Positions 1 through 47,029 of a stretch of 47,029 nt of DNA are shown piece after piece. How positions within the stretch are numbered: position 1 is the first letter of the stretch; every line of letters begins with the position of its first letter. The notes under the pieces are model-generated. The model was not told the DNA's origin, did no database searches, and saw only the letters and a list, made by a program, of their open reading frames with translations. The stretch covers positions 1-47,029 of the forward strand of contig CAUTGT010000001.1 in NCBI GenBank assembly GCA_963537735.1. The letters are read 5' to 3'. Source of the DNA: an uncultured Actinomycetaceae bacterium. Lineage in GTDB: Bacteria; Actinomycetota; Actinomycetes; Actinomycetales; Actinomycetaceae. The position numbers and the translations under genes were made by a program.

Positions 1-1148
1 CGGCCCTCACGGATGATGCGCTTGACGCGCGCGCGCAGATCCTCATCGGTGATGTAGTGCAGCAGCAGGGAGTCCGGGACTAGGGTGTAGAGAATCTCGT
101 CAGTCGCCTGGGTCTGCTCGCAGGCCTTGCCGTCGATAAGGTCCGCGACCATCGGGATCATCGGGTTCGCGCCGGCGGCGGCCATGTACCAGTTGTTGCG
201 GCCGATACGCGGGTTCACCTCAAAGAACAGTGCTCGTCCGTCGCGAGGATCAATCTTCACGTCGAAGTTCGCGAAGCCGCGGTAGCCGTTCTCGGTCAGC
301 AGGGCGCAGGCATCGTGCCACAGCGTCGGGAAGTCCTCGGTGATCATCGCAACGGGGTTTCCGATCATCGTGGGCGCGTGGTCTTCGAGGAGGACGCGCG
401 CCGAACCGATCAGCGTAACTTCTCCGCGCGAGTCCACGTAGGCGGTGATCGAGCGCATCGCCGTATTATCGCCGGGAATCAACTCCTGCACCAGGAATGT
501 ATCGCGGAAGCCCGCAGCCTTCAGGGTCCCCCACAGCTGGGTGAGTTCCTCGGCCGTGTCGATGAACCAGATCTTGCGCTTGCCCTCAAATTCCAGGACA
601 TCGTAGGGCTCGCCCTTCGCGGACTTAGCAACCACCGGGAAACTGAAGGGAATCTCGGGAGCGGCCCAGGCCTCGTCCTCCACGCCGGAGAAATCGACCT
701 CGACCGTGCCCGGCGTGGCGATCCCCGCACGCTCACACGCACGAGCAAACTCTGCCTTGTCGGTCAGTCGATCCATGACCTCCTCGGTGGGGAACGGCAG
801 CGCGTAGTGACGCGAGAGCGTCTCCATGTTCCGAGCGACGAACGCCGAGAAGATGTCGTGGTTGGCCATCAGGATGAGCTTCTTATCCGGATGCTCACCC
901 GCAATGGTCATGAGGATGTCCAGGAGCTGTGCGTCACTCGCGTGAGCACTCACGTGGCGGACATCAAAAAAGTGCGAACGTGTGATCGACTCCGTCGGCT
1001 GCGATCCCACACAGATACAGCGACAACCGAACGCTTCGTTGAAACAGCGCCCAATTCCGTACACTCCGAAGTCTCCTCCGATAATGACGGGGAGGATGTC
1101 TTCGCGGGGCATCAGCGGTCGCGTCTGAGTCAGATAGTCGATCGTCAT
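1..1148 (-). CDS. ATP-grasp carboxylate-amine ligase (D-aspartate ligase-like); 3' end runs off the window
   Basis: Manual minus-strand translation from ATG 1148: MTIDYLTQTRPLMPREDILPVIIGGDFGVYGIGRCFNEAFG...; contains LFFEVNPRIGRNNWYM. Missing from the ORF track because it has no stop in the window. Confidence 0.8.
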   Translation of the reverse strand, partial: MTIDYLTQTRPLMPREDILPVIIGGDFGVYGIGRCFNEAFGCRCICVGSQPTESITRSHFFDVRHVSAHASDAQLLDILMTIAGEHPDKKLILMANHDIFSAFVARNMETLSRHYALPFPTEEVMDRLTDKAEFARACERAGIATPGTVEVDFSGVEDEAWAAPEIPFSFPVVAKSAKGEPYDVLEFEGKRKIWFIDTAEELTQLWGTLKAAGFRDTFLVQELIPGDNTAMRSITAYVDSRGEVTLIGSARVLLEDHAPTMIGNPVAMITEDFPTLWHDACALLTENGYRGFANFDVKIDPRDGRALFFEVNPRIGRNNWYMAAAGANPMIPMVADLIDGKACEQTQATDEILYTLVPDSLLLHYITDEDLRARVKRIIREG

Positions 1149-1219
1149 GCCACAAGCCTAGCGCCTGGTAGGATACAGAACGTTCCCTGAGACCTCTCTC
1201 ACCAACACGGAAGTACATC

Positions 1220-2104
1220 ATGAGCACGCCCTATTCTCCCGAGAATCAGCAGCCTTACCAGCCCCAGCAGGGTGGATACCCCCAGCAGGGCGGATACCCG
1301 CAAGGTGACTTTGGACAGCAGCCCACCCAGCAGCTGCCTGCCATGGGCGGGTACGGGCAGCAGCCCACCCAGCAGATGCCCGTCGTGGGCGGCTACGGGC
1401 AGCAGCCCACCCAGCAGATGCCCGTGGTGGGCGGCTACGGTCAGTCTCAGGGCTACGGTCAGCAAGCCCAGCAGGGCTACGGCCAGCAGACTCAGCAGGG
1501 CTACTATGCTCAGGGCCAGTTCCAGGGCGCCCCAGGCGAGGGAGCACCTCAAAAGAAGAAGACGGGCCTCATCATCGGCATCATCGCGGCCGTCCTGGTC
1601 GTGCTCATCGCCGCAGGCGTCGCCATCTGGTGGTTCGTGTCCAACGATGACTCTTCCGACGACGCAGCTGCCCAGAGCGCCCCGAGTGCCGCGGCCCCCG
1701 CAGAAGGCGCCAATCCGACACCGCCTCCGGTGGGCCCCAACCCGTCGCAGCCGCCCGTGGGCTCCAACCCCTCTCAGCCTCCGGTGGGCACCAACCCTGC
1801 ACAGCCTCCAGTGGGCACCAACCCCTCCGCGCCTGGTGGCGGCTCTGATCCTGACAAGGAAAAGCAGGCCATCGCTGAGTGCATGAAGGAACTCAACGAC
1901 GACTTCACGAACGCAAACGTCTCGGACGCGAAGCTGGAACTGAAGGACAGCTACGGTGAGACCAAGTGGTGGGATTACGCCGGTACCGTCACCGGCACGA
2001 GCACTATCACGAAGAAGCCCATCACCACCCGTTTCACGTGCTCCGTGTTCTACTTCGGTGATACGAAGGAGTATTCCGCATTCGTCGTCGCTGAAGACTA
2101 CTGA
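1220..2104 (+). CDS. Gln/Gly/Pro-rich single-pass membrane protein (paralog 1 of 3)
   Basis: QQGGY-rich N-terminus, [19 protein letters not shown] segment, PPVGxNP repeats, C-terminal domain with two Cys. Confidence 0.8.
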
Positions 2105-2192
2105 CACGCAGCGGTATCTCCTCGTCGCGCCCAACGGCTACGACATGGCGCTGACACACGCTGACAGTTTCCGATAGACCGAGGGAGTCCCC

Positions 2193-2945
2193 ATGTCTAC
2201 ACCCTTCAACCCGGGCCAGCAGCCGATGCCCGGCAACGGCCAGTACCCGGCCGGGCAGCAGTTTGGCGGCGGCTACGGCCAGCAGTCCGGTCAGCAGATG
2301 CCGGGCGCGGGTGGCTACGGTCAGCCCCAGGGCTACGGGCAGCAGCCTCAGGGCTTCGGACAGCAGCCTCAGCAAGGCTTCTACCCGCAGGGTCAGTTCC
2401 AGGGAACCCCCTACGGCGGAGCACCGGAGAAGAAGAAGACGGGCCTCATCATCGGCATCATCGCAGCCGTCCTAGTTGTGGTCATCATTGCCGGCGTCGC
2501 AATCTGGGCGTTGAACAAGGACGACTCCGACCCTGGTTCGTCCGGCGTGCCGAGTGTTCCCTCTCAGGGCTCCGCCCCATCGGCGGGCACCAACCCGATG
2601 CAGCCGCCTGTGGGCGCCAACCCGTCGCAACCGGCTGCTGGCACCAACCCATCGCAGGGGACCGCACCCGGGAATGGGAACGGTGGGCAGGGCGACCTAC
2701 AGCAGAAGATTGCTTCGATGTGTAAAGAAGAAATCAATAAGAAATTTACAAACGCCAACATCTCGAATGAGAACTTTACGCAGCCGGAGGTGCTCCCCAA
2801 CGGTCAGAAGCAAATCTACACCGGCATCGTGAGCGGAACCGAGACATCAACGAACAAGACTGGACGCTGGGAGTTCACATGTAACGGCTACTACATTAAA
2901 GACATCAACGATTACACCGGCTGGATAACCTACAAGGAAGCCTAA
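2193..2945 (+). CDS. Gln/Gly/Pro-rich single-pass membrane protein (paralog 2 of 3)
   Basis: Same architecture: GQFQGTP...[22 protein letters not shown]...FTC. Confidence 0.8.
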   Translation: MSTPFNPGQQPMPGNGQYPAGQQFGGGYGQQSGQQMPGAGGYGQPQGYGQQPQGFGQQPQQGFYPQGQFQGTPYGGAPEKKKTGLIIGIIAAVLVVVIIAGVAIWALNKDDSDPGSSGVPSVPSQGSAPSAGTNPMQPPVGANPSQPAAGTNPSQGTAPGNGNGGQGDLQQKIASMCKEEINKKFTNANISNENFTQPEVLPNGQKQIYTGIVSGTETSTNKTGRWEFTCNGYYIKDINDYTGWITYKEA

Positions 2946-3030
2946 GCCGTCATAATCGCGAGCCTGCACTGACGACTCGTCGCCATTTACAAAACCGACT
3001 GCCCCCACTCATTCATCACCTGGAGCACTA

Positions 3031-3753
3031 ATGACGAACCCCTACAGCCCCAACCAGCAGCCGGTTGGCGGAAACGGCCAGTATCCAGCCGGGCAGCAGT
3101 ACACCCAGCAGATGCCCGTCGCTGGCGGGTATCCGCAGCAGGGTTACGCCCAGCAGCCTCAACAGGGCTACTACCAGCAGGGCCAGTTCCAGGGAGCCCC
3201 GTACGGCGGGCAGCCGGAGAAGAGCAAGACGGGCCTCATCATCGGCATCATCGCAGCCGTCGTGGTCGTGATCCTGGTCGCTGGCGTCGCAATCTGGGCG
3301 CTGACCAAGGACGATTCCTCCAGCAACGAGGCATCGGCCTCGCCGAGCGCTCCGAGCACCGCAGCGCCCACGTCCGCTTCTCCCACGGCCCCCAGCCCGT
3401 CGGCTCCCGCCCCTGCGCCGACCCAGTCCGCGCCGCCCGTGGGCACAAACCCCAGTCCTGCACCGACTCAGGGAACGGGCTCTTCCGGGAGCGTCAGCGC
3501 CGATGAGGAATACGGCGTGAAGAACGAATGCAAGTCGGCGCTGTCGCAGACGGTCGAGCAGGGCAAGCTCGAGAACTGGACAGTCCAGCGCGACGGGGTG
3601 GATGCTAGCGGGCGTCCTCAGTACCTGTCGAAGGGCCAGTTCAACGGCACTCTTCTCACGGGCAAGAGCGGCACCTTCAACTTTACGTGCACAGTCATCT
3701 ACCACCAGGAGAACGGCCTGTACGAGGCCTGGGCTTCGATCGACGCCTACTAA
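3031..3753 (+). CDS. Gln/Gly/Pro-rich single-pass membrane protein (paralog 3 of 3)
   Basis: Same architecture: GQFQGAP...[20 protein letters not shown]...FTC. Confidence 0.8.
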   Translation: MTNPYSPNQQPVGGNGQYPAGQQYTQQMPVAGGYPQQGYAQQPQQGYYQQGQFQGAPYGGQPEKSKTGLIIGIIAAVVVVILVAGVAIWALTKDDSSSNEASASPSAPSTAAPTSASPTAPSPSAPAPAPTQSAPPVGTNPSPAPTQGTGSSGSVSADEEYGVKNECKSALSQTVEQGKLENWTVQRDGVDASGRPQYLSKGQFNGTLLTGKSGTFNFTCTVIYHQENGLYEAWASIDAY

Positions 3754-3774
3754 ACCGAACAACCGACACGCGCG

Positions 3775-5541
3775 ATGATCATCCACCCCGAGCTACTTCC
3801 TAGCAAGCTCTACGCGGCGCAGCCCTGGTGGAAGAACGCCGTGCTGTACCAGGTCTATCCCCGTTCGTTCCAAGATACGAACGGGGATGGGCTCGGAGAC
3901 CTTGAGGGGATTATCCACCGCCTCGACTACCTAGCTGAGCTGGGTGTCGATATCGTGTGGATATCGCCGATCTACCGCTCCCCTCAAGCGGATAACGGCT
4001 ACGACATCTCGGACTACCGCGACATCGATCCCTTATTCGGCAATCTCGAGGCTTTCGATACCCTCGTCGCCCGTGCCCACGACCTGGGTATGCGCATCGT
4101 CATGGACCTCGTTGTCAACCACACGTCGATCGAGCACCCCTGGTTCGTTGAGTCGGCATCGAGCGTCGACTCGGAGCGCCGAGATTGGTACTACTGGCGT
4201 GATCCGCGCCCTGGCTTTGCCCCTGGCGCTCCCGGTGCTGAGCCGACGAACTGGGAGTCGTTTTTCGGCGGGCCGGCGTGGGAGTACGACGCGTCCACGG
4301 GCCAGTACTACCTCCACCTTTTCGCACGCGAGCAGCCCGACTTGAACTGGGAGAATCCGCAGGTTCGTGACGCCGTCTACGACATGATGAACTGGTGGCT
4401 CGACCGCGGGGTCGATGGCTTCCGGGTCGACGCGATCGACGTCATTTCGAAGCTGCCGGGCCTGCCCGATGGCGGGCCGGCGCGCCCTCCGTTCGGGGTC
4501 GGCCACGAGTGTTTCGCCGACGGGCCTCGTCTCCACGAATTCCTGCAGGAGATGCACGAGCGGACGTTCGCCCACCATCCCGGGTCGTTTACGGTCGGCG
4601 AGGCCTCGAACGCGTCACCGGAGACAGCACTGCTGTTTTGCGATCCCGAGCGCCGCGAGTTCAACATGCTCATCCAGTTCGAGCACGTCAATATCGGCCT
4701 CGAAAACGGCAAATTTTCACCCCGCAACTTGGCACCCGGGGAACTGGCGGATGTCCTCACCCGCTGGCAGGACACGCTCGGGACGCGCGGATGGAACGCG
4801 CTGTACCTGGAGAACCACGACCAGCCGCGCTCGGTATCCCGTTTCGGCGATCCTTCGCAGTACTGGTACGAATCGGCGACGGCTCTAGCGACCGCCTATT
4901 TCCTCCAGCGCGGTACCCCCTTCATCTATCAGGGCCAGGAGATCGGTATGCTCGGCGGGGATTTTAAGACCGCAGCCGATCTGCGAGATGTCGAATCCGT
5001 GTCGTACATGAAACGCCTAGGGGTTGACGAGGTGCCCGAGGGGCTCTCCGCGATGTCGAGGGACAACGGGCGGACCCCGATGCAGTGGGACCCCTCCCCC
5101 GCTGCCGGCTTCTCTGAGGCAGTCCCGTGGATTGACGTGCCCGCTTCAGCCGAGCAGATTAACGTCGCAGCGCAGGCGGAAGATCCGCAGTCGATACTGG
5201 CCTACTACCGCGCGCTCATCAGCGCTCGCCACGTCATCCCCGCGCTGACCGATGGAACGTTCACACGGATAGACGCGTCAGCACCCGCGCTCTTCGTCTA
5301 CCGGCGCAGCACCCCGGGTTCGGAGGTCCTCGTGATGGCCAATCTGTCCGGGGAGCACACAACTCCCCTCTTCTCCCCCGAGGACGAGGCCGTGGCTTCG
5401 TTGCCGTGGCGCCTCTACCTGGGCAATATGGACACGTCGTTCGTCGAGACGGATGACGCCGGCGACCGCGTACAGAGCGAACCCACGGTTATCACGCCAA
5501 TGAGGCCGTGGGAAGCACGGGTGTATCTCCTGGCCAACTAG
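3775..5541 (+). CDS. GH13 alpha-glucosidase / oligo-1,6-glucosidase family
   Basis: YQVYPRSFQD, DNGYDISDY, DLVVNH, QPDLNW, GFRVDAI (nucleophile), VGEA (acid/base), ENHDQPR, YQGQEIG, RDNGRTPMQW. Confidence 0.93.
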   Translation: MIIHPELLPSKLYAAQPWWKNAVLYQVYPRSFQDTNGDGLGDLEGIIHRLDYLAELGVDIVWISPIYRSPQADNGYDISDYRDIDPLFGNLEAFDTLVARAHDLGMRIVMDLVVNHTSIEHPWFVESASSVDSERRDWYYWRDPRPGFAPGAPGAEPTNWESFFGGPAWEYDASTGQYYLHLFAREQPDLNWENPQVRDAVYDMMNWWLDRGVDGFRVDAIDVISKLPGLPDGGPARPPFGVGHECFADGPRLHEFLQEMHERTFAHHPGSFTVGEASNASPETALLFCDPERREFNMLIQFEHVNIGLENGKFSPRNLAPGELADVLTRWQDTLGTRGWNALYLENHDQPRSVSRFGDPSQYWYESATALATAYFLQRGTPFIYQGQEIGMLGGDFKTAADLRDVESVSYMKRLGVDEVPEGLSAMSRDNGRTPMQWDPSPAAGFSEAVPWIDVPASAEQINVAAQAEDPQSILAYYRALISARHVIPALTDGTFTRIDASAPALFVYRRSTPGSEVLVMANLSGEHTTPLFSPEDEAVASLPWRLYLGNMDTSFVETDDAGDRVQSEPTVITPMRPWEARVYLLAN

Positions 5542-5714
5542 CCCGAGGAGGGCTGCCCGACGCGGCGACGGGCTCCAGGCGAGCTGGCGATGCGCAGTGT
5601 TTCCAGCACCCGACCATCACGCGAACGACTAGTGCCCCTCTCCACACGAGTATTGGTGTCGCATCACCACTTCTCAGCACACCGCCTCACCCACAAAGAA
5701 CACGCGGGTGGGAA

Positions 5715-5724
5715 GACCGTGTCT
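5715..5724. repeat. attL core GACCGTGTCT
   Basis: Identical to 45051-45060; joining the host flanks rebuilds a perfect 16-bp inverted repeat. Confidence 0.85.
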
Positions 5725-5846
5725 CTGCACAGGGTGTTTTTGGGTTTGCGGCGTGAGGGTGGGGAAATGTCTTGTTTTTCCGCCGAAAGGTCTGTTTTTC
5801 TGGCTGGCCTTGAATGGGCGTTAAATGCCGTTGCGTGACGTTGTGC

Positions 5847-5864
5847 GCGTGTCACGTGACACGC
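5847..5864. promoter_or_regulatory. Putative integrase arm-type sites (palindrome GCGTGTCACGTGACACGC)
   Basis: The GCGTGTCAC unit also occurs twice in direct orientation at 44969-44992 near attR. Confidence 0.65.
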
Positions 5865-5980
5865 ATCTAAAATCGGGGTCGCGGGGCACTGCGCTCGCGG
5901 CTGGTTGTCTTGACACCTTGCCTCACTCGCGGGCGTCGTGTGGGGACGCAGTTGTGGGCTTGCCGAGGTAGAATAGTGGC

Positions 5981-6149
5981 GATAGACCCCAGGTCGGGCC
6001 TCTGTTTTCACGCACAAATGACCGGGGCAATGATTGGGTAAACCGCGGCCCGACGCGAGAGACCCGGCCACCTGCGCTGGCCTCACATGCGCAAACCCCG
6101 CCGCCTCTGCAACTGATCGGGAATATCATTGCAGGGGCGGCGGCTTTTT
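5981..6149 (+). ncRNA. Candidate small RNA 1 (H-type pseudoknot followed by intrinsic terminator)
   Basis: TAGAAT -10 at 5969-5974; pairings GTCGGGCC/GGCCCGAC, GGCCA/TGGCC and TGCGC/GCGCA; terminator at 6098-6149; no credible ORF. Confidence 0.4.
6098..6149 (+). terminator. Intrinsic terminator
   Basis: 15-bp stem CCGCCGCCTCTGCAA/TTGCAGGGGCGGCGG (one G-U pair) followed by CTTTTT. Confidence 0.75.
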
Positions 6150-6158
6150 CTGTCACCT

Positions 6159-6187
6159 GGCCCACTAGTGGGCCGCTATGGTATGCT
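6159..6187 (+). promoter_or_regulatory. Repressor operator GGCCCACTAGTGGGCC overlapping a promoter (TATGGT, or extended -10 TGnTATGCT)
   Basis: Same operator plus GCTATGGT context as the early lytic promoter at 6639-6668. Confidence 0.65.
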
Positions 6188-6193
6188 GGCCGT

Positions 6194-6301
6194 AGCGTGT
6201 ACATATTGATACCCGGATCGGCTCCGGGGCTTGCCCGCGCGCACGGGCGTCCTAAACGCGCGAGACCCCACCAGGGCGCCTGCCTGGTGGGGTCTGTTTT
6301 T
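6194..6301 (+). ncRNA. Candidate small RNA 2 (hairpin, possible pseudoknot, terminator)
   Basis: Follows the operator-gated promoter; CCCGGA/TCCGGG hairpin; GCCCG/CGGGC stem whose loop complements downstream GCGC; ends in terminator with T tract. Confidence 0.4.
6263..6301. terminator. Intrinsic terminator, probably bidirectional (also directly after the repressor stop)
   Basis: 13-bp stem AGACCCCACCAGG/CCTGGTGGGGTCT followed by GTTTTT. Confidence 0.8.
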
Positions 6302-6569
6302 ATGCCTGGCCTGTTGCGAGCATGTTTTCGGCGTCGGCGAGGATTCGCGTCATCGATACGCCCAGCGCGCGGCACAGCGCTTCAAGGACTGTGACAGTCA
6401 TGGGCGCGGTCTGGCCCTCCTCGGCGAGAACTCGCATCAGTCGCGACCGGGAAACTCCCGACCGGGTTGCAAGTGTTCGCTGCGACATGCTTTGCCTGGC
6501 CATTTCGGCGCGTAGGGCGGCGGCGACGGCCTGCTCGAAGTCGTGGGGCTCAAATGCAGTGACATTCAT
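6300..6569 (-). CDS. Immunity repressor (XRE/CI-like HTH, 89 aa), probably leaderless
   Basis: LRAEMARQSMSQRTLATRSGVSRSRLMRVL HTH; divergent from cro; CATAAT -10 lies 7 nt upstream of ATG 6569. Confidence 0.8.
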   Translation of the reverse strand: MNVTAFEPHDFEQAVAAALRAEMARQSMSQRTLATRSGVSRSRLMRVLAEEGQTAPMTVTVLEALCRALGVSMTRILADAENMLATGQA

Positions 6570-6581
6570 ACCCCACATTAT

Positions 6582-6695
6582 GGACCAGAAACGGGCCACC
6601 TGGTAGGGACATTGTGCCCGTATTTTTCGCATTTCGACTTGACTGGCCCATTTGTGGGCCGCTATGGTTACTCACATGCGGCCCAAAAGTGGGCC
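6582..6695. promoter_or_regulatory. Genetic switch: three GGCCCA-N4-TGGGCC operators (6582-6597 imperfect, 6645-6660, 6680-6695) and rightward promoter TTGACT-N18-TATGGT (6639-6668)
   Basis: Palindromes read directly between the divergent HTH genes. Confidence 0.75.
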
Positions 6696-6717
6696 ACCCC
6701 GGAAAGGAGGAACACCC

Positions 6718-6945
6718 TTGAACACGGTTCAAAGCGATCTGAACGCGCGGATCATCAACTCCGGGGTCTCGATCCGCGCATTCGCCAAGCAGGTCGGGCT
6801 TTCACGCACAACCCTTGCGCGAAAACTCTCAGGCGAGAGCGACTTCACGCTAGGTGAGATCGCCACCATCAGCGCCGCCCTCGGGTATGAGACACCGAGT
6901 CGCTTCATGGCCGACGTCGAAGCTCGAACCGAGGAGGCCGCGTGA
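6718..6945 (+). CDS. Cro-like HTH protein
   Basis: TTG start after AAAGGAGG; SIRAFAKQVGLSRTTLARKLSGESDFTLGEI. Confidence 0.8.
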   Translation: MNTVQSDLNARIINSGVSIRAFAKQVGLSRTTLARKLSGESDFTLGEIATISAALGYETPSRFMADVEARTEEAA

Positions 6946-7202
6946 CTCGCATCCTCACCCTCGCCGAGGCCGCCGACATGCTCAGGCTCTCACCCGCCGC
7001 CGTTCGCCGCCGCATCCGCGACGGCCAAATCACGGCCTGGAACGAAAAGGGCCGGGCCGGGTGGCGCATCCCAGCCGACGCCCTGCAGGCCTACCAGGCC
7101 AGGCACGCCGCCACCGGCGAAGGCAGGATCACAGCGCGCAGCAACCGCAGCCAGGCGGCCCGCAAGGCCGCCGCCACACGCGCAGCCCAACGGGCCGCGT
7201 AA
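6942..7202 (+). CDS. xis: Excisionase / HTH_17-type DNA-binding protein
   Basis: LTLAEAADMLRLSPAAVRRRIRDGQITA...WRIP. Confidence 0.7.
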   Translation: MTRILTLAEAADMLRLSPAAVRRRIRDGQITAWNEKGRAGWRIPADALQAYQARHAATGEGRITARSNRSQAARKAAATRAAQRAA

Positions 7203-7245
7203 CAAGAAAAGAAGGGCCCCGCGAGGCTGCCACCCCGCGAGACCC
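7203..7245 (-). terminator. Antisense-oriented intrinsic terminator within the early operon
   Basis: 13-bp stem that pairs fully only on the minus strand (three G-U pairs), followed by TTCTTTTCTTG. Confidence 0.6.
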
Positions 7246-7273
7246 ACGCACGACCCAGGAAAGGAACCCAATC

Positions 7274-7495
7274 GTGCAGATCAACGGTACCACGCTCAAC
7301 AAGCGCCAGAAAGCCCTCATCGGCGGCGCGCTCCTCCGAGAGCAGACCCGCGCCACCGACGCAATGCGCATCATCGACATGACGGCGGTCCACCCCAAGG
7401 CCCGCGACCACGTCGCCGGGGCGCTCCTCCTCACCATCGATGAGATCAGCAACCTGATCGGCCTCATCAACGACGATCAGGAGGCCGACAAGTGA
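7274..7495 (+). CDS. Hypothetical phage protein
   Basis: GTG start after GGAAAGGA; stop overlaps the next start. Confidence 0.65.
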   Translation: MQINGTTLNKRQKALIGGALLREQTRATDAMRIIDMTAVHPKARDHVAGALLLTIDEISNLIGLINDDQEADK

Positions 7496-7752
7496 CCGAG
7501 ATGCTCATCCCCGCCAAGTACAAGGGCGACATCGACGCCCTGCGTTACGGCCACCACGGCTGGCACGGCTTCCGCCACCGCCTCGCATGGGCCGTCGCAC
7601 CCGAGTGCATCCGCGCCCTCATGATCGCCGGCCTCATGGTTGCCAACCACCCCGACGAAGTCATGAACGCCCTGTTCGAGAAGAGCCTCGCCGAGTACGC
7701 CGACCAGGCCGCACGCGACGAAGCCGAAGCCGACGAGGAGACCAGGCAGTGA
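7492..7752 (+). CDS. Hypothetical phage protein
   Basis: GTGA overlaps at both ends, RBS GGAGG. Confidence 0.65.
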   Translation: MTEMLIPAKYKGDIDALRYGHHGWHGFRHRLAWAVAPECIRALMIAGLMVANHPDEVMNALFEKSLAEYADQAARDEAEADEETRQ

Positions 7753-7898
7753 CCCTCGCAACCGTCGAATGGCTCCACTCCACCGTCTGGTGGATCAAGC
7801 ACCCCGGTCGCCCCTGCACCGACAAGCGCGTCCGCCGCCTCATTCAGGACGCCCGAATCAACGCCCTTGACCTCACCCTCGATACCGAAACGGACTGA
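7749..7898 (+). CDS. Small hypothetical phage protein
   Basis: GTG overlapping the upstream stop, RBS GAGGAG. Confidence 0.5.
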   Translation: MTLATVEWLHSTVWWIKHPGRPCTDKRVRRLIQDARINALDLTLDTETD

Positions 7899-7904
7899 TT
7901 AACG

Positions 7905-9215
7905 ATGAACACCAACAGCACCACCAAGTACACGCTCGCGGGCCTCGGCCTCACGATGGGCCTTGCCGTCGCAGCGGCTGCGGCCCCTGCGCTCGCGGCC
8001 CCCACCGCGCCTGAGCCGATCAGCGCTCAGGTCACCAAGGCCACCAGCGCGTCCCGCCAGACCTCGAGTGAGGTCACCGTCGAGGGCACCTGGCAGACCC
8101 CGCACCTCACCCCCGGCTCGGTCCTCACCGTCGCCAGCATTGACGGCGGCTTCAACTGGCGGGCCAACTTCCCGTTCACGCTCGACGACGGCACCAAGAT
8201 CGGCGAGTGCGTCGCCGACCAGGCACAGCTCATCTGCACGGTGACGGACGTTCCCGAAGCATGGGCGGCAAAGGAAAACGTCACGGGTACGTTCCACGCC
8301 CGCGCAAGTCTCACCGACAAGGCTGTCGGCACCGAATCGACCCAGATCACCCTCAACGGTGAAACCGTCCGCACGCTCGTGTGGGGCGACAAGGACGGCT
8401 CGGGCGTCTGCACCACCGACTGCGACGGGCCAGCGCACTACGAGTACGCCAAGCCCGAGAACGTCAAGTACGGGTGGACAAACCGCGACGGCAGCGTCGG
8501 GTGGGGCATCCAGTGGAAGGTCGACGCCGGCGTCGAGTACACGATCACGGATGAGACCAACACTCTGCACACGGCGGTGAAGTGCTCGACCGGGCCGACC
8601 TGGGATCCGGCGACCACGTCGTGGACGGACGGCAAGCTCGACGACACCAAGCACACCCTCACGTTCACGCCCCCGACGGGTTCCCTCACCTGCGTGACCT
8701 ACCCTGACGCGACGCAGCCCACCGAGGGCGTCACGACGTACACGAACACGGCAACGATCAACGGCGCGGCCCTCGAGGCCACCGCGACGGTGAAGGCCGC
8801 CGGCGGTACCGACGGTGACGGCACCGTCAAGCCCGCCCCCACCCCGGAGCCGTCCACGGAGCCCACACCCGAGCCGACCCCCACCAACCCGGCCACCGAT
8901 CCGAAGCCCGAACCGTCCACACCTGCGACCCCGGCCCCGAAGCCCTCGGACGAGCCCCAGTCCACGCCGACCCCTGACCCCACGCCCGAGCCGCGCGTCA
9001 CCACCGAGCCGGTGCCCGTGCCCACGAACGCGACCCCGACGCCCGAACCGAAGGCCGACGCGCAGCCCGCCACGGCCCCGCAGGAGCGCCTCGCCAAGAC
9101 CGGCGCCACCCTCGACGGCATCACCGTTGCCCTCGCGTCCTTCCTGATCGGGGCAGCGCTCGCCACCGCCGGATACGTCATCAACCGCCGCTACCTGGGA
9201 GGCAACGGACGATGA
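7905..9215 (+). CDS. Phage-encoded sortase-anchored surface protein / adhesin
   Basis: Signal peptide (…AAAPALA), beta-rich domains with Cys pairs, Pro/Thr/Glu stalk, LAKTG + hydrophobic helix + RR tail. Confidence 0.85.
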   Translation: MNTNSTTKYTLAGLGLTMGLAVAAAAAPALAAPTAPEPISAQVTKATSASRQTSSEVTVEGTWQTPHLTPGSVLTVASIDGGFNWRANFPFTLDDGTKIGECVADQAQLICTVTDVPEAWAAKENVTGTFHARASLTDKAVGTESTQITLNGETVRTLVWGDKDGSGVCTTDCDGPAHYEYAKPENVKYGWTNRDGSVGWGIQWKVDAGVEYTITDETNTLHTAVKCSTGPTWDPATTSWTDGKLDDTKHTLTFTPPTGSLTCVTYPDATQPTEGVTTYTNTATINGAALEATATVKAAGGTDGDGTVKPAPTPEPSTEPTPEPTPTNPATDPKPEPSTPATPAPKPSDEPQSTPTPDPTPEPRVTTEPVPVPTNATPTPEPKADAQPATAPQERLAKTGATLDGITVALASFLIGAALATAGYVINRRYLGGNGR

Positions 9216-9496
9216 ACACCAACCAGGACCAGCTCATCCAGCTTGAACTCCCCCTCGACGAACTCGTGTGGCTGCGTGCCTTCCTAGACCAGGAAAGAAG
9301 CGCCGCCGATGTCGACCGCCAGGCCGCCGCGGACTTTCACACCATCCTGGCCCGCCGCGCCGCCGCGAAGGTTCTCATAAGCGAGCAGGAGACGATGACG
9401 AAGATCATCGACAAAATCTGCAAGCTGATCGACGCCCATGACAGGCGCGAAGCCCTCGCAAGGCAGATCGCCGCAATGACGCCTCCCGTCGCCTAA
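9212..9496 (+). CDS. Hypothetical helical phage protein
   Basis: ATGA overlap, RBS GGAGG. Confidence 0.65.
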   Translation: MNTNQDQLIQLELPLDELVWLRAFLDQERSAADVDRQAAADFHTILARRAAAKVLISEQETMTKIIDKICKLIDAHDRREALARQIAAMTPPVA

Positions 9497-9506
9497 CCCC
9501 GCCCGT

Positions 9507-9543
9507 GTGGGGGCCGCCCCGCTGGCAGCCCGGCGGCCCCCAC
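9507..9543. terminator. 12-bp GC hairpin without U tract (terminator or processing site)
   Basis: GTGGGGGCCGCC/GGCGGCCCCCAC in an intergenic gap. Confidence 0.5.
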
Positions 9544-9574
9544 CACCCTAATTAACCAAAGGACAAAAACCACC

Positions 9575-9790
9575 ATGCGATACGTACCCGCCTACACCAA
9601 GACCGCCGCGACGGTCTACCACCTGATCGCCGCCGCAGCCGCTACCTACGGCGTCCTCGCCATGCTCCTTGCGATCTACGACCGTAACCTGGCCGCCGGG
9701 CTCCTCGCCCTCATCCCCACCGCCGCCGGGATCGCCCTCGGTACCGCCCTCCTGGGCCGCGAAGAACAGCAGGGAGGCGAGGCAGCGTGA
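9575..9790 (+). CDS. Small two-TM membrane protein
   Basis: Two hydrophobic segments; AAAGGA RBS. Confidence 0.65.
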   Translation: MRYVPAYTKTAATVYHLIAAAAATYGVLAMLLAIYDRNLAAGLLALIPTAAGIALGTALLGREEQQGGEAA

Positions 9791-10125
9791 CCATTCAACC
9801 GTCGAACGTCCTGAACAAAGACACTGCCGGCCTTCACGTTCCCCTGTTTGAGCGCGTCGTCAGCGCCGAAGAGCGCCGCCAGATTCAAGCCGCGAACGGT
9901 CGAACCTTCCTTCTCGTCAACGACGCTCACGAAGCGCCGACCTGGACGCACCGCGAGCTGAACACAATGCGCACTTACACACACCGCCTGAACGAGCGCG
10001 GCGCGTACTGGTGCATCGACGCCAGGAAGGACAGCGACGGTCGCTACCTGGTGTGGGTCTCATGGAACCCCGACGAGGCGAAGCGCCGCCGAGCGGTGGT
10101 GCGACGCGGGAGGGGCCTCGAGTGA
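9787..10125 (+). CDS. Hypothetical phage protein
   Basis: Translationally coupled in the early operon. Confidence 0.6.
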   Translation: MTIQPSNVLNKDTAGLHVPLFERVVSAEERRQIQAANGRTFLLVNDAHEAPTWTHRELNTMRTYTHRLNERGAYWCIDARKDSDGRYLVWVSWNPDEAKRRRAVVRRGRGLE

Positions 10126-10247
10126 ACACCTGCAGGCGTTGCGGCGACGAACTGCCCCCCCCTCACAACGTCTGTGAGGACTGCGCGTACGACATGCAAA
10201 ACGAACTAGACGACTGGGGATTGTACCCCGTTGGCCTCTCCTACTGA
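10122..10247 (+). CDS. Small Zn-ribbon peptide (41 aa)
   Basis: CRRC...CEDC; GTG overlapping the upstream stop. Confidence 0.5.
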   Translation: MNTCRRCGDELPPPHNVCEDCAYDMQNELDDWGLYPVGLSY

Positions 10248-10261
10248 AAGGAACCAGGCTC

Positions 10262-11275
10262 ATGGCATCGACCGAAGTCACTAAGGCGTGCGGCAAGGCC
10301 GCCGCGAAACCCACCACCCCGGCCCCCGCGCCTGTGCAGGCCCCCGGCTTCTCCTACATCACCGCCGGCCTGCAGGAACGCGCCGACTACATTGCCCGCC
10401 TTGCCCCCTCGACGATCCTGCCCACCGCGTACAGGGGCAACGCTGCTAACGCGTTCGTCGCCGCCGAAACCGGCGCAGCCCTCGGCCTCGAACCCCTGCA
10501 GGCGCTCGCGTCTATCGCCGTCATCAACGGGCGCGCGACACTGTCCTCGGACCTCATGGCAGCGGTGATCCGCCGCGCAGGCCACACGCTCAGGATCGTT
10601 GAAAACAGCCCCGAGTCTGTGACCGCGACGCTGATCCGCGCCGACGACAAGACCTTCAAGTTCGAGGTCACCTGGGACAAAGAAAAGGCCGTCAAGGCCG
10701 GCCTATGGGGCCAGCGCGGCCCCTGGTCGCAGTACCCCACGCAGATGCTCAGGGCGCGCGCGATCACCGAGGTCGCCCGTCAAGGCGCGTCCGAAGCCCT
10801 CATGGGGATGATATATGCCCCCGAGGACTTCGGGGCGACCATCACGGACACGGGCGAAGTCATTGAAGCGGAGATCGTCGCCGAGACCCCCGCACCCGCC
10901 CAGCCCACGCAGGCGGCGAAGGCGAAGCCGGCTGCGAAGCCCGCGGCGGCCCCTTCCCAGCCCGCTCCGCTCGACAAGCCCCTCACGCCCGCGCAGGCAA
11001 GCGTCGCAAAGGGACTCGAAACCCTCAGCTTCACCCAGGACGCATACACGGCCTTGTGCAAGCGCTGCCTCGGCCAGATCGTCGCCGTCAACGCCCTGAA
11101 CGACGAACAGGCCGCCACCCTCCACGCCGAGCTGCTCGCAATCTATAACAGCATCCACGCGCAGCCCGCACCCGAACCGGCACCCGAGGCCGAGGCTGAG
11201 GTGGAGATCGTCGACGAGCAGGCCCCAATCTTCGATTACGGGGACGACACCGACCCGAACGGGGGCGCGGCGTGA
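10262..11275 (+). CDS. RecT-like ssDNA-annealing recombinase
   Basis: LPTAYRGNAAN...LGLEPLQALASIAVINGR...AGLWG...WSQYPTQMLRARAITEVAR; acidic tail. Confidence 0.75.
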   Translation: MASTEVTKACGKAAAKPTTPAPAPVQAPGFSYITAGLQERADYIARLAPSTILPTAYRGNAANAFVAAETGAALGLEPLQALASIAVINGRATLSSDLMAAVIRRAGHTLRIVENSPESVTATLIRADDKTFKFEVTWDKEKAVKAGLWGQRGPWSQYPTQMLRARAITEVARQGASEALMGMIYAPEDFGATITDTGEVIEAEIVAETPAPAQPTQAAKAKPAAKPAAAPSQPAPLDKPLTPAQASVAKGLETLSFTQDAYTALCKRCLGQIVAVNALNDEQAATLHAELLAIYNSIHAQPAPEPAPEAEAEVEIVDEQAPIFDYGDDTDPNGGAA

Positions 11276-12534
11276 ACGGCATCGACCTGTACGACGGTAT
11301 CACCCTGCATCAGGGGGATTGCAGGGACATCATGCGCACGTATCCCGACCAGCATTTCGACGCCGTCATCACCGACCCGCCCTACGGGATCAGTTTCAGG
11401 GGCGAGAAGTGGGACACCGCCACACCGACCGGTTTTCAGTCTTGGGCGCAGTCGTGGGGTGAGGAGGCGCTGCGCGTCATCAAGCCCGGCGGCTATCTAC
11501 TCGCTTTCTCAGCGCCGCGCACCTACCACCGGCTCACGAGCGGCCTCGAGGACGCCGGATTCGAGGTCCGCGACACCATGGCATGGATACGCGCCGACGG
11601 CAAGCCGGCTGGGACAGACATCGCCGCATCGATTGACCGCGGCGCGCTGCAGACCCGCGAAACGCTCCTGCGCTTCACATCGTGGCTCCGATCGACCGGG
11701 ATCACAGGCAAGCAGATCAACAAAGCGACCAACTCATTCATGGGGTCGCATTACCTGACGCAAGCCAAGCAACCGGCAATCCCAACACGCGCGCACTGGG
11801 ATTCACTTCTCCCGTTACTCGAGGGAGTTGCGATCCCCGAATGGGTCACCAAGTTAGTCGACGACACGCACACGTCGAACGTGCTCGGCGCCCGCGAAGG
11901 ACGCGAGGTGAGCGCCATCGACACGTCTGGAACGGCAACCGGCATGGCCTCGCGAAACGTGAAAAGCGCAGGCGAACCTATCCGCGACGAGGCGAAGGAA
12001 TGGGCCGGGTGGGGGCTTGGCCTTAAACCGGCCTGGGAGCCGATCGTCGTCGCACGTCGACCTGTAGACGGCGACTCCACGACTGCAAACGTCGTCAAAC
12101 ACGGCGTCGGCGCTCTCAACATCCAGAAGGCAAGCGAGCAGATTGACGGCTTGTATCCGCCGAACCTGCTCATGGGCGAGCAGGCCATGGCCGCCGCTGT
12201 GGAGCAGGGCGCGCCCGACCACGTGTGGCCCGTGTTCCGGTACCAGCCGAAGGCGCCAACGTCCGAGCGCCCGAAGGTGGGGGAGATACAACACGTCACC
12301 GTGAAGCCTCTCGAGCTCATGAGGTACCTGATCCGACTGGTTGTGCGGCCCGGTTCCCTGATCCTCGAACCGTTCGCCGGGTCGGGCACCACCCTGCAGG
12401 CGGCGGCCATGGAGAACACGCGGGCGGTCGGCTGCGAACTCGACGACAGGTACATCCCGCTCATCAAAGCCCGGTTCGCGCAGGGCATCGAAGCGCCCCT
12501 CGACCTGTTCGGCCTGGCCGGTGACGCAGCATGA
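11272..12534 (+). CDS. DNA amino-methyltransferase (N6-A/N4-C, beta-type motif order)
   Basis: Catalytic TDPPY near the N-terminus; HVTVKP; SAM-binding LEPFAGSGTT near the C-terminus. Confidence 0.9.
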   Translation: MNGIDLYDGITLHQGDCRDIMRTYPDQHFDAVITDPPYGISFRGEKWDTATPTGFQSWAQSWGEEALRVIKPGGYLLAFSAPRTYHRLTSGLEDAGFEVRDTMAWIRADGKPAGTDIAASIDRGALQTRETLLRFTSWLRSTGITGKQINKATNSFMGSHYLTQAKQPAIPTRAHWDSLLPLLEGVAIPEWVTKLVDDTHTSNVLGAREGREVSAIDTSGTATGMASRNVKSAGEPIRDEAKEWAGWGLGLKPAWEPIVVARRPVDGDSTTANVVKHGVGALNIQKASEQIDGLYPPNLLMGEQAMAAAVEQGAPDHVWPVFRYQPKAPTSERPKVGEIQHVTVKPLELMRYLIRLVVRPGSLILEPFAGSGTTLQAAAMENTRAVGCELDDRYIPLIKARFAQGIEAPLDLFGLAGDAA

Positions 12535-13646
12535 CGACCATCGGATCGTTGTTCACCGGCTACGGGGGCCTCGACATGGGCGTAGCCATGGCCCTAGACC
12601 CCAACTCGCGGGTCGCGTGGACCAGCGACGTTGAACCCGGCCCCTGCCGGCTCGCCGAGGTCCGCTGGCCCGACACCCCCAACCTCGGCGACATCACAAC
12701 GATCGACTGGGCAGACGTGGAGCCCGTCGACATCATTTGCGGCGGCTCACCCTGCCAGGATCTAAGCCTCGCAGGCAAACGCGCAGGCATGCGCGCTGGC
12801 ACCCGCTCGGGCCTGTGGGAATCCATGGCCGCCGCCGTCGAAACCATCAGACCCCGCCTCGTCGTGTGGGAAAACGTGTTAGGAGCACTCAGTGCCAGAG
12901 CCTATAGCCCGGTGGAATCCGAGCCGGGAATGCTGGGAACGGGAGCAAATGAACCTGCTCTCAGGGCAGCCGGACGTGTGGTCGGAGACCTGGCCGGCCT
13001 CGGGTATGACTGTCGCTGGGCAGTTGTACGAGCTTCCGACGCAGTCGCCCCTCACCAGCGCGCCCGATTCTTCCTTATTGGCTACCCCGACGGCCAACCT
13101 TGGCAGTTGCGGCGGCCCGCAACACCCCGACAAGCGCCGAGCCGGCGGCCACAGCGTGAGCCTGCAAGACCAGGTCTCGGCACTCTAATGCCAACGCCGA
13201 CCGCGTCAGACCACAAAGCCGGGCGCCACCAGGCGGGGACGGGAATGAGCCTGTCCCAGGCGGTGCAACTCCTGCCCACCCCGCAGGCGACGAACGCGAA
13301 GGCCTTCTCGGCCGGCTACGGCGCAAACCTTCACGAGGTGGCAAGAGGGATGAAGCCCGGCATCTTCGGCGTCTATGGGCAAGCGATTGCCAGGTGGGAG
13401 CAGGTGCTCGGACGTGAGGCTCCAGCTCCTACTGTCCCACCGACACGCGAGGGGGGGCGAGCGCGGCTCTCGACTCGGTTCGTCGAATGGATGATGGGCC
13501 TACCAGACGGACACGTCACCGGCCCAGACCTCAACCTCAGCCGAGAACGCCAACTCAGACTGCTCGGCAACGGCGTAGTGCCACAGCAAGCCGCGCTCGC
13601 GGTCGGGACGCTCATCCGAGCGGCGCGGACGGAGGAACGCTCATGA
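12531..13646 (+). CDS. DNA cytosine-5 methyltransferase
   Basis: Motif I SLFTGYGG, IV GSPCQDLS, VI WENV, VIII HQRARFFLIG, IX FVEWMMGLP, X GNGVVP. Confidence 0.9.
   Translation: MTTIGSLFTGYGGLDMGVAMALDPNSRVAWTSDVEPGPCRLAEVRWPDTPNLGDITTIDWADVEPVDIICGGSPCQDLSLAGKRAGMRAGTRSGLWESMAAAVETIRPRLVVWENVLGALSARAYSPVESEPGMLGTGANEPALRAAGRVVGDLAGLGYDCRWAVVRASDAVAPHQRARFFLIGYPDGQPWQLRRPATPRQAPSRRPQREPARPGLGTLMPTPTASDHKAGRHQAGTGMSLSQAVQLLPTPQATNAKAFSAGYGANLHEVARGMKPGIFGVYGQAIARWEQVLGREAPAPTVPPTREGGRARLSTRFVEWMMGLPDGHVTGPDLNLSRERQLRLLGNGVVPQQAALAVGTLIRAARTEERS
12892..13188 (+). CDS. Alternate-frame ORF inside the C5 MTase gene (possible second subunit or remnant)
   Basis: GTG start after AGGAG; ends in an LLATPTA...SLQDQV module similar to the LMPTPTA...SLSQAV modules in the main frame. 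Confidence 0.5.
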   Translation: MPEPIARWNPSRECWEREQMNLLSGQPDVWSETWPASGMTVAGQLYELPTQSPLTSAPDSSLLATPTANLGSCGGPQHPDKRRAGGHSVSLQDQVSAL

Positions 13647-14068
13647 GGGTGCCGATCCGTGTGCAACGCCAGCGGACACGCGGCTGGCGCATGCCCGCGC
13701 ACACCAAGTACGTGGGCAGGGGAAGCCTGTACGGGAACCCCTACCGAGTCGCCCGAACCCGGCGAGAGCTCGACGCTGGCGATCCCATGGTTGTCGCCAC
13801 GCCCGAGGAGGCAGTCGAGCGGTTCCGTGAGTGGATCGCGACAACGAGGGAGGGGCACCACGTAGGGGACTCGGCACGTCGCATCCTCTGGGGTCTTGAC
13901 CTCGCGTGCTGGTGTCCACCGGGCCAGCCATGCCACGCCGACGTGCTCCTCGAGATCGCGAACCCGCGCGGCCTGGCCGAATACGCAAACCCCTACTACC
14001 GGACGTGGGACAGGCCCCCACGCAAGAACCACTTCTCACAGACGAGGAAACAGCATGACGACATTTGA
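13643..14068 (+). CDS. DUF4326-like protein
   Basis: YVGRGSLYGNPY...DLACWCPPGQPCHADVL. Confidence 0.8.
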   Translation: MRVPIRVQRQRTRGWRMPAHTKYVGRGSLYGNPYRVARTRRELDAGDPMVVATPEEAVERFREWIATTREGHHVGDSARRILWGLDLACWCPPGQPCHADVLLEIANPRGLAEYANPYYRTWDRPPRKNHFSQTRKQHDDI

Positions 14069-14363
14069 CCCGCTCGCCGGTCTTGACGGCGTTCGCACGT
14101 ATCAGGAGCGCGTGATGGTGCGCGCGGTACGCCTCACCCCCGCCAACGCGGCTACGGTCGCGAAGATCGCCCGCAAGACCATCACCACCGACAGTGAGGG
14201 CACGATCTTCCTGGTCGGCCCCGGCACCGCCGTGTGGGCCATGGAGGGCGACATGATCGTCGCCACGCCGGGCCGCGTGCGTGTCTCGAACCGTACGGCG
14301 ACGGACTTCCGCGCCTGGTACTCGCACGCAGGCGCACCGATCAGCGAGGAGGACCTCTCATGA
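14055..14363 (+). CDS. Hypothetical phage protein
   Basis: RBS GAGGA; VRAVRLT...EGDMIV...FRAWY pattern. Confidence 0.65.
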   Translation: MTTFDPLAGLDGVRTYQERVMVRAVRLTPANAATVAKIARKTITTDSEGTIFLVGPGTAVWAMEGDMIVATPGRVRVSNRTATDFRAWYSHAGAPISEEDLS

Positions 14364-15217
14364 CCACCGAACTGACCATCGGTGCTATTAACCCCGGCTA
14401 TGGTGGCCTCCCTATCGGTGTGGCAGCCGCCCTGGGCGGTGCAACCCTCCAGTGGCACGCCCACCCAGGCCTAGGCATTGACTGGCCCGGTCGCACTGTT
14501 ATGCACTATCACCACCCACGAGCCGCCGCCTACACCGAAATTAGTACGCATCCACCGATGGTGGACGTGCTCACCATCAACCGGCTTGCGACCTGGCAGA
14601 CCGTGGGCGTGCCGCTGATCGACGCAGGCTACAAGCCCCCGCTCGTCATCGTTGAGGTGCAACTCCCCAACGACGAAGCCGTGCCAGTCTGCGACTATCT
14701 CGCCAGCCACGGATACCGCACGGAATGGCCTTGCCTGTGCTCGAACGCGGTCGGCGCACCCCACCGCCGCCTCCGTACGTACGCAATCGGTGTCCGTAAC
14801 GACATCGACGTGCCCACGGTGAACCCGGCGTACCTGGAAGCCGACCCGTGGACCGGCGACCTATGGGCCAGCCCGAGCGCGTACTGCACCCACCTAGACA
14901 GCGAGGCATACAGATGGGCGCAGGATGACATGGAAGGCCACGCCGACAAAGCCCTCACGCGCGCCCTCGAGCACTGGGAGAAGGTCACGGGCGAACGCTG
15001 CCCATATCCCCTGTACTCGCTGCCCACCACCACCGACGCGGGGCACCTATCTATCGGCTTCGTGGAATGGATGATGGGACTACCCATCGGCTACGTGTCA
15101 ACGCCGAGCCTGCATCTCTCACACGACCAGCGCATGGACCTCCTCTACTCGGGGACCGTGCCCCTGCAGGCCGCGCACGCCGTCGCCGTCGGCCTCAAGC
15201 AGATGGGCGAGCCATGA
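14360..15217 (+). CDS. Degenerate C5-methyltransferase paralog lacking the catalytic Pro-Cys motif
   Basis: Colinear with 12531-13646 (GYGG, GAPHRRLR, FVEWMMGLP, GTVPLQAA), but motif IV is absent and ENV is replaced by EVQ; RBS GAGGAGG. Confidence 0.75.
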   Translation: MTTELTIGAINPGYGGLPIGVAAALGGATLQWHAHPGLGIDWPGRTVMHYHHPRAAAYTEISTHPPMVDVLTINRLATWQTVGVPLIDAGYKPPLVIVEVQLPNDEAVPVCDYLASHGYRTEWPCLCSNAVGAPHRRLRTYAIGVRNDIDVPTVNPAYLEADPWTGDLWASPSAYCTHLDSEAYRWAQDDMEGHADKALTRALEHWEKVTGERCPYPLYSLPTTTDAGHLSIGFVEWMMGLPIGYVSTPSLHLSHDQRMDLLYSGTVPLQAAHAVAVGLKQMGEP

Positions 15218-15597
15218 TCCGCATAGCGCTCACCCTGCACCCCGCCGTGTGGCTCACCGCCAACCAGCGCCTCCACTGGTCAACCAGGATGCTGCGCACG
15301 CGTATGCTGCGCGCCCTCGCAGCCAGCGAAGCCCGCATCACCGGAGCAGCAGGCAAACGGCTAGGCGCGTCCACGGTCACCGCCGTAATCGGCTACCCGA
15401 CATCCACCCGCGCCGACCCGGCCAACGCCGCACCCACCGTGAAAGCAATCATCGACGGCCTCGTCGACGCCCGCGTCTGGGACGACGACGACCACACCCA
15501 CATCCCCAGCGTCGCATTTGAGCGCGACCCACAGAAAGCCCCCAAGGGCACCCATACGGTGACCCTCATAATTCAGGAACAGGAGACCAGCAAATGA
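15214..15597 (+). CDS. RusA-like Holliday junction resolvase
   Basis: WLTANQRLHW...RADPANAAPTVKAIIDGLVDARVWDDDD. Confidence 0.7.
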   Translation: MIRIALTLHPAVWLTANQRLHWSTRMLRTRMLRALAASEARITGAAGKRLGASTVTAVIGYPTSTRADPANAAPTVKAIIDGLVDARVWDDDDHTHIPSVAFERDPQKAPKGTHTVTLIIQEQETSK

Positions 15598-15794
15598 AGC
15601 ACTACACCCGAGGCCAATTCACGATCTCGTTCACCACCGAAGACGGCGTCGCAGCCGCCGCCTTGACCGCCATCCTCTCCCAACTCAAACCCGGCGCCGT
15701 CATCGACGACGCAGGCGTGGACGTCAACGGACCATTCACAGGTACCCGCCGCCTCATCCTCAACTACCGCGAACCAGCCGAGAAGGAGGCCTGA
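15594..15794 (+). CDS. Small protein, tandem paralog 1 of 4
   Basis: ATGA overlap; strand-helix-strand-strand pattern shared with the next three ORFs. Confidence 0.65.
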   Translation: MKHYTRGQFTISFTTEDGVAAAALTAILSQLKPGAVIDDAGVDVNGPFTGTRRLILNYREPAEKEA

Positions 15795-15796
15795 CC

Positions 15797-16081
15797 ATGG
15801 CCACCCAACCTAAACCACAGATCACAAAGCAGACCCGCACCGTCACGATCTCCTGGCGCCCCGGCGACGACATCAAAGTCCACGACCTCGCCGCCGCCCT
15901 ACGAAAAATACAGCCCGAGGCAATCCTCGAACGCCTCACCGTAGAAACCGCCGCCGGCACCCCGTTCATACGCTTACGCGTCGAATACATCGCCGACCTC
16001 GCCGCCGAAGAAAGCCGAATCATCGAACGGTACCGCAACCGTGACCCGCTAGACCCCCTCTACCCAATGCGCAGCTTCTAG
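15797..16081 (+). CDS. Small protein, tandem paralog 2 of 4
   Basis: RBS AAGGAGG; TISW...DLAAALRKIQPEAIL...LRVEY. Confidence 0.65.
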   Translation: MATQPKPQITKQTRTVTISWRPGDDIKVHDLAAALRKIQPEAILERLTVETAAGTPFIRLRVEYIADLAAEESRIIERYRNRDPLDPLYPMRSF

Positions 16082-16092
16082 GAGGACAAGCA

Positions 16093-16296
16093 ATGCCCAG
16101 GAAGATCGACCACAAGCGCATCAGCTTTAACGCCGCGTTCGGCATCAGTCCCGACCAGCTCGCCCGCGAAATCAACGCCCTGCCCCTCACGGCCCGCATC
16201 CTCACCATCGACGCCGTATCACGCGGATACAGCACGTGTGTTGACGTCACCTACTACACGCAGCCCGAGAGGAAGCCGAGGCCCGCAAATGCTTGA
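16093..16296 (+). CDS. Small protein, tandem paralog 3 of 4
   Basis: RBS AGGAGG; RISF...QLAREINALPLTARI...VDVTY. Confidence 0.65.
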   Translation: MPRKIDHKRISFNAAFGISPDQLAREINALPLTARILTIDAVSRGYSTCVDVTYYTQPERKPRPANA

Positions 16297-16480
16297 CGCC
16301 CGCCGCACTGAGCTACTCACAATCCGCATCGAACATGGGACGCGGGTCAACCCCACTGACCTCATCGAAGCGCTACAGACCATCCCCGCCGGGTGGGTGA
16401 TCGCAGACATCAGCGGATTTGCCCTCGCCGACTACCAGCAAATAGAGATCCGCATAGAGCCAGACGAAAGGACAAGCTAA
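16289..16480 (+). CDS. Small protein, tandem paralog 4 of 4
   Basis: TIRI...DLIEALQTIPAGWVI...IEIRI; TAATG coupling to the next gene. Confidence 0.6.
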   Translation: MLDARRTELLTIRIEHGTRVNPTDLIEALQTIPAGWVIADISGFALADYQQIEIRIEPDERTS

Positions 16481-16779
16481 TGGCACACACCGGCTTTAAG
16501 CGGCCCGGACGCTACGCTGCGCTCGCCGCCGCCTACTACGACGACCCGGCCATTATCGCCGTCGGCCCCGACGCCGAACTCTGGTACGTGCGCGCCCTCG
16601 CCTGGTGCGCCGCACACCCCGAAACCGACGGCGACATCCCCCTCGAAGTCGCCGTCAACCGCCTCGGCATCCCCAACGCAATGTCATGCGTGAACATTTG
16701 CGCCAATCACTGCCTTATCGCCAAGAACGACGATTCTGTGAGCGTGGCGCCTTGGGTGAAATGGAATGGTAAGAGGTAA
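16480..16779 (+). CDS. Short protein resembling the N-terminal winged-helix domain of phage replication initiators (possible remnant)
   Basis: YYDDPAIIAVGPDAELWYVRALAWCAAHPETDGDIP; stops after 99 aa. Confidence 0.55.
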   Translation: MAHTGFKRPGRYAALAAAYYDDPAIIAVGPDAELWYVRALAWCAAHPETDGDIPLEVAVNRLGIPNAMSCVNICANHCLIAKNDDSVSVAPWVKWNGKR

Positions 16780-16784
16780 CAGAA

Positions 16785-17723
16785 ATGCGCATCCGAACCA
16801 TCAAGCCCGAATTCTGGCGCAGCGAGGACATCGCCGCCCTGAGCATTGAGGACAGGCTCCTATTCATCGGCCTGTGGTCGTACGTCGAGGACAACGGCGT
16901 GGGCCGCGACGAGCCCCAACTCATTCAGTGTGACCTGTACCCTCTTGACACATTCACTGAGGCCTCACTGAGGACTCACGGAGGCCTCATGCGCCTCTCA
17001 CAACAGGGTCTAATCACCCGTTTTGAGGGCCCCGACGGGCGTCGATACCTGCAAATCAACAGCTGGGACAAGCACCAGAAAATCAACCGACCGTCAAAAC
17101 CGCGTTTCCCGCAGTACAACGCCGAAAACTGCACACTCACTGAGGACTCAGTGAGTCCTCACTGCACACTCACTGAGGACTCACTCCCGGAACAGGGAAC
17201 AGGGAACAGGGAACAGGGAACAGGGAAGAACACCCCTTTTAGCCCCCCTCACGAAACCGAACACGCTGAGTCCGCGAGCGCTGAGACCGTGACCGTGTCC
17301 GCTGACGCGGCCCCGGCAACCGCAACCACCTCGAAGCCCTCGAAAGCCTCAAAGCCTTCGAAGCGAACCCGAGCGTCTCGCGGGACACGCTTGCCTGACG
17401 GGTGGCAGCCTGACCAGGCCCTCGCGGACTGGACCAAGGCCAACGCGCCCGCCGCGGCGAACGCCCTCGAGGTCGAACGCTTCCGCGACTACTGGACCGC
17501 GCAGCCCGGCGCCAAGGGCCGCAAGACCGACTGGGCGGCCACCTGGCGCAACTGGGCCAGGCGGTGCCAGGAACAGCACACGCAGCCGAGCCGAGGCCAG
17601 GCCCCGCGCAGCACGACCAGCGACCGCGTCAACGGGTGGCTCGCCCTCGCCGACAGCCTCGACCCCAACCACCAGCCACCCAGCCAGCCCAGCCTGATCG
17701 CCATCGAAGGAGGCGCAGCATGA
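16785..17723 (+). CDS. Phage replication initiator (replisome organiser)
   Basis: MRIRTIKPEFW...RLLFIGLWSYVEDNG...WDKHQKINRPS; C-terminal RGTRLPDGW...FRDYW...DWAATWRNW; internal iterons. Confidence 0.8.
   Translation: MRIRTIKPEFWRSEDIAALSIEDRLLFIGLWSYVEDNGVGRDEPQLIQCDLYPLDTFTEASLRTHGGLMRLSQQGLITRFEGPDGRRYLQINSWDKHQKINRPSKPRFPQYNAENCTLTEDSVSPHCTLTEDSLPEQGTGNREQGTGKNTPFSPPHETEHAESASAETVTVSADAAPATATTSKPSKASKPSKRTRASRGTRLPDGWQPDQALADWTKANAPAAANALEVERFRDYWTAQPGAKGRKTDWAATWRNWARRCQEQHTQPSRGQAPRSTTSDRVNGWLALADSLDPNHQPPSQPSLIAIEGGAA
16954..17223. repeat. Putative replication origin (iterons) inside the initiator gene
   Basis: Three 11-bp units TCAC(T/G)GAGG(C/A)C at 16954-16986; 23-bp direct repeat ACTGCACACTCACTGAGGACTCA at 17128-17150 and 17161-17183 with an inverted partial copy between; five GGAACAG at 17189-17223. 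Confidence 0.7.
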
Positions 17724-18238
17724 ACCGCACCGAAGCCGCCCAAGTCCTCGCCAAGGCCGCCGCGTACGACAACCGCCAGCCCGACCAGGTCGCCGCGCTC
17801 GCCTGGGCCGAAGCCCTCGACCGGGACATGCCCCTCGCCGACGCGCTGCGCATCGTCGGCGAGCACTACCGCGACGAACGCGCCTGGATCATGCCGGCCG
17901 ACATCAACCGCCGGTGGCGCAGCCTCGGCAAAGCCCGCCTCGAAACCGCCGTCCGCATGGGGCTACCCGAGCCGCCCGACGAACTCGCAGACACCCCCGG
18001 CGACTGGGCCGCGTGGAAGAAAGCCCAGATCCGCGCCATCCGCGCCGGATGCGACGCCACCCAAGCCGACGCTAGGGCATGGCACGCAATCCAGCGCACG
18101 CCACGAGAGCGCCGCGAACTACCCTCACAGCCGCCCATGCCGTCCGAGTGGCAGGCCATGCTCGACGCAGCAACACCCCGCCAGGTAGCCACGGCGTGCG
18201 GCCCAGATGGCTGTCACACGCACCAGACGGGCCGCTGA
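17720..18238 (+). CDS. Putative helicase loader (G39P-like N-terminus)
   Basis: MNRTEAAQVLAKAAAYDNR...AWAEAL...HYRDERAWIMPADI; follows the initiator. Confidence 0.6.
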   Translation: MNRTEAAQVLAKAAAYDNRQPDQVAALAWAEALDRDMPLADALRIVGEHYRDERAWIMPADINRRWRSLGKARLETAVRMGLPEPPDELADTPGDWAAWKKAQIRAIRAGCDATQADARAWHAIQRTPRERRELPSQPPMPSEWQAMLDAATPRQVATACGPDGCHTHQTGR

Positions 18239-18404
18239 CGGGCGAACGGCCCCCCGGCGGTACCCACACCCACCCAAGGGTCTGAAAGGCCCGCAAAACG
18301 CCGCACAGCGAATCGACCAGGCAGACGGTTAACAGCGCTCGCGGCCCCCACCAACCACCACACGCCCCACAAACGGCGCAAAATCAACGAAAAGGACACC
18401 AACA

Positions 18405-18869
18405 ATGAGCATTGAAGCAACGATCACCGGCAACCTCGGAGCCGACCCCGACGTGCGCTGGACCCAAGGCGGCCAGCAAGTCACCGAACTGCGTATCTGC
18501 GCAACCCCACGCAAGCAACGCAGGGGCCCCGACGGCAAGCCCACGGGCGAGTGGGAGGACGCAGGCGCCCCCGTGTGGGTGCGGGCGGCCCTGTGGGGCG
18601 AACGGTACTCCTGGATCGCCGAGACGTGCCGGAAGGGCGACCAGGTCGCCGTCGCAGGCGTGATCGCAAAGGCCGAGTTCACCGGCAAGGACGGGCAGCG
18701 CCACGAAGCCCTCGAGATCCTCAACCCGCGATTCCTCGGCTCTACCGCCGCCCGCCGCCAATACCAGGCATCCCAAGGCCCTGCCCCCGCCGCGGCGAAC
18801 GTGACCGGCCAGCCCGGCGGCGGCACGCCCTGGGCCAACCAGCCCATGCCCACCGACCCCCCGTTTTAA
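18405..18869 (+). CDS. ssb: Single-stranded DNA-binding protein
   Basis: ITGNLGADPDVRWT...KGDQVAVAG; C-terminal DPPF. Confidence 0.9.
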   Translation: MSIEATITGNLGADPDVRWTQGGQQVTELRICATPRKQRRGPDGKPTGEWEDAGAPVWVRAALWGERYSWIAETCRKGDQVAVAGVIAKAEFTGKDGQRHEALEILNPRFLGSTAARRQYQASQGPAPAAANVTGQPGGGTPWANQPMPTDPPF

Positions 18870-18914
18870 TACCCACCAGCAACCCCTCTAAAATCGGAAG
18901 GGAGACCCTCGCCA

Positions 18915-19658
18915 ATGCCCACCCACACGCAGATGCTCGCACAGATCGCAGCCTGGCTACCCGCCCTCGACACAGCGGCCCACACCGCGACCGGCCTGCA
19001 CTCCCCCCGCCCCACCTCGGGCGCACACAGCGGCAACGGCGCAGGTCTCCCCTACCGCCTCGCCGCCATCCTCGACACCACCGACGACGGCCCCGCTGGT
19101 ATCCGCACCAGCGCCGGGGTGCTCGACATCCTCCACCCGTGGGCGGTGCAGCTCGCAGACGAGCGCAGCGAACCCGCCCCCGCGCGCCGCTCCACGCTGC
19201 CCTACCTGATCGGCACCATCACGTGGGCGCAGGACCACGCCGCCGACTGGGAAGCCCTCGCCGAAACCATCACCGACACCTGGCGCATCCTCGCGCGCGC
19301 CACAGGCCACACCCCCGCCACCATCGGCACCTGCCCCAACTGCGGCGGTGCTATCACAACCGACCCCACCCCGACCGGCATCCCCGAACACGGCTCCTGC
19401 GAACGCTGCGACAGGTGGTACCAAGACAAGGAGGACCAAAGCATGGTCCGTAAAACAGCCCTGAACGACGTGCTCAGGAACACGCGCAACCCCGCTATCT
19501 ATGTGGACTGGACGACCCTCTCCCAGGCTTTCCCCACGCTCTCCCACGACCGGCTCCGACAGTGGGCACACCGAGGACACGTGCCAACACAGCCCGGCCC
19601 ACTCTACCAAGTGCGAGCCGTCCACGACCGCCTCGACCGCGAACAAGGCGCAGCATGA
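18915..19658 (+). CDS. Zn-ribbon plus C-terminal HTH protein (possible late transcriptional regulator)
   Basis: CPNC...CERC; RLRQWAHRGHV...LYQV; at the end of the early region. Confidence 0.55.
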   Translation: MPTHTQMLAQIAAWLPALDTAAHTATGLHSPRPTSGAHSGNGAGLPYRLAAILDTTDDGPAGIRTSAGVLDILHPWAVQLADERSEPAPARRSTLPYLIGTITWAQDHAADWEALAETITDTWRILARATGHTPATIGTCPNCGGAITTDPTPTGIPEHGSCERCDRWYQDKEDQSMVRKTALNDVLRNTRNPAIYVDWTTLSQAFPTLSHDRLRQWAHRGHVPTQPGPLYQVRAVHDRLDREQGAA

Positions 19659-19831
19659 AACGCGCCCGCCTTACCCGCATATGCCAGGCCGCCCCGCTTG
19701 TCACTGTCGCCGCCATTACCGCTGCGCATGGGTGCGCCAATATCGCGGGCAGCGACCAGGCGTTCGGTGCGGCTCAAATAGTTACAGCCGCCCTCGTCGT
19801 AGCGCTCACGGCAATCCAGGGAAGGGAGTAG
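19655..19831 (+). CDS. Small hydrophobic protein
   Basis: ATGA overlap; two hydrophobic stretches. Confidence 0.5.
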   Translation: MKRARLTRICQAAPLVTVAAITAAHGCANIAGSDQAFGAAQIVTAALVVALTAIQGRE

Positions 19832-19833
19832 GT

Positions 19834-20208
19834 ATGACCGCCGACGATGATCGCGCGCTGCGCGCCCTCGACCTCGCCACCGCCGGCCTCAGCGTCGCCA
19901 AGATCGCCACCATGCTCGACACCACCGTCAAAGACGTGAAGGCCCTCATCAAAGCAGGCAAGAAGCGCGACCCCCGCGACTACGACCCAGACGTCGAAGC
20001 CCGCCGCCTCGACAAAATGAGCGCCGCCCTATGGCCCCTCGCCTCCCAAGGCGACCCCGAAACCGTCGGCGTCGTCGTCAAGCTCATGGAACGACGCGAC
20101 ACCATGGACGCCACAATCGACGGAGACCTCGCCGCCGCCGTAAAAGCCACCACCAAGCTACAGAAAGCCCACCGCGACCAAGTAGCGACACGCGCAGATA
20201 CCGAGTAG
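19834..20208 (+). CDS. HTH DNA-binding protein
   Basis: RALDLATAGLSVAKIATMLDTTVKDVKALI; RLDKMSAALWPLASQGD. Confidence 0.6.
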   Translation: MTADDDRALRALDLATAGLSVAKIATMLDTTVKDVKALIKAGKKRDPRDYDPDVEARRLDKMSAALWPLASQGDPETVGVVVKLMERRDTMDATIDGDLAAAVKATTKLQKAHRDQVATRADTE

Positions 20209-20282
20209 CGGATACCCCCTAAGTGTGATACTGTCACACATGAAGCGGGTGTAGTGTGCCACGGCTACCCGGCCTCCTGATC

Positions 20283-20331
20283 GATACCAAGACCCCCGAC
20301 CTCAGCAACCAGGTCGGGGGTCTTGCGTATC
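20283..20331. terminator. Bidirectional hairpin terminator between convergent units
   Basis: CAAGACCCCCGACCT/AGGTCGGGGGTCTTG 15-bp stem, extended by GATAC/GTATC. Confidence 0.75.
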
Positions 20332-20340
20332 ACCTGCAGG

Positions 20341-20622
20341 TCACAGGCCGTGACGCTCGACCGCCTTCCAGAAGTCAACGGCGGTCACGGTCTGATAGAA
20401 GCCCTGACGGTTTAGGGCGATTGTGCCGGTGCGCGGGTCAAGCGCCTGGTACCAACCGAAGCACTCCTCGATCAGTTCCTCGACATCGACGTCAGCGTCG
20501 GCAGTGAACCCGAGAGCATCCCGGACCATACCCCGCACCTCATCAAGGGTGGTGAAGCGGGTGGGCTCCTCGGTCAGCTCGATAACCTCGGCCAGGTCCT
20601 CGGGGGTGTGGATGGTTTCCAT
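20341..20622 (-). CDS. Small acidic protein in a stand-alone leftward cassette (candidate anti-CRISPR/anti-defence)
   Basis: 93 aa, Asp/Glu-rich; has its own promoter, RBS GAAGGAG and terminator; function inferred only. Confidence 0.75.
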   Translation of the reverse strand: METIHTPEDLAEVIELTEEPTRFTTLDEVRGMVRDALGFTADADVDVEELIEECFGWYQALDPRTGTIALNRQGFYQTVTAVDFWKAVERHGL

Positions 20623-20644
20623 GGGGGTCTCCTTCGTTGAGTTG

Positions 20645-20702
20645 CAGGGGGCTTTTCCCTCCTGACACCATTAACTATAGCCCGCGCACAACGCTAAGTC
20701 AA
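20645..20702 (-). promoter_or_regulatory. Promoter TTGACT-N17-TATAGT with spacer operator and 5'-UTR hairpin (copy 1)
   Basis: Homologous to 43657-43715. Confidence 0.75.
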
Positions 20703-20740
20703 CACGTGGGGACGTGACACCCACCACAAGGACACGGACC

Positions 20741-21088
20741 ATGGCCCGCCGCCGATGCTCACACCCAGGCTGCCCTACCCTCATCCCACACCCTGGCCCC
20801 CGCCTATGCCCTACCCACAACCGCGAGCGCGAACAGCAACGAGGCTACTCAACCGCACGCGGCTACGACCGCCACTACCGGGCCGCCAGGGTACGGGCCG
20901 CCCGCCTCGTCGAGGCAGGCCAGGCCGTGTGCTGGCGGTGCGGCCAACCCATCAAGGCAGACGAAGCGTTCGACCTTGGTCACGATGACGACGATCGTTC
21001 GATCATTCGCGGACCAGAACACAGATTTTGCAATCGCAGCGCCGCAGGCAAAGCGGCACACAAATACGACCGAACCGAAACGGACTGA
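20741..21088 (+). CDS. HNH-type endonuclease associated with packaging
   Basis: CSHPGC...CPTH...RGY...CWRC...DLGH...EHRFCN; immediately upstream of the terminase genes. Confidence 0.75.
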   Translation: MARRRCSHPGCPTLIPHPGPRLCPTHNREREQQRGYSTARGYDRHYRAARVRAARLVEAGQAVCWRCGQPIKADEAFDLGHDDDDRSIIRGPEHRFCNRSAAGKAAHKYDRTETD

Positions 21089-21262
21089 CACGCACACCCC
21101 CCAGGGGGGTGGCCCCGACCGGGGCCCCGTCAGACCGCTGGTGAGGGATGTAAACAGTTCGGAGGGTTCAAAACTTCCCGCCCGAAACCGAAAAAGCCGC
21201 CCGGCGCGACGCCGAGGTGGCCCTGCAGGCAGGCGCGACGCCGGCCAGCGAGGAGACTAGTC

Positions 21263-21808
21263 ATGCCGTCAGGAGGTGCGCGAGCCCGGAGTGGGCCGCC
21301 CGTCAACCCCAACAGTGCTCGAAGCGACGCGCGCGGGATCGCCTTCCGTCAGCTCGGAGGCGTCCCCGCCACCGCGCCCGTCCCCGAGTTCGCCATGCCC
21401 CCAATGCAGCTATGGGAGACCCTCCCGAACGGGGGCCGTCGTTTCCGCAAGCTGGCGACCGAGCTTCGTTGGAAGCGCGAACTCGAACTGTGGGAGTGGG
21501 CCTGGCGCCAACCTCAGTCCGAGGTCTGGCGCGAACAGCCCTGGATGACATACTCAGTCGCACAGTGGGTGCGCCTCGCCGTCACCTGTGAGGAAGAGGG
21601 CGCGAAGGCGGGCGACAAGACCGCGCTCCTGCGCTTGGCCGACCAGATCGGCCTCACCGCCTCGGGCCTCGCCCTCCACCAGTGGCAGATCACGACCGGC
21701 AAGCCCGCCGCCGAGGCTGAGATAACCGAGCGCCCTGCGCGTCGCCATTCTTCCCGTGCTCGGCTCGCTGGTATGACCGTCGTCGACGGCGGCAGTGATG
21801 GCGCATGA
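21263..21808 (+). CDS. Terminase small subunit
   Basis: MPSGGARARSGPP...WEWAWRQPQSEVW...DQIGLTASGL; position. Confidence 0.75.
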   Translation: MPSGGARARSGPPVNPNSARSDARGIAFRQLGGVPATAPVPEFAMPPMQLWETLPNGGRRFRKLATELRWKRELELWEWAWRQPQSEVWREQPWMTYSVAQWVRLAVTCEEEGAKAGDKTALLRLADQIGLTASGLALHQWQITTGKPAAEAEITERPARRHSSRARLAGMTVVDGGSDGA

Positions 21809-23435
21809 CGAGTACGCGCCGCCGCCGCTCGCCCTCGACTTCAACCCCCTGCATACCCTTGGGTTCCTGATCTCTGACTGGATCGAGGCCCACTGCCTGG
21901 TCCCGTCGGGCGTGTACTTCAATCAACCGCTCGTACTGAACGGGTGGCAGCTCTACTGCAACGCCAACCATTACCGCGTCAAGGCGACCGCGAAGCCTGA
22001 CCCGCATCGTCTTGTGGAGCCGTTCACCTACCGGCGTAGCCTGTGGGTGGGGCCTCAGAAGTCGGGTAAGTCGCCGCTCGCGGCGGCGGTTGCGCTCGCG
22101 GAAGGCGTAGGACCGGCCATGTTCGCCGGGTGGGCGCGCGACGGCGACGTGTACCGCTGTTCGGACCACGGGTGCGGGTGCGGGTGGGAGTACTGGTACG
22201 AGCCGGGCGAGGCCATGGGCCGCCCCCGCGACAAGAGCCTGATCGCACTCCTCGCGTTCGCTGAGGACCAGACCCGCAACGTCTACGAGCCGTTGCAGAC
22301 CATGATTAAGAGCGGTCCCCTCGGGGACTTCGTGCGCGTCCGCGAGGGCTTCGTGCGTCTCCCGAATGAGGGGAAGATCGTCCCCGTCACATCGGCGGCC
22401 CGCTCGAAGCTGGGCCAGCCGTTCACGTGCGCTATCGCGGACGAATCGGGCCTCTACACGCCCCAATCGGGCGTGCTGAACACATGGCAGACGATCCGAC
22501 GAGCGGTCGCCGGCATGCAGGGCCGCACCATCGAGCTGACAAACCCGTGGGACCCCATGGAAGATTCAGCGGCGCAACAGGCGTACCAGTCTAGGGCGCG
22601 GGACATCTTCAAGTTCTACGAGAAGCCGCCCCTGGACTGGGATTACACGAAGAAGGCCGACAGGTCGAAAATTCACCGCTTCGTGTACGCCTCGTCCCCG
22701 TGGGTAGACCCGAAGGCGATTGACGCCGAGGTCGACGAACTCATGGAAACCGACCCCACGCAGGCCGAGCGGTTCTTCGGCAATCGGCTTGTGCAGGGCA
22801 AGGGCTCCTATCTCACCGAAAAGGTCTGGGACCGGCAAACCCGCGACGTGCAGCCCGAACCGGGCTGCGAAATCGCCCTGGGCTTCGACGGTTCACGGTC
22901 GGGTGACTGGACGGCGATCCGCGCCGAAACCGTCGACGGCCTGCGATTCACACCAACGTACGGGCCCGATCAGCGGCCTACCGTGTGGAACCCGGAAGAA
23001 TGGCCGGAAGGCCGCATCCCGCGTGGCGAGGTCGACGCGGCGGTCGCCGAACTCATGGACCGCTACACCGTCCAACGCTTCTACTGCGACCCGAGGCACT
23101 GGGAAACCCAAATAGACCACTGGGAAAACCTGTACGGCGACTATGTCGTCGTGCAGTGGCCCACGAACTCCATCACGCGAATGTTCGCGGCGCTGGTGCG
23201 TTTCCGCGAGGACCTCGCCGAAGGCCTCACCACCCACACCCCGGATGAGACCGCGAAGCTGTGCGCCCTGCACGCCCGCAAGGTCGCCAAGCCCGGCGAC
23301 AAATTCATCCTCGGCAAGCCAGCCGAGCACATGAAGATCGACGTCCTCATGGCCGACGTCCTCGCCCACGAGGCCGCGGCGGATGAGCACGCCGAAGGCT
23401 GGGAACCGGGCGGCGCTATCAGCTTCGCATGGTAA
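21795..23435 (+). CDS. terL: Terminase large subunit
   Basis: Walker A GPQKSGKS, Walker B AIADE, nuclease GFDGS and KIDVL. Confidence 0.9.
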   Translation: MMAHDEYAPPPLALDFNPLHTLGFLISDWIEAHCLVPSGVYFNQPLVLNGWQLYCNANHYRVKATAKPDPHRLVEPFTYRRSLWVGPQKSGKSPLAAAVALAEGVGPAMFAGWARDGDVYRCSDHGCGCGWEYWYEPGEAMGRPRDKSLIALLAFAEDQTRNVYEPLQTMIKSGPLGDFVRVREGFVRLPNEGKIVPVTSAARSKLGQPFTCAIADESGLYTPQSGVLNTWQTIRRAVAGMQGRTIELTNPWDPMEDSAAQQAYQSRARDIFKFYEKPPLDWDYTKKADRSKIHRFVYASSPWVDPKAIDAEVDELMETDPTQAERFFGNRLVQGKGSYLTEKVWDRQTRDVQPEPGCEIALGFDGSRSGDWTAIRAETVDGLRFTPTYGPDQRPTVWNPEEWPEGRIPRGEVDAAVAELMDRYTVQRFYCDPRHWETQIDHWENLYGDYVVVQWPTNSITRMFAALVRFREDLAEGLTTHTPDETAKLCALHARKVAKPGDKFILGKPAEHMKIDVLMADVLAHEAAADEHAEGWEPGGAISFAW

Positions 23436-23450
23436 AGGACACACACCCGT

Positions 23451-24830
23451 ATGACTGACCAGATCACCCGCGACGAGGCGAAGCTCCTCGCCGACGCTGA
23501 GAACGCCCTCAACCTCACGGCCCCGGCGGACCGTAAGCACCGCGCCTACTACGAGGGCCGCCAGACCCTGCAGCACCTTGGCCTGGCGCTGCCCCCGTCC
23601 CTGCGCACCCTCGAAACCGTCGTCAACTGGCCTAGGGTCGTCGTCGACACCATCGAGGAGCGGCAGGACGTGCGCGGCATCATGGTCCCGTCACATCCCG
23701 AAGTCGCTGAGGACCTGCGCGCCATGATCGACGCGAACGACCTCGACGCCGAGCTGTGCAAGTGGAAGCGTGATCGCCTGATCTACGGTCGGGCTTATCT
23801 GTCCGTCGGTGTGGGCGACGCCGAGGGCGACTACCCGATCATTTGCGTGGAGTCTCCCCGTCAAATGACGGTGAAGTTCGACTATCGCCGTAAGACGATC
23901 ACGCACGCGGTGCGCATCGTCACCGACCAGGCCACCGACGGCACACAGACCCGCTACGCGACGATCTACACGCCGAACGCCACCACCACCTACGCGACGG
24001 TGGGCGGCGCGTGGCGCGTCGTCGACCGCGACGAGCACCGGCTCGGCATCGTCCCCGTCATCCCCTCGTTCAATCGCCAGATGACGGGCGAGACCACGGG
24101 CCACTCGGAGATGGACGACATCATGGGCGTGACCGACGCAGCCGCCCGCGCGATCACGCAGATGCAAGCCGCCCTCGAGACAAACGCGGTGCCCAAGCGA
24201 ATCATCATGGGCGCCAAGCGCAGCGATTTCGCCGACCCCAGCGCGTGGACGAATTATCTCAACCCCTTCGTGGCCCTGCAGAACGCTGGTGCGAAGGTCA
24301 CGCAGCTTGCCCCCGGAGAGCTGAGCAATTTTCACAGCACCATTGAGCTGTACGGCAAGCTCGCCGCCTCCCTGACCGGCTTCCCGGCCCGCTATTTCGG
24401 TCTCATCACGACGAACCCGCCCGCTGAGGGCGCTATTCGCGCTGAGGAATCGAAGCTCGTCAAGCGCGTCGAGCGCGTGAACGCCGAGTGCGGCGCGGCC
24501 CTCTCCCGTGCCCTGACGATCGCCGCCCGCATCATGGGCCACAACATCCCCATGGGCGCCGTGAATGTTGCCTGGCATGACCCCGCCACGCCGACGTTTA
24601 GCCAGAAGGCCGACGCCCTGCAGAAGCTCGCGGGCGGTAAGCCCCTGATTAGCCGCGAGGGTGCCTGGGACGAGCTGGGCTGGGACGACGCCCGCAAGGC
24701 GACCGAACGCGCCTACCTGCGCGAGGAGGAAACCGACCCCGACCTCATCAGGCTCCTGGAAAAGACTACGCCCGCGCTGACCGACGACGACCTGGACGCC
24801 GCCCATGGCTTCGATCCCGCCCGCGATTAG
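23451..24830 (+). CDS. Portal protein (SPP1 gp6-like)
   Basis: YYEGRQ, NWPRVVVD, IYGRAY, AEGAIRAEESKL. Confidence 0.9.
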   Translation: MTDQITRDEAKLLADAENALNLTAPADRKHRAYYEGRQTLQHLGLALPPSLRTLETVVNWPRVVVDTIEERQDVRGIMVPSHPEVAEDLRAMIDANDLDAELCKWKRDRLIYGRAYLSVGVGDAEGDYPIICVESPRQMTVKFDYRRKTITHAVRIVTDQATDGTQTRYATIYTPNATTTYATVGGAWRVVDRDEHRLGIVPVIPSFNRQMTGETTGHSEMDDIMGVTDAAARAITQMQAALETNAVPKRIIMGAKRSDFADPSAWTNYLNPFVALQNAGAKVTQLAPGELSNFHSTIELYGKLAASLTGFPARYFGLITTNPPAEGAIRAEESKLVKRVERVNAECGAALSRALTIAARIMGHNIPMGAVNVAWHDPATPTFSQKADALQKLAGGKPLISREGAWDELGWDDARKATERAYLREEETDPDLIRLLEKTTPALTDDDLDAAHGFDPARD

Positions 24831-26037
24831 CCACCACTACGGGCTGGTCCGTGAACAGGAGGCACGGGCACTGGCCACGGCGACGCGTCAGTGGCGCAAG
24901 CTCGGCCCCAACTGGATCGGGCAGGCGTGGGCCGAGCGCATCCCCACCGTCGCCGCCGCTATCACCAGCGCGCAGCGCACGGCGGGGGTCAGCGCCCTCG
25001 TCAGCGGCGCCCTCGCGCTCGGGCAGCAAGACACCTGGGCCGCCCCTGACGGCCTCGTCGACCCCGACGCCTTCGCAGGCCTCGCCGCCGACGGACGCAG
25101 CCTCGACACCCTCCTGCGCGCCCCAGCGATCACCGCCCGCGCTCTCATCAGTCAAGGCGTGGAGCCCGCGCAGGCGCTTGCGGCGGGGGGCCGTCAGCTA
25201 TCGATGTTGGTCCTGTCTGAGGTCGCTGACGCGGGCCGGGGCGCGGCGGGCGTGCAGATCGCCGCCAGGCCACGCGTCGGATACGTGCGGATGCTCGAAC
25301 CGCCGTCGTGCTCGCGGTGCGTCATCCTCGCGGGCCGGTTTTACCGCTGGAACCAAGGGTTTTTGCGGCATCCCCGGTGCGACTGCAAACACGTGCCCAC
25401 CATGGTCGCCGACCAAGACGAGGCGTTCGCGCGCGGTCTCATCGACGACCCGTACGAGGCTTTCACACGGATGAGCGAAGCCGAGCAGAACCGCGTTTTC
25501 ACGAACGCGGGCGCCCGCGCTATCCGCGACGGCGCTGACATGTATCAGGTCGTCAACGCCAGGCGAGGCATGAAATACCGGGGCGCTTTCACCTCTGAGG
25601 GCACCAGCAAACACGGTTGGGCGGGCCAGATCCTACGGCGTGGGCAGAAACGCATGACCCCGGAGACGATCTACCGCCTGAACCCGAACCGTGAGCAGGC
25701 CGTCGAGGCTTTGCGCGCTCAGGGATATATCACCGGGCGCGGGCAGGTCAGCGGTGGCGCGCTGCGTGGCCAGTACGAGGCCACCTATGAGGGCCGCCGG
25801 ATGACAGCCGCCGAAAAGCGCGTCGCGGTCGCCACCCGCGACTGGCAGGACGTGCAAAACGGCCTCAACCCCTGGACCCCGCGCGCCCAGGAACGCCACG
25901 GTGGCGCCCGCATCGGCGGCGCTGACTACCCCCTCACCCCTGAGATCGCCGCCGAAGTCGAGGCCCGCTACTACGCGGCCACCGCGACCGGCGGCGAATT
26001 GACCCGGATGCGCGCCCTCCTGCGCGCCTCCCGCTAA
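24805..26037 (+). CDS. MuF-like minor capsid / head maturation protein
   Basis: SCSRCVILAG...FLRHPRCDC; between portal and scaffold. Confidence 0.7.
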   Translation: MASIPPAISHHYGLVREQEARALATATRQWRKLGPNWIGQAWAERIPTVAAAITSAQRTAGVSALVSGALALGQQDTWAAPDGLVDPDAFAGLAADGRSLDTLLRAPAITARALISQGVEPAQALAAGGRQLSMLVLSEVADAGRGAAGVQIAARPRVGYVRMLEPPSCSRCVILAGRFYRWNQGFLRHPRCDCKHVPTMVADQDEAFARGLIDDPYEAFTRMSEAEQNRVFTNAGARAIRDGADMYQVVNARRGMKYRGAFTSEGTSKHGWAGQILRRGQKRMTPETIYRLNPNREQAVEALRAQGYITGRGQVSGGALRGQYEATYEGRRMTAAEKRVAVATRDWQDVQNGLNPWTPRAQERHGGARIGGADYPLTPEIAAEVEARYYAATATGGELTRMRALLRASR

Positions 26038-26104
26038 GCCCCCGACTCGCGCCGCGACGGCGCGGGCGGCCCCCCTCGAGCGATTCGAGAAAGGAACACA
26101 CCCA

Positions 26105-26605
26105 ATGCCCACCGAAACCACCGACCAGACGCCGGACACCACTGAGGCCGCCGCTGAGGAAACCCTCAACGAGGGCGGTGTCAAGGCCCTGCGCGCCGAA
26201 CGCGACGCCCGCAAGGCCGCCGACGCCCGCGTCAAGGACCTCGAAGCCCAGATCGCGGCCCTGACCGTGAGCCTCGACGAGACCAAGACCGCCGGGACCG
26301 TCGCCGCCGAACAGGCCGCCGCCCAGGTTGCGGAACTGCAGGCCAAGCTCGCCCGCGCCGAAGTAATCCACAGCATGAAGGTGCCTGACGCGCTCGCCGA
26401 CTTCCTGCAGGGCAACAACACCGAGGAGCTCACGGTGTCCGCCGAAAAGCTCCTCGCCGCGATCCCCGCCCCGGCCCCGGCCTCTGACGCGCAGCCCGCG
26501 CCGCTGGCCATGCGCCCCGACCCCTCGCAGGGCGGCACGCCCGAACCGGCAACCACAACGGACGCGCTGACGGCAATGCTGGTCGAGGCCGTCGGCGGGC
26601 GCTGA
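26105..26605 (+). CDS. Scaffolding protein
   Basis: GVKALRAERDARK coiled coil, PDPSQG; upstream of the capsid gene. Confidence 0.8.
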   Translation: MPTETTDQTPDTTEAAAEETLNEGGVKALRAERDARKAADARVKDLEAQIAALTVSLDETKTAGTVAAEQAAAQVAELQAKLARAEVIHSMKVPDALADFLQGNNTEELTVSAEKLLAAIPAPAPASDAQPAPLAMRPDPSQGGTPEPATTTDALTAMLVEAVGGR

Positions 26606-26661
26606 CACCCTGAGCAGCCCACCCCACACCAACAATCTCACGCTCGAAGGGAGCACCCACA

Positions 26662-27573
26662 ATGGCTATCACCAATCCCAAGAAGCTCGCCGATTTTAAC
26701 GGCTTTATCAAGCCGGAACTCGCCGGCCCTATTTTCGACGAGGCCGCCAAGGGTTCGGCCGCTATGTCCCTGATGAAGAAGGTCCCGCTCGGCGCGTCTG
26801 GCCAGGCTTTCCCCATCGTGACGGGCAAGCCGAGCGCCAACTGGACCGCTGAGGGCGCGAAGAAGCACACCACCGAGGCCTCCCTGGGTCTCGTGACCAT
26901 GCAGCCGAAGAAGCTGACGGCAATCGCCGTGGCTTCTCAGGAGGTTATTCGCGCGAACCCCGGCGGCTACTCTGAGACCCTGAAGTCCCTCCTCGCCGAC
27001 GCGTTCGCCCGCGCGTTCGACCTCGCCGTTTTCTTCGACAAGGGCGGCGACGGCACCGGAACCGGTCCGTTCGGCACCTCCCTGTGGGCCACCACCAAGT
27101 CCGTCACCCTGGGCGCCACCGCTGGCGCTAACGTCTACGACGACATCGTCAAGGCGATGGGCCTGAACCTGCAGGGCACCCCCAAGAAGCAGGTCAACGG
27201 CTTTGCTTTCGACACGGGCTTCGAGGTCGACCTCCTCACCACCAAGGACGCGTCGGGGCGCCCGCTTTTCGCCGAGGCCTCCTATGACGGCCTGATCCCC
27301 GCCCTGCGCTCGGGTTCTATCCTGGGCCGCCCCTCCTACCTGCACGAGAACGTCGGTCTGGACAAGACCGTCGGCTTCGCGGGCGACTGGACCAAGGCCG
27401 CGTGGGGCACTGTCGGCGGTATCACCATGGACGTGTCCACCGAGGCAACGGTCACCATCGGCGGCCAGCTCGTCTCCCTGTACGAGCAGAACCTCGTCGC
27501 CATCCGCGCCGAGGCCGAGTACGGCTTCGCGCTCGCCGACAAGGAAGCGTTCGTCAAGATCGTCCGTAAGTGA
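26662..27573 (+). CDS. Major capsid protein (HK97 fold)
   Basis: WTAEG, PKKLTAI, KDASGRPLF, GDW, YEQNLVAIRAEAEYGF. Confidence 0.92.
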   Translation: MAITNPKKLADFNGFIKPELAGPIFDEAAKGSAAMSLMKKVPLGASGQAFPIVTGKPSANWTAEGAKKHTTEASLGLVTMQPKKLTAIAVASQEVIRANPGGYSETLKSLLADAFARAFDLAVFFDKGGDGTGTGPFGTSLWATTKSVTLGATAGANVYDDIVKAMGLNLQGTPKKQVNGFAFDTGFEVDLLTTKDASGRPLFAEASYDGLIPALRSGSILGRPSYLHENVGLDKTVGFAGDWTKAAWGTVGGITMDVSTEATVTIGGQLVSLYEQNLVAIRAEAEYGFALADKEAFVKIVRK

Positions 27574-27710
27574 CCGAGGACGTCGCTCATTTGATGAGCC
27601 CGTCGGGTGACCACGTCGCCGTGCCCGCGAGTCAACTCCCGTACTGGGAGCGGCTCGGGTACGTGCAGCGTGGCCCCGGCGGGCTTGCCACACCCACCGA
27701 CGACGAGTGA
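27570..27710 (+). CDS. Small post-capsid protein (46 aa)
   Basis: GTG overlapping the capsid stop; VTEDVAHLMSPSG...WERLGY. Confidence 0.5.
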   Translation: MTEDVAHLMSPSGDHVAVPASQLPYWERLGYVQRGPGGLATPTDDE

Positions 27711-27723
27711 AAGGCGGCCAATC

Positions 27724-28131
27724 GTGGCCTACGCGACCGTAATCGACGTGGCGACCACACTGGGCCGCCCCATCACAGACCCCGACGAGCAGAACCAGAT
27801 CACCAACTGGATCAGCAAGACGGAGCGCATCATCAGCGCCCGCCTCGGCGACCTGAACAACCTTGACCGTCAGATCCTCGCCGACGTCATCAGTGAGGTC
27901 GTAGCCCGCCGAGCACGCAACCCTGACGGCAAGCGGAATGAACGGATCGACGACTACAGCTACACGCTCGACGCCGCCGCATCCGCTGTGGAGCTGACCC
28001 TCACCGCCGACGAATGGGCACGCCTCTCTCAGGACGGCTCCACATCTGGCGCATACATGCCGGTCCTGACCCCCGCGTCCTGGCTTGGGGGGCGTGACGC
28101 CGACACGACGCCGACGGGAGGCTGGGCATGA
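27724..28131 (+). CDS. Head-to-tail adaptor
   Basis: YATVIDVATTLGR...RNPDG...IDDYSY. Confidence 0.8.
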   Translation: MAYATVIDVATTLGRPITDPDEQNQITNWISKTERIISARLGDLNNLDRQILADVISEVVARRARNPDGKRNERIDDYSYTLDAAASAVELTLTADEWARLSQDGSTSGAYMPVLTPASWLGGRDADTTPTGGWA

Positions 28132-28520
28132 GCGCACGCACCGCTGTTCTCGCGGGCCGCAAGGCCGCCGAAGCCCTCATGGTCGACCGGGCGACCGTCA
28201 CCCGCCCGACCGTCACGGCAGTCAGCTACGGCCTCGACTCTATCGACGAGATCAACGAAACCCCCGTCTGGTCTGGCCCCTGCAAGGTGCAGACGTACGA
28301 GGCGCACGAGACCGCGGCGAACGCCGCCGGCGCCCTCGTCACCATCCAGCGGTACTCGATTCACCTACCGCATCATGTGGACGTTGTGCGCGTTGGTGAC
28401 CTGATCCGCGTCGAAGGGTACCTGTCCGTCTTCCGCGTGACGGGGCTGTTCGACAAGACGCACGTCACGTCTCGCCGCTTCCAGGTCGACGTGGAAACCA
28501 ACGGAGACGATTTGCTGTGA
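28128..28520 (+). CDS. Head-to-tail stopper (DUF6093-like)
   Basis: GRKAAEALMVD...WSGPCKVQ...KTHVTSRR; position. Confidence 0.7.
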   Translation: MSARTAVLAGRKAAEALMVDRATVTRPTVTAVSYGLDSIDEINETPVWSGPCKVQTYEAHETAANAAGALVTIQRYSIHLPHHVDVVRVGDLIRVEGYLSVFRVTGLFDKTHVTSRRFQVDVETNGDDLL

Positions 28521-28906
28521 CTGGTATCGAGATTGACACCACCGAGGTTAGGCAGATCGCCGCCGACGCAACCCGTCTCCCCGGCGAACTGTCCCGCTGG
28601 CTTAGGCCCGCCGTCAGCCGGGGCGCGCTGAACATCAAACGCGCCATGCAGGCAGACCTCGAAGCCTCGGGCAACGCGGGCATCCGCGCCGTCGCACGGT
28701 CCATCTCGTACGACCTCATCGATGGGGACCACACCATCGAGGCAGAGATCGGACCCGACAAGCCCTCGGGTGCCCTGGCGAATATTGCGTACTTCGGCAC
28801 CAGCCGGGGCGGCGGCCACACCCGCGACCCTATCGAACCGCTGAATGAGGAAGCCGAAGCCTTCCAAAAGGCCGTTGCTGACATCGTAGGAGAGCTATGG
28901 GGCTGA
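28517..28906 (+). CDS. Neck / tail-completion protein (HK97 gp10-like)
   Basis: SISYD...AEIGP...AYFGTS; position. Confidence 0.65.
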   Translation: MTGIEIDTTEVRQIAADATRLPGELSRWLRPAVSRGALNIKRAMQADLEASGNAGIRAVARSISYDLIDGDHTIEAEIGPDKPSGALANIAYFGTSRGGGHTRDPIEPLNEEAEAFQKAVADIVGELWG

Positions 28907-29334
28907 CACTCAGCATCATGAATCAGATGCGCTATCGGCTCGCCTCCCTTACGTCGTCGGGGGTGACTGTCAAAGCGTTCATCGGTGACCCGCCCGGCAA
29001 CCCCGGCATGCCGTTCGTTTTCGTGTGGGGCCCGCCCACGCACGCTAAGTCCGAGGCCATGGGCGGTTGCGGTGGGGATGTTGACGTGCGCCTGCATGTG
29101 CAGGTCGTCGCACCTACCACCGCGAACGTCTTGGACCTTGCAGATCAGGTGATCGCCGTCCTGAAAGGTGAGGTTCCAACGGTGCCCGACTGGCGTTGCT
29201 TCCCGCTCACGCACGTGGGCGTAACGGACGTGCGCTCGGACAACTCGACCGTGGGCGCGCCCGCGAACAGGGCGCCCCGCTACTGCACCGTAACGTTCCG
29301 CGTACAAGCCACCCCCGAAACGAAGGAGGACTGA
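28897..29334 (+). CDS. Tail terminator
   Basis: Position before the major tail gene; PFVFVW...VQVVA. Confidence 0.6.
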   Translation: MGLTLSIMNQMRYRLASLTSSGVTVKAFIGDPPGNPGMPFVFVWGPPTHAKSEAMGGCGGDVDVRLHVQVVAPTTANVLDLADQVIAVLKGEVPTVPDWRCFPLTHVGVTDVRSDNSTVGAPANRAPRYCTVTFRVQATPETKED

Positions 29335-29535
29335 ATGGTCACCGCATACAACACCCGAACCGGTGTTTTCCAGGACATCCCCGAGCACTGGATCGGGCAC
29401 CCGATCTGGGGTGAGGACTGGACGCTCACACCGCCACCCGAGGCCCGCGAACCCCTGTGTTGCGGCCAGGAGGAACCCACCGACGCCCCCGACAGTGGGG
29501 ACGACACCACCGACCACCTCAACGAAGGAGACTAA
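29335..29535 (+). CDS. Small hypothetical protein
   Basis: RBS AAGGAGG; IPEHWIGHPIWG. Confidence 0.55.
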   Translation: MVTAYNTRTGVFQDIPEHWIGHPIWGEDWTLTPPPEAREPLCCGQEEPTDAPDSGDDTTDHLNEGD

Positions 29536-29538
29536 ATC

Positions 29539-30063
29539 ATGGCAGGTGCAAAGACCCTCGCCGATGGCCGTATCGCCCTGTGGGCGCTCACTGCGAAGCC
29601 GTCGAGCATTGCGGCCCCCGCCGTCAGTGAAATCCAGGCCGGCAAGAAGATTTCGTGCCGAATCCTGAAGAACGATTACGCGCTCGGCGCTGAGTCGGAT
29701 ACGGAAATCGCCGAGCAGGAGATGTGTAAGAAGGGTGAGGGCAAAGCCCCCGGCCCTACGACTTACGCCGGCAACATCACCGTGCTTCGTTACCTCGACG
29801 AGGCGGGTAAGCCTGTCGCCGCCGACGACTTCGTCTGGGATCTCATCAAGAAGAAGGGCACCACGATCTGGCTTGTTGAGCGTGAAGGCCCGGACGAGTC
29901 CAAGGAGATCGCCGCCGATGACATCGTCAGCGTGTACGAGGTCGTCCTCGGTACGCCGACCAAGCCGTCCGACCGTTTCGCTGGATACATCAAGCGAACC
30001 GCGAAGCTGAACATCATGGACGCCGCCGAGGACGTCAAGGTCGCCTCTGCGGTTTTGGCCTGA
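29539..30063 (+). CDS. Major tail (tube) protein
   Basis: KTLADGR...AAPAVSEIQAG..ISC; strong RBS; precedes the chaperones and tape measure. Confidence 0.8.
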   Translation: MAGAKTLADGRIALWALTAKPSSIAAPAVSEIQAGKKISCRILKNDYALGAESDTEIAEQEMCKKGEGKAPGPTTYAGNITVLRYLDEAGKPVAADDFVWDLIKKKGTTIWLVEREGPDESKEIAADDIVSVYEVVLGTPTKPSDRFAGYIKRTAKLNIMDAAEDVKVASAVLA

Positions 30064-30177
30064 CCCCACTATCTCCCGCCCGGCAGGTTCCGTTCACGGG
30101 CTGCCAGACCTGCCGGGCGGGCCCCACCACACGCAGGCAGCCCACACCCGCACAGCTACACACCCTAGGAGTATGGC

Positions 30178-30705
30178 ATGGCAGCCGACGAAGAGCTCAC
30201 GATGAGCGACCTGAACCTCACGCACACCAACCCCACCGAGACCGTCACGCCCGAGACGTTCGACCTCGCGGCCTGGATCGCGGGAGTTACCCCCGTGCAG
30301 CGCACGGTGACCCTGTACGCGCGCGGTGACCTGTTCGCGGACCTGTCCGCCCTGGAAACGCGCTACGACGAGGCGAAGCGCGCCGCCAACGTCGACGACA
30401 TGCGCGCCCTCAAAGAGCAGATGCGCGCCGTTGCCGACCAGATCCGCGCCTCGGCCCTCGACATCACCGTTCAGGGCCGGAGCGCCGACTGGGTCCAGCG
30501 ATTCCGTAAGGACATGGACGAGCGCGGCGTCGACGGTGACCAGGCGACGCTCGAGCAGCTCGCCGCGCAGATCACCGCCCCCGAAGGCCTCACCGTGGAC
30601 ATGCTCGCCACGCTGCGCGACCGCATCGAACCGCAGGTCGTGGCCCTCGTGCAGGCGGTCGCCACTGTCAACACCATGAAGCCGACGATCTCGGTCCCTT
30701 CGTGA
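30178..30705 (+). CDS. Tail assembly chaperone (G)
   Basis: Position between the major tail and tape measure genes. Confidence 0.7.
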   Translation: MAADEELTMSDLNLTHTNPTETVTPETFDLAAWIAGVTPVQRTVTLYARGDLFADLSALETRYDEAKRAANVDDMRALKEQMRAVADQIRASALDITVQGRSADWVQRFRKDMDERGVDGDQATLEQLAAQITAPEGLTVDMLATLRDRIEPQVVALVQAVATVNTMKPTISVPS

Positions 30706-31046
30706 CGGAGTGCCTGGACCGGCCTGCCTGCTTGTGGCTGGTTCGGGCGCTCCGAAGCGCGAAGAAGTGGGGCCGCCGCCCGACCGAGTTCCTGGGCGTC
30801 CCCGGCGACACGTGGGGCGAAATGGACAGCACGCTCGCGGGCGCGCTCGACATGTACGAGGACACGCGCGTCGGCTCCTACGGGTACCCCAAGCGCCTCA
30901 CCGAAGGCGACTACGAGGGCTATTTCGAGGTGGAAGAACGCCAAGATAATGCCCAGATGGCCCTCGACCTGTGGCGCAAGAAGCACAAGAACGGCCCCGC
31001 GCCCGGCATGGTCCCGACGGTGGTGTTCACCGGCACCGAGGACTAA
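30702..31046 (+). CDS. Tail assembly chaperone extension (T), in the -1 frame
   Basis: Overlaps the G stop in the -1 frame; precedes the tape measure gene. Confidence 0.65.
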   Translation: MTECLDRPACLWLVRALRSAKKWGRRPTEFLGVPGDTWGEMDSTLAGALDMYEDTRVGSYGYPKRLTEGDYEGYFEVEERQDNAQMALDLWRKKHKNGPAPGMVPTVVFTGTED

Positions 31047-31107
31047 TCGCCGGGCGGGGCGCCCCGTCACATAGCGGCGCGGATCGCGCGCGGAAAGGCA
31101 AACGCCC

Positions 31108-34100
31108 ATGACTGAACGGTCAATTAAGGTCACCCTGCGCGCAAACGTCGCCGACTTCAACCGCCAAATCAAGAGCGCGGCAACAAGCCTCGACCAGCTC
31201 GCAGCGAAGGGCGACCCCACCGGTAAGGTCGCCGAAACCACGATGGGCCGCCTCACCCAGTCCGCTCAGCTACAGCGCGCAGCCTGGGACACCGCCTCGA
31301 CCGCCATGGTCGGCTACGGTGTCGCCGCGGCGGCCGCCGCCGGCTACGTCGTCAAGTCCTTCGCGGACTTCGACCAGGCCATGAGCAACGTGCAGGCGGC
31401 CACGCACGAGTCCGCCGAGAACATGGACCTCCTGCGCGAGGCTGCGATTCAGGCGGGCGCCGACACGGCGTTCAGCGCATCCGAAGCCGCTGGGGCAATC
31501 GAAGAGCTCGCCAAGGCCGGCGTTTCGACAGCTGACATCCTGAACGGCGGCCTCAAGGGATCGCTCGACCTGGCCGCCGCCGGCGGCATGGGGGTTGCCG
31601 ACGCCGCCGGAATCGCATCCGTTGCCCTGACCCAGTTCAAGCTCTCTGGCTCTGACGTCGGCCACGTCGCCGACCTCCTCGCCGCCGGCGCAGGCAAGGC
31701 CATGGGCGACGTCTCAGACCTCGGCGCGGCCCTCAAGCAGTCTGGCCTCGTCGCCTCCCAGACGGGCCTCAGCATCGAGGAAACAACGGGCGCGCTCGCG
31801 GCGTTCGCCGCCGCCGGCAACATCGGCTCGGACGCCGGCACCTCGTTTAAGACAATGCTCCTGCGACTGACCCCACAGTCTAAGCAGGCCGCGAAGACCA
31901 TGGAAGAGCTCGGCATTCACGCGTACGACGCGCAGGGGCAATTCGTCGGCCTCGCCAACTACGCGGGCCAGCTCCACGACAGCCTGTCAAAGCTCACCGC
32001 CGAGGATAGGCAGTCGGCCCTCAAAAAGATGTTCGGCGACGACGCTATCCGGTCGGCCTCGATCCTGTACGAGCAGGGCGCCCAGGGCATTCAGGAGTGG
32101 ATCGACAAGGTCAATGATGCGGGCTATGCGGCGGAAACCGCCGAGGCGCGCATGGACAACCTGAACGGCGATTTGGAGAAGCTCGGCGGCTCGTTCGAGA
32201 CCCTGTTTATCAAGAGCGGATCGGGCGCTAACGACTTCCTGCGTAGCCTTGTTCAGTTTGCTGAGCAGGCCGTCAACGCTTTCAGCGCGCTACCCGCGCC
32301 CGTGCAGCAGGGCGCGCTCGGTCTCGCGGCCTTCACCGCCGCCGCGACACTCACAGCGGGCGCCGGAATGAAGATTTTTACGACGATTACCGACGTGCGT
32401 ACCGCTTTGGCATCTCTGAACGGCTCGATCCCGTTCATTACCCGCATTGGCAGCGGTTTCGAGGCCATGCGCGGGGGCTTGTCGGACGCTCGCGGCGCTA
32501 TCAGCGGCTTCGGCAATGCGTGGGTGACCGCGCGCGCGAACGGCGTGTCAAATATCAGCGCGCTCGCGCAGGCAGCCGGTCCCGCTATGTCTGGTATCGG
32601 ACGCGCCGCGAAGGGCGCGGGATCTGCACTCATGGGTGCGTTCGGTGGCCCGTGGGGTCTTGCGGCGACCGTAGCACTCGGAGCGCTCACGAGCGCCCTG
32701 TCCGACTACCAGGCGAAGCAGGCGCGTGCGACGGCCATGGCTCAGGAGTTCGCCGAAACCCTGGACGCCGTGTCGAACGCGGCGACCGGCGCGACGCGCG
32801 GCGCGGCCTTGAAGCGCCTGAACGAGGACACCCGCACATTCTGGGGCGGACACCATTCCGGCGCATCGGCGTTCGAGAAGCTCGGCGGCGACATCAACGA
32901 CTACATTGACGCCGCCATGGGGTCCGAAGAAGCTAACGCCCGCGTCCGCGCCCTCCTGGACAACGTCAGCAAGACGAACTACCGGGGCCCCGGTCTGAGC
33001 ACGTGGGGTAAGGAAACCGCCGACGCTGTACATGACGCCCGACAAGCCCTGGACGAGACCCAGGCAGCCATGGGCAAGGCCGCCGAAATGAACAACCAGG
33101 CCGCCCGCGCCGGCGTCGGACACGCGTCCGCTCAGGACCAGCTCGCCGGCGCAGCCAACCGCGCCGCCCAGGCCATGGAGGACCAAGCGAAGGCGACGCA
33201 CGATCTGATCGACGCCCAAAAGACCCTGCAGGATATCATTTTGGGTGAGCGCGGTTCCTGGCGTGGCCTGTACGAGGCCATCGACGCGGCGAACGCCGCC
33301 GTCGAAAAAAACGGCCAGACACTCGACATCACCACGGCGGCGGGCCGCGCCAACCAAGCCGCGCTCGACGACCTCGCCAAGAGCGGCTGGGAACTGGTCG
33401 AATCCATGGAAAAAAACGGCGCCACCATGGAGGACATGCAGGCCGCCATGCAGACGACCCGCGACAACTTCATTGCGGTCGCCCAGGCCATGGGCTTGTC
33501 CGCCGACGACGCCGCCAACCTCGCCGATCAGTTGAACCTCATCCCGACGAACATCGAGTCGCACGTGACCGCTGAAACGGCAGCGGCGAACGCGTCCGTC
33601 GACGCGTTTATCGCCTACGTGCAGGCGCAGAACGGCGGCACAATCACCATCAACGCCGTCAACGACAGCGCGATTACAACCATTCTGGAAACCCTCGGCT
33701 ATGCGAAGAACCAGGACGGCACGATCACCATCGACGCGAACAGCGACCCGGCGGTGGCAAAGTTGGTCGCGTCTGTCGGCCAGGTCGACGCAGCGACCGG
33801 CACGGTCACCATCGACGGCAACAACGACCAGGCGAACGCCAAGCTCGACGCCATCAAGGCCGCAATCGACGGATACAGCCCTTACGTCAACATCAACGCC
33901 AACGATTACGTGTCGGGCAAGATGGAAGGCATCAAGGCCGCGTGGAATGGTCAAACCTGGTACGTGAACATCGTCGGCCAGTATTCGCAGAGCGGCGGCC
34001 CGTCAGCGCAGGCCGACGGGTCGGTCCTGTCCTTCTACGCGGGCGGCGGCTTCCACAGGGAACGCCACGTCGCGCAGATCGCCCCGGCGGGCGCCTGGCG

Positions 34101-34386
34101 CGTGTGGGCCGAACCCGAAACCGGCGGCGAAGGCTACATCCCGCTCGCCAAGTCCAAGCGCAAGCGCAGCGAGGCCATTCTCGGGCAGATTGCCGACATT
34201 TTCGGCGGTACCTACATCCCCGGCCACGCAACCCCCTACGCGACCGGCGGCGTGGGCGGGAACGCACCCGGCGCGGGGGCGGCGAACGTCCACGTCACGG
34301 CGATTGTCACCAACCCGTGGACGGGTGAGCAGACGCGCGCGTTCGCGCGAACCGAGGCCGTCAAGGTTGTGAGGAGTGTGCAGTAA
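31108..34386 (+). CDS. Tape measure protein (TP901-type core)
   Basis: 1092 aa, Ala-rich; FDQAMSNV, FSASEAAGAIEELAKAG, GSDAGTSFKTML, MDNLNGDL. Confidence 0.93.
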   Translation: MTERSIKVTLRANVADFNRQIKSAATSLDQLAAKGDPTGKVAETTMGRLTQSAQLQRAAWDTASTAMVGYGVAAAAAAGYVVKSFADFDQAMSNVQAATHESAENMDLLREAAIQAGADTAFSASEAAGAIEELAKAGVSTADILNGGLKGSLDLAAAGGMGVADAAGIASVALTQFKLSGSDVGHVADLLAAGAGKAMGDVSDLGAALKQSGLVASQTGLSIEETTGALAAFAAAGNIGSDAGTSFKTMLLRLTPQSKQAAKTMEELGIHAYDAQGQFVGLANYAGQLHDSLSKLTAEDRQSALKKMFGDDAIRSASILYEQGAQGIQEWIDKVNDAGYAAETAEARMDNLNGDLEKLGGSFETLFIKSGSGANDFLRSLVQFAEQAVNAFSALPAPVQQGALGLAAFTAAATLTAGAGMKIFTTITDVRTALASLNGSIPFITRIGSGFEAMRGGLSDARGAISGFGNAWVTARANGVSNISALAQAAGPAMSGIGRAAKGAGSALMGAFGGPWGLAATVALGALTSALSDYQAKQARATAMAQEFAETLDAVSNAATGATRGAALKRLNEDTRTFWGGHHSGASAFEKLGGDINDYIDAAMGSEEANARVRALLDNVSKTNYRGPGLSTWGKETADAVHDARQALDETQAAMGKAAEMNNQAARAGVGHASAQDQLAGAANRAAQAMEDQAKATHDLIDAQKTLQDIILGERGSWRGLYEAIDAANAAVEKNGQTLDITTAAGRANQAALDDLAKSGWELVESMEKNGATMEDMQAAMQTTRDNFIAVAQAMGLSADDAANLADQLNLIPTNIESHVTAETAAANASVDAFIAYVQAQNGGTITINAVNDSAITTILETLGYAKNQDGTITIDANSDPAVAKLVASVGQVDAATGTVTIDGNNDQANAKLDAIKAAIDGYSPYVNINANDYVSGKMEGIKAAWNGQTWYVNIVGQYSQSGGPSAQADGSVLSFYAGGGFHRERHVAQIAPAGAWRVWAEPETGGEGYIPLAKSKRKRSEAILGQIADIFGGTYIPGHATPYATGGVGGNAPGAGAANVHVTAIVTNPWTGEQTRAFARTEAVKVVRSVQ

Positions 34387-35111
34387 TGGCAGTCAAGGCG
34401 TGGATACACAGGGAGACGGGCTTGCCCTGTTTCTACCTGGACGGCCCCGACGCGGGCGCCGCCGTGTATGACGGGGACCGTCTCGTCAACCCCGCCGACA
34501 CGGCGAACCAGGCGTCGGCGTTCTGTGACCCGTTCGCGCCGCCCGGCGTGGCGACAACCTACACAGTAGGGAGCAGGCGGTTCACGCTCACCCGCCGCGG
34601 CGAAGGCTACGCAGTCACCAGCCTTGACTCACGTCAGCGGGCCGTCGTCTCCTACATCGGGGACGACGCCCGCGACTACGACACGCGCGCGACCGCGACG
34701 GACATCAACGCCCGCCGCACACCCGTCATCCGCTGGGCGGGCGTCGCCGCCGCCTACGCCGGGCGGCTCGAACTCCTCGCCTACGCTGAGGAAAGCGATC
34801 GCCTCGAACGCATCCTCGAAGCCCGCCAGCCGGTGATCGCCGTCCACTCGCACGACGCCTGCGATCTGCAGGACTGCGACATCCCCGCCGTCCGTGTCCT
34901 TGCAATCACGCACGCGACCAGTCAGCGGACGGGCCGCCGCGACCGGGTCCGCCGCCAATGGACGCTCGATTACAAACAGATCGACCTTAGCGAAGCGTCG
35001 GGCCTCCTCGGGAACGTCCCCGTCGTCACGTGGGGCGCGTGGGACGCGCGCTCGAAGTGGCGAGGCCGCTCCTACGTTGACCTCCTGCGCGAATACGCGG
35101 GGATGCCATGA
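34386..35111 (+). CDS. Minor tail protein (distal tail-like)
   Basis: Directly after the tape measure gene. Confidence 0.65.
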   Translation: MAVKAWIHRETGLPCFYLDGPDAGAAVYDGDRLVNPADTANQASAFCDPFAPPGVATTYTVGSRRFTLTRRGEGYAVTSLDSRQRAVVSYIGDDARDYDTRATATDINARRTPVIRWAGVAAAYAGRLELLAYAEESDRLERILEARQPVIAVHSHDACDLQDCDIPAVRVLAITHATSQRTGRRDRVRRQWTLDYKQIDLSEASGLLGNVPVVTWGAWDARSKWRGRSYVDLLREYAGMP

Positions 35112-36184
35112 GGGGCGGGCCGAACGCAGCGGCGCTCGCCGCCCCGACCACCATTGACGTGTCTGTCGCGTCTGTCCTGGCCGGGCGTGTCCTCGCTGAG
35201 GACATCCCCGTCGTCAGCGCACAGCTCGAAGCGTCGACCGATCGCACGCCCCGCGAGCGCCTTACACTCGAGGCCCCGCATGGGTGGGTGCCCCGTGACC
35301 CCGGCGACCCGCTGAACAACTTCGGGCAGCGGTTGCAGGTCACGCAGACGATCGCCACCGGGGGAGTGACGACCCACGTCAAGGTCGGGGTCTACCAGAT
35401 CGACGCGTGGGAGGAAACCAGCAGCGGCGGTGTGAGCGTGACCGCGTACGACTTGCTACAGCGGTGCGAGAAGAATCCGATGGATTGGCCGTCGTCCCCG
35501 CCCGGCGGGGCGACCGTCTCGTCTGAGTTTCAGCGCCTTGCAGGCTACCCGGATGAGGGGGGCCTGCTGGTGGTTGTCGACGACGGGGACCAGGTGATCC
35601 CCCGTACTTTCGAGTGGGGCACGTCGCGTACGGAGGCCATGGGGAAGCTCGCGGAGGCGTATGGGCTTGCCTGGACGGTGCGCCCTGACGGCGTCCTGCA
35701 CGTGTGGAAACCGCGCGTCGGTGTCGCGTCTGAGACGTACACGGGCCGCGACCTCCTCATCGAGGCCGCCCGTAAGAGCGCAGAGCGCCGCCCGAACAGG
35801 TGGTTCGTCGGTACGACCGGCGAAACCCCGGAAGGTGGCGGCGACGCCCCCCACTACGACGGGATCGCGACCCTGTACGCCGCGCCCTACCAGCCCGCCG
35901 TGTACGGCGTGGTTACGGAGCGCAGCGAAATGCAGATGACGGACCTGCAGGGCACCGTGCAGCAGGCCGCCGAAACGTATCGGGCGAAGGCCCTCGCCGC
36001 ACGGGGGACGCGCAGCCTCGCCCTCGCGTCTGACCCGCGTATCGAGTTGTGGGACACGATCAGCGTGGAGACTGGCGAGGAGGTTGTGACCGGTACCGTC
36101 ACCGGCTACTCGATCGATCTGGCCGATTCTGACGCGCAGATGCGCGTCGACCTGGAGGTTTACGCAAGTGTCAACGCCCGATAG
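35108..36184 (+). CDS. Minor tail / baseplate hub protein
   Basis: PLNNFGQRL, DPRIELWDTI; position. Confidence 0.7.
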   Translation: MRGGPNAAALAAPTTIDVSVASVLAGRVLAEDIPVVSAQLEASTDRTPRERLTLEAPHGWVPRDPGDPLNNFGQRLQVTQTIATGGVTTHVKVGVYQIDAWEETSSGGVSVTAYDLLQRCEKNPMDWPSSPPGGATVSSEFQRLAGYPDEGGLLVVVDDGDQVIPRTFEWGTSRTEAMGKLAEAYGLAWTVRPDGVLHVWKPRVGVASETYTGRDLLIEAARKSAERRPNRWFVGTTGETPEGGGDAPHYDGIATLYAAPYQPAVYGVVTERSEMQMTDLQGTVQQAAETYRAKALAARGTRSLALASDPRIELWDTISVETGEEVVTGTVTGYSIDLADSDAQMRVDLEVYASVNAR

Positions 36185-37901
36185 CCTCTCTGATTGGCTT
36201 GACCTCACCCCACAGCGCGGCCCCGCGCCGCACACGGGGTCTGTGCAGGGCACGGTGACGGGCATCGTCGACGAGGCCGGCGGCCTGGTCGAGGTCACCC
36301 CACACGGCGCCCCGCCCGGCACCACGGTTGTTGTCCCCTCGACCGCTGGCATCACCTGGCAGGGCGCGCCCGTGCGCCTGGACCGCGACACGACCGGCGC
36401 GGCCACTCTCGCCCACGCGCCCACCGTCACCGCCCCTACCGGCGTTGTGACGGTGCCCGTGGGCGAGGCTGCGAAGGCCGCCCGCGACGCCGCGAACCAG
36501 GCGTCCGCCGCCCTGCAGGGTGCGCAGGCCGCCATTGAGGAAACGCGCGACGACCTCACCCGGAAGATCGCCGAAGCCAACGCCGGCCCTATCGATGGGT
36601 CGCGTATCAAGGCGGGCACGGTCACCGCCCGCGAGATCGTCGCAAGCGAAGCCCTGTACGCCAAGCTCGCGGCGTTCGATACCCTCACGGTCGTTGACAA
36701 GATCCGCGCCAAAAACGCCGTCATTCCAGGCGAGCTGATCGCCGACCGCATCACCGGCAAGTGGATCAGCGGCGCGCAACTGCGCGGCTCGGAGTTCGTG
36801 CTCGGCGGCGTCGGCACCACCCGCACCCAGCGCGGCGACAACTTCATGCTCTGGCGCGCCAACTTCACGAACGGTAGCCCGAATGGTGAAAACCCTGCGA
36901 CCACCGCACGCTGGCAGGGCGCGCACCCGGTGTTCGAGATCGTCAATCCCGGCGCTTGGGGGCCTGAGCACGTCGAAACCTACCAGACTCCCACCACGGG
37001 CAAGGCCGTGCGCGACCTGCGCGTGACCCTCACCCTGCAGGCCCCCGCCGGCGCAACAGTCACGGCGACCTACCTGATCGGCGGTGACCCCGCCGTGAGC
37101 ACCACCTCCACCAGCGAGGCGACAACACGCACCCTGACGCTGAACGTCGGTGACCTTGAGAGCACCGATCAGCGGCAGATTATGGTCACCGCGACCTGGC
37201 CGCGCACCACGCCGCCGGCGGGCCGCCAATGGCCGATCCGCCTCACCCTCACCAACTGGACCGAGGCATACGCGGACCCCGCGCCCAGCCGAATCAGCAT
37301 GACGCGAACCAGTCAGAACGTGCAGATTCAGCTCGCCGACGGCGCAGGCAACGACACCGCCCTCACGCCCACCGGGCTCGCTTACTGGCAGACCATCAAC
37401 GGACGCCGAACCCTTGTGTCCGAACTACCCTGGGCCGCGCTCGCGGATAAGCCCACCTTGTGCTGGGCGTCTGGTGAGGTCTCATCGACGGTATCCAACG
37501 GGGATGTGTGGAATCGCCTCCAGTTGCTAACGGGCGGGCGGAAGCTCGTCGAGACCGGCGGCACATGGCATCTATCAGACGGCGGGCAGACCGTCACGGT
37601 CCCAAAGGCCGGCGTTTATCAGGTCGAGGCCTGGGTTGCCGTGAAGTCTTACGGGTGGGACGGCACGGTTCTGCTTGCGGTCACAAACGCCGCGCGTGGG
37701 GCCGTCTACTCCCCGACGTCTGCGTTCGGGTCGGTCTACGCGTACGGGTCCGCCGGCCCCGGCCAGTACATGACGATCCGCACGTCAGGCATGATCCGCT
37801 GCGCTGAGGGTGAGCGCCTCGGTATCGCCCTGCAATCAACGCAGAAGTCCTATGCCACGCTCAAGGACTACAGATTCACCGCAACCTACCTGCGACAGTA
37901 A
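36168..37901 (+). CDS. Minor tail protein / tail fibre
   Basis: IDGSRIKAGTVTAREI repeat-like segment; beta-rich C-terminus (VPKAGVYQV). Confidence 0.7.
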   Translation: MSTPDSLSDWLDLTPQRGPAPHTGSVQGTVTGIVDEAGGLVEVTPHGAPPGTTVVVPSTAGITWQGAPVRLDRDTTGAATLAHAPTVTAPTGVVTVPVGEAAKAARDAANQASAALQGAQAAIEETRDDLTRKIAEANAGPIDGSRIKAGTVTAREIVASEALYAKLAAFDTLTVVDKIRAKNAVIPGELIADRITGKWISGAQLRGSEFVLGGVGTTRTQRGDNFMLWRANFTNGSPNGENPATTARWQGAHPVFEIVNPGAWGPEHVETYQTPTTGKAVRDLRVTLTLQAPAGATVTATYLIGGDPAVSTTSTSEATTRTLTLNVGDLESTDQRQIMVTATWPRTTPPAGRQWPIRLTLTNWTEAYADPAPSRISMTRTSQNVQIQLADGAGNDTALTPTGLAYWQTINGRRTLVSELPWAALADKPTLCWASGEVSSTVSNGDVWNRLQLLTGGRKLVETGGTWHLSDGGQTVTVPKAGVYQVEAWVAVKSYGWDGTVLLAVTNAARGAVYSPTSAFGSVYAYGSAGPGQYMTIRTSGMIRCAEGERLGIALQSTQKSYATLKDYRFTATYLRQ

Positions 37902-37912
37902 GGGGAACCATC

Positions 37913-38536
37913 GTGACCATCGAACAGTGGAACCGGGTCCGCACGCCCGAGGCGGGTGAGGACATCCTCGCCACCTGGCCGAAAACCGCCGGCTCGATCA
38001 GCCACATCATTCACGTCGACACATACGACGAGGCCGTGAACGTCTGTAACGCCGCCGCCCGCGCCGGGCAGCCACCGACCGCCGCCAGGCCGATCTACTT
38101 TGACATGTCGAACCACATCCACAAGTGTGAGGGCCGGAAGAACCAGCGCGGCCAGTGGGAACTCACGCGCCTGACTCCCGTCATTACGTACGGGTCCGCC
38201 GCGGGTAACTGGGTCGTCGGCGCGAAGGCGTCGGTCCCCGCGCAGACGCCGCGCGTCGAGCAGCACGGGCGATGGACGGGATTCGCCCAGTACGAGGGCG
38301 TCGCCGGGGCGAAGCGGTGCGTGACCCCGTTTATCAACTTCCCCGTCTCGTTCCCTGACGACTGTGTCCACGTCGGGATCACGTTCGCGTACGGGCAGGT
38401 GAACTCGGACGTGAACGCGCATATCCCGACCCGCTGGGCGATTGACACCCTCGGCCCTACCGGGTTCCGCATCACCTTCCCCGACCGCGACGTCGCCACC
38501 GCCGTGAGCTTCACGTTCCACGCCACCGGCTACTGA
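37913..38536 (+). CDS. Minor tail protein with a lectin/gp53-like C-terminal domain
   Basis: INFPVSFPDDC...TGFRI...SFTFHATGY. Confidence 0.6.
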   Translation: MTIEQWNRVRTPEAGEDILATWPKTAGSISHIIHVDTYDEAVNVCNAAARAGQPPTAARPIYFDMSNHIHKCEGRKNQRGQWELTRLTPVITYGSAAGNWVVGAKASVPAQTPRVEQHGRWTGFAQYEGVAGAKRCVTPFINFPVSFPDDCVHVGITFAYGQVNSDVNAHIPTRWAIDTLGPTGFRITFPDRDVATAVSFTFHATGY

Positions 38537-38553
38537 GCAACCCAATTTTTCAC

Positions 38554-38582
38554 GCCCTCGGACAAGCCCGTCCGGGGGCTTT
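38554..38582 (+). terminator. Hairpin between the tail and lysis genes
   Basis: GCCCTCGGAC/GTCCGGGGGC followed by TTT. Confidence 0.5.
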
Positions 38583-38607
38583 CCCATACCCACTGGAGGA
38601 GAAACCA

Positions 38608-38715
38608 ATGGAACCGAACATCGAGCAGCTTATGGCCTCGATGACGCCGGCGACGGACACGCCGCCCGACGTCGTCACCCCGATTTACATCCCTTACGAG
38701 GAGGTCTCCCGATGA
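38608..38715 (+). CDS. 35-aa peptide upstream of the endolysin
   Basis: RBS GGGAGAG; MEPNIEQLMASMTPATD...; stop overlaps the endolysin ATG. Confidence 0.45.
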   Translation: MEPNIEQLMASMTPATDTPPDVVTPIYIPYEEVSR

Positions 38716-39548
38716 CCATGACAGCAAGCAAGGCCCTCGCGTGGGCCGCAAGCCAGATCGGCTACACCCGCTGGGACGACCCCGAGGAAGGCTCCCGTTA
38801 CGGGCGCTGGTACGCGGACAAGCACGGCGCGTACTACGGGACTAGCGGCGTGCCGTTCTGCGCCATGTTCGCGTCCTGGTGCCTGACCGACAATGACGGC
38901 GCATCCGCCATCCCCGGCGGCGACTTCGCCTACGTGCCCTACGGCATCAACGCCGCCGCCCGCGAAGGCCGACTCGTCTCCCCCATGACCCAGGCAGCGC
39001 CCGGCGACCTCGTGTGCTTCGACTGGGACGACGACGGCATCGCCGACCACGTCGGCATCGTCGAAGCCAACTACGGCGGATGGCTCCAGACCATCGAAGG
39101 CAACACCAGCTCGGGCGCCGCGGGATCGCAGAGCAACGGCGGCGGCGTGTGGCGTAGGACCAGAGACTGGTCCTCGGTGTGTGCGGTCATCCGCCCGCAC
39201 TACGGCGACGCGACCACCTCCTCGGGCTACACCGACGTCACGGCGCTCCAGGCGGCAGTCGGCGCGACCGCCGACAACATCGTCGGCCCCGACACGACGA
39301 AGCGCATTTATGCCGTCGTCGCCGCCTCCAGCTGGGGCGGGCGCCAGTTCCCCTTCGGTGTCGAATACGTCCAGTCCGTCATCGGCACCGAGGCGGACGG
39401 CATCTGGGGCGACGCCTCCGACGAGGCGCACGACCGCGTCGTCGGCAACCTCCAGCGCGCCGTCGGCGTGGACGACGATGAAATCTACGGACCCGCAACA
39501 AACCAGGCGATTAACACCGCGCTCGCGGGCGCGGAGAAGGGAAACTGA
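38712..39548 (+). CDS. Endolysin (CHAP domain plus peptidoglycan-binding repeats)
   Basis: FCAMFASW (catalytic Cys), DHVGIV (His), TIEGNT; ADNIVG/ADGIWG/DDEIYG repeats. Confidence 0.9.
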   Translation: MTMTASKALAWAASQIGYTRWDDPEEGSRYGRWYADKHGAYYGTSGVPFCAMFASWCLTDNDGASAIPGGDFAYVPYGINAAAREGRLVSPMTQAAPGDLVCFDWDDDGIADHVGIVEANYGGWLQTIEGNTSSGAAGSQSNGGGVWRRTRDWSSVCAVIRPHYGDATTSSGYTDVTALQAAVGATADNIVGPDTTKRIYAVVAASSWGGRQFPFGVEYVQSVIGTEADGIWGDASDEAHDRVVGNLQRAVGVDDDEIYGPATNQAINTALAGAEKGN

Positions 39549-39549
39549 C

Positions 39550-39948
39550 GTGAACAATCTCCTCCTCGGCTTGCAGTCCGATCCGTTCCTGGTGACTGTC
39601 GTCGTCGGCCTCATCTGGCCGGTTGTCCAGGCGGCGCTCGACCGCCCGTACTGGACGCCGCGACGCCGTAAGGTTCTGCTCGCGGGCGTCGCCGTCGTCG
39701 TCTCCCTCGCTGTCTGGGTCTCGGGCTCCTACCCGGCGACCTGGCAGCTGATCGTCGCCAATGCGTCGGTGTTCCTGGGTATTGCCTGGGGCGTTTTCCA
39801 GGTGCTTTCGGCCATCAAGATTAACGGCGCGTCCCTGATTGACTGGGCGGGCGCCCTCACGCCTGGCGGCGAAACTGTTGACGACCTGCACCTGCGCGGC
39901 CTCGCTGATCTGTCCGGTGGTGATGCGGGCGGTGACCGTGCCCAGTGA
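39550..39948 (+). CDS. Holin
   Basis: Three hydrophobic helices directly after the endolysin. Confidence 0.75.
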   Translation: MNNLLLGLQSDPFLVTVVVGLIWPVVQAALDRPYWTPRRRKVLLAGVAVVVSLAVWVSGSYPATWQLIVANASVFLGIAWGVFQVLSAIKINGASLIDWAGALTPGGETVDDLHLRGLADLSGGDAGGDRAQ

Positions 39949-40439
39949 CCCATATCCTCACAGATCCCAAGGTCGTCGAGGCCATTAACGGGCTCGTCGC
40001 CGTCATGATCGCCGGGCTGGGCGGCGCCGCCGCCGTCGGTTTCGCTCGCCTGAAAACGAGCATGGAGTCGCATCTTCAGCGGGCGACCCGCGCCGCTGAG
40101 GAGGCGAAGGTCGCCGCCCAATCCGCTGACGCTCAGGTCAGCAACGACCACAGCACGAATATCCGCGACGACCTAGACACCGTGCGCGACACCGTGAAGG
40201 CAGTCAGCGAAGCGGTCGACCGCGTCGCGTCAACGCTCGACAACCACGGTGGCAGTCTTGCGGACATGAAGGCGCGGATCGACCGCATCGATGAGCGCGG
40301 TGCCCGCCTGGCCGCCGAGATACACGATGAGCGCACCGCCCGCGAAGCGGCGACGCGCATCATCGACACGCACGCGCACGACACGCACCTGGCGATCTAC
40401 GAGCGCCTCGATGCGCTAGAAGCGCGCGACACCAAGTAA
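39945..40439 (+). CDS. Lysis-cassette membrane protein (DUF2746-like)
   Basis: N-terminal TM, QVSNDHSTNIRDDLD, coiled coil. Confidence 0.65.
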   Translation: MTHILTDPKVVEAINGLVAVMIAGLGGAAAVGFARLKTSMESHLQRATRAAEEAKVAAQSADAQVSNDHSTNIRDDLDTVRDTVKAVSEAVDRVASTLDNHGGSLADMKARIDRIDERGARLAAEIHDERTAREAATRIIDTHAHDTHLAIYERLDALEARDTK

Positions 40440-40527
40440 CCCGCCCCCGCGCCGCGACGACCCCCGAGGCTCGCGGCGCATGGGGCGGGCCACCCCACAC
40501 CTCCCAGCTACACAGTGAGGACCACCA

Positions 40528-41616
40528 ATGACCGCCACCATCAAGGGCCACGTCAAAGACCCAACCGGCAAGCCCGTCACCGTCACAATCACCGCCACCC
40601 CCAACCCGAACCCGACGCGCACCCCTGACGGCGACCTCATCGTCCCCGGATCTGTCATGAGCGCGGGCGACGACGGCCACGTCACCGCCGAACTCAGTGC
40701 GGGCCGTTACGTCGTGTCCGTCGCGTCCCCGACCGGCCTCCTCGCCGAACGCGACGTGACCCTCACCGACGGGCAGACCATGACGCTCGGTGACCTCCTC
40801 ACCGCCCCCGCGCCCACGCCCGACACCCCAGCGCCCGGCGGCACGCCCCTCGTCGATGAACATGGCAAGCCCCTCACCCTCGCCGACATCAAGATCGTCA
40901 ACACCCGCGCCGAAGCCGAAGCACTCCCCGACGGCACCGTGTACCTCATCACCGAGCAGACGGACGCGCCTGGCCACGACGACCACGGCGAAACCAAGCC
41001 GAACCCCGCGGCTGGCCCGACCCTCGTCGCTCATGCTTCGGGGCAGCATATCGGCGACACAATCACGATCCGCACCGACGGCCAGGCGGGCGATCGCGCG
41101 ATCGTCGCAGTCAACACCAAGGCAGTCAACGGGCAGACCTTCACCTTCCCCACAGGTTTTGCGACCCTCGTTGAGCCTTACTGGATCGGCACGATGCGTT
41201 TCACCGTCGCCGTCGGCCCCTGGGCACCCGAACTCACGGTGCGCACGTCGCAGCCCGTAGAGGCCGGATACGCCGCCGTCACCACGCGCGGCGGCGGTAC
41301 GCCGATCGTCGGCCAGGTCAAAAAGCGCCAAGCCGAACCCGCCGAGACCGGCACCTGCACAGCCCCCGAAGTCCCAGCGACCACGGGCCTGACGATCGGC
41401 TTCGCATTTGAGCGCACGACGGCGCCAGAAACAGCAGACCAGGTCACCATCAACCAGGGCTGGGAGCGCCTCGAGTATGCAGCGCAGGAGGGCAACAACC
41501 TGCAGACCGTGCTCGCGGCGCGTCGCACCGCCCCGGCGGGCGATCTCACTGTCACTTACCCGAATACACAGACGTCGAACGGTGCGGGCGTTCAGGTGGT
41601 GATTCCTAATGCGTGA
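40528..41616 (+). CDS. Putative virion-associated beta-rich protein (fibre/adaptor-like)
   Basis: N-terminal GHVKDPTG Ig-like segment, EALPDGTVYLI linker, beta-rich C-terminal domain. Confidence 0.55.
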   Translation: MTATIKGHVKDPTGKPVTVTITATPNPNPTRTPDGDLIVPGSVMSAGDDGHVTAELSAGRYVVSVASPTGLLAERDVTLTDGQTMTLGDLLTAPAPTPDTPAPGGTPLVDEHGKPLTLADIKIVNTRAEAEALPDGTVYLITEQTDAPGHDDHGETKPNPAAGPTLVAHASGQHIGDTITIRTDGQAGDRAIVAVNTKAVNGQTFTFPTGFATLVEPYWIGTMRFTVAVGPWAPELTVRTSQPVEAGYAAVTTRGGGTPIVGQVKKRQAEPAETGTCTAPEVPATTGLTIGFAFERTTAPETADQVTINQGWERLEYAAQEGNNLQTVLAARRTAPAGDLTVTYPNTQTSNGAGVQVVIPNA

Positions 41617-42490
41617 CGCCGTCGAAAACGTCCCGGTGGGCCGCGTGCTGCGCGTGCGGCGCCGTGACGGCGGAGATGTGACGGGTCGCCTGTACCGCCG
41701 CCGACGCGAAGGCGGCGATATTCCCCTGCGACCCCGCACAGCGACGACACCGGGCGCGGCGCGTGACCTGGTCGCCGAGTTCCTTGCACGCAGGCCCTTC
41801 TACATCAGTCACCGGCTCGGGGGCACCGAGTACCCGGAATTCACGCAGGCGGGCCTCGACGCGTCCCTGCGCGCGGGCTTCAAGGCCCTTGAAATCTCCC
41901 TGCGCAGGTGCGGTTCTGGCGAATACGTCATGATTCATGACTGGACGACGGAGCGCGTCGTGCCCGGCACGAAGCTCCCGATCTGGTCGACGCCGTGGGA
42001 CACGCTGAAAACGCTGCGACAGGGATCGGGGCCGCTTATGAGGTTCACCGACCTACTCGAACAGCTCCCCGATGATGTCATCCTGGCCGTCGACCACAAG
42101 GTGACATCCTCGAAGCAGGACGCGAACTCATCGGACCTGCAGTCTGAGCTGGACCTGTACACGCTGCTCGACGACGCTTTCGACGGCCACCCCGAACGGC
42201 GGGTGCTGTGGAAGCACTTTGTCAACGCGGGGTCCGTGGACCGCGCCAAGGCACGCGGATATAGGAGCATGTGTATGCTCTACCCGAACGAGCTCGCCAC
42301 CGCCGACCTGTCCCGCTGGGACGTTCTGGGCATGGAGTGGAACGCGCCCGCCGCCGCCTGGCAACAGCTCACGGCGACCGGGAAACCCACCATCGCGCAC
42401 ATCATCACGAACACGGGGCAGGCGCAAACCGCGCTCGGGAAGGGCGCGGGCGGCCTCATGGCCTCCTGGCCGACCACCGTCCACCCGTAA
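41609..42490 (+). CDS. Glycerophosphodiester phosphodiesterase (GDPD) family protein
   Basis: SHRLGG...PEFT...ALEISL...MIHDWTTER: both catalytic His residues present, variant metal motif. Confidence 0.75.
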   Translation: MRDAVENVPVGRVLRVRRRDGGDVTGRLYRRRREGGDIPLRPRTATTPGAARDLVAEFLARRPFYISHRLGGTEYPEFTQAGLDASLRAGFKALEISLRRCGSGEYVMIHDWTTERVVPGTKLPIWSTPWDTLKTLRQGSGPLMRFTDLLEQLPDDVILAVDHKVTSSKQDANSSDLQSELDLYTLLDDAFDGHPERRVLWKHFVNAGSVDRAKARGYRSMCMLYPNELATADLSRWDVLGMEWNAPAAAWQQLTATGKPTIAHIITNTGQAQTALGKGAGGLMASWPTTVHP

Positions 42491-42505
42491 GCCCCCGCGC
42501 TCGCG

Positions 42506-42546
42506 CAAAGCCCCCACCGACCCGTTTCTGGGCGGTGGGGGCTTTG
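42506..42546. terminator. Bidirectional terminator ending the late operon and the leftward accessory operon
   Basis: CAAAGCCCCCACCG/CGGTGGGGGCTTTG. Confidence 0.8.
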
Positions 42547-42592
42547 TCGTGTTTCAGGCGGGGAACATATCGGTTTTTCCGAATAGTTCTTC

Positions 42593-42808
42593 CTATTTGC
42601 GTAGGTCTGTGCGTGCGCCCTGGCCGGGCCGCGAGGCCAGCCACGCGTCGATTGTCTCAGGTGACCAGCCGCGCAGGGGGCCGTTCGGCGTGCTGATCTG
42701 TACGTCAGCGGGTGGGGTCAGTCCCTTGCGCATGTATGACCTAATCGTCGCCGGGGCCAGGCCGGCGCGGGCGGCGAAGTCAGCGGCGCCCAGGTACTCG
42801 CGTGTCAT
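42593..42808 (-). CDS. AlpA/MerR-like HTH protein (71 aa)
   Basis: YLGAADFAARAGLAPATIRSY...GWSPETIDAWLASRPGQGARTDL; TAATG-coupled to the upstream gene. Confidence 0.75.
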   Translation of the reverse strand: MTREYLGAADFAARAGLAPATIRSYMRKGLTPPADVQISTPNGPLRGWSPETIDAWLASRPGQGARTDLRK

Positions 42809-43227
42809 TATGCCTCCCTGGTGGTTCGGGTGGTGATTTCGACGGGGATGTCCTGGTCGGAAAGGAAAGCGAAGGCCCTCCCGACACACGCCTGATACGT
42901 GGACAGTGGCAGGCGCGAGGCCCACTCGCAGCCCTGTTCGTACGCGGCTTGATCGACGTACGAGATGAGCGCGGTCGGAATGACGCGCACGTCCTCGATC
43001 TCGTCGTCAGCGGGGGCCGTCAGCTCGTCGACGCAGTCGAGGGCAGCGTCCTCAAGGTTGCCGAGCAGCATGTGAACACTGATCGGGTCTCGCGGTGTGC
43101 CCTTGCCGATCTCCCACGAGCGGATCGCGCTTTCGGGAGCATCGATGAGGTCGCCGAGTTCGGCGCGTGTGAGCCCGAGGGCTTTGCGTCGACATCGAAG
43201 GCCGGCGGGGGTGATCGGTTCGGTCAA
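42808..43227 (-). CDS. XRE HTH regulator with an Aca2/DUF1870-like C-terminal domain
   Basis: ITPAGLRCRRKALGLTRAELG...IRSWEIG..P, then LISYVDQAAY...YQACVGR; TTG start after AGGAGG. Confidence 0.7.
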   Translation of the reverse strand: MTEPITPAGLRCRRKALGLTRAELGDLIDAPESAIRSWEIGKGTPRDPISVHMLLGNLEDAALDCVDELTAPADDEIEDVRVIPTALISYVDQAAYEQGCEWASRLPLSTYQACVGRAFAFLSDQDIPVEITTRTTREA

Positions 43228-43288
43228 TTGGTCCTCCTATGGGTTGGCCCTGCGTCCTGCGGTGGGCGCGGGGGCCGGTCGGTTAGGG

Positions 43289-43633
43289 TCAGAGTTCAAC
43301 GCCGCGGCGCTTGCAGTAGGTGACGAGGCCTCCGGGCTTGTTGTCGGTGATCCACTGCGCGGCCAGGCCACAGATGTAAGCGCGGCTCGGGCAGTCCTTC
43401 ACTGTCTCATCGATGACACGGTTCTTGTTCGCATCCTTCAGGATGATGCGGTACCCCTCGCCCTTCGTGAACTGGACGCTCACGGTGCCGATGAGGAAAC
43501 AGCCTCGCTTCATCCTGTTGAATCGCTCGGCCCACAGCATCGCGGAGTAGTGACCATTCAGGCGTCCGCGCTCGTCGCTGATCTGAACGTTGTCGGCGTT
43601 CCAGGTGGTGCGGAAAACGGTCGTGGTGGTCAT
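43289..43633 (-). CDS. Small basic hypothetical protein, first gene of the accessory operon (candidate anti-CRISPR/anti-defence)
   Basis: 114 aa from ATG 43633 after GAAGGAG; function inferred only. Confidence 0.7.
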   Translation of the reverse strand: MTTTTVFRTTWNADNVQISDERGRLNGHYSAMLWAERFNRMKRGCFLIGTVSVQFTKGEGYRIILKDANKNRVIDETVKDCPSRAYICGLAAQWITDNKPGGLVTYCKRRGVEL

Positions 43634-43656
43634 TTCGGTGTCTCCTTCGTTGAGGT

Positions 43657-43715
43657 TCGGGGGGCTTGTCCCTCCCGATGACTCAACTATAGCTCGCGCA
43701 CGGGCTACTACGCAA
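43657..43715 (-). promoter_or_regulatory. Promoter TTGCGT-N18-TATAGT with spacer inverted repeat and 5'-UTR hairpin (copy 2)
   Basis: Inverted repeat TAGCTCG-CGCA-CGGGCTA at 43690-43707; homologous to 20645-20702. Confidence 0.75.
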
Positions 43716-43736
43716 GCCAAGTTAGGGAGATGTGCG

Positions 43737-44900
43737 TCATATGCCGAGTTGTGGGGTCGATCCCCCCATGGCCACACTCATGGCTTCGGCGGCGCCCGCG
43801 TACGCATCGGGCGCGAGGTGACCATATACGTCAACGGTCGTCTGAATGGATTCGTGGCCCATGCGACGCTGAACCACGGGCAGGGGGACGCCGGCGGCGA
43901 TCAGCGCCGACGCGTGCGAGTGCCTGAGATCGTGCACGCGCGGACGCGGCGACAGACCCGCCGCATCACACGCGGGCCGCCAAATGTGATTATGGAACGG
44001 CGCCGACGTGATCGGCCCGCCCCTGCGCGCCGTGAATACCAGCTCGTCCGCCGCCTTACCCGCGAGCGCGGCGCGCAGCTCAGGGATCACGGGTGCGGGG
44101 ATGGTGACTGTTCGTCGGGAGCGCTTGGTTTTCGGGGCCCCTAGGTAGCGGGTGCCGTTTTCGCCGGCCTTCCAGGCCTTGTTGATACGGGCGACGGGTT
44201 GTGCGACGTCGAGGTCGATGTCGGCGACCGTGAGGGCGGTTGCCTCTCCGAAGCGCAGGCCGAGGCCGTACATGGTGGTGACGAAGGGCTGGTAATCGGT
44301 GGGGATCTGTGCGTGGAGGCGGGCGAACTCGTCGGGTGTTAGGAAGCGCATTTCGCGGGTGGTCGCGTCTTTGGGGAGGGGGACGGCCTTCGCGGCGTTG
44401 CGGGGGATCACGTCCTCGTTGACGAGGCGTTGCAGTGCGGCGGACAGAAGGGCCTGCGCGTTACGGATGGTCTTTGCCGACGGTGGTCGCCCGGCGGTGG
44501 CCCCTCGCGTGACGGGCGTGCGGCGCAGTTCGGCGATCCACTTCGTGACCGTGTGCCGGGTGAGCATGTCGACGGGGATTAGGCCGAGGTGCGGTTCGAT
44601 ACGGTCTCGTACGATCTGCCTGTAGCGGCTGATTGTGCCCGGCGTTGCGGATGCGGCTAGGGCTTCGAGGTGGTGTTCGAGGGCCGCGGCGACGGTGGGC
44701 GTGTCTGTGGCTGCGAGGTCGTCGAGGCTGCGCAGCTCGCGGGCGGCTGCCCCGCCGATGCGGTCGACGAGGTCGGCGAAGCGCTGGGCGCTCGCGGCGT
44801 CGTAGAAGGTTTCAACGACGGGGTTGCGGCCACCGGCGCGGTAGCGGACGCGGTATACGACGGTGCCGTCACGGTGTGTCACTGCCTTGACAGATGCCAT
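43737..44900 (-). CDS. int: Tyrosine integrase (387 aa)
   Basis: GLRFGE (R), PKT (K), HDLRH, MGH, DVYGH (Y); start MASVK at 44900. Confidence 0.93.
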   Translation of the reverse strand: MASVKAVTHRDGTVVYRVRYRAGGRNPVVETFYDAASAQRFADLVDRIGGAAARELRSLDDLAATDTPTVAAALEHHLEALAASATPGTISRYRQIVRDRIEPHLGLIPVDMLTRHTVTKWIAELRRTPVTRGATAGRPPSAKTIRNAQALLSAALQRLVNEDVIPRNAAKAVPLPKDATTREMRFLTPDEFARLHAQIPTDYQPFVTTMYGLGLRFGEATALTVADIDLDVAQPVARINKAWKAGENGTRYLGAPKTKRSRRTVTIPAPVIPELRAALAGKAADELVFTARRGGPITSAPFHNHIWRPACDAAGLSPRPRVHDLRHSHASALIAAGVPLPVVQRRMGHESIQTTVDVYGHLAPDAYAGAAEAMSVAMGGSTPQLGI

Positions 44901-44968
44901 CTTTGCGCCGCCTTGCTTGATCTTGAGCGTGTTTGCTTGATCTTGATTGTACTCCGATAACTTAGCGT

Positions 44969-44992
44969 GCGTGTCACGCAAGCGTGTCACGC
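44969..44992. promoter_or_regulatory. Putative integrase arm-type sites (two GCGTGTCACGC)
   Basis: Direct repeats separated by AA; same unit as 5847-5864. Confidence 0.65.
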
Positions 44993-44995
44993 GGC

Positions 44996-45051
44996 CCCCA
45001 CACCCTCAGTTTACCGCAGAATAGTGCGGTTTTTGTTCTGAGGGTGTGGGG
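44996..45051. terminator. Nested hairpin abutting the attR core
   Basis: Outer stem CCCCACACCCTCAG/CTGAGGGTGTGGGG; inner stem ACCGCA/TGCGGT followed by TTTT. Confidence 0.55.
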
Positions 45052-45060
45052 ACCGTGTCT
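45051..45060. repeat. attR core GACCGTGTCT
   Basis: Identical to 5715-5724. Confidence 0.85.
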
Positions 45061-45136
45061 TCCCACCCGCGTATGTCGCGTGATGCGTGCACTCACGTCA
45101 CTGGCTCGGTGCCGCGAGAACCACCATCATCAAGGT

Positions 45137-47029
45137 TCAGCGCTGACGACGCTTAACGGCGATCAGCGAACCACCCGCAAGGGCCACGATTCCGGCAAGA
45201 ACGCCGACGTTCGCAGCGTCAGCACCGGTCTTGGCCAGGCGCGGGGCCGGAGGCGTCGAAGGCGTCGGGGTCGGCTCCGGCTTCGGGGACTCCGAAGGCG
45301 TGGGGGTGGGCTTCGGAGACTCCGAGGGCGTCGGAGTGGGCTCCGGGGTAGGAGTCTCCGAGGGGGTCGGGGTCGGCGTCGGCGTGGGCTCCGGGGTCGG
45401 AGTCGGCGTCGGGGTCGGCGTCGGGGTCGGAGTCGGCGTCGGGGTCGGCGTCGGGGTCGGCGTCGGCGTGGGCTCCGGGGTCGGAGTCGGGGTCGGCGTC
45501 GGGGTCGGCGTCGGAGTGGGCTCCGGGGTCGGGGTCGGCGTCGGCGTGGGAGTCGGCGTCGGAGTAGGCTCCGGGGTCGGAGTCGGCGTCGGAGTAGGCT
45601 CCGGGGTCGGAGTCGGCGTCGGCGTCGGGGTCGGCGTCGGCTTAGGAGTCGGCACCAGCTTGTTGTTCAGGTTGAGAGCAAAGAGCTGATCCTCGCTGAG
45701 CTTGAAGGTCGCCTCGCGGTTGTTGGCCTTGAGGGTGACACCCTGCGCGGTATCGAACACGCGGCTCTCGGCCTCGTTCCAGGTCACGCCATCGGCTGCA
45801 GGGAGGTCGCCCTCGGAGACGGTCACCTCGGTGCCCAGCGGGAGGGCGCCCGGGTAGCTGTAGCTCTTACCGGCCTTGACGGTCGCCTGGTAGGTCTTGT
45901 TGACCGACGGATCGGCATCGTTCTTCAGCGTGATGTTGAGGGTGTACTCGAGGTCCTTCGCGTTGTCGGGGAGCTCGCCGTCGACCTTCTTGGTCACCGA
46001 GAAGGTCTGGTGCGCGAACGCATCCGCAACCGCACCAAAACGCACCACCTTCGTGACGGGGGAAACCTTCTTGCCGGGCACGTTGAACTCCACGGTGTTG
46101 GAGAACTTACCGACGATGTCGGCAGCGCGCTTGGCGCCCTCGACGCGAGTCGGAATCTCGACGATCGCCGACTGGTTCGCAGGAATCTCAGGGAAGGTCA
46201 CGGTCAGCTTCTGGGGCGTGCACTCGACCGTGGACGCAGCACCGAAGGCGCCGTTCGAGGTGTCCTTGCTCTGGCGCTTGCCCTCGGGCGTGGTCGGATC
46301 GACGACGACGAACGTGTGCTTCTTGACGTAGTCCGTCACCGTGGCGCAGTCGTAGCTCCATTTTTCACCGGCGGGAACCTCGTCAACGATCGACGCACCG
46401 GTCACGGCCTTATCACCGGCCGGCAGGATCACACGCCACATGATGGCCTTGTTCTCATCGCCATCCTCACTGTCGTTCAGGCCAATCCAGCCCTCCTTGA
46501 CAGTGCGAGCTTCACCGGTGGGGCGCACGACCATGTTGACCTTGCGCGAGACCACCTTGTTGCCGACCTGCACCACGAAATTCTCGTTGGCGGGGCCGGT
46601 GTACTGAATCGTGGCGCTCGTCGTCACGGAGCCCGCCCACTCGGCGGCCGAGTCGGCGTTCTCGTTAAAGACGACGGTGACGATACCGTCGGTCCCCCAC
46701 GTGCCGCAGCCGATGACAACGCCGGTTGCGGAACGGACGTCAAAGGTACGCTCGGTGGTGGGGCGCAGGATCGGCTGACCCGTGTTCGCCTCGGCGACGG
46801 TCGCGTCGTAGGTGAAGAAGTCGCCGGCCTTCACAGCACCGTTCGTCTTCCACGGCAGTTTGACGCCGACGTCCCACAGGTTCGCGATTGTCTTCGCTTC
46901 TGCACCCTGGGGATTGACCAGCTGCAGGTTATCCCAGTCAAGGTCAACCTTGTTGTTGACGTTCGTCGTGGGGGCGGGGCACGCGAGCGCCGTGGCCGAC
47001 GCCGTGCGGGTCGTCAACAGCTGCAAAGC
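45137..47029 (-). CDS. Host sortase-anchored adhesin / surface protein (5' end outside the window)
   Basis: Beta-rich domains, FSVTKKV domain, long Pro-Thr stalk, RLAKTG + TM + KRRQR. Confidence 0.88.
45250..45655 (-). repeat. Degenerate hexamer tandem repeat encoding a (PT)n stalk
   Basis: GTCGGN/GTCGGG units on the plus strand; bounds approximate. Confidence 0.85.

Follow-up and report, generated by a model that had tools for sequence, protein, structure and literature searches.

Lambdoid morons such as bor and lom are single genes that have their own promoter and terminator and are oriented against the neighbouring operons. In other phages the anti-restriction genes are the first to enter the cell, as with gene 0.3 (Ocr) of T7 and the pre-early genes of T5. 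In some actinophages the stretch from lysis module to integrase houses defence genes that are expressed from the prophage, and Dedrick and co-workers are said to have described, in 2017, prophage-mediated defence genes in the central variable region of the Cluster N mycobacteriophages. The layout of the acr-aca1 operons is set out in a recent paper (Feussner et al., NAR 2026, PMC13551039): the promoter contains a DNA inverted repeat, transcription starts about 10 nt downstream, and a bulged RNA hairpin of about 20 nt follows right after the start and ends about 20 nt before the start codon. According to the same paper, most Aca families are predicted to control neighbouring operons that have no regulator of their own.

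The locus described here centres on gp93, a prophage gene for a 93-aa protein, and on a promoter and leader that it shares with a distal operon next to the integrase. As judged from sequence comparison, gp93 is one of two accessory cassettes (three in relatives) each headed by the same lineage-specific module. At the level of anatomy this module appears to match the acr-aca layout point for point, with a promoter that has an inverted repeat in the distal copies, a bulged hairpin, variable genes followed by a helix-turn-helix (HTH) gene, and the motif repeated at an operon that lacks a regulator. It is unlike acr-aca in that the HTH protein (HTH139) does not resemble an Aca significantly, none of the cargoes is an Acr so far described, the phage has an actinobacterial host, and an Xis-like gene is part of the operon; in addition, the gp93 copy lies 23 kb away in the prophage (about 16 kb on the virion map) and is without half of the DNA repeat. 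Neither Actinomyces nor Actinobacteria came up in a term search of that paper.

Unlike the lambdoid morons, gp93 is conserved across its lineage, is of typical composition, and has a promoter-leader that is common to other cassettes. It resembles T7 gene 0.3 in encoding a small, very acidic protein near the probable first-entering end, behind a promoter of the type used by host RNA polymerase, but unlike T7 or T5 the phage is a temperate siphovirus of the cos type, and no likeness of the gp93 model to Ocr or to a DNA mimic was found. As in Cluster N, the part of a temperate actinophage that separates the lysis module from the integrase/immunity region is hypervariable in its genes, but the genes here are small acidic ORFans that have a leader in common and are accompanied by an HTH gene, whereas the Cluster N genes are larger, often enzymatic or membrane-associated, and expressed in the lysogen.

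Prophage context and gene order

The window, i.e. the whole stretch of DNA analysed, is an entire contig of 47 kb from an assembly of 1.61 Mb (306 contigs, 68% complete, 66% G+C). It carries a temperate siphovirus prophage between a host alpha-amylase gene (nt 3775-5541) and a gene for an LPXTG surface protein (nt 45137-47026, minus strand). Attachment-site repeats were not found (the two prophage borders have no exact match as long as 11 nt in common), nor was a tRNA. The features of the prophage are given in Table 1.

Table 1. Features of the prophage, with emphasis on the gp93 cassette and the distal operon
Feature	Position (nt)	Strand or direction	Remarks
CI-like HTH gene	6300-6632	-	probable start 6569
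Early operon	~6.7-20.2 kb	rightward	RecT-like gene, three DNA methyltransferases, SSB
Last part of early operon	19501-20208	+	followed by hairpin 20283-20330 and gp93 (-)
Large GC-rich hairpin	20283-20330	both	between early operon end and gp93 end
gp93 ORF	20341-20622	-	93 aa, acidic, conserved ORFan family
gp93 leader	20623-20668	-	stem-loop, spacer, Shine-Dalgarno
gp93 promoter	20702-20674	-	TTGACT-17-TATAGT, sigma-70-type, 10/12 consensus positions
HNH endonuclease gene	20742-21088	+	phrog_1808 8.5e-14; divergent from gp93
HNH, terS, terL, portal, capsid, tail genes, tape measure, CHAP lysin, GDPD phosphodiesterase	after gp93	rightward	
Large hairpin	42505-42560		between Xis71 and convergent GDPD gene
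Distal operon (gp114/HTH139/Xis71)	43633-42593	leftward	adjoins integrase
Xis71	42593-42808	-	71-aa MerR/excisionase-like winged-helix protein
HTH139	42808-43227	-	conserved Xre/Cro-C1-type HTH, acidic C-terminal domain
gp114	43289-43633	-	variable first gene of distal operon; ORFan, pI 9.5
Distal leader	43634-43680	-	Shine-Dalgarno and stem-loop
Distal promoter	43686-43715	-	-10 TATAGT 43691-43686; weak -35 TTGCGT 43715-43710; spacer 18 nt
Imperfect palindrome	43687-43711		overlaps distal promoter
Tyrosine integrase	43737-44990	-	Pfam Phage_integrase 1.3e-23; stop codon ~20 nt upstream of distal promoter

Judged by terL, Arthrobacter phages (about 52% identity) come closest among the phages that have been isolated. 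DNA searches with the gp93 and distal regions against 50,697 phage records gave no match, the same was true of tblastn with gp93 against those records, and a scan of genome contigs with gp93 yielded no confirmed relative. Relatives were recovered from IMG/VR and metagenomes (see below), and the source given for one of the gp93 homologues is 'uncultured Actinomyces sp.'.

The gp93 cassette

An earlier note on this DNA had described a 93-aa acidic gene inserted against the direction of transcription just before the HNH and terminase genes, with its own promoter and terminator and no regulator of its own. As statements on the sequence, these all hold. The gene encodes a protein of pI 4.2 (20 D+E against 7 K+R), it is monocistronic and has no regulator gene beside it, and no second site in the window, whichever strand is read, reaches the 10 of 12 consensus matches of its promoter. 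The hairpin at its downstream end has a predicted folding energy of -46.1 kcal/mol in the minus sense and -43.7 in the plus sense (z -6.6 and -7.2; 0 of 200 shuffles were equally stable), and is likely to be a bidirectional terminator without a U-run. The cassette thus has both its own promoter and its own terminator, as morons do.

Insertion of an orphan gene, on the other hand, is not what the relatives show. gp93 is a conserved gene of the lineage, present in all six loci that cover the HNH-proximal position, where the order is always early operon, gp93, leader, HNH. Its homologues number 81 (66-94 aa, 55-96% identity); dN/dS among relatives is 0.22-0.68 at a dS of 0.17-0.47, and the GC3 of 0.79 is the same as that of the neighbouring genes, i.e. 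the composition is typical.

In the leader, the predicted mRNA start is followed within a few nt by a bulged stem-loop, CAGGAGGG-AAAAG-CCCCCUG (nt 20664-20645), then by an unstructured spacer, CAACUCAAC, and by a strong Shine-Dalgarno sequence, GAAGGAGA, at nt 20635-20628, 5 nt ahead of the ATG. The distal leader has the same GAAGGAGA at nt 43648-43641, 7 nt ahead of the ATG at 43633, and its stem-loop is UCGGGAGGG-ACAAG-CCCCCCGA (nt 43678-43657; fold -14.8 kcal/mol, z -2.3).

A shared, lineage-specific promoter-leader

The upstream regions of gp93 and of the distal operon are 82% identical over 66 nt (E 2.2e-11), so that about 65 nt of promoter and leader recur at nt 43637-43701; no further copy is present in the 1.6-Mb assembly. 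The proteins encoded downstream, gp93 and gp114, are unrelated (BLASTP E 0.33), as previously claimed. One part of the similarity, the 17-mer AACTATAGCYCGCGCAC, occurs exactly twice, at nt 20673 and 43685, where 0.16 occurrences are expected by chance, and 0 of 100 shuffles gave two or more. The claim of a shared upstream region stands, with one correction. TCTCCTTCGTTGAG is found exactly at nt 20628, 43641 and 29518 (minus strand), with four matches at up to two mismatches against 0.24 expected. This 14-nt sequence serves the tail-tube gene at nt 29539 as its ribosome-binding region too, and so is better regarded as a strong translation start site than as a mark of the cassettes.

Four IMG/VR contigs encode gp93, and each of the four has three leader copies: one before the gp93 homologue and two about 1.15 kb apart near the integrase. 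The two-site system proposed earlier is accordingly a three-site one in relatives; the window has two copies, and the third slot, after the Xis-like gene, is missing from it. Every TATAGT in the four related genomes and in the window falls inside the module. In IMG/VR the module pattern turned up in 30 stretches, spread over 20 contigs, and a scan of metagenomes with a 15-nt promoter pattern matched 117 stretches, of which 80 loci were fetched and four had the hairpin, the rest being chance matches. Together, IMG/VR, the four true metagenome loci and one genome of the same genus provided 45 distinct copies. Of 300 further genomes from the host family just one has the module pattern, which argues that the module is specific to a phage lineage and is not a promoter type of the host.

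All six gp93-type copies keep the gp93-type promoter, with its TTGACT -35 element, and have the CAGG..CCUG allele of the hairpin. Two distal copies (L035 and L050) also bear the gp93-type allele, so the hairpin alleles are exchangeable, and in L049 and L050 a gp93 paralogue (43% identity) occupies a distal slot behind a distal-type leader. Taken together, the displaced paralogue and the displaced alleles imply that the cassettes draw on one pool of genes and leaders. The leader is 92-95% identical across relatives, compared with a dS of gp93 in the range given above, and the comparison indicates that the shared element is a real, selected promoter-leader.

The 5' hairpin

Transcription is predicted to start about 7 nt downstream of the -10 element, and the stem-loop begins 2-5 nt later, so that, given this predicted start, the bulged hairpin lies right after it as in acr-aca operons. 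A bulged stem-loop of 8 bp is predicted in all 34 copies counted, with 96% of cells paired. At one position of the stem 26 copies have G-C and the other 8 have A-U, with a mismatch in none. This covariation is modest, and possibly reflects a single event that was spread by conversion. The stems are constant while the loop varies from 4 to 6 nt, which points to a hairpin in RNA (or in single-stranded DNA) rather than to a DNA site with protein-determined spacing. The folding energy of the leaders is only mildly unusual (z -0.3 to -2.4), and no Rfam family was matched at or near threshold.

The distal operon and the genes behind the leader

In 22 of 23 contigs the distal leader is followed by a cargo gene, then by an HTH gene (136-139 aa) and then by a 71-aa MerR/Xis-like gene; the exception is L035, which has gp114 and no HTH gene within 1.1 kb. 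The distal operon therefore has, like acr-aca operons, a small variable gene upstream of a conserved HTH gene. In the window the ATG of Xis71 overlaps the HTH139 stop codon (TAATG), and the 121-nt region of the hairpin at nt 42505-42560 (fold -60.6 kcal/mol, z -5.6) is likely to contain the terminator of the operon.

HTH139 is well conserved (mean column identity 89%). It matches Pfam HTH_3 at 5.9e-4, which is below the cut-off, and a profile of 20 sequences finds the P22 C2 repressor at E 0.002 and, weakly, Aca3 at E 0.056; the single sequence has a weak likeness to Aca3 (E 0.22) at the level of the HTH. From its type and position it is a candidate autoregulator of the distal operon. Xis71 matches phrog_597 (2.3e-20), phrog_66 (excisionase and transcriptional regulator, 9e-7) and PADLOC mad1 (1.1e-6).

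At least four unrelated cargo families occur in the first slot of the distal operon. The genes found on the integrase side are gp113, gp114 (in the window, with homologues in L032, L035 and L119), gp121 and an acidic type of 138 aa, while L140 has only a remnant. Many relatives have in the third slot an acidic ORFan (132-138 aa), gp130, or the gp93 paralogue mentioned above. A ROS/MucR-like protein of 230 aa is sometimes encoded next after the third-slot gene. The distal cargoes are sporadic among relatives, unlike gp93. A toxin-antitoxin pairing of cargo and HTH was considered and dropped: one conserved HTH accompanies first genes of several unrelated kinds, and in L140 it has no such partner.

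Every copy of the leader that was examined heads a small ORFan. The earlier note had reasoned that the same leader before ordinary structural or replication genes of relatives would tell against a dedicated regulon, and none was found there, apart from the bare Shine-Dalgarno part. The cargo types are gp93, gp113, gp114, gp121, gp130 and three acidic types of 132-138 aa, to which a 96-aa acidic ORF in a distant element can be added. Six of the nine types have a pI of 4.0-4.5; gp93 itself is at 4.2, gp121 at 5.6 and gp114 at 9.5. Searches of Pfam, PHROGs, PADLOC and NCBIfam with all cargo types, gp93 and gp114 included, assigned none of them to a known anti-defence, defence or other family.

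The gp93 protein

A profile search of 1.8 billion representatives with gp93 returned 25 proteins at E <= 0.001, all of them small and none with a Pfam domain. The sequences of gp93 and gp114 had no match among PDB sequences, and the ESM Atlas gave nothing for either. A first AF2 model of gp93, built from close homologues only, was poor (pLDDT 60.2), and its Foldseek rows are meaningless; it is superseded by a model from a wider alignment, which is confident (pLDDT 89.8, pTM 0.78) and shows an alpha/beta protein. No convincing match to this model was found among solved structures (best Foldseek PDB E 1.6; best VIA Z 3.9 over 58 residues), and no DNA mimic is among the matches listed by Foldseek PDB and VIA. 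In BFVD the matches are uncharacterised phage proteins only, the best being a protein of Propionibacterium phage G4 (E 1.9e-3, query TM 0.68). The lack of a structural match does not in itself prove that the fold is new. gp93 is small and strongly acidic, as are the DNA mimics of the Ocr/ArdA kind. Neither the family searches with gp93 and the other cargoes nor the comparisons of the gp93 fold pointed to the anti-defence function that the earlier note had proposed.

Position relative to the genome end

The two ends of a relative that is 98% complete (contig G001) overlap by 39 nt, and the overlap corresponds to nt 21097-21135 of the window, between the end of the HNH gene (nt 21088) and the start of terS (nt 21263). 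In Arthrobacter phage Isolde, with a terL 52% identical to that of the prophage, HNH is the last gene and terL lies at nt 638-2222. The end overlap of the relative and the gene order of Isolde agree in placing cos, very probably, between HNH and terS, at about nt 21097-21135. This bears out the suggestion that gp93 would sit near a genome end if the ends lay between these two genes: gp93 and its promoter are about 0.4-0.8 kb from the probable right end. In lambda-like packaging the end packaged last enters the cell first. By this rule the gp93-side end would be the one to enter first, the polarity being that expected from lambda.

The promoter palindrome and control of the module

In the distal copies the spacer and the -10 element form the right arm of an inverted repeat of 20-24 bp, e.g. 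CTATAGCCCGCGCGCGGGCTATAG. Over 38 distal copies 88.5% of its cells are paired, and at 4 of the 12 pairs both sides have changed (G-C to C-G, C-G to A-U), which indicates that the symmetry is selected. The palindrome is a candidate operator for a dimeric regulator, and its position is that of the inverted repeat in acr-aca promoters. It may equally be an RNA hairpin of integrase/Xis71 read-through. It would then be a terminator lacking a U-run, as are the clear terminators of the prophage (nt 20283-20330 and 42505-42560).

Several points favour the RNA-hairpin reading of the palindrome. Of the cells that are not Watson-Crick, 88 have a G.U in the sense strand and 13 have one in the antisense strand, with 38 of other kinds, where base composition alone would give sense and antisense G.U at roughly 7 to 3; an RNA hairpin accounts for this sense bias no less well than an operator. 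Many relatives have, within one genome, two distal copies that differ in their inner arms (GCCCG vs CATCG), which would be awkward for a single sequence-specific dimer, and the HTH recognition region has two alleles, APESA and VNEGV, that show no correspondence with the palindrome variants. The left arm, well formed in distal copies only, is missing in all six gp93-type copies, and these copies have no co-directional gene upstream.

Control of the gp93 promoter in trans by an HTH of the distal operon, as had been proposed, is plausible to the extent that a conserved HTH gene is indeed part of that operon. On the DNA level it is weakened by the ambiguity between operator and terminator and by the gp93 copies having no left arm, and it is the least supported step of the scheme. 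Direct control by the CI-like repressor was considered as well and dropped: the CI-type operator GGCCCA-N4-TGGGCC occurs at nt 6159, 6645 and 6680 only, in the early promoter region, and not at the leaders, which leaves the module outside direct CI control through this sequence. No LexA (SOS) box was seen on inspection by eye.

Interpretation

The best single explanation, which we hold tentatively and on grounds of architecture, is an anti-defence circuit of the acr-aca kind. The module consists of a sigmaA-type promoter (TATAGT), an 8-bp bulged stem-loop, an unstructured spacer and a strong Shine-Dalgarno sequence, and carries swappable small ORFans, mostly very acidic; the integrase-side copy would also drive HTH139 and Xis71. 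Upon DNA entry the promoters would fire at once, gp93 lying within about 0.8 kb of the probable first-entering end, and the small cargo proteins would act on host targets, most likely defence systems. As HTH139 built up it would damp its own operon, acting on the inverted repeat, on the 5' hairpin or on the two together, and it would damp the other copies insofar as the sites are common. It is from this arrangement of parts that we infer the timing of expression, repression by the HTH, action at the RNA level and the anti-defence role. In the host genus Cas1 is found in 36 of 48 other genomes, so that CRISPR pressure on such a phage is plausible. A simple repeat scan of the assembly that contains the window gave no CRISPR array (five candidates were coding tandem repeats), and Cas1 was not found in that assembly, which means little at 68% completeness.

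A more specific form of this idea is rather improbable. Here a new Aca-like HTH family of actinobacterial phages would run a dispersed three-site regulon mainly through the 5' RNA hairpin instead of the DNA, and the leader would double as a recombination site. The first-entering gene would be one of the sites, and unrelated inhibitor genes would be swapped between slots and between phages, giving in functional terms a small cassette-exchange system for counter-defence genes.

Of the competing explanations the one that survives best, although we consider it unlikely, is that the cassettes are morons expressed from the prophage and serve superinfection exclusion, defence against other phages or host fitness. 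The module would then be a strong, constitutive, CI-independent unit in which the 5' hairpin is stabilising and for which no regulator is set aside, and the HTH and Xis-like genes would serve excision or the control of lysogeny. Much of the anatomy suits this: each cassette has its own promoter and terminator and runs in the same direction as CI and the integrase, against the lytic operons, which for gp93 is the typical appearance of a moron expressed in the lysogen; CI operators are absent from the module; the distal slots fall in the stretch from lysis module to integrase, as do the prophage-expressed defence genes of some actinophages; the excisionase-like Xis71 adjoins the integrase; and the palindrome may be an RNA terminator and not an operator. 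The conservation of gp93 cuts both ways. That it is conserved rather than sporadic speaks against the acr-aca-like circuit, but gp93 equally lacks the sporadic presence and atypical composition of a moron. The cargoes, moreover, are small, soluble and very acidic, without an enzymatic or membrane domain, and PADLOC finds nothing in them; gp93 adjoins the probable first-entering genome end; and a promoter active in lysogens would be awkward should Xis71 be a genuine excision factor.

It is considerably less probable that gp93 is a factor internal to the phage, with a part in late transcription, in HNH/terminase packaging or in the lysis-lysogeny decision, and shares with the distal operon nothing beyond a generic strong promoter. 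The conserved and syntenic presence of gp93 at all six loci, its dN/dS values and the occurrence of its fold in uncharacterised actinophage proteins would all agree with such a role. They have to be set against the gp93 paralogue that moves into the variable distal slot, the absence of any DNA-binding or enzymatic signature found in gp93, and the orientation of gp93, which is divergent from the HNH gene and not co-transcribed with it. Slightly less probable again is that recombination accounts for most of the similarity, with the leader as a conserved linker for cassette swap or conversion and no common regulation beyond the promoter: non-homologous cargoes do share the leader and even their first codons (MTTT.., M[STN]TVTY..), and gp93-type hairpin alleles and a gp93 paralogue have reached distal slots, but the leader is more conserved than synonymous sites, the hairpin pairing survives a double change, the loop varies where the stems do not, and recombination of this kind is compatible with the regulatory explanation and need not replace it.

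Significance

A search of the literature for such a module in Actinomyces phages found nothing, and we know of no counter-defence (or defence) genes described in phages of the oral Actinomyces group. If the anti-defence explanation is true, the leader would be a search handle for such genes in these phages, and at least nine unrelated ORFan families have already been found behind it. It would also take the control of several operons by one Aca regulator through DNA and RNA motifs, as recently published, into another phylum, with a new HTH family and with an operon that lies far off at the genome end. Should the cassettes be morons instead, the leader would catalogue accessory genes that are expressed from the prophage. 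Either way, the module is a compact and portable unit of promoter, 5' hairpin and ribosome-binding site for high-GC hosts.

Sequences flanking the HNH gene

A conserved inverted repeat (plus strand, GTGGGGACGTGACACCCAC) is found between the promoter of gp93, the acidic 93-aa ORFan, and the start of the HNH gene. The arms of this repeat vary among relatives, one of which (L007) has a compensated arm. No late-operon promoter was recognised on the plus strand. The repeat could serve as a regulatory site for the late operon or as an element of the HNH 5' UTR. The GC-rich palindromic stretch between HNH and terS, which begins CCCCCCAGGGGGGTGGCCCCGACCGGGGCC, is a candidate cos site because a near-complete contig from a relative has overlapping ends at this point.

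Features of the prophage discussed in this section
Feature	Window position (nt)	Details
GGCCCA-N4-TGGGCC palindrome, 3 copies	6140–6300 and 6640–6700	
N6/N4 methyltransferase, C5 methyltransferase, DUF4326 protein, second weak C5-methylase-like ORF	11272–15217	consecutive, early operon
Conserved inverted repeat	20703–20741	gp93 promoter to HNH start
GC-rich palindromic stretch	21097–21135	between HNH and terS
GDPD-family phosphodiesterase	41609–42490	phrog_17803, E 5e-101

The CI region and early operon

Every one of the three palindromes near the CI-like HTH gene is followed by GCTATGGT, with a -10-like TATGGT. Two copies flank the CI/early divergent region, and the third, at 6159, faces a structured non-coding stretch of about 110 nt that ends in a strong hairpin and U-run (6263–6300). 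This stretch could represent a CI-controlled small RNA, or be no more than the terminator region of CI. The row of methylase genes in the early operon suggests a heavy investment in DNA modification, which is probably anti-restriction.

Leaders, distal operon and variant loci

A more distant element on two IMG/VR contigs (L036 and L057, locus positions ~1470–1530) carries a leader-like motif ahead of an acidic 96-aa ORFan, with HNH-like and HTH genes adjoining. Its -10 is identical to that of the two similar promoter-leaders preceding gp93 and gp114 (the first gene of the distal operon) and its hairpin is similar, but it lacks AAGGAG. The ribosome-binding context CTCAACGAAGGAGAC is common to these two leaders and the tail-tube gene (29518–29541).

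The GDPD phosphodiesterase gene, located 3' of the lysis genes and convergent with the distal operon, is kept in relatives. In one relative (L035:1865–2842) an ORFan of ~325 aa follows gp114, replacing the HTH and Xis-like pair. Among homologues of HTH139, the Xre-type protein of this pair (A7 alignment), the helices at residues 19–45 fall into two sharply distinct alleles, LTRAELGDLIDAPESA versus MSRGDLAALLDVNEGV, which also differ as GKGAP versus GKTWP, while the remainder of the protein is nearly invariant. As read from this alignment, the alleles suggest that the part of the protein that reads DNA has undergone specificity exchange or diversifying selection.
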